Shown: one piece after another, positions 1 through 64,000 of the stretch
Layout: each line of letters begins with the position of its first letter
How positions within the stretch are numbered: the first letter of the stretch is position 1
Source: a phage
Assembly (NCBI GenBank): GCA_008273105.1
Contig: GCA_008273105.1_4080.1
DNA: 64,000 nucleotides
Direction: 5' to 3' (one strand)
Position numbers and translations under genes: made by a program
The notes under the pieces: model-generated
Told to the model about the DNA's origin: nothing
Database searches by the model: none
Seen by the model: the letters and a program-made list of their open reading frames with translations, nothing else

Positions 1-332
1 GCACCAATCGAAATAGTAGTATTTCTATCAGATAAATTAATATTAAAAACAGCATTGCCCGACAGTGGATTAATTAAAATATTATTAGAACTTAATACAT
101 TATATAACTTATTACTTGCACTATCATATAATGTTACCCATTCTGTTTCATGATTCTCGTTAGTAGCTTTAGCTTTTATCTTAACATTATTTTCAGAATC
201 AGTCATTCCAGTCCATCCAGATATAATAAAAGAACTGTTTTTATTAGTTCCGAATGATGCAATCACAGAATCACTAAGAGAACTATCTTCACCATCAATA
301 GATCCGAGTACTGACAATGTTAAAACCATCAT
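1..332 (-). CDS. partial CDS (3' end beyond window start); N/S/T-rich protein of unknown function
   Basis: Minus-strand frame open from a tandem ATG-ATG near 332-327 down to position 1 (MMVLTLSVLGSIDGEDSS...); not in ORF track because truncated; weak RBS, start uncertain. Confidence 0.3.
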   Translation of the reverse strand, partial: MMVLTLSVLGSIDGEDSSLSDSVIASFGTNKNSSFIISGWTGMTDSENNVKIKAKATNENHETEWVTLYDSASNKLYNVLSSNNILINPLSGNAVFNINLSDRNTTISIG

Positions 333-500
333 TTTTAATGTCTACACCAGTTGCACCTGAAAAATTATTTTGAAATTTAATAACTCCGGTAGTGTGGATA
401 TCTGTGAAAATTTGTTGTGCCATACTTAATCCTTGTGTTAATTTATATTGAGTATTTATTGAGTGTAATGGCATTTTTAGTACCATTACACTTGTATATG

Positions 501-2771
501 TTACTTATACCATTGCATTTCTCTAATATCAATGATAATTTTTGATGCTAACTTGATGTTTGGTTTTTTAGGAAGTACTGATTTCTTATATAGAACATCA
601 CGAATGTATTGTACTTTATCATCGAAATATTCTAAGACTTCTTCATACTTCCATTTACCATTACGAATATCCATCAACATTTGTGCATCTGGTCGTTTAA
701 CTTGAATAATTCCACTTTGTAATGCTTCTTCTGCACTATTCAAAAGTCGGATTGTGTGCATAGCATGTTTACAGTTTCCATGTAATGCAGTTTTACCATT
801 TCTACGAGTAACCAGTGTACCGTTCGGAACTGAAAAACAAACAGTTCTGTAGTTAGTTACTGGAATTTTTTCAAGATTTTGTTTCATGTTTATTTTTTCT
901 GATTTAGGTTTCATATTGATATGAACTTGATACATTTCAATATAACCAAAATTAGTTTCGTTTGTGTATGGTCCCCATTTCGATGTTTCATAACCGCACA
1001 GTAATGCTAGTTTTTGAACATCATCAGCTAATAATGAATTAGCAGTATAATATACATATGTGTCATCATGATTGACCAAATTACGTTTTGTACCATCACC
1101 TTGCAACAAACCTTTTAGCAGAAAATCCATTTTTCGTTTTGTTAAATCAAATGCCCAATTTGGAATTCTTTTATTATATGATCCATGCCCACAATCATTA
1201 TATAATGCTTCAGCCACTTCACGTGGAAATACAAATCTTGATTCATCATTTGATTGGTAATCTTTTCTTTCGTTAATGTATTCCTGAAATATCATTTGTC
1301 CAGATTGTTTGTATTTTGATAAAGCACAACGCATACCAGGACTGGCTTTTGATTGTGAAATGTATAATGATTTTACTTTTCCATCTCTAAAACTTATACT
1401 ACCATCTGAAAGAAACCATCCCATCAGTTGAAGATAAACTTTGATATCCATATAGTCAATTGGGCTTTTTTTATCTTTATATTCCTTTGTTATTGGAGAT
1501 AATGTATTCAAAATTTTATAAGTTTCTTTTAATTGTGCTGCTTCAACAAATTGCCATTCTGACATATCTTTTTGCTGATTACGTGCATAATTCTTAACAT
1601 ACATTCTGTGATTTGCAGTCACTAACGTATCTTGGTGATGACCAGTGAAATGGTAAAGATTTCCATTGTATAAATTATCAAAACGTTCTGTGTATTTTTG
1701 ATACTCTATTTTGTGATTTTTATCAAAAGTCGCTAATAGATCTTTATCAGTGATGTCGTCAAATAATTTCCAACCATCTTTAGTTAAGAATTCAGTATCA
1801 AAACTATAACAGTCGTATCCGTGTTGTGATTCTAAAATAGCACGTTTGGCATTACGATTTTCTTTCCATTTATGATAACTTTTCCTATTCTCACTATTTT
1901 CCTGATATTCTTTTTCGTTAAATTTGACAATTAGTTCTGGTTTAGTTTTCAACTCTTCAGTACTACGCTCTTTAGAAAAATAACGCAATGATCCATCACC
2001 GTTGATAGTGCTTTCATTCGGATTTTTAATAATCGCAAAAATGTTTTCTCCGTAATGAATTAGTTCATAACCATTATTAAAATTCAATAAATTGAAATCA
2101 CGATCAAGAATTTTTTCAGTAGTGTAGTTATGCACTAATCTTACAAAATGATATTGCTTTAATGGATTTTTCGAAACTAACTGCAATGACGTATCACGCA
2201 TATATTTTTCAAAATCAATCTTTTTAGCATTAAATGGATGTAAGTTGGATGTATCTAAACGTTCAACAAGATACTGTGGGAATGAATCATACATCCACGC
2301 AAGAACCTCATCGACAGGGTGTTCTTCTAAAATCTCATTTAATCGTTTTTCAGCAATACGCTCTTTATCCATCCAACCGTGATGATTTGTCATACGCTTA
2401 ATCTGATTATATGCATATCCAGTGTATGAAAATGCAATCTTGGAACTAAGAAGTTTTTGGTTAAATGAACGAAGATAGTCATAAATCTCAGTACTTTCTA
2501 CAATGTGTTCTGGATCGACCCATAGTGATTCCAATATATTAGGGTTGGCTTCAGTGTATAATTTTAAATACTGATTTAACTCATAGAATTTAGTATCTTC
2601 TTCATTTTTATCAGCTACTTCTTTGACCTTATAGAATGGCGTAAGAATAAATTCTTTATTAGCAAGAAAAATACCACGATAATCAGTATCACTTTCAGGT
2701 GTACTGGTTCCGTAGGCTTGTGACCCAGCCAAGTGTTTCACTATTGTTTGTTCAACATATTGGTTATTCAT
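501..2771 (-). CDS. Pol-beta-superfamily nucleotidyltransferase (RNA-repair-associated type) interrupted by an in-frame intein
   Basis: N-terminal LAGSQAYGTSTPESDTD matches the G-S-x-x-Y-G...S-D-x-D signature of minimal nucleotidyltransferases; residues 321-666 carry intein-like blocks; ATG at 2769-2771 verified by reverse-complement translation. Confidence 0.6.
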   Translation of the reverse strand: MNNQYVEQTIVKHLAGSQAYGTSTPESDTDYRGIFLANKEFILTPFYKVKEVADKNEEDTKFYELNQYLKLYTEANPNILESLWVDPEHIVESTEIYDYLRSFNQKLLSSKIAFSYTGYAYNQIKRMTNHHGWMDKERIAEKRLNEILEEHPVDEVLAWMYDSFPQYLVERLDTSNLHPFNAKKIDFEKYMRDTSLQLVSKNPLKQYHFVRLVHNYTTEKILDRDFNLLNFNNGYELIHYGENIFAIIKNPNESTINGDGSLRYFSKERSTEELKTKPELIVKFNEKEYQENSENRKSYHKWKENRNAKRAILESQHGYDCYSFDTEFLTKDGWKLFDDITDKDLLATFDKNHKIEYQKYTERFDNLYNGNLYHFTGHHQDTLVTANHRMYVKNYARNQQKDMSEWQFVEAAQLKETYKILNTLSPITKEYKDKKSPIDYMDIKVYLQLMGWFLSDGSISFRDGKVKSLYISQSKASPGMRCALSKYKQSGQMIFQEYINERKDYQSNDESRFVFPREVAEALYNDCGHGSYNKRIPNWAFDLTKRKMDFLLKGLLQGDGTKRNLVNHDDTYVYYTANSLLADDVQKLALLCGYETSKWGPYTNETNFGYIEMYQVHINMKPKSEKINMKQNLEKIPVTNYRTVCFSVPNGTLVTRRNGKTALHGNCKHAMHTIRLLNSAEEALQSGIIQVKRPDAQMLMDIRNGKWKYEEVLEYFDDKVQYIRDVLYKKSVLPKKPNIKLASKIIIDIREMQWYK
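774..1811 (-). mobile_element. intein with LAGLIDADG homing-endonuclease domain (about 346 aa), in frame within the nucleotidyltransferase CDS
   Basis: Begins with Cys (CYSFDTEFLTKDGW, block A-like), LVTANH resembles block B TxxH, two LAGLIDADG-like motifs (LMGWFLSDGSI and LLKGLLQGDGTK), ends ...ALHGN followed by Cys+1 (CKHAM); penultimate residue is Gly rather than the usual His. Confidence 0.5.
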
Positions 2772-3169
2772 AGATAAATTGTTAACTCCTTTAAGAAACC
2801 GTTATAATAACGATTAAAGTCATGTTCTAATGTTTTATAATCATCAAAACTAAAACCTAAATTGATAATTGTATCTTCTTGAAAGAAAGTTTCTTCATTC
2901 ATACATTCAATTGGTTCGTAATTAATTCCACCTTTAAAAACTTTTGTAAAAAATATTCCATCATTATTAATTTCAACATACATAAAATTATTTTCTGGGT
3001 CACGAGGGCAGACGATATTCAGTGAACTATTTCCACTCGTGTTGTACTCATAAGAAATTATATCAAAAGAATCAATACCATAACACTTAGATTTTTCTTT
3101 ATCACCAAATACTTTTCTATCTGTACTCATATTGCGTATAGTGCTGTAGATATCATCAACTGTAGTCAT
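2768..3169 (-). CDS. hypothetical protein (133 aa)
   Basis: Track ORF in same-strand dense array; start overlaps upstream stop; no recognisable motif. Confidence 0.45.
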   Translation of the reverse strand: MTTVDDIYSTIRNMSTDRKVFGDKEKSKCYGIDSFDIISYEYNTSGNSSLNIVCPRDPENNFMYVEINNDGIFFTKVFKGGINYEPIECMNEETFFQEDTIINLGFSFDDYKTLEHDFNRYYNGFLKELTIYL

Positions 3170-3171
3170 CG

Positions 3172-3681
3172 TTAACCACCATACTTTGACTTGTATGTTT
3201 CAAGTGATAAAGAAATACGATTTTGCTTTTTAATTCTTTCATCAATATCCTTTGAATTCTTCACACTTCGGTATACGTCAGCTAGTAAATTATAATCTTC
3301 TTTATTTGAGCTATGCTGTGCCCAACCTATCTCTGTTTTAATACGAACATTTGCTTTATTTGACGAGTAAAAGAAACTGAATCCATTGGACCCATCAAAA
3401 ATATCAAAAGTATCTACCCAATCACCATAAGGAAAGCTCATTGGAACTGACTCATGGTCTATTGTGATATCCGATAAATTTTTTGAACAGTACTTCGCAA
3501 AGTGATAAACGATTGGATCACATTTTGATAATTCGTATTTGTATTCAATGATAGTTTTTCTATTAGCATCATTGATAGCATATTCTTTTATCAATGGACT
3601 TTTTTTGATGATAAGAGTCCATAGAAACGATTCTAATCCTGTTTCATCAACTTTTTGTTTCTTTTTGAAAAATGAAATCAT
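3172..3681 (-). CDS. hypothetical protein, paralog family A member (169 aa)
   Basis: Shares N-terminal pattern (I/L)-x-K-S-P/Y-x-L-K ... D-x-N/D-R-K/R ... Y-x-L-S-K with the two adjacent ORFs. Confidence 0.5.
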   Translation of the reverse strand: MISFFKKKQKVDETGLESFLWTLIIKKSPLIKEYAINDANRKTIIEYKYELSKCDPIVYHFAKYCSKNLSDITIDHESVPMSFPYGDWVDTFDIFDGSNGFSFFYSSNKANVRIKTEIGWAQHSSNKEDYNLLADVYRSVKNSKDIDERIKKQNRISLSLETYKSKYGG

Positions 3682-4199
3682 TTATATAAACCCTTAATTT
3701 TCTGTCTATTATGTATATCATTTTGCTGGATTTTCAATTTAGTAAGGTTGTTTCTTACACCTTCAACACCACGCATTATTTGTAACATAATTAGTGATTC
3801 GTCATATGTTAGGACATTGCTATTATTATCGATATATACTTTCACTCCACTTTCAAGATAATCATTTTCTTTGGAGTTAAAGTTTCTAATAACAAACTTA
3901 ACGCCATTTGATGCATCACTGAAAACATATCGTTCCGCACCGTAGAATGTTTTTCCACGAAATAAACCGCCGTCTTCCCACTTCCAACGACTAGATTCAT
4001 AATCATTAACGTAATCAATGATTAAAGAAAGTAAAGGGTGTTTGCTCAATTTATATTTTGCATCTAACAGGATACGTCTATCATTATCTGTGGTGATAAT
4101 ATCCTTTAGTGAGTAGCTTTTAGATATAATTTTAAAGATAATTTCATGCCAAATTAAAGTACTGTTTTGTTTTCCAACTGATCCAAAAAACATATCCAT
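3678..4199 (-). CDS. hypothetical protein, paralog family A member (173 aa)
   Basis: IISKSYSLKDIITTDNDRRILLDAKYKLSK aligns with neighbours LCKSPSLKAEFKTDDDRKALIEMKYMLSK and IIKKSPLIKEYAINDANRKTIIEYKYELSK. Confidence 0.5.
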   Translation of the reverse strand: MDMFFGSVGKQNSTLIWHEIIFKIISKSYSLKDIITTDNDRRILLDAKYKLSKHPLLSLIIDYVNDYESSRWKWEDGGLFRGKTFYGAERYVFSDASNGVKFVIRNFNSKENDYLESGVKVYIDNNSNVLTYDESLIMLQIMRGVEGVRNNLTKLKIQQNDIHNRQKIKGLYK

Positions 4200-4205
4200 T
4201 CCTCA

Positions 4206-4772
4206 TTAGTATAAATCAGTAATGTCTTTGTATGCATTAATCTGTTTTTGTTGTAATGAAAGTTCATTGAGTTTAGTTACCATCTTATCTACACCAACAC
4301 GTGTATAGAAAATAATTAATGAATCTAAATTGCCTAGAGTAATTCTTGAACTGTAAGTTGAAAGTTTTCTTGCATAAACATAAATTTCTTCTTCACTTGG
4401 TAAACGTTTCTCAATCTGCAAGATTTCCTCACCATTCGGCTCATAATCGATTTCAAATTCAACTCCCATCACTGTGTCTTGAATGCGATCTGTATATGAA
4501 CCACCGTAAAAATACTCTCTTGGTTTGGCTCTCCAACGAGGACTAAATGGGTCAGATGCGTATTCTTTTACAAATTTGTAAAAGGACATTTTACTGAGCA
4601 TATACTTCATCTCAATTAGTGCTTTGCGGTCATCATCAGTTTTAAACTCTGCTTTGAGCGATGGACTTTTACACAGTAACTTAACTAAATTGTTGTACAT
4701 CTTTAATGTACGTTGTTCTTTCATTTCTTTGATTTTGTGACGTTTTGGTGGCGGTAATAAAGATTTGACCAT
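4206..4772 (-). CDS. hypothetical protein, paralog family A member (188 aa)
   Basis: Same conserved N-terminal block as 3172..3681 and 3678..4199; first gene after the tail-fibre terminator. Confidence 0.5.
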   Translation of the reverse strand: MVKSLLPPPKRHKIKEMKEQRTLKMYNNLVKLLCKSPSLKAEFKTDDDRKALIEMKYMLSKMSFYKFVKEYASDPFSPRWRAKPREYFYGGSYTDRIQDTVMGVEFEIDYEPNGEEILQIEKRLPSEEEIYVYARKLSTYSSRITLGNLDSLIIFYTRVGVDKMVTKLNELSLQQKQINAYKDITDLY

Positions 4773-4804
4773 AATTTCCTCCTATTTTTATTCAATTATA
4801 CACA

Positions 4805-4835
4805 TAAAAGAAAAGCCCGTCAATAGACGAGCTTT
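4805..4835 (-). terminator. rho-independent terminator after tail-fibre-like gene
   Basis: Minus-strand hairpin (agcccgtc/gacgagct, one mismatch) followed by T-run, immediately 3' of the stop at 4840. Confidence 0.45.
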
Positions 4836-4839
4836 AAAT

Positions 4840-7569
4840 TTATTTCCAACGTGTACCTGGACCTGATGGTACACCAGTACTGGCAGGTATCGCTGAACCA
4901 CGTTTCGTTGTACTTGGACGATATGTCAAAAAACGAGTTACTTTTTCTGTATCAATTGAAGTTATTCCTGAAGTTCCAGTAACTATCTTACCAATGTAAG
5001 TGCTAGTTAAAGATTCATCAATTGTTTCAGTACTAATAACATATGACGCTTTCTTAGTATTCCTGTTCATTTGTATATACAAATAGAACGTAGTATTAGC
5101 TGGATTACTTTTTACAGTACTTAAATCAACACTTTGTATAGGTAGTCTGTCGAAAATTCCACCTAAAAACACCGGAACTTCACGTGTAAAGTACACTGAG
5201 AATCCTTGTGCAACGTCTTGTGATACTACCACAATCTTTTCTTTAACGCTACCATTTCCACTAATTAAACCATCCATTTCAGCAGATGTTGTACCAAAAA
5301 CGCTGAATACAGATTTGGTTTGATAGTCAGAATCTTGAAAATTGTAATATCCAAAACCAACACCAGGAATAACACCATGTTGATATGCTGCACCAAGTTG
5401 GATGTAACTAGATGATAAAAAACGATTTGATGTTATGACACCATCTACTGTTTTAGCTATCATCATCTTAAATTGTGCATTACCTGGTTGTGAAAATTGA
5501 TGAACGGCATCAACACCAATGTAACCAAATCCTGAATATTTTGCAACAGTTAGACCAGTACAACGTTTCATATATGCTTCAGTAATAATTCCTGTAACAG
5601 AACTCAGTGTTTCATATCTAGTACTCACCAATGTAGCTGAAGTTATGTTAGTTCCAGATAATACAACATCAACTTCGGCATAGATTGCATAACCTTGGTT
5701 ATTGTTAAGATTATATGCTGAAACTACTGCGATGGATTTAGAAAAAGTATTATCAGGTACATAATATAATACAATTTGTCCAGATAGTGTACCAACAATG
5801 CCAGAGTTTCCTATATTAGCAAAAATATCTTGTTTTAATGATTCTAATACCGTTGGTTCTATTGTATATGTTTCATCAAATTCTAAAGTATCTGGATTTA
5901 ATAATCCACCACTTGTTTTATATACACCTTCAATGAATGATGTTCCATAGCATCTAACACTACCATCGGTATCAACAAGAGAAATCATAGCAGTGTATGT
6001 AAAATCATCGCCTATTTGTTTACGATTAGATTGTGGTGCAAAACCATTTAATGTAGTATTATTTTGAACTGAGTTATATTGATATGTTGGTTGTGAACCT
6101 ATTTCAGAAAAAACAGTATTATTATAATTATATGTTACATCATCATACGTACCAGAACATGCTAATAATATTTTTCTATTATCGATGAAACGTACACCTA
6201 AAAGGTTTGCACCAACAGCACTACCAAAAACTGGTAAAACGTTTGCATTTATAACGTTACTTGCGGTTCTAGTACTGGCAACCCATGAATCAAACGGTGT
6301 ACCACTAACCTTATATCGTTGTAGACCATAAAATTCAGTTGAACTCCATCTAAATTTAGATGCAAATACCAAACCATCTTTAGTTTGACATAAACCACCT
6401 GCGTTTCCTAATACACCAGCAGCAGTTGTCCCTGTGAAGTTGACCATATTAATTTCAAATGGGTTAGAAACTTGAAATCCATTATTATATGAAACAGTTG
6501 CAGGTGCACGAGCACTACCATCTAGTGACATAGATTTTGAGTTTATATTATAAACAAAACTTATTCCAGTACCATAAACTGTTGAAATATACAAAGGTGT
6601 AACCATTCGATGTGTTGGATATAAAGTTACACGTATTTTTGATAAATCAGGACTAACGTTGGCTTGAATGTTAAAGTCTGTATAGTCTGAAAATTCTACA
6701 CGTGATACTGGTGATGTAACTTCGAATAATGAATCCGAGCTAGTACCAACACTATATAATTTATCGAACACTCTTATGTTATTAGATGCAGAATAACTTG
6801 TGTTTCGAACAGTTTGACCTGATAACCCAGTAACTTTTGTTAATGATGCCATTGAGCTTGCTTTCACATCACTTAGCTCTACTGTATAAATTGAAAGTGC
6901 TAATCCTAAATTAGAAACACTTTTATCTTTACACCAAATATAAACCTTTGTCCCAACAATATGTGTATATATTGGCATATCATTACCAAAAGAAGTACTT
7001 GGCACTTTAGCATGAATATGTGATATTTCGTTAAATGTGCCATTGGTTATAGTAAAAATATAATTATCTTCAGTACTTAAACATCCAAGCATCTCATAAC
7101 CATTAGAGCCAATAAAATACTTAATATTTTCAGTACTACTCATAATTGAAGGTTTATACATTGAATTGGTTGAAATAACACTTTCTTGTGAAATCATAGT
7201 TATATTTCGGAGATCTCGTATAAATGAATAATAAAAACCTTTAGTACTACCATTGGTTCCGCTACGCAGAACAACGGCGGTTCCATCATCTTCAATAATT
7301 GTTGGCTGAACTACTTGGTCACTTGACATAGGTGTAGCACCTTCATACGATCCACTTACGTTTAATGGTAAGTAATCCATTTCTCCTACACGTGATATAG
7401 GCAACATATCTAAAATACTTTGAACTTCTGAACGCTTATATATTGGATATTGAACAATTCCAGTATTGGCATTCGGTGAGGTTCCATTAAAAGTACGCAT
7501 AGCGTACCTTTGTCCAATTGCCAAGTTCCCAAGGATCTCGGCACTTCCTATAATTCGTTTTGATGACAT
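4840..7569 (-). CDS. tail-fibre-like large structural protein (about 909 aa from adjusted start)
   Basis: N/S/T/G-rich; N-terminal LPISRVGEMDYLPLNVSGSYEG and LRSGTNGS blocks shared with the 8185..10881 protein; conserved C-terminal tail ending GTRWK; track ORF extends to 7659 but ATG at 7569 has an AAGGA RBS and avoids overlap with the upstream gene. Confidence 0.6.
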   Translation of the reverse strand: MSSKRIIGSAEILGNLAIGQRYAMRTFNGTSPNANTGIVQYPIYKRSEVQSILDMLPISRVGEMDYLPLNVSGSYEGATPMSSDQVVQPTIIEDDGTAVVLRSGTNGSTKGFYYSFIRDLRNITMISQESVISTNSMYKPSIMSSTENIKYFIGSNGYEMLGCLSTEDNYIFTITNGTFNEISHIHAKVPSTSFGNDMPIYTHIVGTKVYIWCKDKSVSNLGLALSIYTVELSDVKASSMASLTKVTGLSGQTVRNTSYSASNNIRVFDKLYSVGTSSDSLFEVTSPVSRVEFSDYTDFNIQANVSPDLSKIRVTLYPTHRMVTPLYISTVYGTGISFVYNINSKSMSLDGSARAPATVSYNNGFQVSNPFEINMVNFTGTTAAGVLGNAGGLCQTKDGLVFASKFRWSSTEFYGLQRYKVSGTPFDSWVASTRTASNVINANVLPVFGSAVGANLLGVRFIDNRKILLACSGTYDDVTYNYNNTVFSEIGSQPTYQYNSVQNNTTLNGFAPQSNRKQIGDDFTYTAMISLVDTDGSVRCYGTSFIEGVYKTSGGLLNPDTLEFDETYTIEPTVLESLKQDIFANIGNSGIVGTLSGQIVLYYVPDNTFSKSIAVVSAYNLNNNQGYAIYAEVDVVLSGTNITSATLVSTRYETLSSVTGIITEAYMKRCTGLTVAKYSGFGYIGVDAVHQFSQPGNAQFKMMIAKTVDGVITSNRFLSSSYIQLGAAYQHGVIPGVGFGYYNFQDSDYQTKSVFSVFGTTSAEMDGLISGNGSVKEKIVVVSQDVAQGFSVYFTREVPVFLGGIFDRLPIQSVDLSTVKSNPANTTFYLYIQMNRNTKKASYVISTETIDESLTSTYIGKIVTGTSGITSIDTEKVTRFLTYRPSTTKRGSAIPASTGVPSGPGTRWK

Positions 7570-7585
7570 CTTTATTTTCCTTAAT

Positions 7586-8173
7586 TTACCAACCAATTGT
7601 ACCAGTTTCTGATGGTTTTCCAGTACTGACTGGGAATGAAGAACCTTTTTGTGTAACACTAGGTCTATATGTACTAAATCTGGATACTTTATTAATGTTT
7701 ATATTTGTAATACCACTTGTACCAACGGTCAGTGTTCCAATAAACATTATAATTTCAGATTCTTGTATTTGTGTTGGTGATATTTTATAAATTGGTTCAC
7801 CGAGAACTAACGTTGCATATACGTATTGTGTTTGTGTTCCAGATGAAACAGTTGAAGCAAAAATAGAAACTGCTGGAAATTTATAAAGATAACCACCAAT
7901 AAATGATGGTATCTGTCTATTAAATGTAAGACTATAGCCTGATGAAGTAATATTTAGACTAGCGTCATCATACAATTCTCCGTATTGTGTAAGTGGTAAT
8001 CCATTGACAATAAAGTTAACTTCATCTTTGGTAATAGAGGGGAATGTACATTCCCCATTTGAATTTGTTGGGTAATAAGTCATATTATTACCTAATACAC
8101 CAAGACCAGTACTTTTACCCTGAACTGTAACTTGTTGCATTGCCTTAAGGTCTGCTCTTATTTTATATGCCAT
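7586..8173 (-). CDS. small tail-fibre-associated protein sharing the C-terminal module (195 aa)
   Basis: C-terminus SGITNININKVSRFSTYRPSVTQKGSSFPVSTGKPSETGTIGW parallels the C-termini of both flanking large proteins. Confidence 0.5.
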   Translation of the reverse strand: MAYKIRADLKAMQQVTVQGKSTGLGVLGNNMTYYPTNSNGECTFPSITKDEVNFIVNGLPLTQYGELYDDASLNITSSGYSLTFNRQIPSFIGGYLYKFPAVSIFASTVSSGTQTQYVYATLVLGEPIYKISPTQIQESEIIMFIGTLTVGTSGITNININKVSRFSTYRPSVTQKGSSFPVSTGKPSETGTIGW

Positions 8174-8184
8174 TATGTAATCCT

Positions 8185-10881
8185 TTACCAGTTTATGGTT
8201 CCTGTTTGTGATGGTAGACCGTAGCTAACTGGGAACGATGAACCTGCTGATTCAAGTGAAGCACCAAATATATCTAAACGGGAACGTTTTTGTATATTAA
8301 TTGTTTCGATTTGAATTGCATTAGTTTGAATTGTACCTATCCAAAAAATATTATATGCAGTTGTTCCTGTTTCAGAAATAACATCAGTAGTTATGTAATA
8401 GTTTGCCAATCCTTGTTCCAATTTAACATATACATAAAATGTTGTATTTGCTGGATTAGACTTAATAGTTCTCAAATCAATATTTGAAACTGGTAGTGAA
8501 AATGACTTACCTGAAAGAATAACTGGTGTTTCCTCTGTAAAATATACAATAAACCCTTGAGCAACGTCCTGGGATACTACGTTAATTGGGCTACCTTGTG
8601 CAGTCCAGTTATTATAGTCGGCAATCGTTGTTCCATATTTTTTGAATGTCATTTTATTTGAGTAATCCATTGGTTCAAAAATTCCAAAACCAATACCAGG
8701 TAATGCTGCTGGTTGACTTCCTTGTTCATAACTGGCATGAGATCCAGTAATTATAAAACTTGTAAATTGTGCAGTTGATTTAGTTACATATGCTCTAAAT
8801 TGATGAGTTGCAGTATTACCTATTGTTGGATGTGATAATGGGTCAGAACCACCAATGAAGTAGAATGAACCACCATCATATATTGTCAAACCAACAGAAG
8901 AAGATGCAATCGAACCATTCCCAGTTGGTGTAAAGTTATCACCATACGTATTCTCAAGTACTAAACGCTTAAATGTAATAGATGTAATATTACCAACTCT
9001 AGTATTGACATTAACTTCAGCAATTCTAATATAGTTTCTATAATCATTAGTAATTGTACTCAACATAACAAAAGCTGGAATGTCTGTTTGTTGTGGAACA
9101 AATAGTGTCATATCACGGTATGCTTGTGCTGATAAATTCCAATCACTTAGAACTTTGGCATATTCAGTATTTCTAAAATTGTCCAGTACTGATTGTGTAA
9201 CGCTTATAATTCCTGTGCCATTTAAGTTTTTATCATAGGATAATGATTGTGAATAACGTTGCCCAACCATAAAAATACCACCATTGGTTGTGACAGTTGA
9301 CCCAGAAATACTACTAATAAAAATTCTATTATTTGCATTATCATCAACATTAGCACGTTCAACTGTAGGTTCATAACCTTGTATTGTTCCTAAAGATAAT
9401 GATTTAAATGTAAAATTAGGAGTACTTTTATGAACTGCATATGATGGTCTAAATCCACCACTACCTGATGCACGTGAATATTGTTTAGTACTGTTATCTG
9501 GTAGTAATTCTACACCATTAATAAATGAACCAACCGCTGAACCAAAAGACGGGCGAACTATACCACCTTTGAAGTCAGTAGAAAGTACAGCACGGACATT
9601 CAGCATACTATAAACTATTTGAATAGGAAACTTAGCTTTTTGCATAAGTAATGGTTCTGCTAAGTTTGGACATGCAGTACAAAATGCTTCACCTGAATTT
9701 AAATAAAAATATGAACTATAAATGTTTCTTGCATTTGCATGGTTATACAATGGATCGTTATTTAAAACGTTACCAGTAGGAACTAATGCCGAACCAGTAT
9801 TAGTTATAACTAATGGTGCTTGATATGAACCAATATCGTTACCCGCATCTAATGTACATTGTTTAGTACTCATATTGAACACAAAACTGTAACTATGCTG
9901 TGGACGTGTATTATATGTTGCCATTGTAAACCAAGCATCCCCGTTCATTCTAAAGCGGAAATTCTGCGTTCCTGGCTGCTGTGCAACATATAAATCAATT
10001 GATGTCATGTAAATCCCAATACCACGTAGATTTTGTGGAACATACACATAAGGTTTATCAGCAATATTTGTTGATGTTACCTGATTAGTAATAACCATAT
10101 TATTTTGTGCAGAATATGTCGTGTTATAAAATGTTTTAGTAGTCCATCCAGTAATTCGAGTTGCAGTATAAGTACCATTGCTTATATTATAAACAACTTT
10201 AACAACAACTAATTGTAGTTGGTTATTTTCATTAAGTACGTTAAAAACATATATAGAACCATCTTCTGCCATCATAGCATATTCAATACCACCTTCAGGT
10301 GATATATCTGCTTGGTTAACGAAAAAACCAGTATGCAATTTATCATCTAATGTACCATTGGTAATTGATATGAACAAACCATTAGTACTGTTAGAAGTAT
10401 CAATATATCTACCGAGTAAAATATTTGGATCAGTATTATATAAACCAATCGCAACTCTATTTGAACCAAAAAACCCAGGCTTGTATTGACGACTAGTGTT
10501 AATTGTACGGCTCATGTCATCAACTGATAATGCGTTAGCCAAATATGAATAAAATAATCCCTCAACACTACCGTTTGTCCCACTACGTAAAAGTACTAGT
10601 GTACCATCGTTTTCTAATAAAATTTTATTTCTACGTTGTGACTGGTTTTCTGATGCACCATTGAAATCCCCAGAAACACCCGCAGGTAGATAGTTTTGTG
10701 AACCATAATGGGAGATTGGCATCATACTTACTATATCTAGTACTTCATCTCTGGAATAAGTATCTAATTCCAAGTTACCGTTGGAATCAAAAACTTGTTC
10801 ATTTATTCCTTGAATTGTTCTTTTACCATTAACTGTCACATTATGTGTGACATCTAAGCCACCATATATTTTCTTTGACAT
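8185..10881 (-). CDS. tail-fibre-like large structural protein (898 aa)
   Basis: N-terminal MPISHYGSQNYLPAGVSGDFNGAS and LLRSGTNGSVEGLFYSYL blocks; internal VSQDVAQGF...KSNPANTTFYVYV and C-terminal ...PSQTGTINW shared with the 4840..7569 protein; preceded by a TATAAATA motif. Confidence 0.6.
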   Translation of the reverse strand: MSKKIYGGLDVTHNVTVNGKRTIQGINEQVFDSNGNLELDTYSRDEVLDIVSMMPISHYGSQNYLPAGVSGDFNGASENQSQRRNKILLENDGTLVLLRSGTNGSVEGLFYSYLANALSVDDMSRTINTSRQYKPGFFGSNRVAIGLYNTDPNILLGRYIDTSNSTNGLFISITNGTLDDKLHTGFFVNQADISPEGGIEYAMMAEDGSIYVFNVLNENNQLQLVVVKVVYNISNGTYTATRITGWTTKTFYNTTYSAQNNMVITNQVTSTNIADKPYVYVPQNLRGIGIYMTSIDLYVAQQPGTQNFRFRMNGDAWFTMATYNTRPQHSYSFVFNMSTKQCTLDAGNDIGSYQAPLVITNTGSALVPTGNVLNNDPLYNHANARNIYSSYFYLNSGEAFCTACPNLAEPLLMQKAKFPIQIVYSMLNVRAVLSTDFKGGIVRPSFGSAVGSFINGVELLPDNSTKQYSRASGSGGFRPSYAVHKSTPNFTFKSLSLGTIQGYEPTVERANVDDNANNRIFISSISGSTVTTNGGIFMVGQRYSQSLSYDKNLNGTGIISVTQSVLDNFRNTEYAKVLSDWNLSAQAYRDMTLFVPQQTDIPAFVMLSTITNDYRNYIRIAEVNVNTRVGNITSITFKRLVLENTYGDNFTPTGNGSIASSSVGLTIYDGGSFYFIGGSDPLSHPTIGNTATHQFRAYVTKSTAQFTSFIITGSHASYEQGSQPAALPGIGFGIFEPMDYSNKMTFKKYGTTIADYNNWTAQGSPINVVSQDVAQGFIVYFTEETPVILSGKSFSLPVSNIDLRTIKSNPANTTFYVYVKLEQGLANYYITTDVISETGTTAYNIFWIGTIQTNAIQIETINIQKRSRLDIFGASLESAGSSFPVSYGLPSQTGTINW

Positions 10882-10915
10882 TATATATCCCTTATAAATT
10901 AGATATTAGTTAATG

Positions 10916-10923
10916 TATTTATA
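10916..10923 (-). promoter_or_regulatory. T4-type late promoter motif TATAAATA
   Basis: Exact TATAAATA on the minus strand about 35 nt upstream of the ATG of the 898-aa tail-fibre-like gene, just downstream of the nrdG terminator. Confidence 0.4.
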
Positions 10924-10930
10924 TACATAA

Positions 10931-10955
10931 TAAAAAAGCACCCAACGGGTGCTTA
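10931..10955 (-). terminator. rho-independent terminator after nrdG
   Basis: Minus-strand hairpin agcacccgttgggtgct followed by TTTTTT, immediately after the nrdG stop. Confidence 0.55.
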
Positions 10956-10957
10956 TG

Positions 10958-11428
10958 CTAAAAATCTTTATTTTTATATAGTATTCTTTGATTATTTGAA
11001 CCACGGAAAGGTAATTTTAAATTCTTTTCGGACTCAATAAACTTACCATCAACTAATACATCTAAGTACTGAAGTATATCTTTAGCATGATTTTTCATAA
11101 TCTCATCTAAAGTATACCCACTCCAGCACCAAATAGTTTTACTAGGATAAGTTTCTTTAACTACTTTGCATAGATTTAAAACTTCATCTATATTCTTTTT
11201 CATTAATGGATCGCCGCCTAGAAGTGACAAACCACTAACATATGGTTTTTTTAGTTCCTGTAGTATAATCTCAACTGTTTCAGTACTGAACAATTGACCA
11301 CTTCTGTAATCCCATGCTTCTTCATTGAAGCAACCATCACATCCGTGCGAACACCCACTAACAAATAAAGAGCAGCGAACGCCCTCTCCATTTACTAAAT
11401 CATCCTTGATTATCGTCTGGTAATTCAT
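10958..11428 (-). CDS. nrdG: anaerobic ribonucleotide reductase activating protein (radical SAM)
   Basis: N-terminal DLVNGEGVRCSLFVSGCSHGCDGCFN has the CxxxCxxC cluster and NrdG-typical context; 156 aa. Confidence 0.8.
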   Translation of the reverse strand: MNYQTIIKDDLVNGEGVRCSLFVSGCSHGCDGCFNEEAWDYRSGQLFSTETVEIILQELKKPYVSGLSLLGGDPLMKKNIDEVLNLCKVVKETYPSKTIWCWSGYTLDEIMKNHAKDILQYLDVLVDGKFIESEKNLKLPFRGSNNQRILYKNKDF

Positions 11429-11732
11429 CTAATATTGCACTCACTATTTCGACAAGAACATCGCCGTGACATGATTTTGGTTTACAGAAACAACCAAGGC
11501 GTTTCCCTGCGAGTTCAAGTAATTCATCAATCTTAACTTCTCCACAAGAAATACGTTCAATAATGTATTCTCTGAATTTTTCAATTGATTCTTCTCTTGT
11601 ACTAACAATGAACTCGGCTTTGGTTTGTTTATCTTTAATATGGGTAAATGGGTTTCCCCATTTAGACCCACGTCCAATATACACATCATACGGTTCTTTG
11701 TATTTGTTAACCACAATTGGCTTTAAATCCAT
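11400..11732 (-). CDS. conserved phage protein with R-G-S-x-W-G-N-P-F motif (DUF4326-like)
   Basis: YIGRGSKWGNPF motif near N-terminus; sits between nrdD and nrdG and overlaps the nrdG start by about 29 nt; family name is from memory, not searched. Confidence 0.45.
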   Translation of the reverse strand: MDLKPIVVNKYKEPYDVYIGRGSKWGNPFTHIKDKQTKAEFIVSTREESIEKFREYIIERISCGEVKIDELLELAGKRLGCFCKPKSCHGDVLVEIVSAILDELPDDNQG

Positions 11733-11740
11733 AATTTACC

Positions 11741-13546
11741 TTATTTGTGCTGAATACGCTCGCAACACTCTTGTTGCTTGCCTTTATTGAAGCCACGCGA
11801 AGAAGGATTACCCAAGTACCCAGAAACACGACGAATCACTGAGATTGTCTTCTCATTACGATTATCACATACAGGACAGTGGAAACCATGTTTATCGACA
11901 CTGAACTCACCCTGGAAGCCACATTCATAACAATGGTCAACTGGTTGGTTAATACCAAAATATGGTATCTTAGTGTACGCATAGTTAACTAATGTTTCAA
12001 GTGCTTGAATGTTGTTTGCTAAGTTTGGAGATTCAACATAACTGATGTTTCCACCGTTACTTAGGTAAGCAAACCCTTCTTCATAACTCCATTTATCAAA
12101 TGGAGAACTTTCTACCCATACTGGTTGATGGAAGGAATTTGTGATGTAATCACGTTTTAGTACTGAAGGATATTTTGCTTCAATGCAACGTGCAAATTTA
12201 TAACAAAGTGACTCTGCTGGCGTTCCATATAGACTAAAAGCTATATTACTCTCTTTTTTGAACTCATCGCATTTTACTTTCATATAATTCAGTACTGACA
12301 TACAAAACTCCTTACTGATAGAACCAGTGAGGATTTCTGAACATTCAACAAGTCCAACATAACCAATACTAATACTAGCATAACCATTGTAAAATAGCTT
12401 GTCAATGGTTTCTTCTGCACCTAAACGTGCTAATGCACCTTCCATGAACAAAATTGGATTTTGCTTTGCTTTAGTGCCTTTTAAACGCTCTACGCGGTTC
12501 ATCTGAGCACGATATGCAATATTCATATGCTCGTCTATCTTATCAAAAAACTCTCCGTCAGAAGTACTCTCAAGAGCAATTAGAGGTAAATTGATAGAAA
12601 CCACACCTAAATTGAAACGACCGTTGTATTGTTCATTTCCATTTGAATCTTCCCATTTTCCTAAGAATGAACGACAGCCCATCGGTGTTACAGCAGTACT
12701 ACTACTTCCAGTCACTTTGTGATTTAATGGTACTGAAACAAAGTCAGGGTAGATTCGTTTTGATGCACAACGCATAGCTAACTGTTTAAGGTCATAATTA
12801 CTATCGTTGGTATTCATGTTTATACCATCTTGTAAAAAGAAAATTACTTTAGGAAACACTGGAGTAATCTTATCTTTACCTAAACCATTCTCATGGACTT
12901 TTAAGTACTGTTCAGTGATTAATTTGCCAAATTTAGAAGTGTTAAGACCTAAACTAAGAGAAATAAATGCAGCTTGACCATTAGTACTAATCATTGAATT
13001 AGTTTGGTAAAGTAATGTTTGGCAGCCATCATACACTTCTTTACGTAGTTCTTCTTCAATGAATTCATCACTTAGATTATATTTCTTTTGTTTTTCTAAC
13101 AGCTTATCCCATGACTTTTGAACGTAAGGTTCTAATCCGACATCAATGTGAGCCAAAGATTGACCACCATACTGGGAACTGGCAACAGCTTGGACAATTT
13201 GTGTCAGTACTGTGCAAGCTACACTGAAACTTTTTGGTTCTTCAATTTTAGCACAACCAATAGTGAAGCCGTTTTTAAGCATATCAGGATAGTTAACCAA
13301 GCAACAATTGGTCAATGGGCTAATATAGTAATCTAAATCATGAATATGACCATATCCATCATTATGCCATTGCATTAACTCGGTGGGAATAACATCTTGT
13401 GAATAATGCTTAGATAGAATACCTGCTAGTAAATCTCTATGTGTATTGACGCATTTTGCATCTTTATTAGCGTTTTCATTAGTAAGATCAGTATTACTCT
13501 GATTTAGGAAATTTGTTACATCGGTATATAATTTATCTAATTGCAT
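11741..13546 (-). CDS. nrdD: anaerobic ribonucleoside-triphosphate reductase (glycyl-radical enzyme)
   Basis: C-terminal Zn-ribbon CYECG...CPVCDN and glycyl-radical motif RRVSGYLG; NENANKD and NCCLVNYPDMLKNGF blocks as in T4 NrdD; track ORF runs to 13609 but internal ATG at 13546 has an AGGA RBS and gives a T4-like N-terminal length. Confidence 0.9.
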   Translation of the reverse strand: MQLDKLYTDVTNFLNQSNTDLTNENANKDAKCVNTHRDLLAGILSKHYSQDVIPTELMQWHNDGYGHIHDLDYYISPLTNCCLVNYPDMLKNGFTIGCAKIEEPKSFSVACTVLTQIVQAVASSQYGGQSLAHIDVGLEPYVQKSWDKLLEKQKKYNLSDEFIEEELRKEVYDGCQTLLYQTNSMISTNGQAAFISLSLGLNTSKFGKLITEQYLKVHENGLGKDKITPVFPKVIFFLQDGINMNTNDSNYDLKQLAMRCASKRIYPDFVSVPLNHKVTGSSSTAVTPMGCRSFLGKWEDSNGNEQYNGRFNLGVVSINLPLIALESTSDGEFFDKIDEHMNIAYRAQMNRVERLKGTKAKQNPILFMEGALARLGAEETIDKLFYNGYASISIGYVGLVECSEILTGSISKEFCMSVLNYMKVKCDEFKKESNIAFSLYGTPAESLCYKFARCIEAKYPSVLKRDYITNSFHQPVWVESSPFDKWSYEEGFAYLSNGGNISYVESPNLANNIQALETLVNYAYTKIPYFGINQPVDHCYECGFQGEFSVDKHGFHCPVCDNRNEKTISVIRRVSGYLGNPSSRGFNKGKQQECCERIQHK

Positions 13547-13683
13547 TGTACATTCCTTGTATTTTGAAATCATCTGGGGGTGAAGATATTTAATATCACC
13601 AGACAACATTATAGCGTCAGAACAGGTTATTTCTCTTGACCTATATCAAGGAAAAGTCACATTGCTTTTTATTTGCACAAATA

Positions 13684-13710
13684 GAAAAAGCACCACAAGG
13701 GTGCTTTTAA
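13684..13710 (-). terminator. hairpin terminator (possibly bidirectional)
   Basis: agcaccacaagggtgct hairpin flanked by A-run and T-run upstream of nrdD. Confidence 0.4.
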
Positions 13711-13809
13711 AGTACTGCTAATATAACAACTGCCCAAATTAGCAGTAATACATTGGTTGGTGCGGAAAAAAGCATATATGCAGCAAGTGCACTGCAACCT
13801 ATGACAAGT

Positions 13810-14046
13810 TTAGCTAGTCTCATCTGGACTCCATGTAATAGTTACTGTGAACGTCCCTTCTTGAAAACCAAACTCATCTTGTGGGATTTGTTCAGCTAAT
13901 GGGTTAAATCTTGAATCGAAGGCTTCATGCACATCTCTCTGAATATCATAGAGACTTTCACCATCGTATTCTTTTTTAAAGATTTCATTCTGCATTGATA
14001 CGTAACGACCCTCGTATTCTGTCTGGATAGCCATCAAATAGTTCAA
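13810..14046 (-). CDS. hypothetical protein (78 aa or shorter)
   Basis: Track ORF; N-terminus overlaps upstream ORF so an internal start is likely. Confidence 0.4.
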   Translation of the reverse strand: MNYLMAIQTEYEGRYVSMQNEIFKKEYDGESLYDIQRDVHEAFDSRFNPLAEQIPQDEFGFQEGTFTVTITWSPDETS

Positions 14047-14395
14047 TAAGTTGGTTTAACGCATAAGAACTGAAGAATGGATTATTCTTTGCAATTTCTA
14101 TTCGTTTTTCAATATCCATTAATATAATCTCTGGTCTACTGAAATTACCTTTACGTCTATATGTTAGTAAACGCTCTTTGTGTCCGTTGAACTGAAATTC
14201 AAAATATGTTGATGATGTATAATCACTTCCATCAGGAATCGGAATTGAGAAATCAACATTGTACTTATAACCAAATGCAAAAAAATAACCACCATCTTCG
14301 AACGGTATAGTTGTATCATTTAGGTGGAAATCTATTTCATCTCCTAATATATCAAATATCTTGGTACTTAGAGACATAAAATCATCGGCTAACAT
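13985..14395 (-). CDS. hypothetical protein (136 aa)
   Basis: Track ORF in dense same-strand array. Confidence 0.5.
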   Translation of the reverse strand: MLADDFMSLSTKIFDILGDEIDFHLNDTTIPFEDGGYFFAFGYKYNVDFSIPIPDGSDYTSSTYFEFQFNGHKERLLTYRRKGNFSRPEIILMDIEKRIEIAKNNPFFSSYALNQLIELFDGYPDRIRGSLRINAE

Positions 14396-14403
14396 TTTTT
14401 ACC

Positions 14404-14622
14404 TTATTTTATAACTCGACAGTAGTACTGAATAATGTAAGGAAATAATGGATTATTCACGTATGTAGCGAAATTAGCTATTGTAACTTTTTTATAGTAC
14501 GAATTATGAATTGTTATAAGAGTGTGGGGATCTATTGATTCTCTATTAGAGAGTTCAACATAACGCCCACACTTCATATAAGCCTTACCATAATAATCGT
14601 AAATTATGTCATATTTTTCCAT
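14404..14622 (-). CDS. hypothetical protein (72 aa)
   Basis: Track ORF, tightly packed between neighbours. Confidence 0.4.
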   Translation of the reverse strand: MEKYDIIYDYYGKAYMKCGRYVELSNRESIDPHTLITIHNSYYKKVTIANFATYVNNPLFPYIIQYYCRVIK

Positions 14623-14982
14623 TTATTCTGGATCTTTGTTTTTATCAACTGTGTTGTTTTTATTCAAATCAATTTGTAAAGCCATTGCAGCTTCAGCATT
14701 TTCTTCATGTGTGCCATTGAATTTATACCCATTCTTAATGAGATTCACTGTGTAGTACTTATTGTAAAGAAATGCCCACACGACCATTGCAATTGTACCC
14801 ACAATCCAAAATGACACTGCGTTGAGGATGAAGTAAATTACAAATGCACCGATGAACGTAATAAAGTCACCACGAAACAATGCAGGGAACGGTCCAAAGA
14901 ATAATGTTGTCCATGAGAATCCAAAGAAACCATCTTTGCGTTGTCCTACATTTTCATTTTTTAAAGAAATAGTTTTAGCCAT
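14623..14982 (-). CDS. predicted membrane protein (119 aa)
   Basis: Two hydrophobic segments (FFGPFPALFRGDFITFIGAFVIYFILNAV and IVGTIAMVVWAFLY). Confidence 0.5.
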   Translation of the reverse strand: MAKTISLKNENVGQRKDGFFGFSWTTLFFGPFPALFRGDFITFIGAFVIYFILNAVSFWIVGTIAMVVWAFLYNKYYTVNLIKNGYKFNGTHEENAEAAMALQIDLNKNNTVDKNKDPE

Positions 14983-14991
14983 TTTAATCTC

Positions 14992-15216
14992 CTACTTATT
15001 ATTTGGGTTTGGTATACAGTACACATATACTAGATTACTAAAGTGTTCAGTACTGGAATATTTTGCTAACTCAGTAATGTGAAAGTTCTTGTCATAAAAC
15101 CTTCCACTATTGAATGTTGTTATTTGGCAACAATGTATAGGTCTGAAAATATAATAATAAAATATATCATTTTCAACTACAACAGTATGGTTTGTATAAC
15201 GCTCGATTTTCTTCAT
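14992..15216 (-). CDS. hypothetical protein (74 aa)
   Basis: Track ORF; start adjacent to stop of the deaminase-like gene. Confidence 0.4.
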   Translation of the reverse strand: MKKIERYTNHTVVVENDIFYYYIFRPIHCCQITTFNSGRFYDKNFHITELAKYSSTEHFSNLVYVYCIPNPNNK

Positions 15217-15581
15217 GTGTGGATAATTTCCTTAACCCCGTATTCCATAATTGCTAATGTGCAAATTTCACATGGTTTAGCAGGTACAGGAATACCATCT
15301 TTACTTATCCGTGCAATCAGTAAAGTATGAACATCAGCACGTGCAGCTAATAAGCAAGAAATTTCAGCATGGAGAAATTCACCTTGTGGACGTCCAGCAC
15401 GAATTGCAAAACCTTTCTGTACTGGATGTGTCTGTGTATAAGAATTTGTGCGTGTTGCCAGTACTCGACCTTTTTTATCCAGTGCACGAGCAATCACACG
15501 ATACCGCTTGTAGTTCCCTACTTGCTCAATGGGTGGCATCCGGCGTAATTCTTCAACAAGTTTCTCCAATTTACTATTCAT
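15213..15581 (-). CDS. small cytidine/adenosine-deaminase-fold protein (TadA/dCMP-deaminase-like zinc site)
   Basis: HAEISCLL followed by PCEICTLAI matches the H-A-E ... P-C-x-x-C zinc-binding signature of the CDA superfamily; 122 aa. Confidence 0.55.
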   Translation of the reverse strand: MNSKLEKLVEELRRMPPIEQVGNYKRYRVIARALDKKGRVLATRTNSYTQTHPVQKGFAIRAGRPQGEFLHAEISCLLAARADVHTLLIARISKDGIPVPAKPCEICTLAIMEYGVKEIIHT

Positions 15582-16204
15582 AAGTCTAAGTCTATACCCT
15601 TTTCAAGTGATTTTTCTAGAACCCAAAGTTTACATTCTTCACTCTCCAAATGTATCTTTGCCTCTTGCTGTTCTTCTATTGTACAAGACTTTATGAATGC
15701 ACGCAAGGCTTGGATTGTATTTTTTAAATTTTTTATGTCATCGATGATTTTTTCTTTGGTTTCTTCATCGATTACACATGAACTCCAACTGTGTCGTTCC
15801 TCCCAAACTGTTTTAGCGGGATTATATATTGATTGTGATGCATTGAATGAATGTATTTTATGAAATTTATCATCTGCTTCCTGTTGGGTATAATCCCCAT
15901 ATGTGTTCAGAACATTTTTGTATAATTCATCAATGGCCTCTTCATACGTATCACCACCACAATCCAATTGATAATCATGTGCTTGTACCCATTCGTCGTC
16001 TTGCTCAATATACATTGGTGAAAGAAATTCTACCCAAAATTGAGTCTTTGTATTCAATGCTTTGAAATCTTCAATTCGATTTGTCATTGGACACACATCA
16101 TGAGGTTCTATATCAATCCTAGCTGGAACCATATCTTTGTTTATGAATTTAGGATGACCCAAAATCCACCAGTACTTTTCCGATGTAGTCATAGTAATCT
16201 CCAA
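15578..16204 (-). CDS. hypothetical protein (208 aa)
   Basis: Track ORF; no recognisable motif. Confidence 0.5.
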   Translation of the reverse strand: MEITMTTSEKYWWILGHPKFINKDMVPARIDIEPHDVCPMTNRIEDFKALNTKTQFWVEFLSPMYIEQDDEWVQAHDYQLDCGGDTYEEAIDELYKNVLNTYGDYTQQEADDKFHKIHSFNASQSIYNPAKTVWEERHSWSSCVIDEETKEKIIDDIKNLKNTIQALRAFIKSCTIEEQQEAKIHLESEECKLWVLEKSLEKGIDLDL

Positions 16205-16238
16205 TTAAAAAGTACTGCACACGATGGCAGTACTGATG

Positions 16239-16598
16239 TTAAACGTAACGTTTCTTTTTATAATCATACCCTACTGCTTTGTAAAAGTCAAACAAAGAAG
16301 CATGTTCAAATGTAGGTAATAGATCATATGGGTGCTGATAGTTCGCAATACCAACAATAGCCATCATTGATTCAGCAGTTCTTACGTTCTCACTATCCCA
16401 TTCATCTAAACGCCAAAGTGAGCAAAGTACCTCTCGTTCATGTTGCTTACCCAGAAAGAATCCAGCTTCACGGTCACGAAATGCACCTACACTGACAGTA
16501 CTTTTGTACCAGTCTTTTTCACCATATAATGGCATACGGATAATATGTTTTTCTTTAGCTTCTCCAAAGCGATGAAGAAATGCTACATAATCACTCAT
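16239..16598 (-). CDS. hypothetical protein (119 aa)
   Basis: Track ORF; ATG overlaps the stop of a small upstream Zn-ribbon ORF (ATGA). Confidence 0.5.
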   Translation of the reverse strand: MSDYVAFLHRFGEAKEKHIIRMPLYGEKDWYKSTVSVGAFRDREAGFFLGKQHEREVLCSLWRLDEWDSENVRTAESMMAIVGIANYQHPYDLLPTFEHASLFDFYKAVGYDYKKKRYV

Positions 16599-16600
16599 AA

Positions 16601-16771
16601 TTTATAACCCATTACAGGTTTGGTATGATCCGGTTCGTAAGACTTTTCAGTACTGAACCCTCTGAAATTTCCACGTCCTGGATTTGGACAAGCCATCCCT
16701 TGTATTGAATGCTTACCCTTATCTTTGCCACAATTTTTACATTTGTAGCCAATTACTTCTTTCATTGTGCA
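16601..16771 (-). CDS. small Cys-rich (zinc-ribbon-like) protein, about 56 aa
   Basis: Hand-translated minus-strand ORF MKEVIGYKCKNCGKDKGKHSIQGMACPNPGRGNF...; below track size cutoff; coordinates approximate. Confidence 0.3.
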
Positions 16772-16992
16772 TCCTTCGGAACAGTATTAAGACGTTTGCG
16801 ATTCACAATCTTCCTGCACATGAGGTTAAGATCTTGCCCATGACGCATAGTATGACATGCGTATAGTGTTCCTTGATGATTTAGTTTTGTTAAACCTTGA
16901 CGGATGATTTCAGCATCCATCTCATCAACTTTAGGAGCACATCCACTCAGAAATACAATAGAAGAAATAATAAAAATATATAATAATTTCAT
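16762..16992 (-). CDS. predicted lipoprotein (76 aa)
   Basis: N-terminal MKLLYIFIISSIVFLSGCAP: signal peptide with lipobox-like LSGC. Confidence 0.5.
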   Translation of the reverse strand: MKLLYIFIISSIVFLSGCAPKVDEMDAEIIRQGLTKLNHQGTLYACHTMRHGQDLNLMCRKIVNRKRLNTVPKDAQ

Positions 16993-16995
16993 AAT

Positions 16996-17175
16996 TTAAT
17001 CACCTATACATAAGTACTCGATTGATGGTTTACCATTAACTAACACAATTCCAGTGTGAGTTAATACACAGTTGTCGGGAGCTTCTTCAAATACTGATAC
17101 GTAAATGTATGAACCATTACTAACTGAACAAGATAATACCATAAGAACTGCGATTAGTACAAGTAAAAATTTCAT
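16996..17175 (-). CDS. small secreted or membrane-anchored protein, about 59 aa
   Basis: Hand-translated ORF MKFLLVLIAVLMVLSCSVSNGSY... with hydrophobic signal-like N-terminus; below track cutoff. Confidence 0.35.
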   Translation of the reverse strand: MKFLLVLIAVLMVLSCSVSNGSYIYVSVFEEAPDNCVLTHTGIVLVNGKPSIEYLCIGD

Positions 17176-17181
17176 ATGAAC

Positions 17182-17829
17182 CTACTTTTTTGATTTATGT
17201 AATGCAATTTGTACTCGCGTAATGAACTCACGCTCTACTTCATCTGAATTAACACCATCGTATTGTGTTTTGAATAGTTCCATAGCTTTGATAGCCATTT
17301 GCACTGAAATTTCAGTAATACTTTCAGTATTGGTAGTCTCAAATACATTTCTGATGGATAGTTCACCATCATCAGCATGTTCTTGTTGAACCGTGTTGTT
17401 TTGTTCATCAATGTAACGTAAAGCTTTGTACTCTGCTTTTGTTAGATTTTCATACCAACGTGGGTGGTGGAACAAATCATGCATTGTAACTTTTGCTGCT
17501 TCCATGAGAAGTAATAGCTCTTCATTTCTGCGAATATGTTTTTCTTCACCTTTATGATTTTTGTAAGTATATGCACAACGCATAATGGCTAATCGAACTT
17601 CACCTGCTTTGGTGATAGTGTATGAATGTATTGCATTATCATAATCACTTTCCCATTTCTGACCAGCATATTCGTACCAAAGTTCATTAGTTTCCCATTT
17701 AATGAAATCAAATTCTAACAAACTGTCAATCAACTTAGCCAAATTACCACTGTACTCACGGCTAATGATATTGAAACCACCATTGTACTTTGCAAGGTAC
17801 AGAATCTTTTCTTGAGTTACATTTTTCAT
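17182..17829 (-). CDS. hypothetical protein (215 aa)
   Basis: Track ORF; no recognisable motif. Confidence 0.5.
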   Translation of the reverse strand: MKNVTQEKILYLAKYNGGFNIISREYSGNLAKLIDSLLEFDFIKWETNELWYEYAGQKWESDYDNAIHSYTITKAGEVRLAIMRCAYTYKNHKGEEKHIRRNEELLLLMEAAKVTMHDLFHHPRWYENLTKAEYKALRYIDEQNNTVQQEHADDGELSIRNVFETTNTESITEISVQMAIKAMELFKTQYDGVNSDEVEREFITRVQIALHKSKK

Positions 17830-18167
17830 TACATGTAATCCTTGATGTATTTTAGCAGTTTAGATTTCTCTTCGGTACTTAATGATTTCTTGTTCATTAA
17901 GTGTTTCATTTCTTGACGTTCAATTTCTTCACATCTTTTAGATTCAGCTTCAATTCGTGTATTATATTCTTCGTCAGTTTCTTCTCTGGTCCAAATTACA
18001 TTGTATCCATGAAAACCGCCGTAACCACTGTCTGGTGAAAGACTAATGTGACCGTTATATTCAGCACGATACTTATTAAGAGTGTCAATAAAGGTATCAA
18101 TGCCACACGGTTCAATTTCAATATAACCAATCACTACAGTAACGTCAATTTTGTTCATAAAGTTCAC
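17829..18167 (-). CDS. hypothetical protein (112 aa)
   Basis: Track ORF; start/stop overlap with neighbour. Confidence 0.5.
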   Translation of the reverse strand: MNFMNKIDVTVVIGYIEIEPCGIDTFIDTLNKYRAEYNGHISLSPDSGYGGFHGYNVIWTREETDEEYNTRIEAESKRCEEIERQEMKHLMNKKSLSTEEKSKLLKYIKDYM

Positions 18168-18185
18168 CTATAAAATTAGGGAGCA

Positions 18186-18743
18186 TTAGCTCCCTTTGTA
18201 TTGATGTTTACGTTTAGTACTGTATTTCCAGCCAGTACTATGTCTTGTTCTGATATCGTCCCAATACGATGGTAATGAACGCATCTTACGTCTTCCACGT
18301 ATATCAGGTTCCCCCTCATCCTTCAGTACTGCACAAGCCATACGACGCTCTTGTTGTGTCTTAGGACGCTTGTATCGGGAGTGGTTATGTTTGTACATAT
18401 ACGAACGCTTATGTCGCCATTCCGTATCACGAGCTTTACGTTTATGTTCCCAGTACTCATTATAGAGTATCATGTATTCACCCATAAGTAAATCAGGAGA
18501 TACAAGTAATCCTTTTTCAGTACAAAGATAATAACCCACAAACTTTTCTGGAAACATTTCGTAATAGAAACGGTTCTTCCAAAATGTTTCACGATTCTTT
18601 TTGTTGAATTCAGCTAAATCGAATTTCATCTTACTGTGGAAACGGTCTATACCGTCATGTTCCGCAATGTACTCTAACAGATTATCAATAATCTCAACTT
18701 TACCAGAATCGTGATACAACGTAAATGTTTGGTCAAAAAACAT
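18186..18743 (-). CDS. hypothetical protein with highly basic C-terminus (185 aa)
   Basis: Track ORF; C-terminal R/K-rich tail (KRPKTQQERR...RGRRKMR...KRKHQYKGS). Confidence 0.5.
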   Translation of the reverse strand: MFFDQTFTLYHDSGKVEIIDNLLEYIAEHDGIDRFHSKMKFDLAEFNKKNRETFWKNRFYYEMFPEKFVGYYLCTEKGLLVSPDLLMGEYMILYNEYWEHKRKARDTEWRHKRSYMYKHNHSRYKRPKTQQERRMACAVLKDEGEPDIRGRRKMRSLPSYWDDIRTRHSTGWKYSTKRKHQYKGS

Positions 18744-18839
18744 ATGAAATCTCCTTTAAGTTAAAATAACCTAATGGAAAGTCATTCTTCCTTTAATACA
18801 TGTTCTCATGATTTGTTCCTTTTGTCAAGATATAGATAT

Positions 18840-18866
18840 AAAAAATCCCTGCCAACAGACAGGGAC
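18840..18866 (-). terminator. rho-independent terminator
   Basis: Minus-strand hairpin ccctgtctgttggcaggg followed by ATTTTTT, downstream of the 62-aa basic protein gene. Confidence 0.5.
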
Positions 18867-18969
18867 GAAAAACTGAAATAACACATGGAGTTCTTTTTAA
18901 TTTAATAAAAAGTATTATTATTCTTATAAAAGTATTTATTAAGAACTCCACAATATGTCTTCAAATGAA

Positions 18970-19158
18970 TCAAAAACCTTTCTGAGCTACTAGTTCACGG
19001 TACTGTGCACGAGTTAGTACACCTTGTTTGCGTAGAGCTTGAAGACCGGATAGGGTTTCACTCTTACGTTGTTCGTACATACGTTGTTCTTTAGATTGAA
19101 TAACTTTCTCTTTCTTAACTTTTGCTACTGGTTCTTTTTTCTTAGGTTGTTTAGCCAT
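18970..19158 (-). CDS. small basic protein (62 aa), possibly nucleic-acid binding
   Basis: Lys-rich N-terminus MAKQPKKKEPVAKVKKEK; strong RBS AAGGAGAT upstream. Confidence 0.5.
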   Translation of the reverse strand: MAKQPKKKEPVAKVKKEKVIQSKEQRMYEQRKSETLSGLQALRKQGVLTRAQYRELVAQKGF

Positions 19159-19197
19159 TTTATATCTCCTTCTGTATTATGATAACAACATTATATC

Positions 19198-19220
19198 ATG
19201 TATGGGACATAATGTCCCAT
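19198..19220 (-). promoter_or_regulatory. perfect 11-bp inverted repeat overlapping a promoter-like -35/-10
   Basis: gtatgggacat-a-atgtcccatac palindrome; on the minus strand it is followed by TATAAT with about 17-nt spacing to GGGACA inside the palindrome. Confidence 0.4.
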
Positions 19221-19226
19221 ACAATA

Positions 19227-20666
19227 TTACATATTTTCTTCAGCAAATTCTGCAAGTGGTGAACGAACAACACCTTCTAGTTCGATGACACGACAACCTG
19301 CCCAATCTTTAAACTTCTCAGTTACATATGTCAAACCACTGTTAACAGGACTAATAAACTTACTGTCAATCTGACTCAAGTTACCCATAATTACTACTTT
19401 ACAGTTTAATCCTGCTCGTGTCAAGATTGTTTTAGCTTGTGCAGGTGTAATGTTTTGGAATTCATCAACTACTAGAATAGTGTTGGTGAATGAACGTCCA
19501 CGTACAAAGTTTAGTGCTTTAAATTGAATAACATTACGTTTCATAATCTCTTCAATACTACCTTGAGGGTTAGCATCATCTTTATGAAGAAACTCTAACG
19601 CGTCAATTGCGGCTCCACAGAATGGAATCACTTTTTCTGCTTCTGAACCTGGCAAGAAACCAATATCTTCAAACTGTGAGTCTTGAGTTTTAGAGAAGAT
19701 GATTCGGTCGTATTTACGTTTTTCCAGTACTAATTCTAATGCAGTAGCAATCGTAATTAGTGTTTTACCAGTACCAGCAGAACCTAGCAGTACTGTTAGA
19801 TGTACATCAGGATCGAGAATACTGTTGATGGCGAGTGCTTGTTGGATATTCTTTGCTTTAATATCCCATACTTTAGCACGTAAAGCTACTGATTGTCCAA
19901 TATCTTGGAATACCAAAATATCTTCTGGTGTTAGTGTTCCATCATCTTCCTCAATTGCTGATTGACCTTCGTACACAAATAATACGTCTGCATCATCATA
20001 TAGATAATCACCGATGCATAGATTTTGTGGAAGCAAATGTTCAATCAAGCTTTTAGAAATGTAATGATACAAACGACGACCAACTTGTTCGGATTGAATA
20101 TTAGTATTGGTTAAGTTGCTATATACTTCCCAAAAATTAATTTCCAAATGGTGTTGACCAATGTGAATCAAATCACTATCACCAATAACAATATCATGGC
20201 GATAATCTTGTACCTCGACACCATAACTTAGTGCTTTGATACGCATGTTGATATCACGAGTTACCAGTACTGATTCTGTTGCTAAAGCTACCAGAATGAT
20301 TTTATCATCAGGTACTGTGCTTTTGAGAAGGGTTTGAACTTTCTCTTCTGAACCTTTAGTACGAATTAGTGCTTCAGCTTCTTCGTTTGTAATAACAAAC
20401 AATTTGCTATCAGGATTCATATTGGTATGAACATCAGCAATATTAACACCAGTACTACTAATCTCATCATGTGATGCATCTGCAATAATTGCTTCAATGT
20501 TACGAATAGCAACACGAGCATCGCGTGAAACATCTACATTACGACTCTTAATTGAATCCAATTCTTCCAGTACTGTAAATGGTAGAATGATTGCAGCACC
20601 ATCAAAAGCAATAGATGCATTAGGGTCAGATAGTAGTACGTTTGTGTCAATTGTATATTTTTTCAT
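19227..20666 (-). CDS. phoH: PhoH-like ATPase with N-terminal PIN domain
   Basis: Walker A LLGSAGTGKTLITIA; PIN-like N-terminus (MKKYTIDTNVLLSDPNA...LEELD); 479 aa. Confidence 0.8.
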   Translation of the reverse strand: MKKYTIDTNVLLSDPNASIAFDGAAIILPFTVLEELDSIKSRNVDVSRDARVAIRNIEAIIADASHDEISSTGVNIADVHTNMNPDSKLFVITNEEAEALIRTKGSEEKVQTLLKSTVPDDKIILVALATESVLVTRDINMRIKALSYGVEVQDYRHDIVIGDSDLIHIGQHHLEINFWEVYSNLTNTNIQSEQVGRRLYHYISKSLIEHLLPQNLCIGDYLYDDADVLFVYEGQSAIEEDDGTLTPEDILVFQDIGQSVALRAKVWDIKAKNIQQALAINSILDPDVHLTVLLGSAGTGKTLITIATALELVLEKRKYDRIIFSKTQDSQFEDIGFLPGSEAEKVIPFCGAAIDALEFLHKDDANPQGSIEEIMKRNVIQFKALNFVRGRSFTNTILVVDEFQNITPAQAKTILTRAGLNCKVVIMGNLSQIDSKFISPVNSGLTYVTEKFKDWAGCRVIELEGVVRSPLAEFAEENM

Positions 20667-20726
20667 AAAACATCCTTGAGTTATGAGTACATCCTTGTAC
20701 TCGACTAATGTTATTGACTCGGATTA

Positions 20727-21029
20727 TTACATATTTGGTTCGTATTCAACATAGCAACGTGAACCTCGAACCTTTTCTTCCCAGCACTCCTGGTAAACAA
20801 GTTGACCAATTGAAACTGGTTCTCTTGATAGTCCATTACGTACTTCACCACTTTGGGTTTTATACATAAATGAACATTTGGACTCGCTACATTGTCCTAA
20901 ACTAACAACTTCTGCGGTATTGTAGTGAATGTTGGTACGCTTAGTGTTCTCGTGATACTGTCCGAACCAAAGAACTCCTGCACCTAACAGAACAGTACAA
21001 ATAAGACTTTTGATGTGTGTTTGAATCAT
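20727..21029 (-). CDS. small membrane-anchored Cys-containing protein (100 aa)
   Basis: N-terminal hydrophobic segment LICTVLLGAGVLWF. Confidence 0.45.
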   Translation of the reverse strand: MIQTHIKSLICTVLLGAGVLWFGQYHENTKRTNIHYNTAEVVSLGQCSESKCSFMYKTQSGEVRNGLSREPVSIGQLVYQECWEEKVRGSRCYVEYEPNM

Positions 21030-21346
21030 AATGAGTTAAATCCATTGTTTAAGTATGTTTCAATATTAATTTTACCAACAGGATTACTACTGTGAACAAA
21101 GTACTCAAACGGTTCTTTAATATTATTATCAAACATATAATCAATAAGAAACTTAGCAAAAGAATATCCAGTCTTTTCGTCTTCGCTCACATCACCCAAG
21201 TCATGGTCGAATGATACAAATGCTGGAATTCCATTTTCAATAACATATTCACATGCACTTTTAAAGTCACGACATACCACCATATCTTGGTTTGGATAAT
21301 ATAGATTTGCATCACGAATATCATCCAAAAACATTGAGTAAGACAT
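21026..21346 (-). CDS. hypothetical protein, possibly receiver-fold-like (106 aa)
   Basis: Track ORF co-located with the Sir2-like and Nudix-like genes; contains FDHDLGD and HSSNPVGK; fold assignment speculative. Confidence 0.4.
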   Translation of the reverse strand: MSYSMFLDDIRDANLYYPNQDMVVCRDFKSACEYVIENGIPAFVSFDHDLGDVSEDEKTGYSFAKFLIDYMFDNNIKEPFEYFVHSSNPVGKINIETYLNNGFNSL

Positions 21347-21355
21347 GTTAAACTC

Positions 21356-21907
21356 CTATAGATAACTAATTAGTAAGTTTTCTTTTTGAACCAGATACTC
21401 CAATTCTTGTTTTGCTGTACCGATGAAGTTCTGTGTCATAAGATTATTATATCCCGCTTCTCGATTTTGTCCCTTAGAATAACGCGAAATATGACATAAA
21501 TTTACACCAGCAACTTCTGCACTTGCATGTTTAGCATTAGTGTATCCATCTCTAATGTGTTTCAACTCGTCATAGGTTACTTCATAGCTAAAACTGTGAC
21601 TGTTTGCACCTGGGTAAATTTCAAAAGTTTTGAGTGGTCGAAGATGGGAAACAAAAATATTGTAATCCATTTCTTCTTGAACTTCACGACGCAACGCATC
21701 TTCTAGTGAGATATCAGTACTTTCTACGGTTCCACCACATCCACCAAGAAGACCATCCCATCGTAATTGCAGTAATACTAAATTTACTTCTGGTATATCA
21801 TTCAACTCATAGTTTTTGTAAGGGTTGCATTTTCTTGCAAAGAAATAACAAAATACAAAATTTGCACGTGTGCCATATTCACCAAAGGGAACTTCTTTAA
21901 CACTCAT
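21356..21907 (-). CDS. putative Nudix-family hydrolase (degenerate Nudix box)
   Basis: GGCGGTVE...RREVQEEMDY approximates the G-x5-E-x7-R-E-U-x-E-E-x-G-U box but with a longer spacer and D in place of G. Confidence 0.4.
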   Translation of the reverse strand: MSVKEVPFGEYGTRANFVFCYFFARKCNPYKNYELNDIPEVNLVLLQLRWDGLLGGCGGTVESTDISLEDALRREVQEEMDYNIFVSHLRPLKTFEIYPGANSHSFSYEVTYDELKHIRDGYTNAKHASAEVAGVNLCHISRYSKGQNREAGYNNLMTQNFIGTAKQELEYLVQKENLLISYL

Positions 21908-22662
21908 TTCATACGTTCCTTAATTATAGTCTCTAGATGCGGTATTGCTTTGGTTGCTGGCTTGATAACTTTTTCATTAAACAAAAAATCATTATCATTT
22001 TTACGAATGTTAACATTAACACTATAACATGGTAATGCTGCTGCTAATCTCGACCATACCAGTACTGTATCGCTACTACCAATTACAATAACTGTATCAT
22101 TTTCATTAAGAGATTTCAACACATTATTTCGTTCTTCGTAAATTGGTAAGCGAATACCATCAACATAACGATGATATTCTCCAATCATTACTACATTTGG
22201 TTTGGCAAAAACATCATGTTTTGGTATGTATGGTTCGTATCCGCAGTTAATAACATTATAATCATCAGAATTGATACTATAATTTTCAATAACTTCACAC
22301 AAGTTTCCATGAAGTTTAAGCTCATGACCACCAATACGAGTATAAAGATCGTCCATGTTAGAAGTCATATGAAGGAAGCAATCACCATATTGATCTTCTA
22401 ACGATTTTATAAAATAATGCATTGCATTTGGTTCGCATTGTCCCAATTTTACACGTAATGTATTATAGAAAGAATGAACAACATGATATTTTGTAGTTAA
22501 ACTAGCAATGTTACATACATCATTAATTTTAAATGTATCCCACAAACCATCATCAAATCGAAAAGGTTCCATACCACTTTCAACAGAAAGTCCTGCACCT
22601 GATATAATCAGTAATCGCTTTTTACCTTCATTGCTTATAAATTTTTCTGATATCATATTCAA
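21904..22662 (-). CDS. Sir2-family (sirtuin-like) NAD-dependent protein
   Basis: ISGAGLSVESGMEPFRFDDGLWD matches the GAGIS-x-x-SGIP-x-FR signature; TSNMDDLYTRIGG and LKLHG (candidate catalytic His) in expected order; VVMIGE and IVIGSS blocks. Confidence 0.6.
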   Translation of the reverse strand: MNMISEKFISNEGKKRLLIISGAGLSVESGMEPFRFDDGLWDTFKINDVCNIASLTTKYHVVHSFYNTLRVKLGQCEPNAMHYFIKSLEDQYGDCFLHMTSNMDDLYTRIGGHELKLHGNLCEVIENYSINSDDYNVINCGYEPYIPKHDVFAKPNVVMIGEYHRYVDGIRLPIYEERNNVLKSLNENDTVIVIGSSDTVLVWSRLAAALPCYSVNVNIRKNDNDFLFNEKVIKPATKAIPHLETIIKERMK

Positions 22663-22665
22663 TCC

Positions 22666-22860
22666 TTATAAAAAAACAATTAAATATATTGATAATAACA
22701 GAATGATTCCAATATGATAGGCATACATAAAATTATTATCTTTGTGATAACCATTGGATTTCAAGTCCCTATATAAGCATTTAGCATTGTTATAAATTAC
22801 AACAATAGAAAAAACTATAAAAAAACTCAAAACCCATTCATAAATTGTGTATGCCATCAT
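22666..22860 (-). CDS. small membrane protein (64 aa)
   Basis: Two hydrophobic helices. Confidence 0.4.
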   Translation of the reverse strand: MMAYTIYEWVLSFFIVFSIVVIYNNAKCLYRDLKSNGYHKDNNFMYAYHIGIILLLSIYLIVFL

Positions 22861-22887
22861 CTATTCTCTCTTATAATATTAGTACTT

Positions 22888-23481
22888 TTAATATTTTAAA
22901 ACATCAAACTCTTCGCTTACGCTTGTTACATTATCACTAACAATTTTAAAAATTGATTTGATACGTTCGTGTAGTGGTTTTTTAGATTCGTTCTCAACTT
23001 CAATATATGCTTGCATTGCTGCAATTGCATGATATGTCCCACTACCTACTGCGGTAATTCTTGTTTTAGGTTGTAGTACTGAAAAGTCTTCTTGAACTTC
23101 ATAGATTGTATGATTGTGGAGAATGATAAATTGTCCACCACCTACATCTTGTGATGCATCTCGTGCACCCCATTCTTCTTTAAACATTTGACGAATGATT
23201 GGAATAACTTTAAGAACCAAATATTGTGAAAATGTTTGACTAGCATCTTGTTCAGGTAAATTAAGGTTATAATTTAACAACTGACCCATACGAAATGATG
23301 TAGTATAACCCAATGCCATTACTTCTTTAGTTCTAGTTAGTCCATCATCATGTAACTTGATAAATTCTTTCTCGAATACCTTTGGCTCAGTTTGAACAGT
23401 TTTTGTAAATCCATTGCTTCCTAACTTATCCCCAGCAATAAAAGAACTTACTCCGTCAGTGTGTGCAATAATACAGGTCAT
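22888..23481 (-). CDS. HslV/proteasome-like N-terminal-Thr peptidase (about 197 aa)
   Basis: From internal ATG at 23481 the product begins MTCIIAHTDGVSSFIAGDKLGS (compare HslV TTIVSVRRNGHVVIAGDGQ); C-terminal AVGSGTYHAIAAMQA resembles HslV AIGSGGPYAQAAA; track ORF extends to 23550. Confidence 0.5.
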   Translation of the reverse strand: MTCIIAHTDGVSSFIAGDKLGSNGFTKTVQTEPKVFEKEFIKLHDDGLTRTKEVMALGYTTSFRMGQLLNYNLNLPEQDASQTFSQYLVLKVIPIIRQMFKEEWGARDASQDVGGGQFIILHNHTIYEVQEDFSVLQPKTRITAVGSGTYHAIAAMQAYIEVENESKKPLHERIKSIFKIVSDNVTSVSEEFDVLKY

Positions 23482-23738
23482 AAAATAGCTCCAATTGCAA
23501 ATAATGTTGTGTATAAGATATAAATTAGTGCTCCTAACAACATTAGGCACACCAAGTATGAAGTTGATAGTACATAATAAATTATTGCTTCGAATTTTGA
23601 ATTGAACTTCATTGTAGTTGGATCAATAAAGCCATTACGATAATCTTTGTAAATGAAAACTGTTAGAAAAATAACTGTAGCATACATTACTACAGTAGCA
23701 TAAAAAATAATAGATGTCAAGTTTTGGATGTTTGTCAT
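23478..23738 (-). CDS. small membrane protein (86 aa)
   Basis: Three hydrophobic segments; stop overlaps the HslV-like start (ATGA). Confidence 0.45.
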   Translation of the reverse strand: MTNIQNLTSIIFYATVVMYATVIFLTVFIYKDYRNGFIDPTTMKFNSKFEAIIYYVLSTSYLVCLMLLGALIYILYTTLFAIGAIL

Positions 23739-23808
23739 AGTTATATAATCTCAATATAATTAATAACAAAGGAAGTACATCATAATCATCCTGTTATTTT
23801 AATTATTT

Positions 23809-24432
23809 TTATTGTTTGACTGAACCGTAAAAAACCAGTTCTGGTTTTGTTAATATTACAACATCTTCACCACGAGAACGACTAACTCTAAATAGAACTT
23901 CTGGTGGGATTCCATTTGCTGCATATAGTGAAAAAAGGAAACCTACCTTTGTTGCCATTTCTTCGGTAAAAGTTGATAGCTGTCTTACAGACACAAATGA
24001 ATTATCACCATCAGTAACATTACTTTTAATCGAAATGTTATGAAGACCCAGTACTGAGCGATTTGTCATATATCGCTTTTCGGGAGATACACTAAAGAAT
24101 ACCACAGTACATGCTGAATTGCAATACCTAGAAACAATTAAATTTATCCCATTGTCTCTAACAAAGTTTGCCATTCGAATACCTGCATCAAAATCACCAC
24201 CAGGAGATGTAATTGTGATGGTATCATAGTGTTCTTTATCATACAACTCTATCATTCTCTTGAGTGACCCATCTGTAATATCTGATATGAAATATACATT
24301 TCGGGTTTCAGGATTATACTTTATCACATTTTTACTTTCAATACCAGCACTGGCTGGAAAATTTATTAACAATAGAAACATCGCTGCTTGTATCACTTCA
24401 AGCCATAGTCTTTTCATATAACAAGTCCTCAA
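23809..24432 (-). CDS. signal-peptide-bearing ClpP/SppA-fold protein
   Basis: N-terminal hydrophobic signal (AAMFLLLINFPASAG); ITSPGGDFDAGIRMANF resembles the ClpP/S49 SPGG block; catalytic triad not clearly identifiable. Confidence 0.4.
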   Translation of the reverse strand: MRTCYMKRLWLEVIQAAMFLLLINFPASAGIESKNVIKYNPETRNVYFISDITDGSLKRMIELYDKEHYDTITITSPGGDFDAGIRMANFVRDNGINLIVSRYCNSACTVVFFSVSPEKRYMTNRSVLGLHNISIKSNVTDGDNSFVSVRQLSTFTEEMATKVGFLFSLYAANGIPPEVLFRVSRSRGEDVVILTKPELVFYGSVKQ

Positions 24433-24543
24433 TTTTGTTTAGGAAGATATAAATAATATAGTACTTAAACACTTAAGTCAAACTTTTTCTGTACTTAACT
24501 CAAATTTTTAAAAATAAAACTTAAGGTGTACAGTTTATAACAG

Positions 24544-24572
24544 ATCATATCATACCACTGATGTTTTGTCAA
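24544..24572 (-). promoter_or_regulatory. sigma70-like promoter (TTGACA, 17 nt, TATGAT) on minus strand
   Basis: Read on the minus strand: TTGACA aaacatcagtggtatga TATGAT, about 110 nt upstream of the 23809..24432 gene. Confidence 0.45.
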
Positions 24573-24642
24573 CTAGTTCATGGTGCATCTGATGTAAAAA
24601 ACAAATATATTTCATACTTATATTTAAAAAAGGAAATAAAAT

Positions 24643-25020
24643 ATGAAAGCTATCGCAGCACAAGGTAAACTACCATTCAATATCGGCGGGTTTTGTGTAA
24701 CCGCAGCTAATATAAACGGTGAATTGAAATATAACTTGAACATCTTTAATCAACGTTCTAGTTGTGTTTACGATCTCATTGATACTGATTTTAATGTTTA
24801 TCGTTTTGTAACTATCACTAGTTATGATAAAGATAAAATTAGATTAGATGCATCTAAAACAGCATTGGAAATTGCACCAACTCTAGCCAAAAACACTTTT
24901 TGTATTAAGATTGACGATAGTGCATTTGCCGAATCATTCCAGTTTCATAAAATTAAATTGAGTACTGGTGCGATGAAATATCACCCTTGGGATTTGTATT
25001 ATTGTAACCTCCCTGGTTAA
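24643..25020 (+). CDS. hypothetical protein (125 aa); only convincing plus-strand gene in the window
   Basis: RBS AAAAGGAAAT 6-8 nt before ATG; followed at once by a bidirectional terminator; flanked by a 210-nt divergent intergenic region. Confidence 0.55.
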   Translation: MKAIAAQGKLPFNIGGFCVTAANINGELKYNLNIFNQRSSCVYDLIDTDFNVYRFVTITSYDKDKIRLDASKTALEIAPTLAKNTFCIKIDDSAFAESFQFHKIKLSTGAMKYHPWDLYYCNLPG

Positions 25021-25021
25021 C

Positions 25022-25051
25022 AAAAAAGGAGCCATACGGCTCCTTTTTTTA
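25022..25051. terminator. bidirectional rho-independent terminator
   Basis: aggagccatacggctcct hairpin flanked by A6 on one side and T7 on the other. Confidence 0.6.
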
Positions 25052-25306
25052 TTCTACAGTATTAAGCTTCTGACAAATCATATCAGCTTCTACTCGGTCT
25101 TTATAATAAATGGTAAATCCAAATCTACTTGTTACCCTTTTCTCACTACGGTGTATACAGTTTACAATATAGTACTTATTATTTTGTGCAGAAAAACGAA
25201 CTTCATAATTTCGAAAAGAAGTATTAGGTTCATCCATAGCAACTATATATAACATAAAAATGAAAAACACTGTTATTAGAAAAGCAATAATAATTATTAC
25301 TGTCAT
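25049..25306 (-). CDS. small membrane protein (85 aa)
   Basis: N-terminal hydrophobic helix MTVIIIIAFLITVFFIFMLYIVA. Confidence 0.45.
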   Translation of the reverse strand: MTVIIIIAFLITVFFIFMLYIVAMDEPNTSFRNYEVRFSAQNNKYYIVNCIHRSEKRVTSRFGFTIYYKDRVEADMICQKLNTVE

Positions 25307-25794
25307 TTATCAAGACCCTTATCATAAATGCAATTAACAATAATTCCAGCATCTTCCAGTACTTTAATAGCTTCTGGTGGTGTACGAGGATAATTTTTGA
25401 GATAAATTACACGTGAAATCCCACTACCTGCGATCAACTTAGAACAAGTATAACATGGTTGTAGTGTTGTGTAAAGAGTAGCACCTTGACGTTCAGTAGG
25501 AGAACTATAGAGTAAAGCGTTCATTTCAGCATGGATTTCATGAATATTACTCCACTCATGATGTTCATGCTTTGCTTCATCACTAACCCAGTCTTGAAAA
25601 CACCCATCATTGACTAAGTGTTGATTCACGTCACAACAATTTGGTTGTTTTGATGGAGTACCATTGTAACCAGTACTCAATACTCGGTTATTTTTAACAA
25701 TAACACAACCAACTTTTTGTGAAATACATTTACTTTCCTCAGCAACTACTTCTGCTATCTTCAACCAAGTCGTATGTTTCATTATAAGCTCCAA
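25303..25794 (-). CDS. cd: dCMP deaminase
   Basis: HAEMNALL and PCYTCSKLIAGSGI zinc-binding motifs typical of deoxycytidylate deaminase; 163 aa. Confidence 0.75.
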   Translation of the reverse strand: MELIMKHTTWLKIAEVVAEESKCISQKVGCVIVKNNRVLSTGYNGTPSKQPNCCDVNQHLVNDGCFQDWVSDEAKHEHHEWSNIHEIHAEMNALLYSSPTERQGATLYTTLQPCYTCSKLIAGSGISRVIYLKNYPRTPPEAIKVLEDAGIIVNCIYDKGLDK

Positions 25795-26263
25795 TACTTA
25801 ACAATGCGTTTTTACACAAATCATGAATTTTCATAACTCGAATATAGTTTAACACATCTGTTTCATTAATTTCAAATGGTTTATCTGCATATGTGGACCA
25901 CGTTTGATTTAATTCAATAACAAATGTAATTTTATCTGTATCCATAATATTATCACAAAATCTACGAAAATCTTGCTCTTCATCGGAAAGTCTGAAATTT
26001 AAATCATTTTTTAAACCATTAACTGTGAAGCAAATACCAGTACTGTAACCGATGCAAATATCTTCAATATCATATAATCCATAAATTAATTTAGAGATAA
26101 ACGTGCTATATTTGTTTCTATGATAATAGTTTAATATTTCTTGTTTAATATTAATTTCAATATCAGTAGTTTTTTGTAATGTAAGTTTAATTAATTCTAA
26201 TGTCTTGATTATGTTATCTAACCAGATATTAGTATCATCTATACTTAGGTGTGTGTATTTCAT
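25739..26263 (-). CDS. hypothetical protein (174 aa)
   Basis: Track ORF; overlaps the cd start so internal start possible. Confidence 0.45.
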   Translation of the reverse strand: MKYTHLSIDDTNIWLDNIIKTLELIKLTLQKTTDIEINIKQEILNYYHRNKYSTFISKLIYGLYDIEDICIGYSTGICFTVNGLKNDLNFRLSDEEQDFRRFCDNIMDTDKITFVIELNQTWSTYADKPFEINETDVLNYIRVMKIHDLCKNALLSIGAYNETYDLVEDSRSSC

Positions 26264-26789
26264 TATGTCCCTCTAGATTCCAATCATCAACGAGTTTAGA
26301 ACAAACTTCCATATGATTATAGTACTTTTCATCCAATACATACGGTTTATTATGATATTGTCGTACATCAGTGAATATATCATAATTTCTATATATGAAT
26401 GACATATTTTTATGCATTAATTCTATAGTTTTCCAAATTTTCTCAATATCATATAGAATTGTTTCTAATGACAAACCTGTTAACTTGGAAATTCTTTCAA
26501 CTTTAAACCCTGATAACATCATAGTACTGTTGTGTTTAGTTAAGTAACTATATCCAATAGAACTATGTATTAACTCAATACTATCAGTGTATGTGATTGT
26601 TTTTAGAAATGATTTTATATTTCTATTAAACCAATACCACTTTTTGTTTTTATTATAACAACTATACCATTTCTTCAATATATCAATTGCTTCAGAATTA
26701 ATTTTTAAAGCAAATTCATCAATTAAAAACATATGATGGTAAAAAATATCACTTTGTTCTTCAGTTAAATTATATTGCTGCATATTCAC
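26235..26789 (-). CDS. hypothetical protein (184 aa)
   Basis: Track ORF. Confidence 0.5.
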   Translation of the reverse strand: MNMQQYNLTEEQSDIFYHHMFLIDEFALKINSEAIDILKKWYSCYNKNKKWYWFNRNIKSFLKTITYTDSIELIHSSIGYSYLTKHNSTMMLSGFKVERISKLTGLSLETILYDIEKIWKTIELMHKNMSFIYRNYDIFTDVRQYHNKPYVLDEKYYNHMEVCSKLVDDWNLEGHNEIHTPKYR

Positions 26790-26909
26790 CTACCCTAGTA
26801 ACAATGATTCCTTGGGTATTTAGCTCATATAGATCAAAATATGATCAATGGAAAATTGATATACAGCAATAAAAATAGGAATCCCATGATAGGATTCCTT
26901 TTCACAATA

Positions 26910-27356
26910 TTATTTTTGATATGGGGTGTACTGATATTTTTCACAATCAGCGACAGTTAGAACACCTTCATCATAACCATATTGAAGTACAAGGTCAAAT
27001 GCTTTATCAACCATAGCAACAACATCTTTATAACGAACAATCTTATGAGATTGATTCTCAACTGCTTTCATAATCCCCATTAGCAACCAGCGACCTTCAT
27101 CGGTGTGTAATTTAGCAAAGCGTGGACGCTTTGTCGCTGCCATAATATCAGTCCATTCAGCTTTAAAAATGTGTGGACGTTTTGGAATATCATATAGTGT
27201 AGTAGGGAAAGTTACATTATTTTTCTTCATTGCTTCTGCTTGTGCTGCACGATAGCCCTGACGATATAATGGATGCTGCATTTTTAGCTGTTCAGCACTT
27301 AGAACTACTTTTGCTTTGTATGCGTCATAACCATCTTTATATTGTGCATTGGACAT
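26910..27356 (-). CDS. hypothetical protein (148 aa)
   Basis: Track ORF. Confidence 0.5.
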   Translation of the reverse strand: MSNAQYKDGYDAYKAKVVLSAEQLKMQHPLYRQGYRAAQAEAMKKNNVTFPTTLYDIPKRPHIFKAEWTDIMAATKRPRFAKLHTDEGRWLLMGIMKAVENQSHKIVRYKDVVAMVDKAFDLVLQYGYDEGVLTVADCEKYQYTPYQK

Positions 27357-27357
27357 A

Positions 27358-27675
27358 TTATTCTTTTACCTCATCAGTTTGAATGTATTTTTTGTCAGAG
27401 AATGTACCGTGTTCTTTACGCACAGCTTCTGCATGTTGAACCGCATCAACTGGATTAATGTTCTTTTTAATTAGTACTTCCTTCATTAATTCAAGTACAA
27501 TTGCAAAACCATTCAGCACACGCTCAGATTCATCTACATTTTTTAATTCAAGTGCTACTGCACTAATTTGATCGAACGCAACATTAATAAAATCGGAATC
27601 TTCTAATACATTTGCTACTTCCGTATTATTACGTACTAGTACTTTCATATAATCTCCACAAAGATGATGCCCCAT
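27358..27675 (-). CDS. hypothetical protein (105 aa)
   Basis: Track ORF. Confidence 0.5.
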   Translation of the reverse strand: MGHHLCGDYMKVLVRNNTEVANVLEDSDFINVAFDQISAVALELKNVDESERVLNGFAIVLELMKEVLIKKNINPVDAVQHAEAVRKEHGTFSDKKYIQTDEVKE

Positions 27676-27696
27676 ATTGAGGCATCACAATCTATC

Positions 27697-28392
27697 TTAC
27701 ACCCACTCTTCTACACCGCCGCGACGCTTAACTAAGTACTTACCTTCTTCGTTACGTGGTCCAAGAATAATACCATCAATGAAACCATGTTCACCATATT
27801 CAAGTGCTTCTTCTGCATTTAACCACAAATCGCGGTCAGCATCTTTTAGTAATTGTTCATGTGATACACCTACAGCTTCTGCAATTTCTTTGGTCAACAA
27901 TGTATTCAGTGCATCAGAATGTTGTAGGGAAATCTTCTGGTCTGTAATTAGACCTTGTGTACCAGAACTTACTTGGTGACACATGAAGTATGAGCGTTTA
28001 CCACCTAAACGGAAACCTTTAGTCCCAATAACAGATTGTGTATAGCAACCCATTGATGCTGCATAACCCATAACTACAGTGCGAATTGGGGAAATACAAG
28101 ACTTAGCAACATCTGCAATACCCAAACCTGCGTGTACTGAACCACCCGGTGAACTAATGTAGAATGTAATAGGGGAATCACCTTGTGAGTCTAACCATAC
28201 CAATTGTTGTTTGATGATATGTGCCATTTGATCATTGAAATCAGTATCAAGGAAAATGATACGGTCTTGCATCATACGAGATGCTAGATCATATGTACGT
28301 TCTGAACCATTAACTTTCTCAACTACGTAAGGAATAGAAATGTTACGTACTTCGCCATTAGCATAACCACCAAACATGAATTGTTCAACCAT
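27697..28392 (-). CDS. clpP: ATP-dependent Clp protease proteolytic subunit homolog (ClpP)
   Basis: ISSPGGSVHAGLGIADV...VVMGYAASMGCY...FMCHQVSSG...DADRDLWL aligns block-for-block with ClpP including the Ser, His and Asp triad positions. Confidence 0.8.
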   Translation of the reverse strand: MVEQFMFGGYANGEVRNISIPYVVEKVNGSERTYDLASRMMQDRIIFLDTDFNDQMAHIIKQQLVWLDSQGDSPITFYISSPGGSVHAGLGIADVAKSCISPIRTVVMGYAASMGCYTQSVIGTKGFRLGGKRSYFMCHQVSSGTQGLITDQKISLQHSDALNTLLTKEIAEAVGVSHEQLLKDADRDLWLNAEEALEYGEHGFIDGIILGPRNEEGKYLVKRRGGVEEWV

Positions 28393-28456
28393 TGTTAATT
28401 TCCTCTATTATTTCGTTGTAGTGAGTATTATATCACTAAGATTTAAAATGTCCAAA

Positions 28457-28897
28457 CTATTTTACTGGAATATTTGAAAAGAAATCAGTCATCCAATACG
28501 CCGTTTCTTTGTTGAATAATACTGGATCAAACTTAAGTAACTCAACATGACTTGTATCATACACGCTTGTATCGGTAATGTCAAACAAAGTTTTAGTACT
28601 GAATAGTGGATTACTCACTAGAAAGTAGTAATCAGCAGTAGTGCTAATGTCATCATAAAACACACCGTCATACCATCCATCATCATATACATAAACAGAA
28701 TCGTCATGAAGATAGTAAACTTCTATATGTAAACTCAAGTTCTTCATGGTTTCAATCATTTTTGCCGTATGAGGATTTAACTTATTGACATTTTCAAACA
28801 CATAAGAGTGTTTTTTATTCATATCAACAAATGAAAATATTCGTACTGAACGTATATTCATATTACTCCAAATAAACAAGTGAATTAATGAAATCAT
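28457..28897 (-). CDS. hypothetical protein (146 aa)
   Basis: Track ORF. Confidence 0.5.
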   Translation of the reverse strand: MISLIHLFIWSNMNIRSVRIFSFVDMNKKHSYVFENVNKLNPHTAKMIETMKNLSLHIEVYYLHDDSVYVYDDGWYDGVFYDDISTTADYYFLVSNPLFSTKTLFDITDTSVYDTSHVELLKFDPVLFNKETAYWMTDFFSNIPVK

Positions 28898-29246
28898 ATT
28901 TCAATTTATCATCAACATAATTCAAATCAACTTTAATCATCGGAGCATGGGAACGTATAGACAGTGTTTCCATAAAGTACTGATTAAGTTTGTATGTATG
29001 GAAAAGATGAATATCTCGTTTCAATACCACCATTACTTCCCCGAACAGATCACAGAGTTCAACTTCAGTGTTAGTTGGGTCAAACCCATAACGATTCTTT
29101 AATGTACGTGGTTCTTTATTTCGATAATAATGCACAGCTTTATTACTATTCACTAACAAGTGATGATATGCATTACTATAAACTGAGCAAATAACTCGGC
29201 TTGGATAATTGGTATATTCTGGTAGTTCAAAATAAATTAATGACAC
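28863..29246 (-). CDS. hypothetical protein (127 aa)
   Basis: Track ORF; overlaps neighbour. Confidence 0.45.
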   Translation of the reverse strand: MSLIYFELPEYTNYPSRVICSVYSNAYHHLLVNSNKAVHYYRNKEPRTLKNRYGFDPTNTEVELCDLFGEVMVVLKRDIHLFHTYKLNQYFMETLSIRSHAPMIKVDLNYVDDKLKYDFINSLVYLE

Positions 29247-29258
29247 AATATCCTCTCA

Positions 29259-30050
29259 TTAAATTTCAAATACAAATTTAGGATTGTAATCAAAATTCTC
29301 ACAAGCTCCACTGTATGATTCATAGCCTCGTGGATTACAAATGATACGTGTCTTACCAATGTGGTAGTCAAAACTACTATGAACATGACCATGAATCCAA
29401 ACATCAGCACCCAAATCTTCAATGTACTGATCCATATCGGAACAGTAACAACCATTCAGTGAATCATTTTTATATTTTGGTGAAACACTTTGATAACTTG
29501 GTGCGTGATGGGTAACCACGATTACCTTGAAATCATTATCATGCATAAAGCGAACTGTGTCAATAGAATTTTTGATAAATTGTTTATCTTTGTGATGCAT
29601 AAACTCAGTATCATCTGGTGTCAGTTTCTTACGCCAAGGCTCTGATGTTGTTCCATGACGGATATGTTTGTAATCGTTCATCTTCAGACGAGCATCAAAC
29701 TTCGTCAAAGAATTACCTTTATCGAAGTCTGTCCACAGAGTACTACCAACAAGCAGTACTCCATCCAGCCATACAAATTTGTTTTGCAAAAAGATGAAAT
29801 TAGGAATCTCATCTTGCATATCGGACAGTACTTTATGCGTTTTGTGGATATTGGAACCATAATATTCATGATTGCCAGGAACCAGTACTACATTCTTAAA
29901 CTGCTTACATAGTGATTCTATACCAGTACGGTAACGACTGCGTTTAACTTCATCGAAGTCCCCAGCAATAATCAGTACTGTATCACTGTAATCACCACTA
30001 TGGAGGTAATCAGTACCACCGTGTACGTCAGACGTTACAACAAATTTCAT
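29259..30050 (-). CDS. calcineurin-like metallophosphoesterase
   Basis: DVHGG, IIAGDFDE, VPGNHEY, VVTHHAP, WIHGHVH metal-binding motifs in canonical order. Confidence 0.7.
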   Translation of the reverse strand: MKFVVTSDVHGGTDYLHSGDYSDTVLIIAGDFDEVKRSRYRTGIESLCKQFKNVVLVPGNHEYYGSNIHKTHKVLSDMQDEIPNFIFLQNKFVWLDGVLLVGSTLWTDFDKGNSLTKFDARLKMNDYKHIRHGTTSEPWRKKLTPDDTEFMHHKDKQFIKNSIDTVRFMHDNDFKVIVVTHHAPSYQSVSPKYKNDSLNGCYCSDMDQYIEDLGADVWIHGHVHSSFDYHIGKTRIICNPRGYESYSGACENFDYNPKFVFEI

Positions 30051-30069
30051 AATTACCTCCTATAAGTGT

Positions 30070-31488
30070 TTAGCCAAGTGATTCAATGATACTGTTTGAG
30101 AACACCTCAACAGCACTATCACGAATTTCTAAAATACGAGTATAGTCGTCACAAGTGTTTTTGTCAAATCTAAATTCAATAAACACTGGTAAGAACAGTG
30201 ATGGCTCACCAGTACGCTTGTCGAATACAATGTCATTACACTCAACTGTAACCACTTTACCAATAAGTTCTTGCATTCTTTCCCAAATGGTTTTAAATGT
30301 CCATTCAGCATCTTTCTCTTTGATACCAGTACCCACATTAACTTTCAATGAACCACAAGCACTTTCCAGTTGTAAAGAACCTAGGCTTCCTTTACGTTTA
30401 CCTTCACCTTCATTGAAACCAACAATACGCAAGTCTAGTTGCATTTTCAATTTCATTTTCAACTGCTTCGGAGAAGTGTGAGATTTCCAGATACCATCTT
30501 CACATTTCAGTACTGAACCCTCTTCACCTTCGTTCATTAGTTCACTATTGTACTCAAATGCTTCTTTGATGTTTAGAACTTTACGGAATCCAACCATACG
30601 AACAAAATCACTATTGAGTTCGTTAATTGCATCTACTAAGATCTCGCGACGTTCTTTACGTTTTACATCCCATACACCTTCACAAAATGCATCATATGGA
30701 ACAACATCCCATAGAACGAATACAGTACGCATTGCTTCATTCTGACTGATGCTATCTTTACCAGCTTTCTGAATTATACCGTTGCCAGTAGTGCGTGGGA
30801 GAATGGTTTCCCCATCATTGTCCAGTACTACACCTTCCCCCATAAAGACCACACCACTACTAAAACGTTCATCTTTACTTTGGATGATGTGAGCAAGACC
30901 TGCCATCTCACCATCACGACAACCCAGGAAGTCGTATAGTTTACCATTACGGGATGTAGAAGTTAATGAACCATTAATAACAACGTGGTTCAAGTACTGA
31001 CCATCCATTTTCACTTCTGATATAGCGTAACCATAATCTTTGAAGTTGATGTTCTTTGCAGTCTTTTTGTCAATCAAAGAACAACGCATATATGGTTCGT
31101 CTTTAATAAAGCCTTTACCAAATACATCATTGCAGTTCTTTTCTTGAATACCACAATCAAGGTTTTTAGTAAGCATTTTACGGAGAACTTCCTGATCATC
31201 TTCAGATACAGAACCCAGTACTGAAGCAATGAAATCACGCCCCGCATTTCCTGTCACATCACGCTTGTAAATGCATTCTAGCTTATCAATTGCTTCATCT
31301 AACGTCATATGTTGATATACGTCATCAGCGGCAGGGAGCTTCTTATAGCCACTAACGATAGAAGGGTCTAGAGTATATTTCAGTACTTTTTGTAAAGTTA
31401 CATTATCTTTATTTTGTTCAAGAATAGCTTTTTTGCCTAGTGTACTGCTAGTATTTTTAATGCTTTCAAGAATTGCTAAAATGCTCAT
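30070..31488 (-). CDS. ATP-dependent DNA ligase (T4 gp30-like)
   Basis: 472 aa; N-terminus MSILAILESIKNTSSTLGKKAILEQNKDN closely parallels T4 DNA ligase; adenylation motif I EVKMDGQ (KxDG). Confidence 0.85.
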   Translation of the reverse strand: MSILAILESIKNTSSTLGKKAILEQNKDNVTLQKVLKYTLDPSIVSGYKKLPAADDVYQHMTLDEAIDKLECIYKRDVTGNAGRDFIASVLGSVSEDDQEVLRKMLTKNLDCGIQEKNCNDVFGKGFIKDEPYMRCSLIDKKTAKNINFKDYGYAISEVKMDGQYLNHVVINGSLTSTSRNGKLYDFLGCRDGEMAGLAHIIQSKDERFSSGVVFMGEGVVLDNDGETILPRTTGNGIIQKAGKDSISQNEAMRTVFVLWDVVPYDAFCEGVWDVKRKERREILVDAINELNSDFVRMVGFRKVLNIKEAFEYNSELMNEGEEGSVLKCEDGIWKSHTSPKQLKMKLKMQLDLRIVGFNEGEGKRKGSLGSLQLESACGSLKVNVGTGIKEKDAEWTFKTIWERMQELIGKVVTVECNDIVFDKRTGEPSLFLPVFIEFRFDKNTCDDYTRILEIRDSAVEVFSNSIIESLG

Positions 31489-31499
31489 TGTATATTCCT

Positions 31500-32702
31500 T
31501 TATAGATAATACTTTCCAATATAAAGTGGATTACTAATTGATAGTTGAACGTGACACGGCTTATCTTGGTAGTAACGAGAACTTGATGTTTTGCGTTCAT
31601 TTGGTGGGAAGAATGGGGAACGATAGCCATTCCATGTACTAAATGATGAGTGTTCATTAATATCAACATCCATTACCATAATCCCATTATCATCAATTTG
31701 AACTGGATATGCACTAAAGCGTTCAAATTTATCATTATAATGGATATTATAATCTCCACTACGCCCATAATAACTACGCGTTGTATTATTACTTACACCA
31801 AAAAATACGCGATATGTTTGTTCATTATCTTTAGTCATAAATGGTACGTTCTCGTTGAAACGTCCATTATTCATAAGATCATCAACATTTATTTCTTCAT
31901 ATTTAATTTTTAGGTCTTTTGCTTTAAATGATTTATTGTGTACCAGTACTGGAATGTTAGATTCACCTAATGGGTTATGTCTGTTTGTTCTATAGCTTTG
32001 CCAAAATTCATTAGCAAGTTTAATTTCTTCATCTGCCGTAGTCTTCTTATTCAAGAGTGCACGAGGTTCAAGATTGTAATTATCCAAACGTTGATTCAAT
32101 GCATAAGTTCCACGAGTACTGTTAAAAAGTAAATGATAAACTGAACTTTTGTCGGGATATGCAAATTCTTTAGTTTTCTTTATACAAATTGCATGTACTT
32201 TACCGCAGTAATAGTAATCTTCTTTAAGATAAGTGAAACCATCACCAACTTTAAGACCTGCTACAGTTTCTTTTTGTTGTTCTTTTTTATTTTCTTTTTC
32301 AACTAACTTAGCAAACGTTTTTGTTTTACCATTAATTAATTCTAAGTTATTGTTGAAAAACATTGGGTCTACAAAAACACCTTTGATTATATCGTTATTG
32401 ATAATTAAATCATTCATGTTTTTTGCACTAATCATAAATTCAAATCCTTCTGGGTGACGGATCGTGAAATATGTTTCTCGTGCATGAGTTGTTAATTTAT
32501 CAACTACACAAAATCCCGTAGTTGGAACGTTGTCAATATATAACGATGGAAGATTGTTCTTCTTTGCCCAGTACTCTGCTCTCTCTTTCTTTGTTTCAAA
32601 CGCTTTTGTATGTGATTTTGTTGCATCGATAATAAAACCATCAACTTGGTTGTGGTTTACATAGGAACGTGCAACAAATAACTTCTCTGGAAAATCCATC
32701 AA
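31500..32702 (-). CDS. hypothetical protein (400 aa)
   Basis: Track ORF immediately upstream of the ligase; no motif recognised. Confidence 0.5.
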   Translation of the reverse strand: MMDFPEKLFVARSYVNHNQVDGFIIDATKSHTKAFETKKERAEYWAKKNNLPSLYIDNVPTTGFCVVDKLTTHARETYFTIRHPEGFEFMISAKNMNDLIINNDIIKGVFVDPMFFNNNLELINGKTKTFAKLVEKENKKEQQKETVAGLKVGDGFTYLKEDYYYCGKVHAICIKKTKEFAYPDKSSVYHLLFNSTRGTYALNQRLDNYNLEPRALLNKKTTADEEIKLANEFWQSYRTNRHNPLGESNIPVLVHNKSFKAKDLKIKYEEINVDDLMNNGRFNENVPFMTKDNEQTYRVFFGVSNNTTRSYYGRSGDYNIHYNDKFERFSAYPVQIDDNGIMVMDVDINEHSSFSTWNGYRSPFFPPNERKTSSSRYYQDKPCHVQLSISNPLYIGKYYL

Positions 32703-33118
32703 ATTGTCCTCATTGTGCTGATTGCTTTTAATGTGTCAAACAATGCACCATATTTTACTTGCATTAGTTGATCACCAGCAGGAAGATTCATACGCATAAC
32801 AGCCATGTCTTCAATCATTTCAGACGTACACAGTACTGCTACACAGGTAATAGCATCATTCAATCCAGCTTCATTGAATTTGGCAAACGGAACTTTTCCC
32901 TGTTTGCTAAGGTTGTTATAATAAGAATTTAACTTATCATGTCCACCAGCATTTAGTACTACAATAGTTTCGTGTTCATAGTACCATTCATCAATAATAG
33001 TACTGAAAGCAGTACCTTCATATTCTTTAATTAGTTTAACACCAGCATGGAATGCTTGAATACCAGCTTGGACACCTTGGCAGTACATATTAGTTAAACA
33101 ATACAATTTCATTTCCAT
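32699..33118 (-). CDS. hypothetical protein (139 aa)
   Basis: Track ORF. Confidence 0.5.
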   Translation of the reverse strand: MEMKLYCLTNMYCQGVQAGIQAFHAGVKLIKEYEGTAFSTIIDEWYYEHETIVVLNAGGHDKLNSYYNNLSKQGKVPFAKFNEAGLNDAITCVAVLCTSEMIEDMAVMRMNLPAGDQLMQVKYGALFDTLKAISTMRTI

Positions 33119-33336
33119 ACCTCTTGTTTTTCTACGTAGCCTTTCCCATCACAGTGTGGACAAGCATAAAAGCTGCGGTAATCTTCTGACGGTACTTGTT
33201 GTGTTCCATTACATGTAGGACATACTTTACGTGCACCCGAAATAATACGTTCATGGTGTTCAGCTTGTTTAGCTGAATCAAAAATACGACCATCTTCAGT
33301 TTGGTATTTTTCTACCATAACTTGAATTACTTTCAT
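33109..33336 (-). CDS. zinc-ribbon protein (75 aa)
   Basis: CPTCNG ... CPHCDG paired CxxC motifs. Confidence 0.5.
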   Translation of the reverse strand: MKVIQVMVEKYQTEDGRIFDSAKQAEHHERIISGARKVCPTCNGTQQVPSEDYRSFYACPHCDGKGYVEKQEVWK

Positions 33337-33346
33337 TTCTATTTCC

Positions 33347-33616
33347 TTATAAAAATGTTAAATCTTCAGTACTTAATTGTGATAATTTACCATCATATTC
33401 AATTTCAACATATACATTTTGGTCATAAACAGCAACTACACGTTTAATAACTCCAATCTTCACGACATTCTTTTTGTAGTTGAACTCAACTGAACAACCA
33501 ATAAGTTTATTTGATAGAATCTCACGTATTTGATTAGCATGGTCTTTTAGGATAGAATTAATAGATTTTTTCATAATATATCTATCATTCAAATATTTTT
33601 TAACTACATCATGCAT
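33347..33616 (-). CDS. hypothetical small protein (89 aa)
   Basis: Track ORF; resembles other about 90-aa ORFs in the window. Confidence 0.45.
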   Translation of the reverse strand: MHDVVKKYLNDRYIMKKSINSILKDHANQIREILSNKLIGCSVEFNYKKNVVKIGVIKRVVAVYDQNVYVEIEYDGKLSQLSTEDLTFL

Positions 33617-33621
33617 AATTA

Positions 33622-34380
33622 TTACCTTTTGAAACGATTGAATGAGTACTCATCTTTTTCTTTACGTAAGTATCTCATTCCACCACTTTGTGGAGTAGCG
33701 AGAGTTAAGTCACCCGTCAAGAACTGACTATCAATCCAAATGCGATTACCGTAAATTAGTGGATCTGTAACTGCTGTATGTCCACTAAAGACACAATGCA
33801 CTCCATCTAACTTAGGTGCATAATATGTATTATTAGTTCTACAATAATCGAATGTTTTTCTATCCCACAAGCACTTATCAATTATATCAGCACTAAGTGA
33901 TTTTGTCCCATTAACAAATCGTTCCCATGTTGTATATTCCAACGGAACTCCAGCATGAACTAACCCAATCTTCAATCCTCGGTGATTGATTTGGATAATC
34001 ATAGGGAGATCCTTTAAGTACTGACGAAAGAATTGAATGCCTGTTCCTCCAACTTCATCAAGGAATTTATCACCACCATTACTTATCCAACAATGATACC
34101 AATCTCGAAGTGTTTCCGAATCAACGCACATCATCTCATGATTACCCGCAATCATGTAACGATTTTCTCCGAACAAAAATTCAAAAAGGAGCTTTGAATT
34201 TTGTTCTCCACGGTCGATAATATCACCTACACTGAAAACATAATCATTGTGTGTAATACCAAATTCTTTCACTGTAGCATCCCATAGTTTACCATTACCA
34301 TGCAAATCACCTACAATGTATAAATCTTTATCATCAGGTACGGTTACTTCTAAGAAGTGTTTCATTATTACTCCAACCAT
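33622..34380 (-). CDS. PPP-family Ser/Thr protein phosphatase-like metallophosphatase
   Basis: GDLHGN, GDIIDRG, AGNHE motifs in order (lambda phosphatase / ApaH-like). Confidence 0.7.
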   Translation of the reverse strand: MVGVIMKHFLEVTVPDDKDLYIVGDLHGNGKLWDATVKEFGITHNDYVFSVGDIIDRGEQNSKLLFEFLFGENRYMIAGNHEMMCVDSETLRDWYHCWISNGGDKFLDEVGGTGIQFFRQYLKDLPMIIQINHRGLKIGLVHAGVPLEYTTWERFVNGTKSLSADIIDKCLWDRKTFDYCRTNNTYYAPKLDGVHCVFSGHTAVTDPLIYGNRIWIDSQFLTGDLTLATPQSGGMRYLRKEKDEYSFNRFKR

Positions 34381-34619
34381 ATAATATTAGTGTGTTTAGT
34401 AACTTGTGTTCCAGCAAAAGAACCATCTTTAAGATAAGTATTAATTTTAAAACGCCATTCACCACCACTAATATACATATCAGTAATAATATACTTTCCA
34501 TACCCTCTGGAGTTTATTAATCGTACTTCTTGACCAATATATTTTGGCTTCAGATCATTTATAAAATCATCAGCCAAAGACATAAGATATCGCAGATGTG
34601 ATAAGTCAGTGTTGAACAT
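34368..34619 (-). CDS. hypothetical small protein (83 aa)
   Basis: Track ORF. Confidence 0.45.
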   Translation of the reverse strand: MFNTDLSHLRYLMSLADDFINDLKPKYIGQEVRLINSRGYGKYIITDMYISGGEWRFKINTYLKDGSFAGTQVTKHTNIIWLE

Positions 34620-34834
34620 TATTTCTTTCTCTTATATTTGTTAATAATATCTTGGGTAAGTGAAATAAAAATATATACTAATGTTACAGGCCAAATAATA
34701 GCCATCAGTGCTGCTGTTTGGAGATTCATGATAATCATGATTTCATCTTTAAAACAACCCCAATTGAGTACTAGAAAGTTGGTTATAAATGTAACAAATG
34801 CTACAAATCCATATATTGCAAAAAATGTTATCAT
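34619..34834 (-). CDS. small membrane protein (71 aa)
   Basis: Two hydrophobic helices. Confidence 0.45.
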   Translation of the reverse strand: MITFFAIYGFVAFVTFITNFLVLNWGCFKDEIMIIMNLQTAALMAIIWPVTLVYIFISLTQDIINKYKRKK

Positions 34835-34836
34835 AA

Positions 34837-35166
34837 TTATTCCTCATCATCCACTAAAACAAGATAATCCAAACTCAACTCGGTATCTATGTAACAATCA
34901 CAATTCAAGTACTCAATTTCAGCACCTATAGTTCTCCCATTCTTAAATATCTCAATGATTTTCATTCTAGTATTGGGATTAATGTGTTCAATGTCGTATT
35001 CGTATTCAGGGTCAATATACTCACTTGTCATACGTTTGATGTATTGTTCCGAATATCGTACAGTTTTACCTATAAGATCATTACTCAACGTCTGATAAAA
35101 ATCATCTTGAATTTTGAATAATGACCTATAAAAAATATTATGTTGAATTAGTGGTTTCATTGACAT
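34837..35166 (-). CDS. hypothetical protein (109 aa)
   Basis: Track ORF. Confidence 0.5.
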   Translation of the reverse strand: MSMKPLIQHNIFYRSLFKIQDDFYQTLSNDLIGKTVRYSEQYIKRMTSEYIDPEYEYDIEHINPNTRMKIIEIFKNGRTIGAEIEYLNCDCYIDTELSLDYLVLVDDEE

Positions 35167-35807
35167 TAATCACAACTTCCAGACGATGAACTTGAATCAG
35201 AACTAGAGCTATCATAGGAACAAGAATCAGAGGAAGAACTGCTGTGACGGCTATAATCACTGTAATCATCATTGTTGTAGATTGGTGATGTTACGATTGC
35301 TGCTGCGGTCGCTGCCGTTGCAATTTGTGCAGTATGGTCATGAACATCTAGTTTTGGTTCATCCTTAGATTTACCTTTGTTCTTACCTTTAGTGTAACGA
35401 GCTTTCTTTGCAGTTTTAGTATTTTTCTGTACTTTAGGAGCTTTTGGTTTCACATCTTCAACTACTGGAACTACATTCACTACAACTTTAGGATCAGTTT
35501 CTTCAAGTGTATTATACACTTTAACTTGCATTTGAACTTCAACTTCTTTAACTTCTTCTTTAACTTCTTCTTTAACTTCTGGAATAACTGTTTCTGGTGC
35601 TGGAGTGATTTTATCAAGTTCTTTAGTAATAAAGAAGCTTGTATTTTTCTCACCTAGCATAACAAGAAGACCAATAGCAATCACTGGACTTAGTACTGTA
35701 CCAAGTACTACATAACCTATAACACTTCTGTTATAGTTATATGCAAGCATACCAGAAATAATAATACCGATTACATATGCACTGCTAAGAATGATTGGGG
35801 TTAACAT
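35166..35807 (-). CDS. membrane protein with EEVK repeats, Lys-rich segment and Ser-rich C-terminus
   Basis: Two N-terminal TM helices; EVKEEVKEEVKEVEV repeat; KAPKVQKNTKTAKKARYTKGKNKGKSK; C-terminal SSSSSDSCSYDSSSSDSSSSSGSCD. Confidence 0.5.
   Translation of the reverse strand: MLTPIILSSAYVIGIIISGMLAYNYNRSVIGYVVLGTVLSPVIAIGLLVMLGEKNTSFFITKELDKITPAPETVIPEVKEEVKEEVKEVEVQMQVKVYNTLEETDPKVVVNVVPVVEDVKPKAPKVQKNTKTAKKARYTKGKNKGKSKDEPKLDVHDHTAQIATAATAAAIVTSPIYNNDDYSDYSRHSSSSSDSCSYDSSSSDSSSSSGSCD
35540..35585. repeat. short in-frame tandem repeat (aacttcttcttt units)
   Basis: aacttctttaacttcttctttaacttcttctttaacttc inside the 35166..35807 CDS, encoding the EEVK repeat. Confidence 0.5.
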
Positions 35808-36111
35808 ATTCTACTCCTTTGTATATAAATTTATCAATTTCTTCGATGTATAAAGACGTCCCTGAACGTTCATTTAGAACTAACCAAGCACCAAAACCAC
35901 ATCGAATCTCGGATATATGAAACTCTTCTACACTATAATTCGTATACGCATTAAATGGACATATTTCATCAGATATACTTACCACATAGTTATTACTAAT
36001 TGAATCTAACACCTGGGTATTGTATAAATTATTAGTACTGAAAATGTGCATTAACGAACTAGAAAGCATCTCGGATGTCTTTTCTAAAATTGTTAAAAAC
36101 GAACCATTCAC
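35785..36111 (-). CDS. hypothetical protein (108 aa)
   Basis: Track ORF. Confidence 0.45.
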   Translation of the reverse strand: MNGSFLTILEKTSEMLSSSLMHIFSTNNLYNTQVLDSISNNYVVSISDEICPFNAYTNYSVEEFHISEIRCGFGAWLVLNERSGTSLYIEEIDKFIYKGVEYVNPNHS

Positions 36112-36168
36112 TTCAACTTCTCCACATTGGTGATGTAATCAAATTATATCACCGAATTCTGATACGTC

Positions 36169-36474
36169 TCATGATATTCGCATTTCATCTATATATAATG
36201 AACATGATTCAGAATTATCGTCTAAACTTAAACCTAAATCGACCATTAAACCACAATGCGTTCCCCAGAATTTTTTTATGTATAGTTTTTTGCTACTATT
36301 ACCTAAATCATAAACATATTCATTTTTAAACATACTTTTTAATTCTTCACATATACATTTTACTATCTTCATTAATTGATTATGATATTCGTATGGTATC
36401 CCATCAAGTTCGTTAATTATTAATGCAAAACCATTATCATAGTACTTTAGCTTATTGAATGTTTGTATATCCAT
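36169..36474 (-). CDS. hypothetical protein (101 aa)
   Basis: Track ORF. Confidence 0.45.
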   Translation of the reverse strand: MDIQTFNKLKYYDNGFALIINELDGIPYEYHNQLMKIVKCICEELKSMFKNEYVYDLGNSSKKLYIKKFWGTHCGLMVDLGLSLDDNSESCSLYIDEMRIS

Positions 36475-36771
36475 TTAATATATAATCTCACTAGCTTCTA
36501 TTGTGTAGACACCATCATCAGTCATTAATCTTACTGCAACTTTAATATTACTAGACATTCGTGTAACTATCAATCCAATAATTATACCATTCTTTAAAGT
36601 ACCATTATGGTATCTAACTTTTACTTCAGTTTTATTATCAATTAAGTATCTTCTAATTATGTGTATTTCATTTCTGAATAATTCTAAAAAAGCTTCACTA
36701 TTTTCTTTATCTGACCCGTCTGAACACCAGTACAATAAATTTACTTGTTCAAATAATTTTTTTATATTCAT
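36475..36771 (-). CDS. hypothetical protein (98 aa)
   Basis: Track ORF. Confidence 0.45.
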   Translation of the reverse strand: MNIKKLFEQVNLLYWCSDGSDKENSEAFLELFRNEIHIIRRYLIDNKTEVKVRYHNGTLKNGIIIGLIVTRMSSNIKVAVRLMTDDGVYTIEASEIIY

Positions 36772-37127
36772 AAAAATCTCACAGATTTAATATTACTGGT
36801 TACATGATTTACCCAAGTGTTATCGAACTTGTAAACAATTGTATTAAGTGATTTATGAAAATTAACCTCGCACACTAATGCCTTGGAACCATTGATTGTA
36901 CAGACCGTGGATGGTAAGTTGTTTGCTAATATCTCTTTTTCATCTAAACAAAGTGAACTAATACAATCATAATAGAGAGGTTCAAGAACTTTTTCAGTAC
37001 TGAGAAATTCAAAAGAAAGATCATCTATTAGTTTTATGTAATCGAATAAATTATGATAATATTCATTCATTGTAGATCCTTTTAAATTTAGCATTATTAG
37101 AATATGTATATGAATGACCAAAATCAT
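36768..37127 (-). CDS. hypothetical protein (119 aa)
   Basis: Track ORF. Confidence 0.45.
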   Translation of the reverse strand: MILVIHIHILIMLNLKGSTMNEYYHNLFDYIKLIDDLSFEFLSTEKVLEPLYYDCISSLCLDEKEILANNLPSTVCTINGSKALVCEVNFHKSLNTIVYKFDNTWVNHVTSNIKSVRFL

Positions 37128-37314
37128 TTACACCATGTACATTTAGTACACCGTCACTGAAATAAATTCGATCAATAGTGAGTTCACGTTTATAATCCCA
37201 ATCATCATACCAGCACAGAACACGAATGCCTTTGTACTTTGTAGTTAAATCATTTTCTAATATAGTCAAGTAATCAATATGACTTTTGAATATCTCTAAG
37301 TCCTGCTCAAACAT
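37063..37314 (-). CDS. hypothetical small protein (83 aa)
   Basis: Track ORF; loosely resembles the 34368 and 37314 ORFs (D/E-L...KY-x-G pattern). Confidence 0.45.
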   Translation of the reverse strand: MFEQDLEIFKSHIDYLTILENDLTTKYKGIRVLCWYDDWDYKRELTIDRIYFSDGVLNVHGVNDFGHSYTYSNNAKFKRIYNE

Positions 37315-37574
37315 TATTGTTCCTCGTATAATTCTATATCATCAACTCCAACTTGGCGAATTGCAGTACTTCTGATGAATGTATTTTTTTCAAACAAACA
37401 TACTGTTAAACGTATTTCACACTTCAATGCACTGTAATAAATCATATCAATAACACCATATGTTTCATACATTTCTACGTATACATTTCGACCTAAGTAC
37501 TTTTCTTCTAAATCAGTAATTAGACTATTGATAAGATTACCTATCTGTGTTATATCTGTGTGAAATTTATCCAT
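37314..37574 (-). CDS. hypothetical small protein (86 aa)
   Basis: Track ORF. Confidence 0.45.
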   Translation of the reverse strand: MDKFHTDITQIGNLINSLITDLEEKYLGRNVYVEMYETYGVIDMIYYSALKCEIRLTVCLFEKNTFIRSTAIRQVGVDDIELYEEQ

Positions 37575-37750
37575 TATAATAAACCTCTCACATAAAACAT
37601 TGATGAAAATAGATAATCATCAGTACTTGTGTTTAGATGTTTAGAAAAGCTATATTTTTTATGTTTTTTTTCGTATAAAGACAATCTATAGAACATTTCT
37701 ATATTTTCTAAGTATTCTTTTTGTAATAACATCTGTGTTTTTACATTCAT
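37574..37750 (-). CDS. hypothetical small protein (about 58 aa from internal start)
   Basis: Track ORF 37574..37819 overlaps the pnk 3' end; internal ATG with AAGGA RBS at about 37750 is more plausible. Confidence 0.35.
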   Translation of the reverse strand: MNVKTQMLLQKEYLENIEMFYRLSLYEKKHKKYSFSKHLNTSTDDYLFSSMFYVRGLL

Positions 37751-37799
37751 TATAATATTCCTTAAAAGAAAAAGGGACCAACATATGATCCCTTTTGTA

Positions 37800-38732
37800 T
37801 TAGAAATTTCCTTCTGCAACTTGAAAAACTTTCAAGCCAAGTAGCTTACGCCACATGAATACGACTTGTGTTCGGTCATCATATACCTTTTTAACATCGT
37901 AATGATCAACCACATTTTTCATGTACAGGTCGAATTTTACAACATCATCAGGACGTTTATCATCGATATCTCGCATAAACAATGCATCGTAAGGAACACC
38001 CCAATTCTTAAGCCACTGTTCGGTATCCGCACGACACCCTTCAGTACGCCCACTCATGACGATAATCTTGCGTTTATGAAAAACTGCTTCAGCGATAATA
38101 GACAAAATAACTTCTTCATCAGGTGTATCCTGAAGAACAGTACTTTCATCGTAAGGATTACGACCCCATTTATGAGCAAGAGTTCCATCGATATCAACGA
38201 TGATAGCAGCTTCGCGTGAATTACCATAGTAACCAATGTGCATGGCCTTACTATAATAGTACGTATCTGCCATAGTGTCAATGATATTATCTTGTACTGA
38301 ACGCTCACGCATGAGGTTACGTTTCTTACAAAGTTTTACGAACTCTTTAATCTTAAAGAAAACATGAACATCTGCACCACGATCTTCATTCGGTACAAAA
38401 TCTTCGTAGAAGTTCTTTTCTTTGTAGTCGTATTCATTATCTTTAGCCCAACGTTTCCATTCATCACGGAAATGTTGTTTAAGGTTCGTATCGGACACAA
38501 TGATGTTCCAACCATTCTCTGCTGCTGAATTTGCTGCACTGAACTGCATTTTAGTTACGTACTGCTCATTAGCGTCGTTGAATTTGTATGCATCATGTGA
38601 CCCTGCCATTGATTCTCGAATGTCATCACGGTTAATGTTGATAGTCTTCGATTTGGCATTTTTAATTTCTTGAACTGCCCATGTGGTTTTACCACAACCA
38701 GGCAACCCAACTGTTAGTGTAATAGTTGGCAT
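37800..38732 (-). CDS. pseT: polynucleotide 5'-kinase/3'-phosphatase (T4 PseT-like)
   Basis: Walker A LTVGLPGCGKTTWA, NINRDD block and HAD-type phosphatase motif IVDIDGTLA, matching T4 Pnk organisation; 310 aa. Confidence 0.85.
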   Translation of the reverse strand: MPTITLTVGLPGCGKTTWAVQEIKNAKSKTININRDDIRESMAGSHDAYKFNDANEQYVTKMQFSAANSAAENGWNIIVSDTNLKQHFRDEWKRWAKDNEYDYKEKNFYEDFVPNEDRGADVHVFFKIKEFVKLCKKRNLMRERSVQDNIIDTMADTYYYSKAMHIGYYGNSREAAIIVDIDGTLAHKWGRNPYDESTVLQDTPDEEVILSIIAEAVFHKRKIIVMSGRTEGCRADTEQWLKNWGVPYDALFMRDIDDKRPDDVVKFDLYMKNVVDHYDVKKVYDDRTQVVFMWRKLLGLKVFQVAEGNF

Positions 38733-38744
38733 TATTACTCCTTG

Positions 38745-39059
38745 TTACTCAATGAATTCTACATCTTCGAGTTTGTGCCATCCTCTTGAAAGGTTTCTTG
38801 TTCCGTTATTGTATTCAGTGTATACAAAGCATTCACCATTTACTAAATTACCAATAGCAGTACGCGATACTTTAACATCAAGAATTATAGTACTGAACCA
38901 TTCTCTGATTGTATGATCCCAGCATTTAACTTTACATCCAATCAATGTTTTCTTAAAATCGAAAACGTAATCTTCGACCATTGATTCGACAGATTCTATT
39001 AGTTCCTTTTCAATGTACTTTAACTTTTCGATCCTCTCAAATGCAAGTTCTTTATTCAT
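38745..39059 (-). CDS. hypothetical protein (104 aa)
   Basis: Track ORF. Confidence 0.45.
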   Translation of the reverse strand: MNKELAFERIEKLKYIEKELIESVESMVEDYVFDFKKTLIGCKVKCWDHTIREWFSTIILDVKVSRTAIGNLVNGECFVYTEYNNGTRNLSRGWHKLEDVEFIE

Positions 39060-39065
39060 ATGTCC

Positions 39066-39320
39066 TCAATTATCTAGAACATCCACTATCAAACAAGCTT
39101 CAATAACGAAACAATCATCTAATTCAAAGAGTAATTGATAGTCATCAGAAAACTTCACTTTAGTAATGTAAGCACTTTCAATTCCACCACTATGATAAGA
39201 ACTATATAAAATACATTTACCTGTATATTCCTTACGGATACGACTAAATTCTTCATATAAATGAGTAATAAACGTATCCGCAGTTTTGTTGTAGTATTTT
39301 AGGTCACTTACTGTGCTCAT
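39066..39320 (-). CDS. hypothetical protein (84 aa)
   Basis: Track ORF. Confidence 0.45.
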   Translation of the reverse strand: MSTVSDLKYYNKTADTFITHLYEEFSRIRKEYTGKCILYSSYHSGGIESAYITKVKFSDDYQLLFELDDCFVIEACLIVDVLDN

Positions 39321-39534
39321 TAACTTTTCCTACTCCAAATCGTTTGGAGATTTTCACAAGTACAGATTCATCACAACGAATACTAGCTGTATCATTGGAT
39401 GAACTGTACTTTAATGGGGTCCACTGTAATTGAGATTCTTCTAGGAACTTGATACATCTGAAGTAATCTTTCAGAGAAAGAAATTTAACTACTGACATAT
39501 CCTGAACAATACTATGCTGAACTTCAACTTTCAT
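39304..39534 (-). CDS. hypothetical protein (76 aa)
   Basis: Track ORF. Confidence 0.4.
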   Translation of the reverse strand: MKVEVQHSIVQDMSVVKFLSLKDYFRCIKFLEESQLQWTPLKYSSSNDTASIRCDESVLVKISKRFGVGKVNEHSK

Positions 39535-39543
39535 ATGAACTCC

Positions 39544-39801
39544 TTATAGTGGATCAAATTTATTTTCACGTTTCGATGTATAGCGAGTTACATCATGTAT
39601 TCTCGGCTTAACACCTTTTGGTTTCCTTTTCTTCTTGTATTCAGTACTACTACATCCGAAGGTATTCTCGATTCGTTTCTTACTTATCTTCACACCTTTC
39701 ATTGAGCGTTTGTGCTGTAATTCATCGATTTCTTCTTGTATTTTCCTGAACTCAGTCGGAGAAAGGGAACCGTCATTTTTATACTTAGGTTTAGCCATCA
39801 C
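39544..39801 (-). CDS. small basic protein (85 aa)
   Basis: K/R-rich (KKRKPKGVKPR). Confidence 0.45.
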   Translation of the reverse strand: MMAKPKYKNDGSLSPTEFRKIQEEIDELQHKRSMKGVKISKKRIENTFGCSSTEYKKKRKPKGVKPRIHDVTRYTSKRENKFDPL

Positions 39802-39828
39802 TTCTCCTTGTGCTTAGGCTAGATAGTA

Positions 39829-40971
39829 CTAAAAATCCTTTAGTACAATTTTCATGTATTTTATAAGAGTCTCTTTGTAATCAACTTTCTTATTGTTATA
39901 CATTGCAAAGGCCAAGCCCTGACGATTCAGTTCATTAGTTAAACACTCCTGAACCTTCATTGCGAATTCCTTTCGCTCCAAGTGCTTGTGTTCCTTGACG
40001 AAGCTTTCTACTTCATCTTGTAATGCATTATAGCACGAAAATACCAATTGTTCCATTCTTAATATCTTTTGCATAGCATATTCATCAGTACTGAACAATT
40101 GTTTTAAATCATCACTTGAACCATTTAATACGGCTTCATATAAATGAGAATCAATAATAATACTATCTTTTGTAAGATGTAATGAACTGTACCAGTCAGT
40201 CTTTATTTTACACATTGTCCCATTATTTAGGATGCACACAAAACCCTCAATATCAAGCATTTTATGAACTTCCTCCACGCTTTCACGGAAGGTATTTCGT
40301 ACCGGAAAAGTGTGATGAATATCTTTTCCGGTCATATTAGTACTGTACTGTGCAAGACATGGAAACTTATCACGTAGTGCTTTACCACATAGCAACTCAC
40401 CACTCACACGATGTCGAACGTTCAGTACAAACAGTTGTTCTACCTGATATGGTAATACAATTCGGTACTCTGGGCTTGTATACTCCATATTAACTGTGTA
40501 ACCTAAACGTTCCGCTTCGTCGATGTACTGATACAAATTCTGGTTCTCGTTAATAAGTCGAGTACTGTTAATCGCATGGTCAGAATACAATGCAGTATGT
40601 GATTTACAACGAATCTCACCATCATTATCACGATAAGTACTGATAATCGAACCATCCAACTTAGGCATCACGACCGCAATGTCATCGCATGTGGTGTTAG
40701 CAGGGAACATTGTAGCAGGATTCTCGTAAGCATTGAAGAACTTTTTCATTGTACGTGCTGCACAACGTATCATGTCACCTTCTTCATCAATTTCCCACAT
40801 AGAGCCACGGGTTTCCAACGCATTTGGTTGCATGAAATCAGTGTATGATGCTAGGCGATAACTGAATACACGATACGTGCCACCAGCAGGACTTTTATGA
40901 TCCACATAAAAGAATGCATCGTTTGTATTACATAAGTGCATTAAATCTTCATATATTTGTAAAAGGGTCAT
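39829..40971 (-). CDS. rnlA: RNA ligase 1 (T4 gp63/Rnl1-like)
   Basis: GGTYRVFSYRLASYTDFMQPNALETRG and MPKLDGSIISTY (KxDG motif I) closely parallel T4 Rnl1; 380 aa. Confidence 0.85.
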   Translation of the reverse strand: MTLLQIYEDLMHLCNTNDAFFYVDHKSPAGGTYRVFSYRLASYTDFMQPNALETRGSMWEIDEEGDMIRCAARTMKKFFNAYENPATMFPANTTCDDIAVVMPKLDGSIISTYRDNDGEIRCKSHTALYSDHAINSTRLINENQNLYQYIDEAERLGYTVNMEYTSPEYRIVLPYQVEQLFVLNVRHRVSGELLCGKALRDKFPCLAQYSTNMTGKDIHHTFPVRNTFRESVEEVHKMLDIEGFVCILNNGTMCKIKTDWYSSLHLTKDSIIIDSHLYEAVLNGSSDDLKQLFSTDEYAMQKILRMEQLVFSCYNALQDEVESFVKEHKHLERKEFAMKVQECLTNELNRQGLAFAMYNNKKVDYKETLIKYMKIVLKDF

Positions 40972-41276
40972 TTTATTACCTCTATATCTACATCAGTTCC
41001 ATAATATGATATTAATCCATCATCCGATTCACACTGAATAGACAACTCAGATTCATAGTATGTTACTTTATTCACTGTTAGTACTTGTTCTTCAATTACT
41101 CCAGAAAAATAATTCATCTCACGTACACGAACTTTAGTTCCTTTAGGTAGTTCATCTGATATTTTTCGAACAAGTTCAAAAGCAGCCTGTTCAAGTGTGT
41201 ATAGTAATTGTAATCTATCTTGGATATTCATATTATTTCCACCAACTGGTATCACGACCATTAGAAAAAGATTCAT
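40968..41276 (-). CDS. hypothetical protein (102 aa)
   Basis: Track ORF. Confidence 0.45.
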   Translation of the reverse strand: MNLFLMVVIPVGGNNMNIQDRLQLLYTLEQAAFELVRKISDELPKGTKVRVREMNYFSGVIEEQVLTVNKVTYYESELSIQCESDDGLISYYGTDVDIEVIK

Positions 41277-41922
41277 TGTACTGATGCCTAAAATTAGTTT
41301 TTGGATTATTGTTCATAGTACTAATGAAATTAAATTTAACATTTTCTTGGATATATCTAATAACACTATCTTTAAATTTAATAGTACTGAAATCTAAATC
41401 CAAATGTTCATACAATACAGGATGGCAAAACTCATGTGTACGCAATGATGGCATGGTATCCTTAATGTATTGTATAGTATTAATCATTGCATTGTACTCA
41501 GGCATAGCACGCATCATCATTAGCTGAAAGTGTTCTTCCTCTGACATTGACTCATCCAAATCAATAACGACTTCATCATTTTTAGAGTCATAAACTTTAA
41601 TGGTACTCTTGGTTGGATCAAGCATAGCCCACTCTGGATACAGGCATGTTTTCCAAAAAGGATTATTGCACTGAAACATACTAATGAGATTTTGTTCTTT
41701 ATCAAAAATAGCAAATCCAAGATCCGAACTTGGTTGTACTTCACATACACAAATATCGTAAGACGAGTCTTCAGTACTGAGTGAACCAACTACATTTGAT
41801 ATATGTGAATATGGAGTTTCTCTTGACTCCAACTGAAATGTACTTTCAATTCGATTGATTTGTGGATGTAATGTAATTACACCCCTTAGTACATATAAAA
41901 TTCTATCTAAATCTTTAATCAA
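41233..41922 (-). CDS. hypothetical protein, FQ-motif family member (229 aa)
   Basis: Contains EEEHFQLMMM in the family-typical position. Confidence 0.5.
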   Translation of the reverse strand: MIKDLDRILYVLRGVITLHPQINRIESTFQLESRETPYSHISNVVGSLSTEDSSYDICVCEVQPSSDLGFAIFDKEQNLISMFQCNNPFWKTCLYPEWAMLDPTKSTIKVYDSKNDEVVIDLDESMSEEEHFQLMMMRAMPEYNAMINTIQYIKDTMPSLRTHEFCHPVLYEHLDLDFSTIKFKDSVIRYIQENVKFNFISTMNNNPKTNFRHQYNESFSNGRDTSWWK

Positions 41923-42497
41923 AATTCTATCCCCGTATCGGTTAATTTCGTTCCGTCCATGTACTTGACGGTTATTTCAAGGCGACTCTCAGTACTCAAT
42001 TTTTGAAGATCATTGTAGTACAATTTAAATTCTTCAAAGAACTCAAGTGGTGGAATATCGTATAAAGTACTAATCTGGAAGTGCTCAGGTAATCCAAATT
42101 CCAATATATCAATCTTAGGCATAAGACCATCGGCTGCTGCACCTTCTGGAGTACTGCTGTCTGCTACATAAAACATAGAATTACCATGACGCTGGATAAC
42201 GAATATGCAATCATCTTCACTTACATAAATCATATTTCCAAGGTATGGATCGTTATCACACCAATTATCATGGACGAGTTGTTCAACTTGAAGTAAATCT
42301 TTTATAATTCCCTGACCACTATCGTCAACTAGAATATGTAAACCAGAACAATCTTTGCTCAACCAGCGGTATCTTGCATCACATCCTGATTCCATAAATG
42401 GATATTTTGAAAAATCCATATCAGTACCATTATAAAACCAATCGTACCACTCGTTACGCATAGTAATCAGCTTAGTACTTAATTCTAATACATTCAT
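41919..42497 (-). CDS. hypothetical protein, FQ-motif family member (192 aa)
   Basis: Contains PEHFQISTLYDIPPLEFF. Confidence 0.5.
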   Translation of the reverse strand: MNVLELSTKLITMRNEWYDWFYNGTDMDFSKYPFMESGCDARYRWLSKDCSGLHILVDDSGQGIIKDLLQVEQLVHDNWCDNDPYLGNMIYVSEDDCIFVIQRHGNSMFYVADSSTPEGAAADGLMPKIDILEFGLPEHFQISTLYDIPPLEFFEEFKLYYNDLQKLSTESRLEITVKYMDGTKLTDTGIEF

Positions 42498-42504
42498 TTT
42501 AGTT

Positions 42505-42807
42505 TTATCCTCTTAATTTAATAGTACTGGCTGGATATTCTACAAAAGTATTATCTGGTAATCCTATACAGTAATAAGGTAAATACCCCATCTTTATATT
42601 AATACCAATTAAAATTCCTGTTTTATATGAAGTATTAATTCCATAGTAATCGTCTATATCAACAGCAAGTCCATATAATGATATGTTACAATCCTTGATG
42701 TATCGGTCAAACATTTTATACATTGATGGATATAAAGTTCCATTGGATTGTCTCACCAAATCAGCCAACATTTTGATAGTACTGTTAATTAAATCTATAC
42801 TGAACAT
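42505..42807 (-). CDS. hypothetical protein (100 aa)
   Basis: Track ORF. Confidence 0.45.
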   Translation of the reverse strand: MFSIDLINSTIKMLADLVRQSNGTLYPSMYKMFDRYIKDCNISLYGLAVDIDDYYGINTSYKTGILIGINIKMGYLPYYCIGLPDNTFVEYPASTIKLRG

Positions 42808-42851
42808 CTTTGTACCTGCGAAAAAAGACCAGCAAACGCTGGCCTAAGAAT

Positions 42852-43133
42852 TTAAATTATTTCATAAAGACAATATACACCATCAACGCCAGCATCAGGA
42901 AAATCAACATAGAAATTGACACTAACAGTGTCGTAATCTATATCAGTGATTCGTCCGGTTTTACCTACACTTTTTACAAATATATCAGACCCAAGATACA
43001 CAAACTCGAACTCGTCAGCATACTCTTTTATGATATCTGCGAACCAACAACCACACCTAGGTTCTGTGTTAATAATTTCAAGATATAATGTAATATATTG
43101 TTCGTATGTCCATGTGTGTAGATAAAAATCCAT
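42852..43133 (-). CDS. hypothetical protein (93 aa)
   Basis: Track ORF. Confidence 0.45.
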   Translation of the reverse strand: MDFYLHTWTYEQYITLYLEIINTEPRCGCWFADIIKEYADEFEFVYLGSDIFVKSVGKTGRITDIDYDTVSVNFYVDFPDAGVDGVYCLYEII

Positions 43134-43143
43134 AGAAGTTTCC

Positions 43144-43881
43144 TTAGAAATATATCATACCCATCAATTCAGAATCGGCGGGGCGAGTATAACCTTGCTT
43201 CTTAACTTTAAAATAGAATGATTCATGCTCTTCTAAATTATAACGTTTTTTCAAGCAACGAGTGTATGTCTGACAATTTGGGTGAACCCATTCATAAATG
43301 TGAATGCCATTTTCGTCATAACCATTTATACTACAACGATTTCCTTCATGCTTCATGAAGTTTTTACTTTTTTCAGTAAATTCTTTCACTGTAGTTGTAT
43401 ATGGAGATTTGTATTCAAAAGGAACTTCAGTCATACGAAAATAATAGTATTCTTCGTCTTCATCATATCCCAAGAGCACTGTGTTAGTTTCACGTACATT
43501 GTAATGATTCTTACTTTTTAATTCATTTTCGTATATATCTTTCAGTACTTCTGCAAAAACTTCCTCGCTTGATGCATTAGGATTAGATACACCTGATACT
43601 CGGCGTTCAATAATAAAATCAGTGAATTTGCGGTCTTCGGCAATATCTTCGTTCATATAAAGACTAACAAACTTATCCTTATATGTCTTTACACTATATT
43701 GCTTACTTTGTACTTCACTATAAACATCTGCTAACATATTCTCCTGACCACACTGCACACCACTTACAGAATAAGCACATGCATGTTCAGCCATTACTGA
43801 TGTTAACATTTGGAAATTTGCCATGTTTAATTCATTCGCCATCTCTGTAGCGAAACGGATACGGTCAAGCATTTCACACAC
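43144..43881 (-). CDS. hypothetical protein (245 aa)
   Basis: Track ORF; no motif recognised. Confidence 0.5.
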   Translation of the reverse strand: MCEMLDRIRFATEMANELNMANFQMLTSVMAEHACAYSVSGVQCGQENMLADVYSEVQSKQYSVKTYKDKFVSLYMNEDIAEDRKFTDFIIERRVSGVSNPNASSEEVFAEVLKDIYENELKSKNHYNVRETNTVLLGYDEDEEYYYFRMTEVPFEYKSPYTTTVKEFTEKSKNFMKHEGNRCSINGYDENGIHIYEWVHPNCQTYTRCLKKRYNLEEHESFYFKVKKQGYTRPADSELMGMIYF

Positions 43882-43930
43882 TCCTTGTGTTAATTATTGT
43901 TCCTTACCCATTATTATATCATGAATTAAA

Positions 43931-44227
43931 CTATTGTCCCTGTTTATAGCAATAAAGATTCTCTAATTTAAAATCTACTAGATCACATTCAGAACGTACT
44001 CGATTCTTGTTCCAGAATAAAATACGAATCCTTTCATAATCACGATAAACACTAATAATGCTTCTGTGCTTGGATTTGTAGTACTCCTGTACTATCCCCA
44101 GATACACAGTCCTCAATAAAGACTTAGTTGGATAGGGCATATTCTGTGCTGACGTGATATTGTAAATCATCTTCATTGTTTCAGCAATAAGTACTTCATT
44201 TGTTCTCATTGTAATCCTTACATACAC
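43931..44227 (-). CDS. hypothetical protein (98 aa)
   Basis: Track ORF. Confidence 0.45.
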   Translation of the reverse strand: MYVRITMRTNEVLIAETMKMIYNITSAQNMPYPTKSLLRTVYLGIVQEYYKSKHRSIISVYRDYERIRILFWNKNRVRSECDLVDFKLENLYCYKQGQ

Positions 44228-44368
44228 TATGCAAAGTAAACCCTAAACCAACACCGACAAATGGAAATAGTAAATTGATATACCAAGTATTAATTGATGA
44301 AAGGAAACAAATCCCACATACTGTCAGTACTGCCAATGAAAAAAGACTCCAGATAAAAAATACTGTTC

Positions 44369-44659
44369 TCATAAAAATATTACCTCATCAAATGAAAAGT
44401 TTAAGTACGTTGTTGAATCTTGGTCTAAACTATGAATAGTAATATGACCATTGAAATAAAAAGAAACATCAACTATTTGAAGTTTTGGGTATTTTCTAGT
44501 ACTGAAATATCTACCCACTAACACAGCATATATATAATCCCTGTACTCTTGAGTAATGAATTCATACATATTATGATTTGCACTGCACTTTTCATCATAA
44601 GTATTAGTATATTCTTTCATCAGTAGAGTATATGTTTTTTGTATTAATATGATATTCAT
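44369..44659 (-). CDS. hypothetical protein (96 aa)
   Basis: Track ORF. Confidence 0.45.
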   Translation of the reverse strand: MNIILIQKTYTLLMKEYTNTYDEKCSANHNMYEFITQEYRDYIYAVLVGRYFSTRKYPKLQIVDVSFYFNGHITIHSLDQDSTTYLNFSFDEVIFL

Positions 44660-44919
44660 AAATCACCTAATACCTCAAAAATTACTGATATTGGGTATAA
44701 TGGGTTACCAGTTGAAGTAATACATACAATTAGTACGTTTTTTCCTGGTCCCACATCCGTTATAGTGAAATTAATATTATTAATATTCAGTGATTTACCA
44801 ATATAATGCTCTTTCAATAATTCAACAAAATAATCCAGTACTGGATTATCTGCACTATATGATAACTCAGTACTTGATATCATTTTATATGTATGAACTA
44901 TTAGTTCAGCTTTAGTCAT
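44656..44919 (-). CDS. hypothetical protein (about 87 aa from internal start)
   Basis: Track ORF 44656..45042; internal ATG at about 44919 overlaps the stop of the Zn-ribbon ORF (ATGACTAA). Confidence 0.4.
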   Translation of the reverse strand: MTKAELIVHTYKMISSTELSYSADNPVLDYFVELLKEHYIGKSLNINNINFTITDVGPGKNVLIVCITSTGNPLYPISVIFEVLGDL

Positions 44920-45112
44920 GGACACGCTCACAATTAAGGCAATAAATGCACTCAATGTCAGGTCGCCATGATTTATCAAAATCTTTATGTTGTTCTTCGG
45001 TGTATTCCGCATCATCATTAATAGGGAAGAAATCACCAGCACCAGTCGCCCAGTCTGAATCTAAACGGAAACGAGCTAATTGAGTACTGTTACAATATGG
45101 ACATTTATTCAA
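44912..45112 (-). CDS. zinc-ribbon protein (66 aa)
   Basis: CPYCNS ... CIYCLNC paired CxxC motifs. Confidence 0.5.
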   Translation of the reverse strand: MNKCPYCNSTQLARFRLDSDWATGAGDFFPINDDAEYTEEQHKDFDKSWRPDIECIYCLNCERVHD

Positions 45113-45389
45113 AATTTATTCCTTCTAACTGATATACGTTTAATGAAAATGACCCACTATTATTATCGCATCTGAAACACAGTGTTAAAGAACCATTAAA
45201 ACTAACTACATCCGTACAGATACATTTTTCACCATTGGATATGATAGATTTTCCTATATATAAATCTCTTACTATAGTACGGTAATGTTGCCATAAAAAA
45301 TAATACACACTTTCATAGTACTCATCTTTTACATATGATAAGTATAAGAATTTATAAAATACTTGTATTTCCTTTAAGTTGTTTTTCAT
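45105..45389 (-). CDS. small protein, paralog family B (94 aa)
   Basis: N-terminal EIQVFYKFLYLSY shared with neighbouring ORFs. Confidence 0.5.
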   Translation of the reverse strand: MKNNLKEIQVFYKFLYLSYVKDEYYESVYYFLWQHYRTIVRDLYIGKSIISNGEKCICTDVVSFNGSLTLCFRCDNNSGSFSLNVYQLEGINFE

Positions 45390-45663
45390 TCTCCAACTCC
45401 AGTAAATTTACACCAATCCAATCAACATCACTATCAGTACTTAATTCCAATCGTAGCTTACCGCTATGACTAACAATATCGCGAAATTTGTATATTTTAT
45501 TATCACGAACTATACACAAATCATGGTAATATTCATGTAATTCATCCAAAAACTTTATCCATACCGAACGATATATTTCACTGTAGAGATATTCTCCAGC
45601 ATCAACCGTAGCGTATTGGATATACAAAAATTTGTATGTGAATTGTATATCATTTAATAACAT
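45352..45663 (-). CDS. small protein, paralog family B (103 aa)
   Basis: N-terminal LNDIQFTYKFLYIQY. Confidence 0.5.
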   Translation of the reverse strand: MLLNDIQFTYKFLYIQYATVDAGEYLYSEIYRSVWIKFLDELHEYYHDLCIVRDNKIYKFRDIVSHSGKLRLELSTDSDVDWIGVNLLELENEKQLKGNTSIL

Positions 45664-45673
45664 ATGTAACCTC

Positions 45674-45985
45674 TTATAAATTCACCAACTTCACAACTTT
45701 AATCTCGATAAATCCCCTATCGGTTATTTCCTGAAATTGAACATGGATTATACCATTATATGATTGCACACCATAGAAATCGAATTTATCATTTCCATCG
45801 ATAAAAGTACTGTAATTCTTTTTTATATATTCACCTACTGAATCTAAGTACTCAATATATAAATCAATAAATGGTTGTTCTTTGGATCGGTTATGTGAAC
45901 CTATGTTGTTACTAACAAGGTATACATCATACAAATCATATAGGATCTTATAAGTGAATTGTATATCATTTAAATTTAATCCCAA
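45674..45985 (-). CDS. small protein, paralog family B (103 aa)
   Basis: N-terminal LNDIQFTYKILYDLY. Confidence 0.5.
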   Translation of the reverse strand: MGLNLNDIQFTYKILYDLYDVYLVSNNIGSHNRSKEQPFIDLYIEYLDSVGEYIKKNYSTFIDGNDKFDFYGVQSYNGIIHVQFQEITDRGFIEIKVVKLVNL

Positions 45986-46242
45986 GGGAATATCTCCAAC
46001 GGAATACTGGTAAATCCAAAATCAGTGTAGTACTGAACCTCAACTTTACCATCACGTCTAATGATTATATCAGAAAATTCTGCATGGTCATCACCAATAA
46101 TAACAGTACTGAATTTTTTTTTAATCTTACCACGAATCGTATGAATCATTTCAGTGCATGTGTCTTCTAGACTAGGGCTATCATTGTCGTGTGCTAAATC
46201 TTGAATAATCTTGTATGTTAGTAGGAAATCTTTATAATTCAT
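45976..46242 (-). CDS. small protein, paralog family B (88 aa)
   Basis: N-terminal YKDFLLTYKIIQDL. Confidence 0.5.
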   Translation of the reverse strand: MNYKDFLLTYKIIQDLAHDNDSPSLEDTCTEMIHTIRGKIKKKFSTVIIGDDHAEFSDIIIRRDGKVEVQYYTDFGFTSIPLEIFPWD

Positions 46243-46514
46243 ATGTCCACCAAATCTATACTATATCTTTCATTAGTATTACTATCTATAAATGATAGTA
46301 CTAATTTACCACCAAAACTATTAACTTGTTCTATCTTCTGTTTTTTACCACGAATGATTATCTCACTATTAACAAAATATTCACGTATCATTATTAAGTG
46401 ATTAATCCAGATAGTATGAGTGAATGTGTTTTCTCGTATTGTATTGAGATATCTTCCATTGTGATGTAAATCAAACAAAACACTGTATGTATATTGTAGA
46501 ACTTTATAATTCAT
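46239..46514 (-). CDS. small protein, paralog family B (91 aa)
   Basis: N-terminal YKVLQYTYSVLFDL. Confidence 0.5.
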   Translation of the reverse strand: MNYKVLQYTYSVLFDLHHNGRYLNTIRENTFTHTIWINHLIMIREYFVNSEIIIRGKKQKIEQVNSFGGKLVLSFIDSNTNERYSIDLVDI

Positions 46515-46524
46515 ATATCCCCTT

Positions 46525-46555
46525 ACAAAAATAGCCCGAACTTATGTCGGGCTAT
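46525..46555 (-). terminator. rho-independent terminator
   Basis: Minus-strand hairpin tagcccgacataagttcgggcta followed by TTTTTG. Confidence 0.5.
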
Positions 46556-46560
46556 GTACA

Positions 46561-47247
46561 TTATTCATCGTCGTCATCGTCATCTAGATCGATATAGATA
46601 CTATCATCACCATCATCAAAGTACTCCACAATAACTCCTGGAATATTAAGAGCAGTAAACATTGCATCATATTTCTCATCAGATGGAATCAAAACAAATT
46701 CATCAATGTTTTGAACTTCTGGCATTTTATCTTCGGGGATACCCATATCAACAAGTGACTGAATAATCTTTTCTTTGAATTCTAAAAACTTCTCTTCAGA
46801 TTCAAAATCCATAATAAGCTGTGCAACATATCCTTCATCGTTACCGAATGAAATTGACATTTGTGCATCAGTACCGACATAGCACCAAACACGTTTACCT
46901 GTGTGCTGCTCAATAAAGTTTTGAATCTGTAACACAATGTCATGGCGAGAACTGTTAGCAATGTTGTTAAGATTTTCTACACCAGCATTAATTCCAGTAC
47001 TGTCATTTGTTTCTTCAAATTCACCATAATCACCCAATACATACTGTACACCTTCATGATGTAATGCATATGCATAGTCAAGGTCAGCGAGTGAATCGCA
47101 CTTTCCACGGATCGGACGTAGGGAAAGACCTAAGCGAAGATAACGGAAGTATGTATTAGTATTTGTATTTGTCAACGTAATGCTCCTTAACAATATAAAA
47201 GTAGTTGCTGTTATTGTCAAAAAAGATAACCATCCCTTTATAGACAT
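46561..47247 (-). CDS. acidic protein with poly-Asp C-terminus (start uncertain)
   Basis: C-terminus EYFDDGDDSIYIDLDDDDDDE; 5' part overlaps ORF 47156..47455 so the true start is probably internal. Confidence 0.45.
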   Translation of the reverse strand: MSIKGWLSFLTITATTFILLRSITLTNTNTNTYFRYLRLGLSLRPIRGKCDSLADLDYAYALHHEGVQYVLGDYGEFEETNDSTGINAGVENLNNIANSSRHDIVLQIQNFIEQHTGKRVWCYVGTDAQMSISFGNDEGYVAQLIMDFESEEKFLEFKEKIIQSLVDMGIPEDKMPEVQNIDEFVLIPSDEKYDAMFTALNIPGVIVEYFDDGDDSIYIDLDDDDDDE

Positions 47248-47455
47248 TTACACCAATTTTGATTTCACATATGTTATTTGATTTACTCGCTTCAGTCAAT
47301 AACATTTTGTGCTCTTTACTGAAAGTGTGGAACAGTGGTTTGACATGCCACATTTCGATACCATCCAGTACTGAAAATTTTTCACTAAATTTAATCATTG
47401 ATTCTTGTAAAAAATATCCTGTAAGATTTATTTCATCACACATGCAAGTTTCCAA
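47156..47455 (-). CDS. hypothetical protein (99 aa)
   Basis: Track ORF. Confidence 0.4.
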   Translation of the reverse strand: METCMCDEINLTGYFLQESMIKFSEKFSVLDGIEMWHVKPLFHTFSKEHKMLLTEASKSNNICEIKIGVNVYKGMVIFFDNNSNYFYIVKEHYVDKYKY

Positions 47456-47729
47456 GAAAATTAATCACATCTGCATGTGATAATGTATCATTACCTTCTA
47501 GTACATTAATGATAAACGGCACTTGGCGATATAGTTCAGCCAGGAATTGTACCTCATCAGATGTGTAAGAATATCCCATAGGAACAACCTGTGCAGTCCA
47601 GTTTCCTAGAGTTTTGTTAGCAATAATTGCAACTACAGTATTACCTTTGTATTCAACATGGATGGAACGAAATCCTGATTGCTCATTTTGATCCCAAAGT
47701 ACTGGATTGGTTTTGAACAGTACTGACAT
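47436..47729 (-). CDS. hypothetical protein (97 aa)
   Basis: Track ORF. Confidence 0.45.
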   Translation of the reverse strand: MSVLFKTNPVLWDQNEQSGFRSIHVEYKGNTVVAIIANKTLGNWTAQVVPMGYSYTSDEVQFLAELYRQVPFIINVLEGNDTLSHADVINFLGNLHV

Positions 47730-47731
47730 AA

Positions 47732-48265
47732 TTATTTCCTCATGTATTTTATAACGTCTTCAAATAATTGTATTTTTAAGTCCTCGTCATTTCCAGGTAA
47801 AAACTCACGAAAACTATCAAAATCTTCATTTTTTGCGAAGTTACGCATTTGTGTTGAGCTATATTGACTTACATTACGGTCAATACCTGCCTGAATTGCT
47901 TTTATACTACAAAAATTATACAACTTACCATTGTACATGTCAAGAGTTTTTTGAAAAGAATCAATACGGTCAGAACCACAAATGAAAAGAACATCTAAGT
48001 ACTTTCCATCCAGTTCTCTCATTATATCAAATAGATTGTCTTCTGTGTAGATGTTCTCTTGCACTGAAGGATAGAATCCCTCTGTATAATACATTTTTAG
48101 TTCAGGTGGGAGTGGGTTTTTTATATTGTCAGTACTGGTGCTTAGATATATTTTTAAATCAGCATTGTACTGTTCTTGTAATGTTTTGGCCTTTTCAAAA
48201 ACTAAACCATGTCCACGATGTACAGGATTAATACGACCAAACGTTAATACACATGTTTCTTTCAT
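47732..48265 (-). CDS. NMN-adenylyltransferase-like nucleotidyltransferase (HxGH family)
   Basis: TFGRINPVHRGH resembles the GRFQPFHKGH active-site motif of NadM-type NMN adenylyltransferases; 177 aa. Confidence 0.55.
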   Translation of the reverse strand: MKETCVLTFGRINPVHRGHGLVFEKAKTLQEQYNADLKIYLSTSTDNIKNPLPPELKMYYTEGFYPSVQENIYTEDNLFDIMRELDGKYLDVLFICGSDRIDSFQKTLDMYNGKLYNFCSIKAIQAGIDRNVSQYSSTQMRNFAKNEDFDSFREFLPGNDEDLKIQLFEDVIKYMRK

Positions 48266-48783
48266 AGATTCTTCATCACCAATCCGAGAGATTTAAGATA
48301 ATTAATTTTAGCAGTAGTGAGGTACTTATCAAGGACTATAAGACACGAAGGAAATGGTGCTGAATCTGTTTTCTTATCAGGTTCTTCTGGAATACCAAAA
48401 CGTAATCTACCTTTGATAAAACAAATACAATCACATATTTTGGCTGCATATTCCTGAAATGCTATTGTATCAGTCCTGGATGGTACTAGAATCAGTACTG
48501 TAGCACCTTTATTATACGCATCTACTGCCTTGGCTAACCAAGTTTTTAAATCACTATATGGGGGATTTAACCAAACAATATTTTTTCCCCAGTCTTGTTC
48601 AAGAGAATTATCATCAGGTGTAAAATAGTTATCACACAATGCAGTCTCATCAACACAAGCAGCATCAAGTGTAAATCCCCATAACTCATCCAAATCTTCA
48701 AAGAAATCTTTGGGAGTTGTCCAGTTGTCCTTTCCAGTACTGAAATGTACTGAATGTTTTTTCGAAGCATCCTTCTTCGACAT
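48262..48783 (-). CDS. phage Dam-type DNA N6-adenine methyltransferase
   Basis: FSTGKDNWTTPKDFFEDL, FTLDAAC and VWLNPPYS (NPPY catalytic motif); about 173 aa. Confidence 0.75.
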   Translation of the reverse strand: MSKKDASKKHSVHFSTGKDNWTTPKDFFEDLDELWGFTLDAACVDETALCDNYFTPDDNSLEQDWGKNIVWLNPPYSDLKTWLAKAVDAYNKGATVLILVPSRTDTIAFQEYAAKICDCICFIKGRLRFGIPEEPDKKTDSAPFPSCLIVLDKYLTTAKINYLKSLGLVMKNL

Positions 48784-48799
48784 TATATAATTCCTTTTG

Positions 48800-49420
48800 T
48801 TAGAGACAGTTGTGTACTATCTTATCAAAAGTACTACTGTCAATGTTATATTCATATAAAAATTTAAAATGTGAACCGTAACGCATCATCAGATTAAACT
48901 CTTCTTCAGTATTGAACTTGTAATCATGAATAGTCTCAGGGGTACATTTTAAACCCAAGAATTCTATAATTTCAGATGTTACATCATATCCTGAATTGAA
49001 GTATTTAACCCAAACACATTTTCCTTGTGGGTTGTATTTTCTATATTCTCCTTCTAGTTCTCCTTTAATAATATGAGCCTTAACACTTATTGAATTATTA
49101 CTATATCTTTCTTCAAAATAATTACCATACTGGGCTTTTGATATTGTTGGTTTTTGAGTAGGAAGTAATTTAACTGAAGTCACTTCAATTCCATTTTGTA
49201 ATTCCTTTATATAAGAAATGCATCCTTTTTCTTTAATAACCACATATCCAGTAAAGATATCTTCGTCTTGTGATTGATTAATGCAATCATCAAAATTCAA
49301 AGTTTTATAAGTAACAGTTTTTTCTTTTCTAATAAATGCCATCATTATTCCTATGGAAACATCAATGAATATACGTGACGTTGATTGCATCAACATCAGT
49401 AGAATTATCATGCTACGCAT
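48800..49420 (-). CDS. hypothetical protein (206 aa or shorter)
   Basis: Track ORF; first about 25 residues probably read through non-coding sequence (internal MMAFIRKEK start likely). Confidence 0.45.
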   Translation of the reverse strand: MRSMIILLMLMQSTSRIFIDVSIGIMMAFIRKEKTVTYKTLNFDDCINQSQDEDIFTGYVVIKEKGCISYIKELQNGIEVTSVKLLPTQKPTISKAQYGNYFEERYSNNSISVKAHIIKGELEGEYRKYNPQGKCVWVKYFNSGYDVTSEIIEFLGLKCTPETIHDYKFNTEEEFNLMMRYGSHFKFLYEYNIDSSTFDKIVHNCL

Positions 49421-49439
49421 GTCTAATTCTACAAGTACT

Positions 49440-49955
49440 ATTTTCTTTTAATTAATATTGACGGGGTTTGCTTGAGCATATTTCATCCCCCCCGCAGGGG
49501 AAAGAACAAAAAAAATTTGACGCTGGTGGCCTTCACATAGTTCATATCACGAATTCTCTTACGAGACGAAAGCGGGTTGCTCTGTTTCTCTCTATCGCGG
49601 TTCTTGTAGCAACGGTCGTCGGTCTTAAACATCCCGACACATAATACAAATACCATATGACCAGTACTTGTATTTGATTTCACAAAATTTGGACGCAACT
49701 ATATTGTATAATTCCGACCGCATATTTCTTATGAAATCTCCCTTAGATAATTGGTAAGGTGCGATCCTTATATGTCTATCGAGGAACTCTCTTTATCCTA
49801 TTGGAGTTCTTTATACAGCCGCATTGCCGTGAGTGGTTCAAACTATGCCATCATCTAACGGGTTTCATCTGCTGTTCGTACTGAAAGGACTACTCATCTA
49901 CCCTCTACATTTTCGAGTGGATTAGGCTTTTAATCATTTCCTTATGGGAACCTTT
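49440..49955. other. ORF-free, GC-enriched intergenic island (candidate structured RNA or regulatory region)
   Basis: About 520 nt with no credible ORF on either strand; about 42 percent GC by hand count versus a visibly AT-richer surrounding genome; several GC-rich stem-capable segments. Confidence 0.35.
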
Positions 49956-49962
49956 CAGGATT

Positions 49963-49997
49963 AAAAAAAGGTGACTAACATATTATGTTGTCACCTT
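49963..49997 (-). terminator. rho-independent terminator
   Basis: Minus-strand hairpin ggtgacaacataatatgttagtcacc followed by TTTTTTT, just after the stop of the 50026..50880 gene. Confidence 0.55.
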
Positions 49998-50025
49998 ATA
50001 TTATATCATTAACTTATCATTTGTC

Positions 50026-50880
50026 TCAGTTATATTCGGTTTTTTCTGTGAAATTTGTTAGTATATCAACACTAAAACTTCGAATAACCTCAATCTTGCT
50101 TGGCATGAAACGGTGTTTATTTTTAATATACAACTCATCATCTTCAATAAAAGATGTAAAAATGAATGCCATATCTTCACGTGGAATTTGTAAAATATCA
50201 CACATTTCATTTGCCGATGCTACTGGTGAATCATTATAGTACTGAGAGTATGCACTAGATTGGCGACCGATTATAATAGAATTTCTGATTAGAAAATTAC
50301 TACAGTACTGAAAATCTTTGTAGTACTTTTCAATAATGTACGGCATAAGTGCTTCTTTCACGTCTTCATAACCATTAGTACTATCAATTGCTATACAGTA
50401 ATCTTCACGTTCTTTTTTCTCATGATGGTAATCATAAACATACTCAAAGAATGAATTTTTATTTAATGAATCATTTAAACCAACTGACCCACTATAGTAT
50501 GATTTTCTATCATTCATTCGATCATCTGGGCATGATGCATACATAGAAGTGTCATGTGATGATGTACCAATATAAATTTTCTTAGTAATATGATTATACG
50601 CTATGTAATCATAATCTTGAACTCCAGTCAGCATTAACTGGAACATTAAATCATCAGGAACATCAATTAACGGGTACTCAAACTTCGAATATCTACTGCG
50701 GCAGAAGTTCTTTTCAAATGCTCGGTATGCGATAAAATCTTTTAGATTTTTACAAGATTCATGTTCATGAGCACTACTGCTACGTACATTGACATTAGTC
50801 GATGTGCAATATCCATCCGAATCTTCGGTGAAGTTACCAGCATAATCCTTATTGTAGTCAACGATTAGATAAAGTTTCAT
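50026..50880 (-). CDS. hypothetical protein with FQ-motif (about 284 aa)
   Basis: Track ORF begins at a TTG inside the upstream terminator; ATG at about 50880 (MKLYLIVDY) with GGAG RBS is more plausible; contains DDLMFQLMLTG. Confidence 0.5.
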   Translation of the reverse strand: MKLYLIVDYNKDYAGNFTEDSDGYCTSTNVNVRSSSAHEHESCKNLKDFIAYRAFEKNFCRSRYSKFEYPLIDVPDDLMFQLMLTGVQDYDYIAYNHITKKIYIGTSSHDTSMYASCPDDRMNDRKSYYSGSVGLNDSLNKNSFFEYVYDYHHEKKEREDYCIAIDSTNGYEDVKEALMPYIIEKYYKDFQYCSNFLIRNSIIIGRQSSAYSQYYNDSPVASANEMCDILQIPREDMAFIFTSFIEDDELYIKNKHRFMPSKIEVIRSFSVDILTNFTEKTEYN

Positions 50881-50891
50881 ACATCTCCAGA

Positions 50892-50923
50892 CAAAAAAAG
50901 GACGAGATAACAAATCCCGTCCT
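50892..50923 (-). terminator. rho-independent terminator
   Basis: Minus-strand hairpin ggacgggatttgttatctcgtcc followed by TTTTTTTG. Confidence 0.5.
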
Positions 50924-50931
50924 TTGGTTTA

Positions 50932-51237
50932 TTAGTGACTTGCCCAGCAGTAAACAGGACGTAGATTTTCCATTGGATTTACTTCAGGCTTCAGTACTGT
51001 TACACGTACTTCATATGGAGTTCCATCTGCGTGATGGAATGTTTCATAATGAATACTTTCAATAAATGTTTCGTATTCTTCTTGTGAACGTGAACGTACT
51101 GATGATGAATATTTCTTTTTAGAATCTGCTTTAAGTGTAACACTAACTAGTTCTGATTCCTCACCTTCTTCAAGTTTGTTGAAATCGAACTCTGGTACAC
51201 CTTCAAACATATCAAATTTCATTCCATTGTCTTCCAT
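50932..51237 (-). CDS. hypothetical protein (101 aa)
   Basis: Track ORF. Confidence 0.5.
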   Translation of the reverse strand: MEDNGMKFDMFEGVPEFDFNKLEEGEESELVSVTLKADSKKKYSSSVRSRSQEEYETFIESIHYETFHHADGTPYEVRVTVLKPEVNPMENLRPVYCWASH

Positions 51238-51286
51238 TTTTAAATTCCTTTTATATAATGTTAATTAGATATTTTTAATAAGCAGA

Positions 51287-51673
51287 TTAGATTGTGTCAT
51301 ACTGTAGTGTTCCGTGACGGAATTTTTCAAGTCGTGCTAGAACTTCTTTTCGTTCAACAATTTCTGGAACATCTTCTTGTAGTTGATCACAAACTTCAAC
51401 AATGAAGTCCCAATCACTCTCACAACTTTGTCGTACCGCCTCAATTGTTTTCCAATCAGTACTGATATCACCATCAGCATTTTGATATACAGGCCAAACT
51501 TTTCCATAATCAGCAATGGATTTGTCATTTAGAATACGAATGGCATTGAAAATCTGACCAGTACTGAAGTGTTTTGTATTCTTCATATCTTCTAAACAGC
51601 ATAGCTTTGGTTCACCTTTTACTTCAATGAGTAAAACACCACCAATTGCTTTTAGGATTGAACTTGTATTCAT
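51287..51673 (-). CDS. hypothetical protein (128 aa)
   Basis: Track ORF. Confidence 0.5.
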   Translation of the reverse strand: MNTSSILKAIGGVLLIEVKGEPKLCCLEDMKNTKHFSTGQIFNAIRILNDKSIADYGKVWPVYQNADGDISTDWKTIEAVRQSCESDWDFIVEVCDQLQEDVPEIVERKEVLARLEKFRHGTLQYDTI

Positions 51674-51744
51674 CTATATCTCCGTTATCAAAAAAAGATG
51701 TGAACATTATATCACAAGAATCTAATATGTTCACATTATTTTCA

Positions 51745-52038
51745 TTAGATTTTAATAATATTGTACCAGTTATCAAAATCCTCAATTGCTAGAATGAACA
51801 TATTTTCATCATTGAAATCTAAAATATGTTCATTGTATAGGTAACTAATGTACTTGTTTTTGCATAGTCTAGCATTCATTAGTAACATTTCTACTGCACG
51901 TTCATAAGAACAAGGAACAAGGTATAACTTAGTACCATCTTGGTGAATAATTTCCTCAGCACCATGTGGTATAAAACGTTCTGCTGTATGTGGAATATAC
52001 GGCTTAGTTTTAAAAATAATTTTGAATTTAGTATCCAT
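51745..52038 (-). CDS. hypothetical protein (97 aa)
   Basis: Track ORF. Confidence 0.45.
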   Translation of the reverse strand: MDTKFKIIFKTKPYIPHTAERFIPHGAEEIIHQDGTKLYLVPCSYERAVEMLLMNARLCKNKYISYLYNEHILDFNDENMFILAIEDFDNWYNIIKI

Positions 52039-52054
52039 ACCAAATCCTCCAGAT

Positions 52055-52903
52055 TTATAATGTTTCTTTTATGTTATGTAACATAGTATTAACTATGTTC
52101 ATCTTCCCGCCTAACTTGAAGTAATATTCCAATTTATTAATAATATTACTTTTTAATATCTCAAATATTTGATATTCATTTGTTTCGAAACTAAGTTCGA
52201 ATTGGAAAGTATATAAATTGTTGAATAGATGTACCAACGATGCATCAGGTGATTCCATTGTAAATGTGTAGTTGGCACGATAACCAGTACTAATCACCAC
52301 TTCCGATGATTCACCTTTCATGGATATGTCAATATTATACATCATTGGGCGACCAGTTGCAATATCTTTCATTCGGAAGAATGCAGTACTACGATACACA
52401 ACACCATCTTCTGTAACCTTTTCTTGTATAGTGATATTTGAAACTTCACTCTCTTTGAATTTGGATTCGAATGAATGAATACGATTTGATTTTTCATCAT
52501 CCGTATACATAGTGCATGTATATTTTCCAAAATCATCACTAGATGTATATGATTTATCGCTGGCGGTTTTATAAAACGAAACCCCATTGATGTGTTCTTC
52601 TTTGTACATCATTGTGTCATTGGATTTGTAGTATGAACAATTAGGTGTTGAAAGAGATTCAAAATTGTTCACATCATGACAGTAAGAAATAGAAGAATCG
52701 CTATACAGTACTACATCACGAATTGCAACTTCTTTTGAAGTACCTTTTTTGACAGAAATTTGAAAGTCATTGCATGGGAAGATTCTATATCCATCGTATG
52801 TATCTGATGTACTGATACCAAATGGTGTTGGGGAATTCAGAAATTCGTTGATATGTTCAAGTACTGAATACTTTTTGAAATTACGAAAATCTGTTGTATC
52901 CAT
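52055..52903 (-). CDS. hypothetical protein (282 aa)
   Basis: Track ORF. Confidence 0.5.
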   Translation of the reverse strand: MDTTDFRNFKKYSVLEHINEFLNSPTPFGISTSDTYDGYRIFPCNDFQISVKKGTSKEVAIRDVVLYSDSSISYCHDVNNFESLSTPNCSYYKSNDTMMYKEEHINGVSFYKTASDKSYTSSDDFGKYTCTMYTDDEKSNRIHSFESKFKESEVSNITIQEKVTEDGVVYRSTAFFRMKDIATGRPMMYNIDISMKGESSEVVISTGYRANYTFTMESPDASLVHLFNNLYTFQFELSFETNEYQIFEILKSNIINKLEYYFKLGGKMNIVNTMLHNIKETL

Positions 52904-52936
52904 AGTAATACAATCTCCTAAATTTCGGACAAAAAA

Positions 52937-53069
52937 TTAGTCGAGAATAAATCTCGACTTGTGTTTTACTTTACCATTCTTCATTGCTTTTTTACGGTCC
53001 ACATGTGTCTGAGGCTTGTTAAACTCATTCATGTGTTTCTGTACGAAATTGTTTACTTTCTTAGCCATA
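52937..53069 (-). CDS. small basic protein (about 43 aa) with terminator hairpin in its 3' end
   Basis: Hand-translated MAKKVNNFVQKHMNEFNKPQTHVDRKKAMKNGKVKHKSRFILD; hairpin agtcgagatttattctcgact plus T-run overlaps the last codons. Confidence 0.3.
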
Positions 53070-53070
53070 C

Positions 53071-53544
53071 TTACTCCAAACTGGGATCTTTAACTGTTAG
53101 ACTTTCTATGTCACTCGCATAAAGAACTACATTGGATTGATTTTCAGACACTTTAAAGTCGTGATAACTGTCTTTGACGATAAAATTATCTAATATAAAC
53201 CCTTTACTACAGCACATCATAATTTTATCATCTTTGATTGTGTAGGTGTTTTTCTTTTTACGTACTTCAGATTGTGGCGTAATACTATCGTTATTACGAA
53301 TAACACAATCAATATATTGTTCATTTGTACTCATAGGCATACCCATGATAAACGAGTTTTCAGTACTGATTGTTAGTATAAAAACGTTAGTATTTGGGTT
53401 GTGAAAAAAATCATGCATTGTCTTGCTACACAAAAATAGACATTGAATAATGTCCTTCACATTAAACATTATATCATGAACTTTGAATGCGTCCAACTCT
53501 AAAATGTCATCAATTTTCCCATTTTCAACAGTTTTAATCTCCAT
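53071..53544 (-). CDS. hypothetical protein (157 aa)
   Basis: Track ORF. Confidence 0.5.
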   Translation of the reverse strand: MEIKTVENGKIDDILELDAFKVHDIMFNVKDIIQCLFLCSKTMHDFFHNPNTNVFILTISTENSFIMGMPMSTNEQYIDCVIRNNDSITPQSEVRKKKNTYTIKDDKIMMCCSKGFILDNFIVKDSYHDFKVSENQSNVVLYASDIESLTVKDPSLE

Positions 53545-53586
53545 GATCTATCCTTGATCTTCTAATGCACTCCATGTGCGTTTTTA

Positions 53587-54084
53587 TTAAGTCACTGCAT
53601 TATACTTCTCTATAGCATTAGTAATATTTAATATAGCTTCAGGAACCATTTCTTTATTGTATTCACGTTTTAAATTTTCCATTTTCTTAATAATTTCCAA
53701 GAAAAATGGCAAAATACATGAAGTATCTGTAAAATTACATGAGTACAAAGTACTCATTTGAAATAATTCACCTGAATCAATATTAAGAGATTTGTATTCC
53801 TTAACAATGTTTTCGTTTGTATTGAAAATATGAAATACTGTTCCCATGTGATGAAGATATACACCATTCTCATTTTGAATATGGCATGGTGTGATTACAA
53901 TAGCAGTGTTGTCAATATTATTTACTATTGATAAACGTAGACTATGTAAACCTAAAATAACAGTACAATCACTTGAACTGCTTTGAATTTGGTCAGCAGT
54001 TTGTGTAACACTTGTAATATTTTCCCCATCAAGACAACTCTTGATTTTATCAAATGAATTTTTCATTGATTTAGTTAGATACAT
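53587..54084 (-). CDS. FQ-motif family protein (165 aa)
   Basis: Contains GELFQMSTLY. Confidence 0.5.
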   Translation of the reverse strand: MYLTKSMKNSFDKIKSCLDGENITSVTQTADQIQSSSSDCTVILGLHSLRLSIVNNIDNTAIVITPCHIQNENGVYLHHMGTVFHIFNTNENIVKEYKSLNIDSGELFQMSTLYSCNFTDTSCILPFFLEIIKKMENLKREYNKEMVPEAILNITNAIEKYNAVT

Positions 54085-54488
54085 TTATGAACACCTTCGA
54101 AATATTTGATTAATGATTTTATCATATCGCTACTAATGCCATGTAAGTCAACACCTAAACACTCGTATTGAAAAAAATCAATATCCTCCAGTGTGTTTAG
54201 ATCAATTTCCACCTTATCATGACCCAACGAATTCATAATAACGTTTTTATCATTAATTGTCAAGAAAGTTTTTTTATCTGAACCTAAAAAGATTTTTACA
54301 TGTTTTTTTGGCATTACATCATAAGATAAAGATTGTGAACCATAAATGTATATGCCTTCCATTGAACCAATATCTATAAAATATAGACGAATCCCTTTGT
54401 GGTATTTTGACTCCTTAGTGATCGCCTCTATTAGTTCATCTGTGGTTGTTAACCTTGTTTCTTTCTTCTCTAAATTGCTCAAATGCAT
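54075..54488 (-). CDS. hypothetical protein, possible diverged FQ-motif member (137 aa)
   Basis: Contains DFFQYECLG. Confidence 0.45.
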   Translation of the reverse strand: MHLSNLEKKETRLTTTDELIEAITKESKYHKGIRLYFIDIGSMEGIYIYGSQSLSYDVMPKKHVKIFLGSDKKTFLTINDKNVIMNSLGHDKVEIDLNTLEDIDFFQYECLGVDLHGISSDMIKSLIKYFEGVHKCI

Positions 54489-54909
54489 AAAATAATACCT
54501 TGATCATTTGTAATGTTTCCGACATTACATCAGCAGAAAATTGAACATCAGTGTATTTTACCATAGTACTTTGAGTAAAGAAAGTAGCTTCAATATCTTC
54601 AAGGTCAAATGGCTCATCAAATAAATTAGTACTGAACATATCAGTTTTTTTCTTATAAGTCAACATAAACTTAGCACTGTATCTCAATACAATTTCATCT
54701 TTACTTACTAAAATTCGTGCAATGTTCTGTCTACCCAGTGTTGTAATGTTAACATTAAACGTATTCTTTCGTGCCTCAACAATATCAACGAAATAACCAT
54801 CACCTTGGTAAACGTTATGACGAACTTCTAATCCTTGTTGAACTGTATTGAACAGTGCGTCCTGGATAAAATAATTTGCAGTATCGATGTTTCCTAAAAT
54901 ATCTAACAT
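54436..54909 (-). CDS. hypothetical protein (157 aa)
   Basis: Track ORF. Confidence 0.45.
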   Translation of the reverse strand: MLDILGNIDTANYFIQDALFNTVQQGLEVRHNVYQGDGYFVDIVEARKNTFNVNITTLGRQNIARILVSKDEIVLRYSAKFMLTYKKKTDMFSTNLFDEPFDLEDIEATFFTQSTMVKYTDVQFSADVMSETLQMIKVLFYAFEQFREERNKVNNHR

Positions 54910-55439
54910 AACTTCTCCTTTATAGCTGTCATATTTAGAAGAAATTCAGTAAGCAATTCCTCCGTAACATGCTCTGTATACCAGAATATCACAATATCTT
55001 TTGAAAGTCGTGTATTCATAAAAATATCTACTAACTCTTTGTAGAACTCTAGTGTTTCGAGATTTGTGAGAATTAACGAGTACTGAAAGAGTAATTCTTC
55101 CGTTAGATTAAATTCTGGATAAAGTAAATCATTGAACTCATGTGATGCAGTTTGAACTTTAATTTCTTTGAAGTTATTGGTTATACAACCGGAATAAATA
55201 TTTCGGTGCAACTCTCTGTACAACGCAGCATAATCTATGAATTTTGCTTTAGGGTTAAAATCAAGAACACTTTCACCTTTATATGACAATCGGTGGAACG
55301 CCGAGAACATAGTCACTTCCCACGGTTGCTTAATATCTAGCTCAGTAATATCAATATTATTGGACAGAAGAACCGTAAAAATCTCACCAATCTTTAATAG
55401 TAACTTAGTACGTGCCAGTGCTACCATCGGGTCAGTCAT
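54903..55439 (-). CDS. FQ-motif family protein (178 aa)
   Basis: Contains TEELLFQYSLIL. Confidence 0.5.
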   Translation of the reverse strand: MTDPMVALARTKLLLKIGEIFTVLLSNNIDITELDIKQPWEVTMFSAFHRLSYKGESVLDFNPKAKFIDYAALYRELHRNIYSGCITNNFKEIKVQTASHEFNDLLYPEFNLTEELLFQYSLILTNLETLEFYKELVDIFMNTRLSKDIVIFWYTEHVTEELLTEFLLNMTAIKEKLC

Positions 55440-55852
55440 TATACACCTTCATATTCATCAAGAAAATCTTCGATAATCATTTCAGCTTCATCCATATGCA
55501 TAGCATCAACTTCAATGATGCGAACTTTAGATGCATCCCAAATCATAAAGCTAGGAACATTGTCTGGCTCGTAATCATTTTTGTACTGAACAGCATCATA
55601 ACCTTGAGCAGTGCAATTCTCAATAAGTGAACGCCACTCATCATCACTGCCTAAATCTTCACACAGAAGCACGTTATCAACATCAACTTCTAAGGTATGC
55701 AAGTATACTGTACATGCGTCTACTACGTTCAGTGGGCTTCTCAGCTTGCGTAATGCAGCTTCCAAAGCACTGTGTTTACCTCCCATATGAAGACCACCAT
55801 ACGGGATATAAAAGTTATCAATTTTTACAGTACTCGCATGATACAGTTTCAT
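55439..55852 (-). CDS. hypothetical protein (137 aa)
   Basis: Track ORF; distinct from array neighbours (MKLYHASTVKIDNFYIPYGGLHMGGKHS). Confidence 0.5.
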   Translation of the reverse strand: MKLYHASTVKIDNFYIPYGGLHMGGKHSALEAALRKLRSPLNVVDACTVYLHTLEVDVDNVLLCEDLGSDDEWRSLIENCTAQGYDAVQYKNDYEPDNVPSFMIWDASKVRIIEVDAMHMDEAEMIIEDFLDEYEGV

Positions 55853-55861
55853 ATTTCATTC

Positions 55862-56446
55862 CTATTTCAGTACTTTAGTCAATGCTTTCACAGCGGTTTC
55901 GAGTTGAGCATAGTCGTTAATTGTAAGGTAATGAATACCATGTGCCTTCATTTCAGCATCTATTTTACTATATAAATCAAACATGTCAAGGATATGATTG
56001 TATGCATATGAAGTATTTGAAACACACAATTCTTGGAACAAACGTTCTTCCAAGTCATTCACAACTTCTCCATGAATATCAAGTACTACACCATCTTTGT
56101 AAGTGTAGTACTCTTCACTCCACTCTTCAGAAAGTCGGAACAGTAACGGATTCCCGCCGAACACTTCCATGTCATAGGAATTTATCTCACTAAGTAGTGT
56201 TTCACCTGGTTCTGGTGTGAAGTCAAAATATGCGAGTGTTGTACCATCATAGTCCTTGAGTGATATACCAGTATGATTTAAGGTTACTTCACCATAATTA
56301 TTATTCTTGAACTTGATTTTGATATTAATCTCAATGTATTTTATTGTCTCATCATCACTGAAATTGTAATCAACTTTATACTTTTTCCAAAGAAGTTTGA
56401 TATCTTTGAAGTACTTTAATTTACTTTCAATTTCTTTAAAGTCCAT
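55862..56446 (-). CDS. FQ-motif family protein (194 aa)
   Basis: Contains LEERLFQELCVS. Confidence 0.5.
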   Translation of the reverse strand: MDFKEIESKLKYFKDIKLLWKKYKVDYNFSDDETIKYIEINIKIKFKNNNYGEVTLNHTGISLKDYDGTTLAYFDFTPEPGETLLSEINSYDMEVFGGNPLLFRLSEEWSEEYYTYKDGVVLDIHGEVVNDLEERLFQELCVSNTSYAYNHILDMFDLYSKIDAEMKAHGIHYLTINDYAQLETAVKALTKVLK

Positions 56447-57038
56447 CTGGAACCACCATTTCTTGAATGTGCTTACATTTTATATTTGCCATATTGGTAT
56501 GTAATATAATGCTGTGTTTACGCAATGATTTTACTTTGTAGCACTCATTGAGTACTGAAATAATTCCCCATAACTCTTCTACACTAATAGTGATAGGTTC
56601 ACTTGTACTCAGTTGCATCAGTGCTGCTTGAACATCATCTTTGTTATTAATAGTGAACTGGATTCCTCTTTTGAGAATTTTAGTTTTTGGATTGTACTCA
56701 GCTAATACATCACCTTCTGGATAACCCTCATGAAGTAATAATGTTGTTTCAAAATCACCGCAGTTGAAGTTAATTTCATCATAATCAGGTACACAAATGT
56801 TCCCTTCCCCGTACTCATTAGGTTCAGATTCTAGTGTTAAAATACGCTGAGTTTCATTGCTCAGGATGATAGAATCATTCCAGTACTGGGTAGTGAATGC
56901 TCTACGTTTCTTTTGAAAGCACATACTCGACATTGACCCATACTTCTTGTATATGGACTTCTTGAACTCAATAGCAGCAGGAGCCACCTTGATAACTTCA
57001 CGAATTAAGTCAATAGCTTCTTGATAACTTTTTCTCAT
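56436..57038 (-). CDS. hypothetical protein (200 aa)
   Basis: Track ORF in array. Confidence 0.45.
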   Translation of the reverse strand: MRKSYQEAIDLIREVIKVAPAAIEFKKSIYKKYGSMSSMCFQKKRRAFTTQYWNDSIILSNETQRILTLESEPNEYGEGNICVPDYDEINFNCGDFETTLLLHEGYPEGDVLAEYNPKTKILKRGIQFTINNKDDVQAALMQLSTSEPITISVEELWGIISVLNECYKVKSLRKHSIILHTNMANIKCKHIQEMVVPDGL

Positions 57039-57586
57039 TTATCGTATCCATATAAAATATGATCTAGTGTACTTTGTACTTCTTCATGAAAGAATGAAGG
57101 GTAAACTTGTATCAATTTATCTTTAAGTTCAAGGGAATGGCATAGTTCTAATGTTTTGTAACAATCCTCGTACTGTGCCAGATCATGTAATGTACTTAAC
57201 TGAAAATGTTGTTCTTCGGAGTACAATAAATCATAAACCATATTATCGGATAAAAGATTAGATTTGATTGAAGGATCAAGTACTGTCTGGTGGTGACCAA
57301 CCCAAAAGATAGCTTTTGAGTTAATGTTATTACAACCCCATCCTTTCCCCATCTTTTGGTGAATAGCAAATACACAGGAATCATACAAATTAATGCTCAG
57401 ACGTTCTTCGTCTGCATGGATAGTTACACCATCAATAGATAGTGTATATTTGAAATCCATAGCCCCCTCACTTCGTGCACGAGAACTAAAGACCAGATAT
57501 CGATGAATTATGGTATTGATTTTATCTGTCCATCCATCAACACATTTGGATGCACATAATGTAAAAAGATCATGATTGTAGTTCAT
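57035..57586 (-). CDS. FQ-motif family protein (183 aa)
   Basis: Contains SEEQHFQLSTLHDLAQYE. Confidence 0.5.
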   Translation of the reverse strand: MNYNHDLFTLCASKCVDGWTDKINTIIHRYLVFSSRARSEGAMDFKYTLSIDGVTIHADEERLSINLYDSCVFAIHQKMGKGWGCNNINSKAIFWVGHHQTVLDPSIKSNLLSDNMVYDLLYSEEQHFQLSTLHDLAQYEDCYKTLELCHSLELKDKLIQVYPSFFHEEVQSTLDHILYGYDK

Positions 57587-57647
57587 AAAATTCTCCTTTA
57601 GGACAATGTATCATACAAAAATACCAGAGTCAACCCCTGGTACGAAT

Positions 57648-58229
57648 TTAATCCATCATAAGTGGGATAATTGCCCATATCTTTTTCATAATCATATCTT
57701 CAGTAAAAACAAATGTTTTAGGAGCAGTATATGATATTGACACACCAAATGGAAGTTTGATTGCATCATCAATTATATTATGAATATCAAACCATGTTTT
57801 AACATAATCATACGGTGGAAGTTCATGAATTGTACTTAACTGAAAGTAATTCTCTTCACCAAAATCACTATATTCAATTTCACAAATTTTAGTGAATTGA
57901 TGATTCCATTTAGATATAATACTATTTTTATTATTGTACATAGTAGTTCTATGCATAAAACCATTTTTGCTAGTATGATTTGATATTACGTTTTCTTCAA
58001 TGTCAGTATCTATTTTAAAATTCATATCAAAGTTGTAGTACGGACTCGAAGATTCTTTGAATTTTAAATGTAAATTACGATTGTTATTAATTTCAATTTC
58101 AATACAAAACACATCTGAATCAAAACGATTAAACTTGTAATCGTTATCTTCCGGTAGATTCTGTATTTTTTTCATAATACTAAGCATAGGGTGTACTACA
58201 CTTTTAATAAAATCATTTGTTATTTTCAT
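57648..58229 (-). CDS. FQ-motif family protein (193 aa)
   Basis: Contains GEENYFQLSTIHELPPYD. Confidence 0.5.
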   Translation of the reverse strand: MKITNDFIKSVVHPMLSIMKKIQNLPEDNDYKFNRFDSDVFCIEIEINNNRNLHLKFKESSSPYYNFDMNFKIDTDIEENVISNHTSKNGFMHRTTMYNNKNSIISKWNHQFTKICEIEYSDFGEENYFQLSTIHELPPYDYVKTWFDIHNIIDDAIKLPFGVSISYTAPKTFVFTEDMIMKKIWAIIPLMMD

Positions 58230-58722
58230 AGTATTCCTTTAGAACTTTATATGATTCAACAATACTATCTTGTGTATAATTTGAACTATATACAACAGCA
58301 CTTGTTTTAGTTGACCATAGATATGACATAAAGGTTATAACACTACTACATGGACTTAATGTATTGTTTTGAAATTCAATTTCTTCAATGTTATCAGTAC
58401 TGGTATAGATGAATTGGAAAGTATCCATTGATTTATTGGACAGCGATACTATAGTAGAATCCGTACCAGGACTATACATGAATGTCTCATTGCTAATAGT
58501 ACTATCATTAGTATATGATGGTTTAGGAATATAAATCAAACGCATGATATCACGCTCCAGACCTGACTTATTACTTTCCACCAAAGAAATCATATCTATA
58601 TTTGTTATATGTTCAACACTGACATGGAACTTTTTGTTTAGAATTACATCTTTTGGAGAATTTTTATATGAAGACAAAATCTCATACATCTCAACCAATT
58701 CGCGTGCATTTAATAAACTCAT
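58213..58722 (-). CDS. hypothetical protein (169 aa)
   Basis: Track ORF in array. Confidence 0.45.
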   Translation of the reverse strand: MSLLNARELVEMYEILSSYKNSPKDVILNKKFHVSVEHITNIDMISLVESNKSGLERDIMRLIYIPKPSYTNDSTISNETFMYSPGTDSTIVSLSNKSMDTFQFIYTSTDNIEEIEFQNNTLSPCSSVITFMSYLWSTKTSAVVYSSNYTQDSIVESYKVLKEYYENNK

Positions 58723-59147
58723 GTTTTGTCTCTTAATGAAAGAATATCCTTAGTATAAACTGAAACAGAAATATGATTATATTTCATCATTAATTTATAC
58801 ACATAAGAAGCTAGTACTAAATCGTAAATTAATTTAGTATTATATAGTACTTGGTATTGTAACGCAAGTGAATCAATATCATCTTTACTTTCAATATCCA
58901 GAAATGTACCAAAAATTGTAGTACCGTAGAGATGAAAAGTGGAATTAATGCAATCAATGCATTCATTGTCCAACAGAGTAGATGATGATGCCCTCGGTGA
59001 ATCCCAAATAGTCACTGCGTGTATGCCCTCAACGAACAAATCTATCCATATTTTGTGTCGTTGTCTTTTTTTTGTTTTATAATTTTCTGGATTTGAAAGT
59101 GTAGTTTCAATTATATCCCATATGTACAAACAATCATCTCTTGTCAT
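58719..59147 (-). CDS. hypothetical protein (142 aa)
   Basis: Track ORF in array. Confidence 0.45.
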   Translation of the reverse strand: MTRDDCLYIWDIIETTLSNPENYKTKKRQRHKIWIDLFVEGIHAVTIWDSPRASSSTLLDNECIDCINSTFHLYGTTIFGTFLDIESKDDIDSLALQYQVLYNTKLIYDLVLASYVYKLMMKYNHISVSVYTKDILSLRDKT

Positions 59148-59725
59148 TATAGCACCTTATCCATTGCTGCATTTAATGCTGTTAAACGATCTACATTCAA
59201 ATTATTGAAGATGTATGTTCCTAACATGTGGAAATCGAACTGGTACTTTTTGTATTCATGATAAATTAAACTACAAAAAATAACAGTACTAAGAACCTCT
59301 TCAGGTATAACAGTGCTCATCTGGAACAGTTCTTCTTTAACTGTACTTGATTCTGGATTGATAGATTTTAACACATACTCTTCATCACCGAATAGTACTT
59401 TAATATTATATAAAACACCAATAGTACTAATATGGAATGGGTGGTGTGAAAAACTTCCATCATCCTTAATTTGTATATCGGTTATAATCTCACACTCTTC
59501 ATTACTTTTATTTTTATTTTTTACAATACAAATATTTCTAGCCCCAGAAATAGTAAGAATACCGTGATCGTAATATTCATTGGACCAACATTTAGATGAA
59601 ATTGCTACATCACGGATGAGGTATTGTTTTTCAATTTCTTTTGCACTACTAACAATTGATAACATTTTTGTACTGATATCATATAATAACTGATGGCGTT
59701 CTGTCATATAACTATAAGCGTTCAT
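59147..59725 (-). CDS. FQ-motif family protein (192 aa)
   Basis: Contains VKEELFQMSTVIPEE. Confidence 0.5.
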   Translation of the reverse strand: MNAYSYMTERHQLLYDISTKMLSIVSSAKEIEKQYLIRDVAISSKCWSNEYYDHGILTISGARNICIVKNKNKSNEECEIITDIQIKDDGSFSHHPFHISTIGVLYNIKVLFGDEEYVLKSINPESSTVKEELFQMSTVIPEEVLSTVIFCSLIYHEYKKYQFDFHMLGTYIFNNLNVDRLTALNAAMDKVL

Positions 59726-60296
59726 ATTTTTCCTTAACCGATTCTATATTTTGAAGTAGTGTATTCAGAACATCAGTCTTGTAATTGATAAAATCATTGT
59801 ACATAACTAGTTCACCACAATCAAGAACTTTTGCAGTATCGTAACAAAGCATTAAGTACTCGAATTCTTTGTAATTGTCCAACAATGATTTCTGGAAAAT
59901 GAATGCATCTCGAATATCTTCACTTTGGTCTAATTCTGGTGGAACATCCAACCCAATAAAACCATCATCTTCACTGAAATCAGATTCTACAATTTTATTC
60001 ATTTTTTCATGTAATGCATTCGCAAATACCATATTAGAAGAAATAGAACCAATACGTTCACGATTTCTGGATGTGCGAATGTACATAGTAATCGTATCCC
60101 ATGAACTTTTAATTTTTTTAGAAAATTCATAAGTTTTATATACATCCAACTGAACTGAACCAAAACGATGTTTGGATTTGTTTTCAATTTTCAGTCGATA
60201 ATCACCAAATTCAACAATTTCTGTAATGTCATGAATCTCTGAAAGTTCTGCAATGTCATGCATGAGTCTCAAAATTTTAGTTCTGATATGGTTCAT
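59712..60296 (-). CDS. FQ-motif family protein (194 aa)
   Basis: Contains RDAFIFQKSLLDNY. Confidence 0.5.
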   Translation of the reverse strand: MNHIRTKILRLMHDIAELSEIHDITEIVEFGDYRLKIENKSKHRFGSVQLDVYKTYEFSKKIKSSWDTITMYIRTSRNRERIGSISSNMVFANALHEKMNKIVESDFSEDDGFIGLDVPPELDQSEDIRDAFIFQKSLLDNYKEFEYLMLCYDTAKVLDCGELVMYNDFINYKTDVLNTLLQNIESVKEKYERL

Positions 60297-60859
60297 TGTG
60301 CATCCTCGAATTTAACAGGTACATGTTCATTAATGAAATTCTTAAGAGCCTGTACTAAATCCTCTAATTCTTTTGTACTGTATTTTAAAATAGTTTTAAA
60401 GTGAATCAAATCTTTTCTTTCCATGATCTTTGGAATTTTATATGCTAACTCTAAACAGCGTACAGTACTGGTATCATACAAAAGGTTTGCGTTGAACATT
60501 AGCACATTGTATTCATCAGATGAAATTTTATAATTATATGTATCAATCACTTCATGTGTGTATAAATTCTTATACACAATTTTATTCTCACTGAAGTTTG
60601 AGCAAACACACAGATAATCGTTGTAAAATGAAGAACGATAATCTTGTTTACGTTGTACATCTGCTATGATTTGTAATACTGTATATTTTTCTTCAGAATC
60701 CAACTCAATGTTAGCATAACTGCTCGCAGTTTCAGATACAAGGATATTGATGTTATATTTCTCATTAACTTTAATGTACTGGCGTGAACCAGTATCAGGA
60801 ATGAACTTAAAACAATGCTTCAGAAGTAAGGTAACTTCTTTAATTAATTCAGTACTCAT
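60293..60859 (-). CDS. hypothetical protein (188 aa)
   Basis: Track ORF; AGGAG RBS; first gene after the promoter at about 60887-60915. Confidence 0.5.
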   Translation of the reverse strand: MSTELIKEVTLLLKHCFKFIPDTGSRQYIKVNEKYNINILVSETASSYANIELDSEEKYTVLQIIADVQRKQDYRSSFYNDYLCVCSNFSENKIVYKNLYTHEVIDTYNYKISSDEYNVLMFNANLLYDTSTVRCLELAYKIPKIMERKDLIHFKTILKYSTKELEDLVQALKNFINEHVPVKFEDAQ

Positions 60860-60886
60860 ATCTTCTCCTGTACTCTATTAAAAGCG

Positions 60887-60915
60887 ATTATAACACATCT
60901 GAATGCTACTGTAAA
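60887..60915 (-). promoter_or_regulatory. sigma70-like promoter (TTTACA, 17 nt, TATAAT)
   Basis: Read on the minus strand: TTTACA gtagcattcagatgtgt TATAAT, directly downstream of a terminator and about 30 nt upstream of the 60859 ATG. Confidence 0.45.
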
Positions 60916-60924
60916 GACGTAAAC

Positions 60925-60948
60925 ACAAAAAGACCCAATACGGGTCTT
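60925..60948 (-). terminator. rho-independent terminator
   Basis: Minus-strand hairpin agacccgtattgggtct followed by TTTTTG, immediately after the stop at 60948. Confidence 0.5.
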
Positions 60949-61514
60949 TATTTTGGTAAAACACTGTCAATGTACGCTAGAGCTTCATCTCTGAGGTATG
61001 TTCCATCTATCGTTAGGTAATAGTTCATGGGAATATCACTCCCAACCTTCTCATAAATTTTCATACATGATATCACATCTTCATCACAAATGGTACTTAA
61101 TTGAAAAAGTACTTCATCAGTTAAAGGTACGATATCATGTTTAGATATAGGATTGGTATTTTCATTTAAAACAATATCAAACAAGTTGGGAGTATTCTTT
61201 GACGAAATGTAACGATGTTTACTACGAATTACCATTCTCGATAGTGAAATACTGGAACTCCATCTTGGGTCCACATCTTCGTATGATAATGAAACTAACA
61301 TTTCATAATAATCTTGGAATTTCATTGATGCATAATATGTTTTTTCCTCACCGTACATTCCAAATGATTTGAATTCAATGTCACCTATATTGTGTGTATC
61401 ACTGGCACTATTCACGAAATTTAACAGACTGTTGATTAGTCTAATTAGAATATCATCTTTATCCATTCTTAAATAACTCCAAGTGCATGTCGTATAAATC
61501 TCTGAAGTCTTCAT
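60948..61514 (-). CDS. FQ-motif family protein (188 aa or slightly shorter)
   Basis: Contains TDEVLFQLSTICDED; N-terminus overlaps upstream ORF so internal start possible. Confidence 0.5.
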   Translation of the reverse strand: MKTSEIYTTCTWSYLRMDKDDILIRLINSLLNFVNSASDTHNIGDIEFKSFGMYGEEKTYYASMKFQDYYEMLVSLSYEDVDPRWSSSISLSRMVIRSKHRYISSKNTPNLFDIVLNENTNPISKHDIVPLTDEVLFQLSTICDEDVISCMKIYEKVGSDIPMNYYLTIDGTYLRDEALAYIDSVLPK

Positions 61515-62022
61515 AGAAATCTTTTTCTACCAGAATATCCTTTAAACTAGGAAACTCTTCCATAATTTCTTCTATATCCGATTCTATGAAAAACCCTGAT
61601 GGTTTATCGTAGTTTTGTAACAGATAACTGAAAGTAATAATGTAAAGAAGTTCATTAGGATTGTGAATTAAACTTAGCTGGAACATAGCTGATTCTAAAT
61701 CGGATTCAGTACTAAGATCAACCCAACGTGAATTTCTATAATCAATTCGTACTTGACTTGTATTTGGATTCCATGTGAAGCAATGTGTACCAATATGACC
61801 TATACAACCAACCCTTGTACTGTCTCCGGTATCAACACTGATATCAACAAATAGTTCAACACAGATATCGGATGATGTTACACGACCTTTTTTCAGAAAT
61901 AAATCATTATCCTTACGAAATTGTTTGGATGAAAGAGTGTCAATGATGCACATCAATGTTTTTGCAAATGCAACACAATGACGAAATTCAAGCCTATGAA
62001 ATTGGTAATCATTGATATTCAT
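61459..62022 (-). CDS. FQ-motif family protein (187 aa)
   Basis: Contains LESAMFQLSLIHNPNE. Confidence 0.5.
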   Translation of the reverse strand: MNINDYQFHRLEFRHCVAFAKTLMCIIDTLSSKQFRKDNDLFLKKGRVTSSDICVELFVDISVDTGDSTRVGCIGHIGTHCFTWNPNTSQVRIDYRNSRWVDLSTESDLESAMFQLSLIHNPNELLYIITFSYLLQNYDKPSGFFIESDIEEIMEEFPSLKDILVEKDFYEDFRDLYDMHLELFKNG

Positions 62023-62561
62023 AATTCAACCCCCAATATTTTATCAGCAATTGATATAACCTTATCATTGAATACATTACCAATCTCAATCCTTATATAC
62101 ATAGCAGGTGGAATCTTTCCTTGTAGTGAATAATATGTTTGTATACCTAAGTACTCATTATCTGATAATGAAAATTTGATTCTCTCCATATCAATGTCTG
62201 TTACTGGTAAATCAATCATTTCATAATGGTAGTCAACGTTTTCAGTGTATATTTTATCGAAGTAATTTGAATAATCACTACTAATATAGATGCTATCATC
62301 ACGAATAATCACTTTATAATCAGAAGGTTCAAATTTATCTTTAGAAGAAAAGAATGCATCATCTATCTTCTCTTCTCTTATACCGAATAACATTTTACCA
62401 TCATATTTTACATCAAGAATACTACCTAGTATATTAATGGTACAATGCTCATCAATATTATGACGTAAAGAACGAGTCTTGTATTTTGGGTTAATGAAAA
62501 TTTTCATTAATTTTATACAAATGTCAGTAATGTATTTTACATTCTCATTTTCTATGTACAT
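62019..62561 (-). CDS. hypothetical protein, possible diverged family member (180 aa)
   Basis: Track ORF in array. Confidence 0.45.
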   Translation of the reverse strand: MYIENENVKYITDICIKLMKIFINPKYKTRSLRHNIDEHCTINILGSILDVKYDGKMLFGIREEKIDDAFFSSKDKFEPSDYKVIIRDDSIYISSDYSNYFDKIYTENVDYHYEMIDLPVTDIDMERIKFSLSDNEYLGIQTYYSLQGKIPPAMYIRIEIGNVFNDKVISIADKILGVEL

Positions 62562-63048
62562 TAAAAGCCCTCTTTAATTCTTTTACATTTTTAATGAATA
62601 CTTTCATTGCAGAAATCTCAAAAGATAATGTATTAAATTTGCAGTACTTTTTAAAGTACGACATTATGAATAACATTTTGAGTTCTTTTTCTGTATAAAT
62701 TAAACTGTTTTGAAAGTAACTTTCTTCGGAAATGTCCGTAAGAAAAGAATAAAATGTATTTTGCTTGTGCACAATTTTAATACTATCAGACCAAGATTTG
62801 TATGAAACGTAATCAGTACGTGCAAAATCATATAGTGAATTAGATGTATCTGTGTATGTTTCCGAGAACACAATCTTATATATCTTATCGTGAATTCGAG
62901 AACATATGTACCTATGGTCATCTGTCTCACTGATTGCAATGTATCTATGGAGTAAATCTTTATGAGCATTGATGAACTCAAACACTTCTAAACACTCCTT
63001 AGCGAACTTCATAGTTTCTCTGTACTTTCGGTTCATTAGTCTCTCCAA
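62545..63048 (-). CDS. FQ-motif family protein (167 aa)
   Basis: Contains SEESYFQNSLIYTE. Confidence 0.5.
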   Translation of the reverse strand: MERLMNRKYRETMKFAKECLEVFEFINAHKDLLHRYIAISETDDHRYICSRIHDKIYKIVFSETYTDTSNSLYDFARTDYVSYKSWSDSIKIVHKQNTFYSFLTDISEESYFQNSLIYTEKELKMLFIMSYFKKYCKFNTLSFEISAMKVFIKNVKELKRAFNVHRK

Positions 63049-63449
63049 ACTTTACCAGGGAAGTGTTTTTCGTAGTACTCATCATCACTTAACATATAAT
63101 CAGGAGTTTCTACTTCTATGGTTTTGAAGATTGTTTCTGGAATGTGTGTGACTTTATTGGGTTGTACTTTATGTTCGCGTAAAACCTTCTGTATCGCTCC
63201 TAGACGTTGTAAATCGATACATGTAGGAAGAACTAAGCTGTACTGGAATAACTCATCAGGGGTCATTATAGACACATCCTTAGCTTGTTTGATTTTATTG
63301 TTGGCATCAATGAATATATCAAATCCATGTACAGCATTATAGCTTACATAGGTTGTTTTATTTTTGTCAATAGGAGCACTTAAACGATATCCATATACCC
63401 CGTGTTGATCAACAAGACAGCGTTGCATAATTTTAATCATTTCTAACAT
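63036..63449 (-). CDS. FQ-motif family protein (137 aa)
   Basis: Contains TPDELFQYSLVLPT. Confidence 0.5.
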   Translation of the reverse strand: MLEMIKIMQRCLVDQHGVYGYRLSAPIDKNKTTYVSYNAVHGFDIFIDANNKIKQAKDVSIMTPDELFQYSLVLPTCIDLQRLGAIQKVLREHKVQPNKVTHIPETIFKTIEVETPDYMLSDDEYYEKHFPGKVWRD

Positions 63450-63795
63450 AATTTACCTCATATGTATTGTAACACCACGGTTTAACAATATCTATTTGTA
63501 TATCATTTGCTTCATGAAAATGTTTAAGTACCTTTTGGTATTCCATTATTTCGTACACATCTTCAGTACTTATAGTGTTCTCCTGAAACAATTCCTCTTC
63601 TGATAAAGTACTATAATCAGGGATTTTTATTTCTGAATATATATCATTTATCTTTCCATTATTTTGATAAATCTGAATATAAAATTGATTGTACTCTGGA
63701 ATATAGGTTACATAATGGTTGTAGTTGATTACATATCTTGAAACAAAGTATTCAGAACCATCAGTCATGTACTGAATTGTTTTCTTATTTTGCAT
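63433..63795 (-). CDS. FQ-motif family protein (120 aa)
   Basis: Contains SEEELFQENTISTED. Confidence 0.5.
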   Translation of the reverse strand: MQNKKTIQYMTDGSEYFVSRYVINYNHYVTYIPEYNQFYIQIYQNNGKINDIYSEIKIPDYSTLSEEELFQENTISTEDVYEIMEYQKVLKHFHEANDIQIDIVKPWCYNTYEVNYVRND

Positions 63796-64000
63796 TCAAA
63801 TAATCCACGCATTTATAGTAGACTGCTAAATCTAAAAAGAATCGTTGATTGTATTTGTAATGATTAAGTAGTGCACCATAAAATAACATAGCATTAAGTA
63901 CTTTTGTATCATTAATCAATGATTTCTGAAAGTACATTTCCTCTGACATGAATACTAAATCATTATATGGAACTTGTACTGCTTCTCTAAATGTATCAAT
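63785..64000 (-). CDS. partial CDS (5' end beyond window end), FQ-motif family
   Basis: Hand-translated open minus-strand frame ...VFMSEEMYFQKSLINDTKVL...VDYLNAK ending with TAA at about 63785. Confidence 0.4.
   Translation of the reverse strand: MDTFREAVQVPYNDLVFMSEEMYFQKSLINDTKVLNAMLFYGALLNHYKYNQRFFLDLAVYYKCVDYLNAK

Follow-up and report, generated by a model that had tools for sequence, protein, structure and literature searches.

In an Asteriusvirus jumbo phage of E. coli, a contiguous, one-strand array of ~28 kb (JP4 169,464-197,789, ~8% of the genome) has 68 annotated genes, of which at least 40 form one family of paralogs sharing a short motif with the core F-Q-x-S. The whole stretch of phage DNA analysed here, 64,000 nucleotides long and referred to as the window, contains at positions 53,587-64,000 the promoter-distal third of this array, and the corresponding DNA of phage 121Q is 97.5% identical. 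The original prediction had placed about 20 consecutive minus-strand genes between the first of these positions and the window end; 20 are indeed complete, and one more is cut by the window end, but the array does not stop at 64,000, extending ~18 kb more, to JP4 position 169,464. The profile evidence supports that the array genes are true paralogs that arose by repeated tandem duplication and diverged around one conserved element.

Members and expression signals of the array

Family membership was established with profiles, since pairwise BLAST is too insensitive for this task: it found few array pairs among the window ORFs. An iterative HMM seeded with clear paralogs converged at ~40 ORFs without recruiting any shuffled or reversed decoy (0), and the leave-one-out E-values of most members were between 2e-4 and 1e-28, which upholds the repeated duplication that had been claimed. 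An alignment of 10 window-only sequences gave only 19 database matches, since nowhere is the family more diverged than in the window. Of the 13 motif genes claimed originally, 11 were confirmed by the profile, while 59712-60296 is only probable and 55862-56446 is marginal; ten interleaved ORFs are weakly or not at all recognisable as family members. A 773-aa match with 13 matched stretches (P0112) was discarded as a translated tandem DNA repeat. The array genes of the window and the signals in its gaps are given below, all on the minus strand, with hhalign values to be read against a background of 0.1-0.5%.

53587-54084, minus: member, 165 aa, GELFQMSTLY, the last gene of the array (HMM E 1.2e-11; leave-one-out E 1.9e-4; hhalign 90%)
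54075-54909, minus: two interleaved ORFs with degenerate motif-like strings, 54075-54488 (DIDFFQYECLG) and 54436-54909 (EATFFTQSTMV), candidate members at most (hhalign ~1%, at the motif region), each a separate PHROG of unknown function
54903-55439, minus: member, 178 aa, EELLFQYSLIL (HMM E 1.5e-9; leave-one-out E 4e-6)
55439-55852, minus: interleaved ORF, 137 aa, without motif or detectable membership (hhalign 0.2%; phrog_11632, unknown function)
55862-56446, minus: marginal ORF, 194 aa, ERLFQELCVS (hhalign 1.2% at the motif; HMM E 2.7)
56436-57038, minus: interleaved ORF, 200 aa, AALMQLSTSE, no detectable membership (hhalign 0.7%, outside the motif region)
57035-57586, minus: member, 183 aa, EEQHFQLSTLH (HMM E 1.7e-8; leave-one-out E 8.9e-5)
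57605-57643, minus: intergenic gap, putative hairpin terminator (57643-57621) overlapping a sigma-70-like promoter, TTGACT-17-TACATT (57633-57605)
57648-58229, minus: member, 193 aa, EENYFQLSTIH (HMM E 5.6e-11; leave-one-out weak, E 0.01; hhalign 93.5%)
58213-59147, minus: two ORFs, probable highly diverged members, 58213-58722 (EIEFQNNTLS; HMM E 1.6e-5) and 58719-59147 (hhalign 5.1% and 5.8% at the motif region)
59147-59725, minus: member, 192 aa, EELFQMSTVI (HMM E 1.9e-12)
59712-60859, minus: two ORFs, probable diverged members, 59712-60296 (AFIFQKSLL) and 60293-60859 (hhalign 10.7% and 7.1% at the motif region)
60887-60949, minus: intergenic gap, putative hairpin terminator (60949-60929), then a TG-extended sigma-70 promoter close to the consensus, TTTACA-17-TATAAT (60915-60887)
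60948-61514, minus: member, 188 aa as the longest ORF, DEVLFQLSTIC (HMM E 1.2e-14; hhalign 95.9%), annotated in JP4 as a 172-aa form starting at window position 61466
61459-62022, minus: member, 187 aa, SAMFQLSLIH (HMM, hhalign and RaK2 orthologue)
62019-62561, minus: interleaved ORF, 180 aa, without motif or detectable membership (hhalign 0.2%)
62545-63036, minus: member, 163 aa, EESYFQNSLIY, the first structure-model target (HMM E 7.8e-29)
63036-63449, minus: member, 137 aa, PDELFQYSLVL (HMM E 3e-10; hhalign 90%)
63433-63795, minus: short-form member, 120 aa, EEELFQENTIS, without the N-terminal helix (HMM E 1.5e-15; phrog_13866)
63785-64000, minus: member cut by the window end, EEMYFQKSLIN, 164 aa in JP4

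Three dispersed family-like ORFs also lie in the window outside the array, the first two directly after the RNA ligase gene and backed by residue alignments.

41233-41679, minus: family-like ORF, SEEEHFQLMMM (HMM E 2.8e-5; hhalign 62%)
41919-42497, minus: family-like ORF, LPEHFQISTLYD (HMM E 4.7e-3; hhalign 18%)
2768-3169, minus: possible member, 133 aa, NEETFFQEDTII (HMM E 3.3e-5; hhalign 30%; leave-one-out fails)

The array genes are tightly packed, with overlapping start and stop codons and Shine-Dalgarno-like sites before 16 of 20, and they are translationally coupled. Only two true intergenic gaps exist in the window part, and promoters of the TTGACA/TATAAT type sit in the few gaps of the array. 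Sigma-70-like sites overall are not enriched in this region (87 found vs. 90.8 expected); it is their placement in rare intergenic gaps, and only that placement, that is suggestive. No ATAAATA late-type motif was found on the gene strand, and from the sequence the array is probably switched on early in infection; a literature search for transcriptomes or functional studies of Asteriusvirus or RaK2 yielded none. The array begins ~6.6 kb past a 20,114 bp duplication, which matches the terminal repeat of ~20.7 kb reported for phage Sharanji.

The motif and the predicted fold

All the peptides quoted in the original prediction, together with their ORFs, were located on the minus strand of the window, and the motif they were said to share is real: FQx[ST][LTIV] is present in 11 of the 21 array genes vs. 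3 of the 97 other minus-strand ORFs of the window, whereas across 1000 shuffles of the array proteins it averaged 0.17 and never exceeded 2. A total of 107 sequences align at the motif in a single register, with F in 106, Q in 106 and S in 98 of them. Its distance to the C-terminus, claimed as 50-80 residues, measured 57-80 in confirmed members. The conserved polar residues (Ser/Thr, Glu, Glu, Gln, Ser, Asp) all lie inside the motif and none elsewhere in the family, and the most conserved hydrophobic residues are within it as well.

The AlphaFold model of the 62545-63036 product (pLDDT 81.5, pTM 0.81) places the motif on a helix at residues 104-111, and a second, independent model of a paralog only 27% identical has the same topology and carries the motif on the corresponding short helix; the structural context of the motif is the same in both. 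The C-terminal half, which contains the motif, is the most confident part of both models (pLDDT ~88-96). The members are small (100-200 aa), mostly acidic, predicted soluble proteins, and according to these models their alpha/beta fold comprises an N-terminal amphipathic helix, a poorly conserved six- to seven-stranded beta-sheet, the short motif helix ([ST]-E-E-x-Y-F-Q-x-S) and, after a [TL]-[VI]-Y-D turn, a long helix. It is chiefly in the sheet and the loops that paralogs are predicted to differ. Short forms lack the N-terminal helix but retain the motif and the helix after it.

We suggest that the motif may work as the structural keystone of this fold. The Ser/Thr and the two Glu would stand at the start of the motif helix, the Tyr/Phe and the following aliphatic and aromatic residues would pack the core, buried hydrogen bonds would probably be formed by Gln and Ser, both near-invariant, the burial of Phe, Gln and Ser being deduced from conservation and from the secondary structure of the models. 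The 99% invariant Gln, together with the conserved Glu-Glu and Ser, could equally make up a shared binding or catalytic site.

Age of the family and earlier descriptions

A profile search of other phages, as proposed originally, found the family in RaK2-like phages, with ~40 members in JP4, 38 in PBECO4 and at least 28 in tandem in the Klebsiella phage RaK2, and no detectable relatives outside this group; the family is ancient and restricted to one clade. Several paralogs have collinear orthologues between Asteriusvirus and the Alcyoneusvirus RaK2 (L004): 57648-58229 and 59147-59725 are reciprocal best matches of 37961-38554 and 35202-35786, respectively, and 61459-62022 has a clear, reciprocal orthologue at 34062-34670 (44.7 bits). 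Between JP4 and PBECO4, the pooled dN/dS of the array (0.21) is similar to that of the flank (0.16), and reading frames are intact in all phages compared. Because of these values and the collinear orthologues, we consider the divergence to be mostly old and under purifying selection, with a few recent local duplications, so that the “rapid diversification” put forward originally holds only in part. The gene at 62545-63036 exists in two allele classes (~98% vs. 63-67% identity); such mosaic high-divergence patches also occur in flanking genes, and, with dN/dS similar inside and outside, an array-specific arms-race signal was ruled out.

That the family belongs to no characterised one was borne out: no Pfam match of the 20 array proteins exceeded 19 bits, all being below their cut-offs, NCBIfam and PADLOC gave chance-level matches only for 10 members, and no solved structure in the PDB matches the fold. 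Foldseek against BFVD returned only weak matches to uncharacterised proteins of related jumbo phages (GAP32, Serratia BF, Yersinia fHe-Yen9 and Erwinia pEa_SNUABM_47), with no functional lead. Window members match phrog_12674, phrog_9317 and phrog_13866, of unknown function (62545-63036 vs. phrog_12674, E 1.4e-8), and these cross-matches mean that parts of the family are already clustered; in PHROGs, however, it is split into dozens of singleton-like, unannotated groups that record neither its unity nor its motif.

“Undescribed” was nearly right as a claim. Hua et al. 2017 reported a tandem array of >30 members in phage 121Q, which belongs to the same phage group, and read it as arisen via tandem duplication (PMC5646251), and the RaK2 genome paper notes paralogues (PMC3622015). 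The present array is likewise in tandem in a 121Q-type genome, with more than 30 members in JP4 and PBECO4; that of Hua et al. occupies one sentence without coordinates, family definition, motif, structure or function, and it may be a different one, because their “very similar genes” fits better the adjacent 29-gene small-ORF family with an LGTNYQE motif, where 197 of 406 pairs match at BLAST E<1e-3, than the present family, with 56 of 666 pairs. At least two other tandem families exist in the same genome. No functional study of the motif family was found in the literature.

A similar block is CBB_390-546 of the RaK2-like phage CBB, a long one-directional run of short hypothetical genes that adjoins the terminal repeat and has RpoD-like TTGACA/TATAAT promoters; it was predicted to be expressed early and to serve host takeover (PMC5259590). 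Our array has the same RpoD-type promoters and the same position beside the terminal repeat, but the CBB block was defined via promoters and not by paralogy, with 22 paralogous ORFs reported genome-wide (PMC5259590). In Bacillus phage G, ~35 zinc-ribbon genes form a lineage-specific expansion (PMC7824862). Such expansions of large viruses are alike in having dozens of tandem, diverged small-protein paralogs near a genome end that are thought to be host-directed, and differ in their unrelated proteins and folds, the proteins here being predicted to consist of one alpha/beta domain that bears one helical motif.

What the array may do

Our proposal, which we advance tentatively as quite possible, is that the array is an early set of diversified binders or inhibitors of different host proteins, built on one scaffold with the motif as the fold keystone. 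Host RNA polymerase would transcribe it early from the sigma-70 promoters, its products would act one to one on different host proteins, in host takeover or counter-defence, and each member of the set would be kept by selection. Early timing, binding activity, targets and the role of each motif residue are what we infer in it. Comparable in other large viruses are the host-takeover module in the terminal repeat of SPO1 and the multigene families that poxviruses and African swine fever virus possess. Indirect evidence for a candidate role in host takeover, anti-defence or exclusion comes from promoters of the sigma-70 type, from a location near the terminal repeat, from products missing in virions and from the acidity of the members (median pI 4.96, median charge -9). 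None of the 62 virion proteins of phAPEC6 has a number between gp347 and gp549, a gap that includes the member gp442c, and in JP4 the four hypothetical proteins confirmed to be structural are all encoded outside the array (CDS0419-0486); on these two proteomes, a role in the virion or as an internal protein was ruled out. No array protein has a hydrophobic segment at or above 1.6, and the proteins were likewise ruled out as membrane or secreted ones.

This matters because Asteriusvirus and RaK2-like phages are under therapy development against E. coli and Klebsiella, and the host effect of 8% of their genome is thus of consequence. With 83% of phAPEC6 genes having no known function, ~40 “hypothetical” genes per genome, scattered over dozens of unlinked PHROG singletons, become one family with a motif and a confident fold model, and the array block becomes testable as a unit; if its members inhibit host defence or toxin systems, it is a rich source of new anti-defence proteins. 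More speculatively, and with rather little likelihood, the fold may be novel, the ~40 genes may be the largest known phage multigene family, the array may be a bank of inhibitors, one per host defence or toxin effector, and the helix may dock on a common host hub. Were this so, the counter-measures of the phage would be catalogued compactly in the array, which would also offer a new scaffold for binders.

In an alternative adaptor model, by analogy with the F-box-like end of poxvirus ankyrin proteins, the conserved helix would dock one common partner, either a host hub (RNA polymerase, protease or chaperone) or a phage protein, while each variable sheet would recruit a different target. The confinement of every strongly conserved polar residue to the motif, the Gln that all but one of 107 sequences share, which would be uncommon if its role were structural alone, and the retention of the motif and next helix in the short forms all speak for it; we nevertheless hold it to be somewhat unlikely, given that the motif also contains the most conserved hydrophobic residues, that its first three residues look like an ordinary helix cap fitting a fold core, and that both models place it where their confidence is highest and their packing best. 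SUKH (SMI1-KNR4-type) immunity proteins form tandem arrays and occur in viruses, and the paralogs might, like the tandem immunity-gene arrays of polymorphic toxin loci, neutralise toxins or nucleases of toxin-antitoxin systems, abortive infection or rival phages, or else exclude superinfecting phages. Small, acidic cytoplasmic proteins resemble many nuclease inhibitors and immunity proteins, the diverged paralogs in tandem are many, and dispersed members adjoin the RNA ligase and polynucleotide kinase genes of an RNA repair set, but neither SUKH nor any other solved immunity protein is similar in sequence or fold, toxin genes beside the array are absent, and the lack of membrane segments argues against envelope-based exclusion. 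This reading, unlikely as we judge it, overlaps our main proposal and differs from it only in the class of target.

Quite improbable, in our opinion, is that the genes are mostly neutral filler with little individual function. Hua et al. read their 121Q array in this way, its duplications enlarging the genome to fill a larger capsid (PMC5646251), and the further tandem families and the lack of detectable relatives outside the clade for most members agree with it; against it are a dN/dS near that of the flanking genes, the frames kept intact, the collinear persistence of single paralogs from Asteriusvirus to Alcyoneusvirus, and the translational coupling with ribosome-binding sites on most genes. 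Very improbable also are small enzymes with the Glu-Glu...Gln-x-Ser cluster as active site, since, besides these clustered near-invariant acidic, amide and hydroxyl residues, no further conserved polar residue is available to complete the site, no enzyme fold or profile matches the family, and forty parallel enzyme copies would be unusual.

Finally, E-x-x-Y-F-Q followed by S resembles the sites of TEV and 3C proteases, which consist of E-x-x-Y-x-Q directly followed by G or S in an exposed flexible segment and need a cognate protease. A cleavage site has next to no likelihood here, with sequence resemblance only (EEMYFQKS, ENYFQLS, EVLFQLS) in its favour: the residue after Gln is variable and the Ser is at +2, not +1, no 3C-like protease is annotated in the JP4 regions examined, and the sole phAPEC6 virion protease is annotated as a prohead core scaffold and protease, in virions from which the array proteins are missing. 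It is the structural context of the motif, predicted as helical and inside the confident packed core instead of an exposed linker, that rules this reading out.

The FQ-S motif and membership of the family

The window is AT-rich (about 30–36% GC), with 82 of its 84 ORFs of at least 100 aa on the minus strand. Positions 53,587–64,000, where the original prediction had placed a tandem array of small paralogs, match 34 phage records, with coverage of 80% or more of the query in 31, and all 34 are Escherichia or Salmonella Asteriusvirus-type jumbo phages (121Q, PBECO4, phAPEC6, G17, Sharanji), the closest being phage JP4 (PQ330092.1) with 99.5% identity. Every gene under the match is labeled "hypothetical protein" in the annotated records.

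The ORFs and peptides originally quoted were found in the sequence, and 11 of the 21 array genes contain FQx[ST][LTIV] vs. 3 of the 97 other window ORFs, while 1000 shuffles of the array proteins gave a mean of 0.17 and a maximum of 2. By pairwise BLAST, the window genes are barely linked to each other, and clear paralogs appear in JP4 just past the window end; with these as the seed, an iterative HMM converged on ~40 ORFs and recruited no shuffled or reversed decoys. Leave-one-out E-values were 2e-4 to 1e-28 for most members, with 57648–58229 being weak (0.01). In an alignment of 107 sequences, the motif keeps one register throughout: Phe and Gln are each found 106 times, Ser 98 times, the Glu pair 78 and 82 times, and the Ser/Thr ahead of this pair 76 times. 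The resulting consensus, [ST]-E-E-x-[YL]-F-Q-x-S-[TL]-[VIL]-[YH]-[DNS], lies 57–80 residues before the C-terminus in confirmed members. The sharing of the motif along the array is thus borne out by both the alignment and the counts against shuffles.

Eleven of the thirteen genes originally assigned were confirmed; on hhalign comparison, 59712–60296 (10.7%, against a background of 0.1–0.5%) is only a probable member and 55862–56446 (1.2%) a marginal one. Among the interleaved ORFs, 58213, 58719, and 60293 are probably members that have diverged strongly, scoring 5–7% at the motif region, 54075 and 54436 reach ~1%, a score at which membership is unsupported, and 55439, 56436, and 62019 gave no hhalign signal there. 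The ten unrecruited array ORFs are all singletons of unknown function in Pfam and PHROGs. Three ORFs with the motif in register lie dispersed elsewhere in the window, the last being less certain and failing the leave-one-out search:

41233–41679, minus strand, dispersed motif ORF
41919–42497, minus strand, dispersed motif ORF
2768–3169, minus strand, dispersed motif ORF, less certain

In coordinate order, the first two come just past the genes that JP4 annotates as polynucleotide kinase (37800–38732) and RNA ligase (39829–40971), which together make an RNA repair pair; such a pair was linked in the phAPEC6 paper to countering the Prr abortive-infection system. The longest ORF at 60948–61514 (188 aa) overlaps its upstream gene by 56 bases, and a start 16 codons downstream (position 61466, 172 aa) is favored by the JP4 annotation and phrog_35776. 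A database protein of 242 aa, P0020, is a natural fusion of two adjoining short-form members, with motif copies EAALFQESLVFDKKY and EAELFQASLVFDKKY, and its counterparts in JP4 are two separate genes (36211–36567 and 36567–36905 of region L001).

Extent, genomic setting, and expression signals

The array is present at 53,587–64,000 as predicted, but this is only the tail of a larger feature, since family members in JP4 span 169,464–197,789 (the latter corresponding to window position 53,587), a stretch of ~28.3 kb that takes up roughly 8% of the genome and holds 68 annotated genes. The same stretch of PBECO4 has 38 detectable members.

The JP4 record contains an exact direct duplication of 20,114 bp (~2,800–22,900 and 22,900–43,000 of region L002, or about 122.8–142.9 kb and 142.9–162.9 kb of JP4). 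This duplication almost certainly represents the direct terminal repeat, placed inside the assembly through permutation of the deposited sequence, and accounts for the ~20 kb by which JP4 (370.7 kb) exceeds 121Q (348.5 kb) in length. It agrees with the direct terminal repeat reported for Sharanji (roughly 20.7 kb) and with CBB's reported repeat (22.5 kb; PMC5259590). Downstream of the repeat come a promoter-rich gap of 249 bp, a family of 29 small ORFs, and then the array, with both families transcribed away from the repeat.

Neighboring array genes mostly overlap by 1–17 bases, and Shine–Dalgarno-like sequences precede 16 of 20. Genuine intergenic gaps are few, and in them lie near-consensus sigma-70 promoters (TTGACA-17-TATAGT, TG-n-TATAAT, and TTTACA-17-TATAAT, for example), some directly 3' of hairpin terminators. 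The array lacks ATAAATA late-type motifs on the strand of its genes. In CBB, RpoD-like promoters concentrate in a gene block next to the terminal repeat, made up of short hypothetical genes and suspected by the authors to be an early, host-takeover region (PMC5259590). By analogy with that block, and given the promoter signals of the array, we infer that the array would be expressed early in infection.

Predicted structure and possible roles

An AlphaFold model of gene 62545–63036, with a 72-sequence family alignment as input, reached a pLDDT of 81.5 and a pTM of 0.81, and a second model, of the family protein P0050, with only about 27% identity to the former, reached 85.2 and 0.81. Both models share the same order of elements, namely, a long N-terminal helix, six or seven strands, the short motif helix, a turn, a long helix, one strand, and terminal helices. 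The original prediction had staked the motif on a shared secondary-structure context, and this was found, the motif being an equivalent short helix in the two models (residues 104–111 and 109–115, respectively). Confidence is highest for the motif and the helix after it (pLDDT about 88–96), and the sheet is of lower confidence and less conserved. We read the motif as a probable keystone of the predicted fold, because its first three residues resemble a helix cap, it includes the hydrophobic residues with the strongest conservation in the protein, and the best-packed region of both models holds it.

Members have 100–200 aa and are mostly acidic (median pI 4.96, median net charge −9, and −18 to −26 in a few), and none has a membrane-like hydrophobic segment. 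The 62 virion proteins of phAPEC6 include none numbered between gp347 and gp549, the gap in which the family member gp442c falls, and the four hypothetical proteins of JP4 validated as structural are all outside the array. Judging from context, our leading but tentative reading, which we hold at somewhat less than even chances, is that the array encodes early cytoplasmic proteins binding different host proteins for host takeover or counter-defense. The main rival, a rather unlikely one in our view, takes the invariant Gln, Ser, and Glu-Glu as a shared docking site and lets the variable sheet determine the targets. Immunity or exclusion, an enzyme, a protease site, and neutral genome filler are less likely readings, the last to be set beside the evidence on selection given below.

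Tandem paralog expansion near the genome end of giant phages is already known as a general phenomenon, and the RaK2 genome paper gives a figure of about 10% paralogues (PMC3622015). No definition of this family, its motif, fold, or function was found in the searchable literature and databases, and a tandem array of >30 genes noted in 121Q by Hua et al. 2017 (PMC5646251) may be either this family or the more uniform adjoining 29-gene family.

Distribution, evolution, and other paralog sets

Word-indexed searches of 5.8 billion proteins gave matches only from the phage group of the window or from contigs, and among 1.84 billion cluster representatives, scanned exhaustively with HMMER, only 90 reached E ≤ 0.001, most of them carrying the motif and the named ones coming from phages JNE01, RaK2, K64-1, and KP13-7. 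A back-translated motif scan of IMG/VR returned only 121Q, RaK2, and two contigs of one metagenome, one with 9 members in 9.4 kb. Structure comparison with viral models (Foldseek) added weaker hits from GAP32, Serratia BF, Yersinia fHe-Yen9, and Erwinia pEa_SNUABM_47.

In RaK2, at least 28 members stand in tandem, and the reciprocal-best pairs between them and the window genes are collinear (61459/34062, 59147/35202, and 57648/37961, the latter of each pair in RaK2 locus L004), and the JP4 array contains tight local clusters of recent duplicates. For JP4 vs. PBECO4, array genes give a pooled dN/dS of 0.21 and flanking genes one of 0.16, and both regions contain high-divergence patches. From the collinear pairs, the dN/dS, and the recent clusters, the family is old, kept by selection, and still duplicating locally. 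Of the proposed duplication with rapid diversification, the duplication stands, but no rapid-diversification signature specific to the array is seen. The mosaic patches have a JP4–PBECO4 dS of 0.26–0.71, against a background of about 0.02–0.05:

62545–63036, array
60948–61514, array
54903–55439, array
44370–44659, flank
47733–49420, flank
50026–50880, flank
52055–52903, flank

Gene 62545–63036 has two allele classes (~98% vs. 63–67% protein identity) in otherwise near-identical phages. The patches suggest recombination with diverged relatives, in a pattern that extends beyond the array.

Local tandem duplication is common genome-wide. Directly upstream of the array, outside the window, the 29 tightly packed ORFs of the second tandem family (52–90 aa; L002 43117–49474, JP4 163,117–169,474) carry the motif (L/F)-x-G-T-N-Y-Q-E-x-Y-V and have BLAST E < 1e-3 in 197 of 406 pairs, and a third tandem family, with 10 ORFs of ~60 aa (L002 606–2528, JP4 120,606–122,528), has M-x-K-E-(F/Y)-Y at the start and L-I-(Y/F)-R-Y at the end. 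Within the window, 4840–7569 and 8185–10881 (minus strand) encode ~900-aa paralogs that are 27% identical across 940 columns (E 6e-60), and the ORF between them, 7586–8173 (minus strand, 195 aa), aligns with the last 120 residues of each (E 1e-20 and 1e-14). Other adjoining paralogs are 3678–4199 and 4206–4772 (E 3e-12), and 45105–45389, 45352–45663, and 46239–46514 (E 6e-6 and 2e-4).
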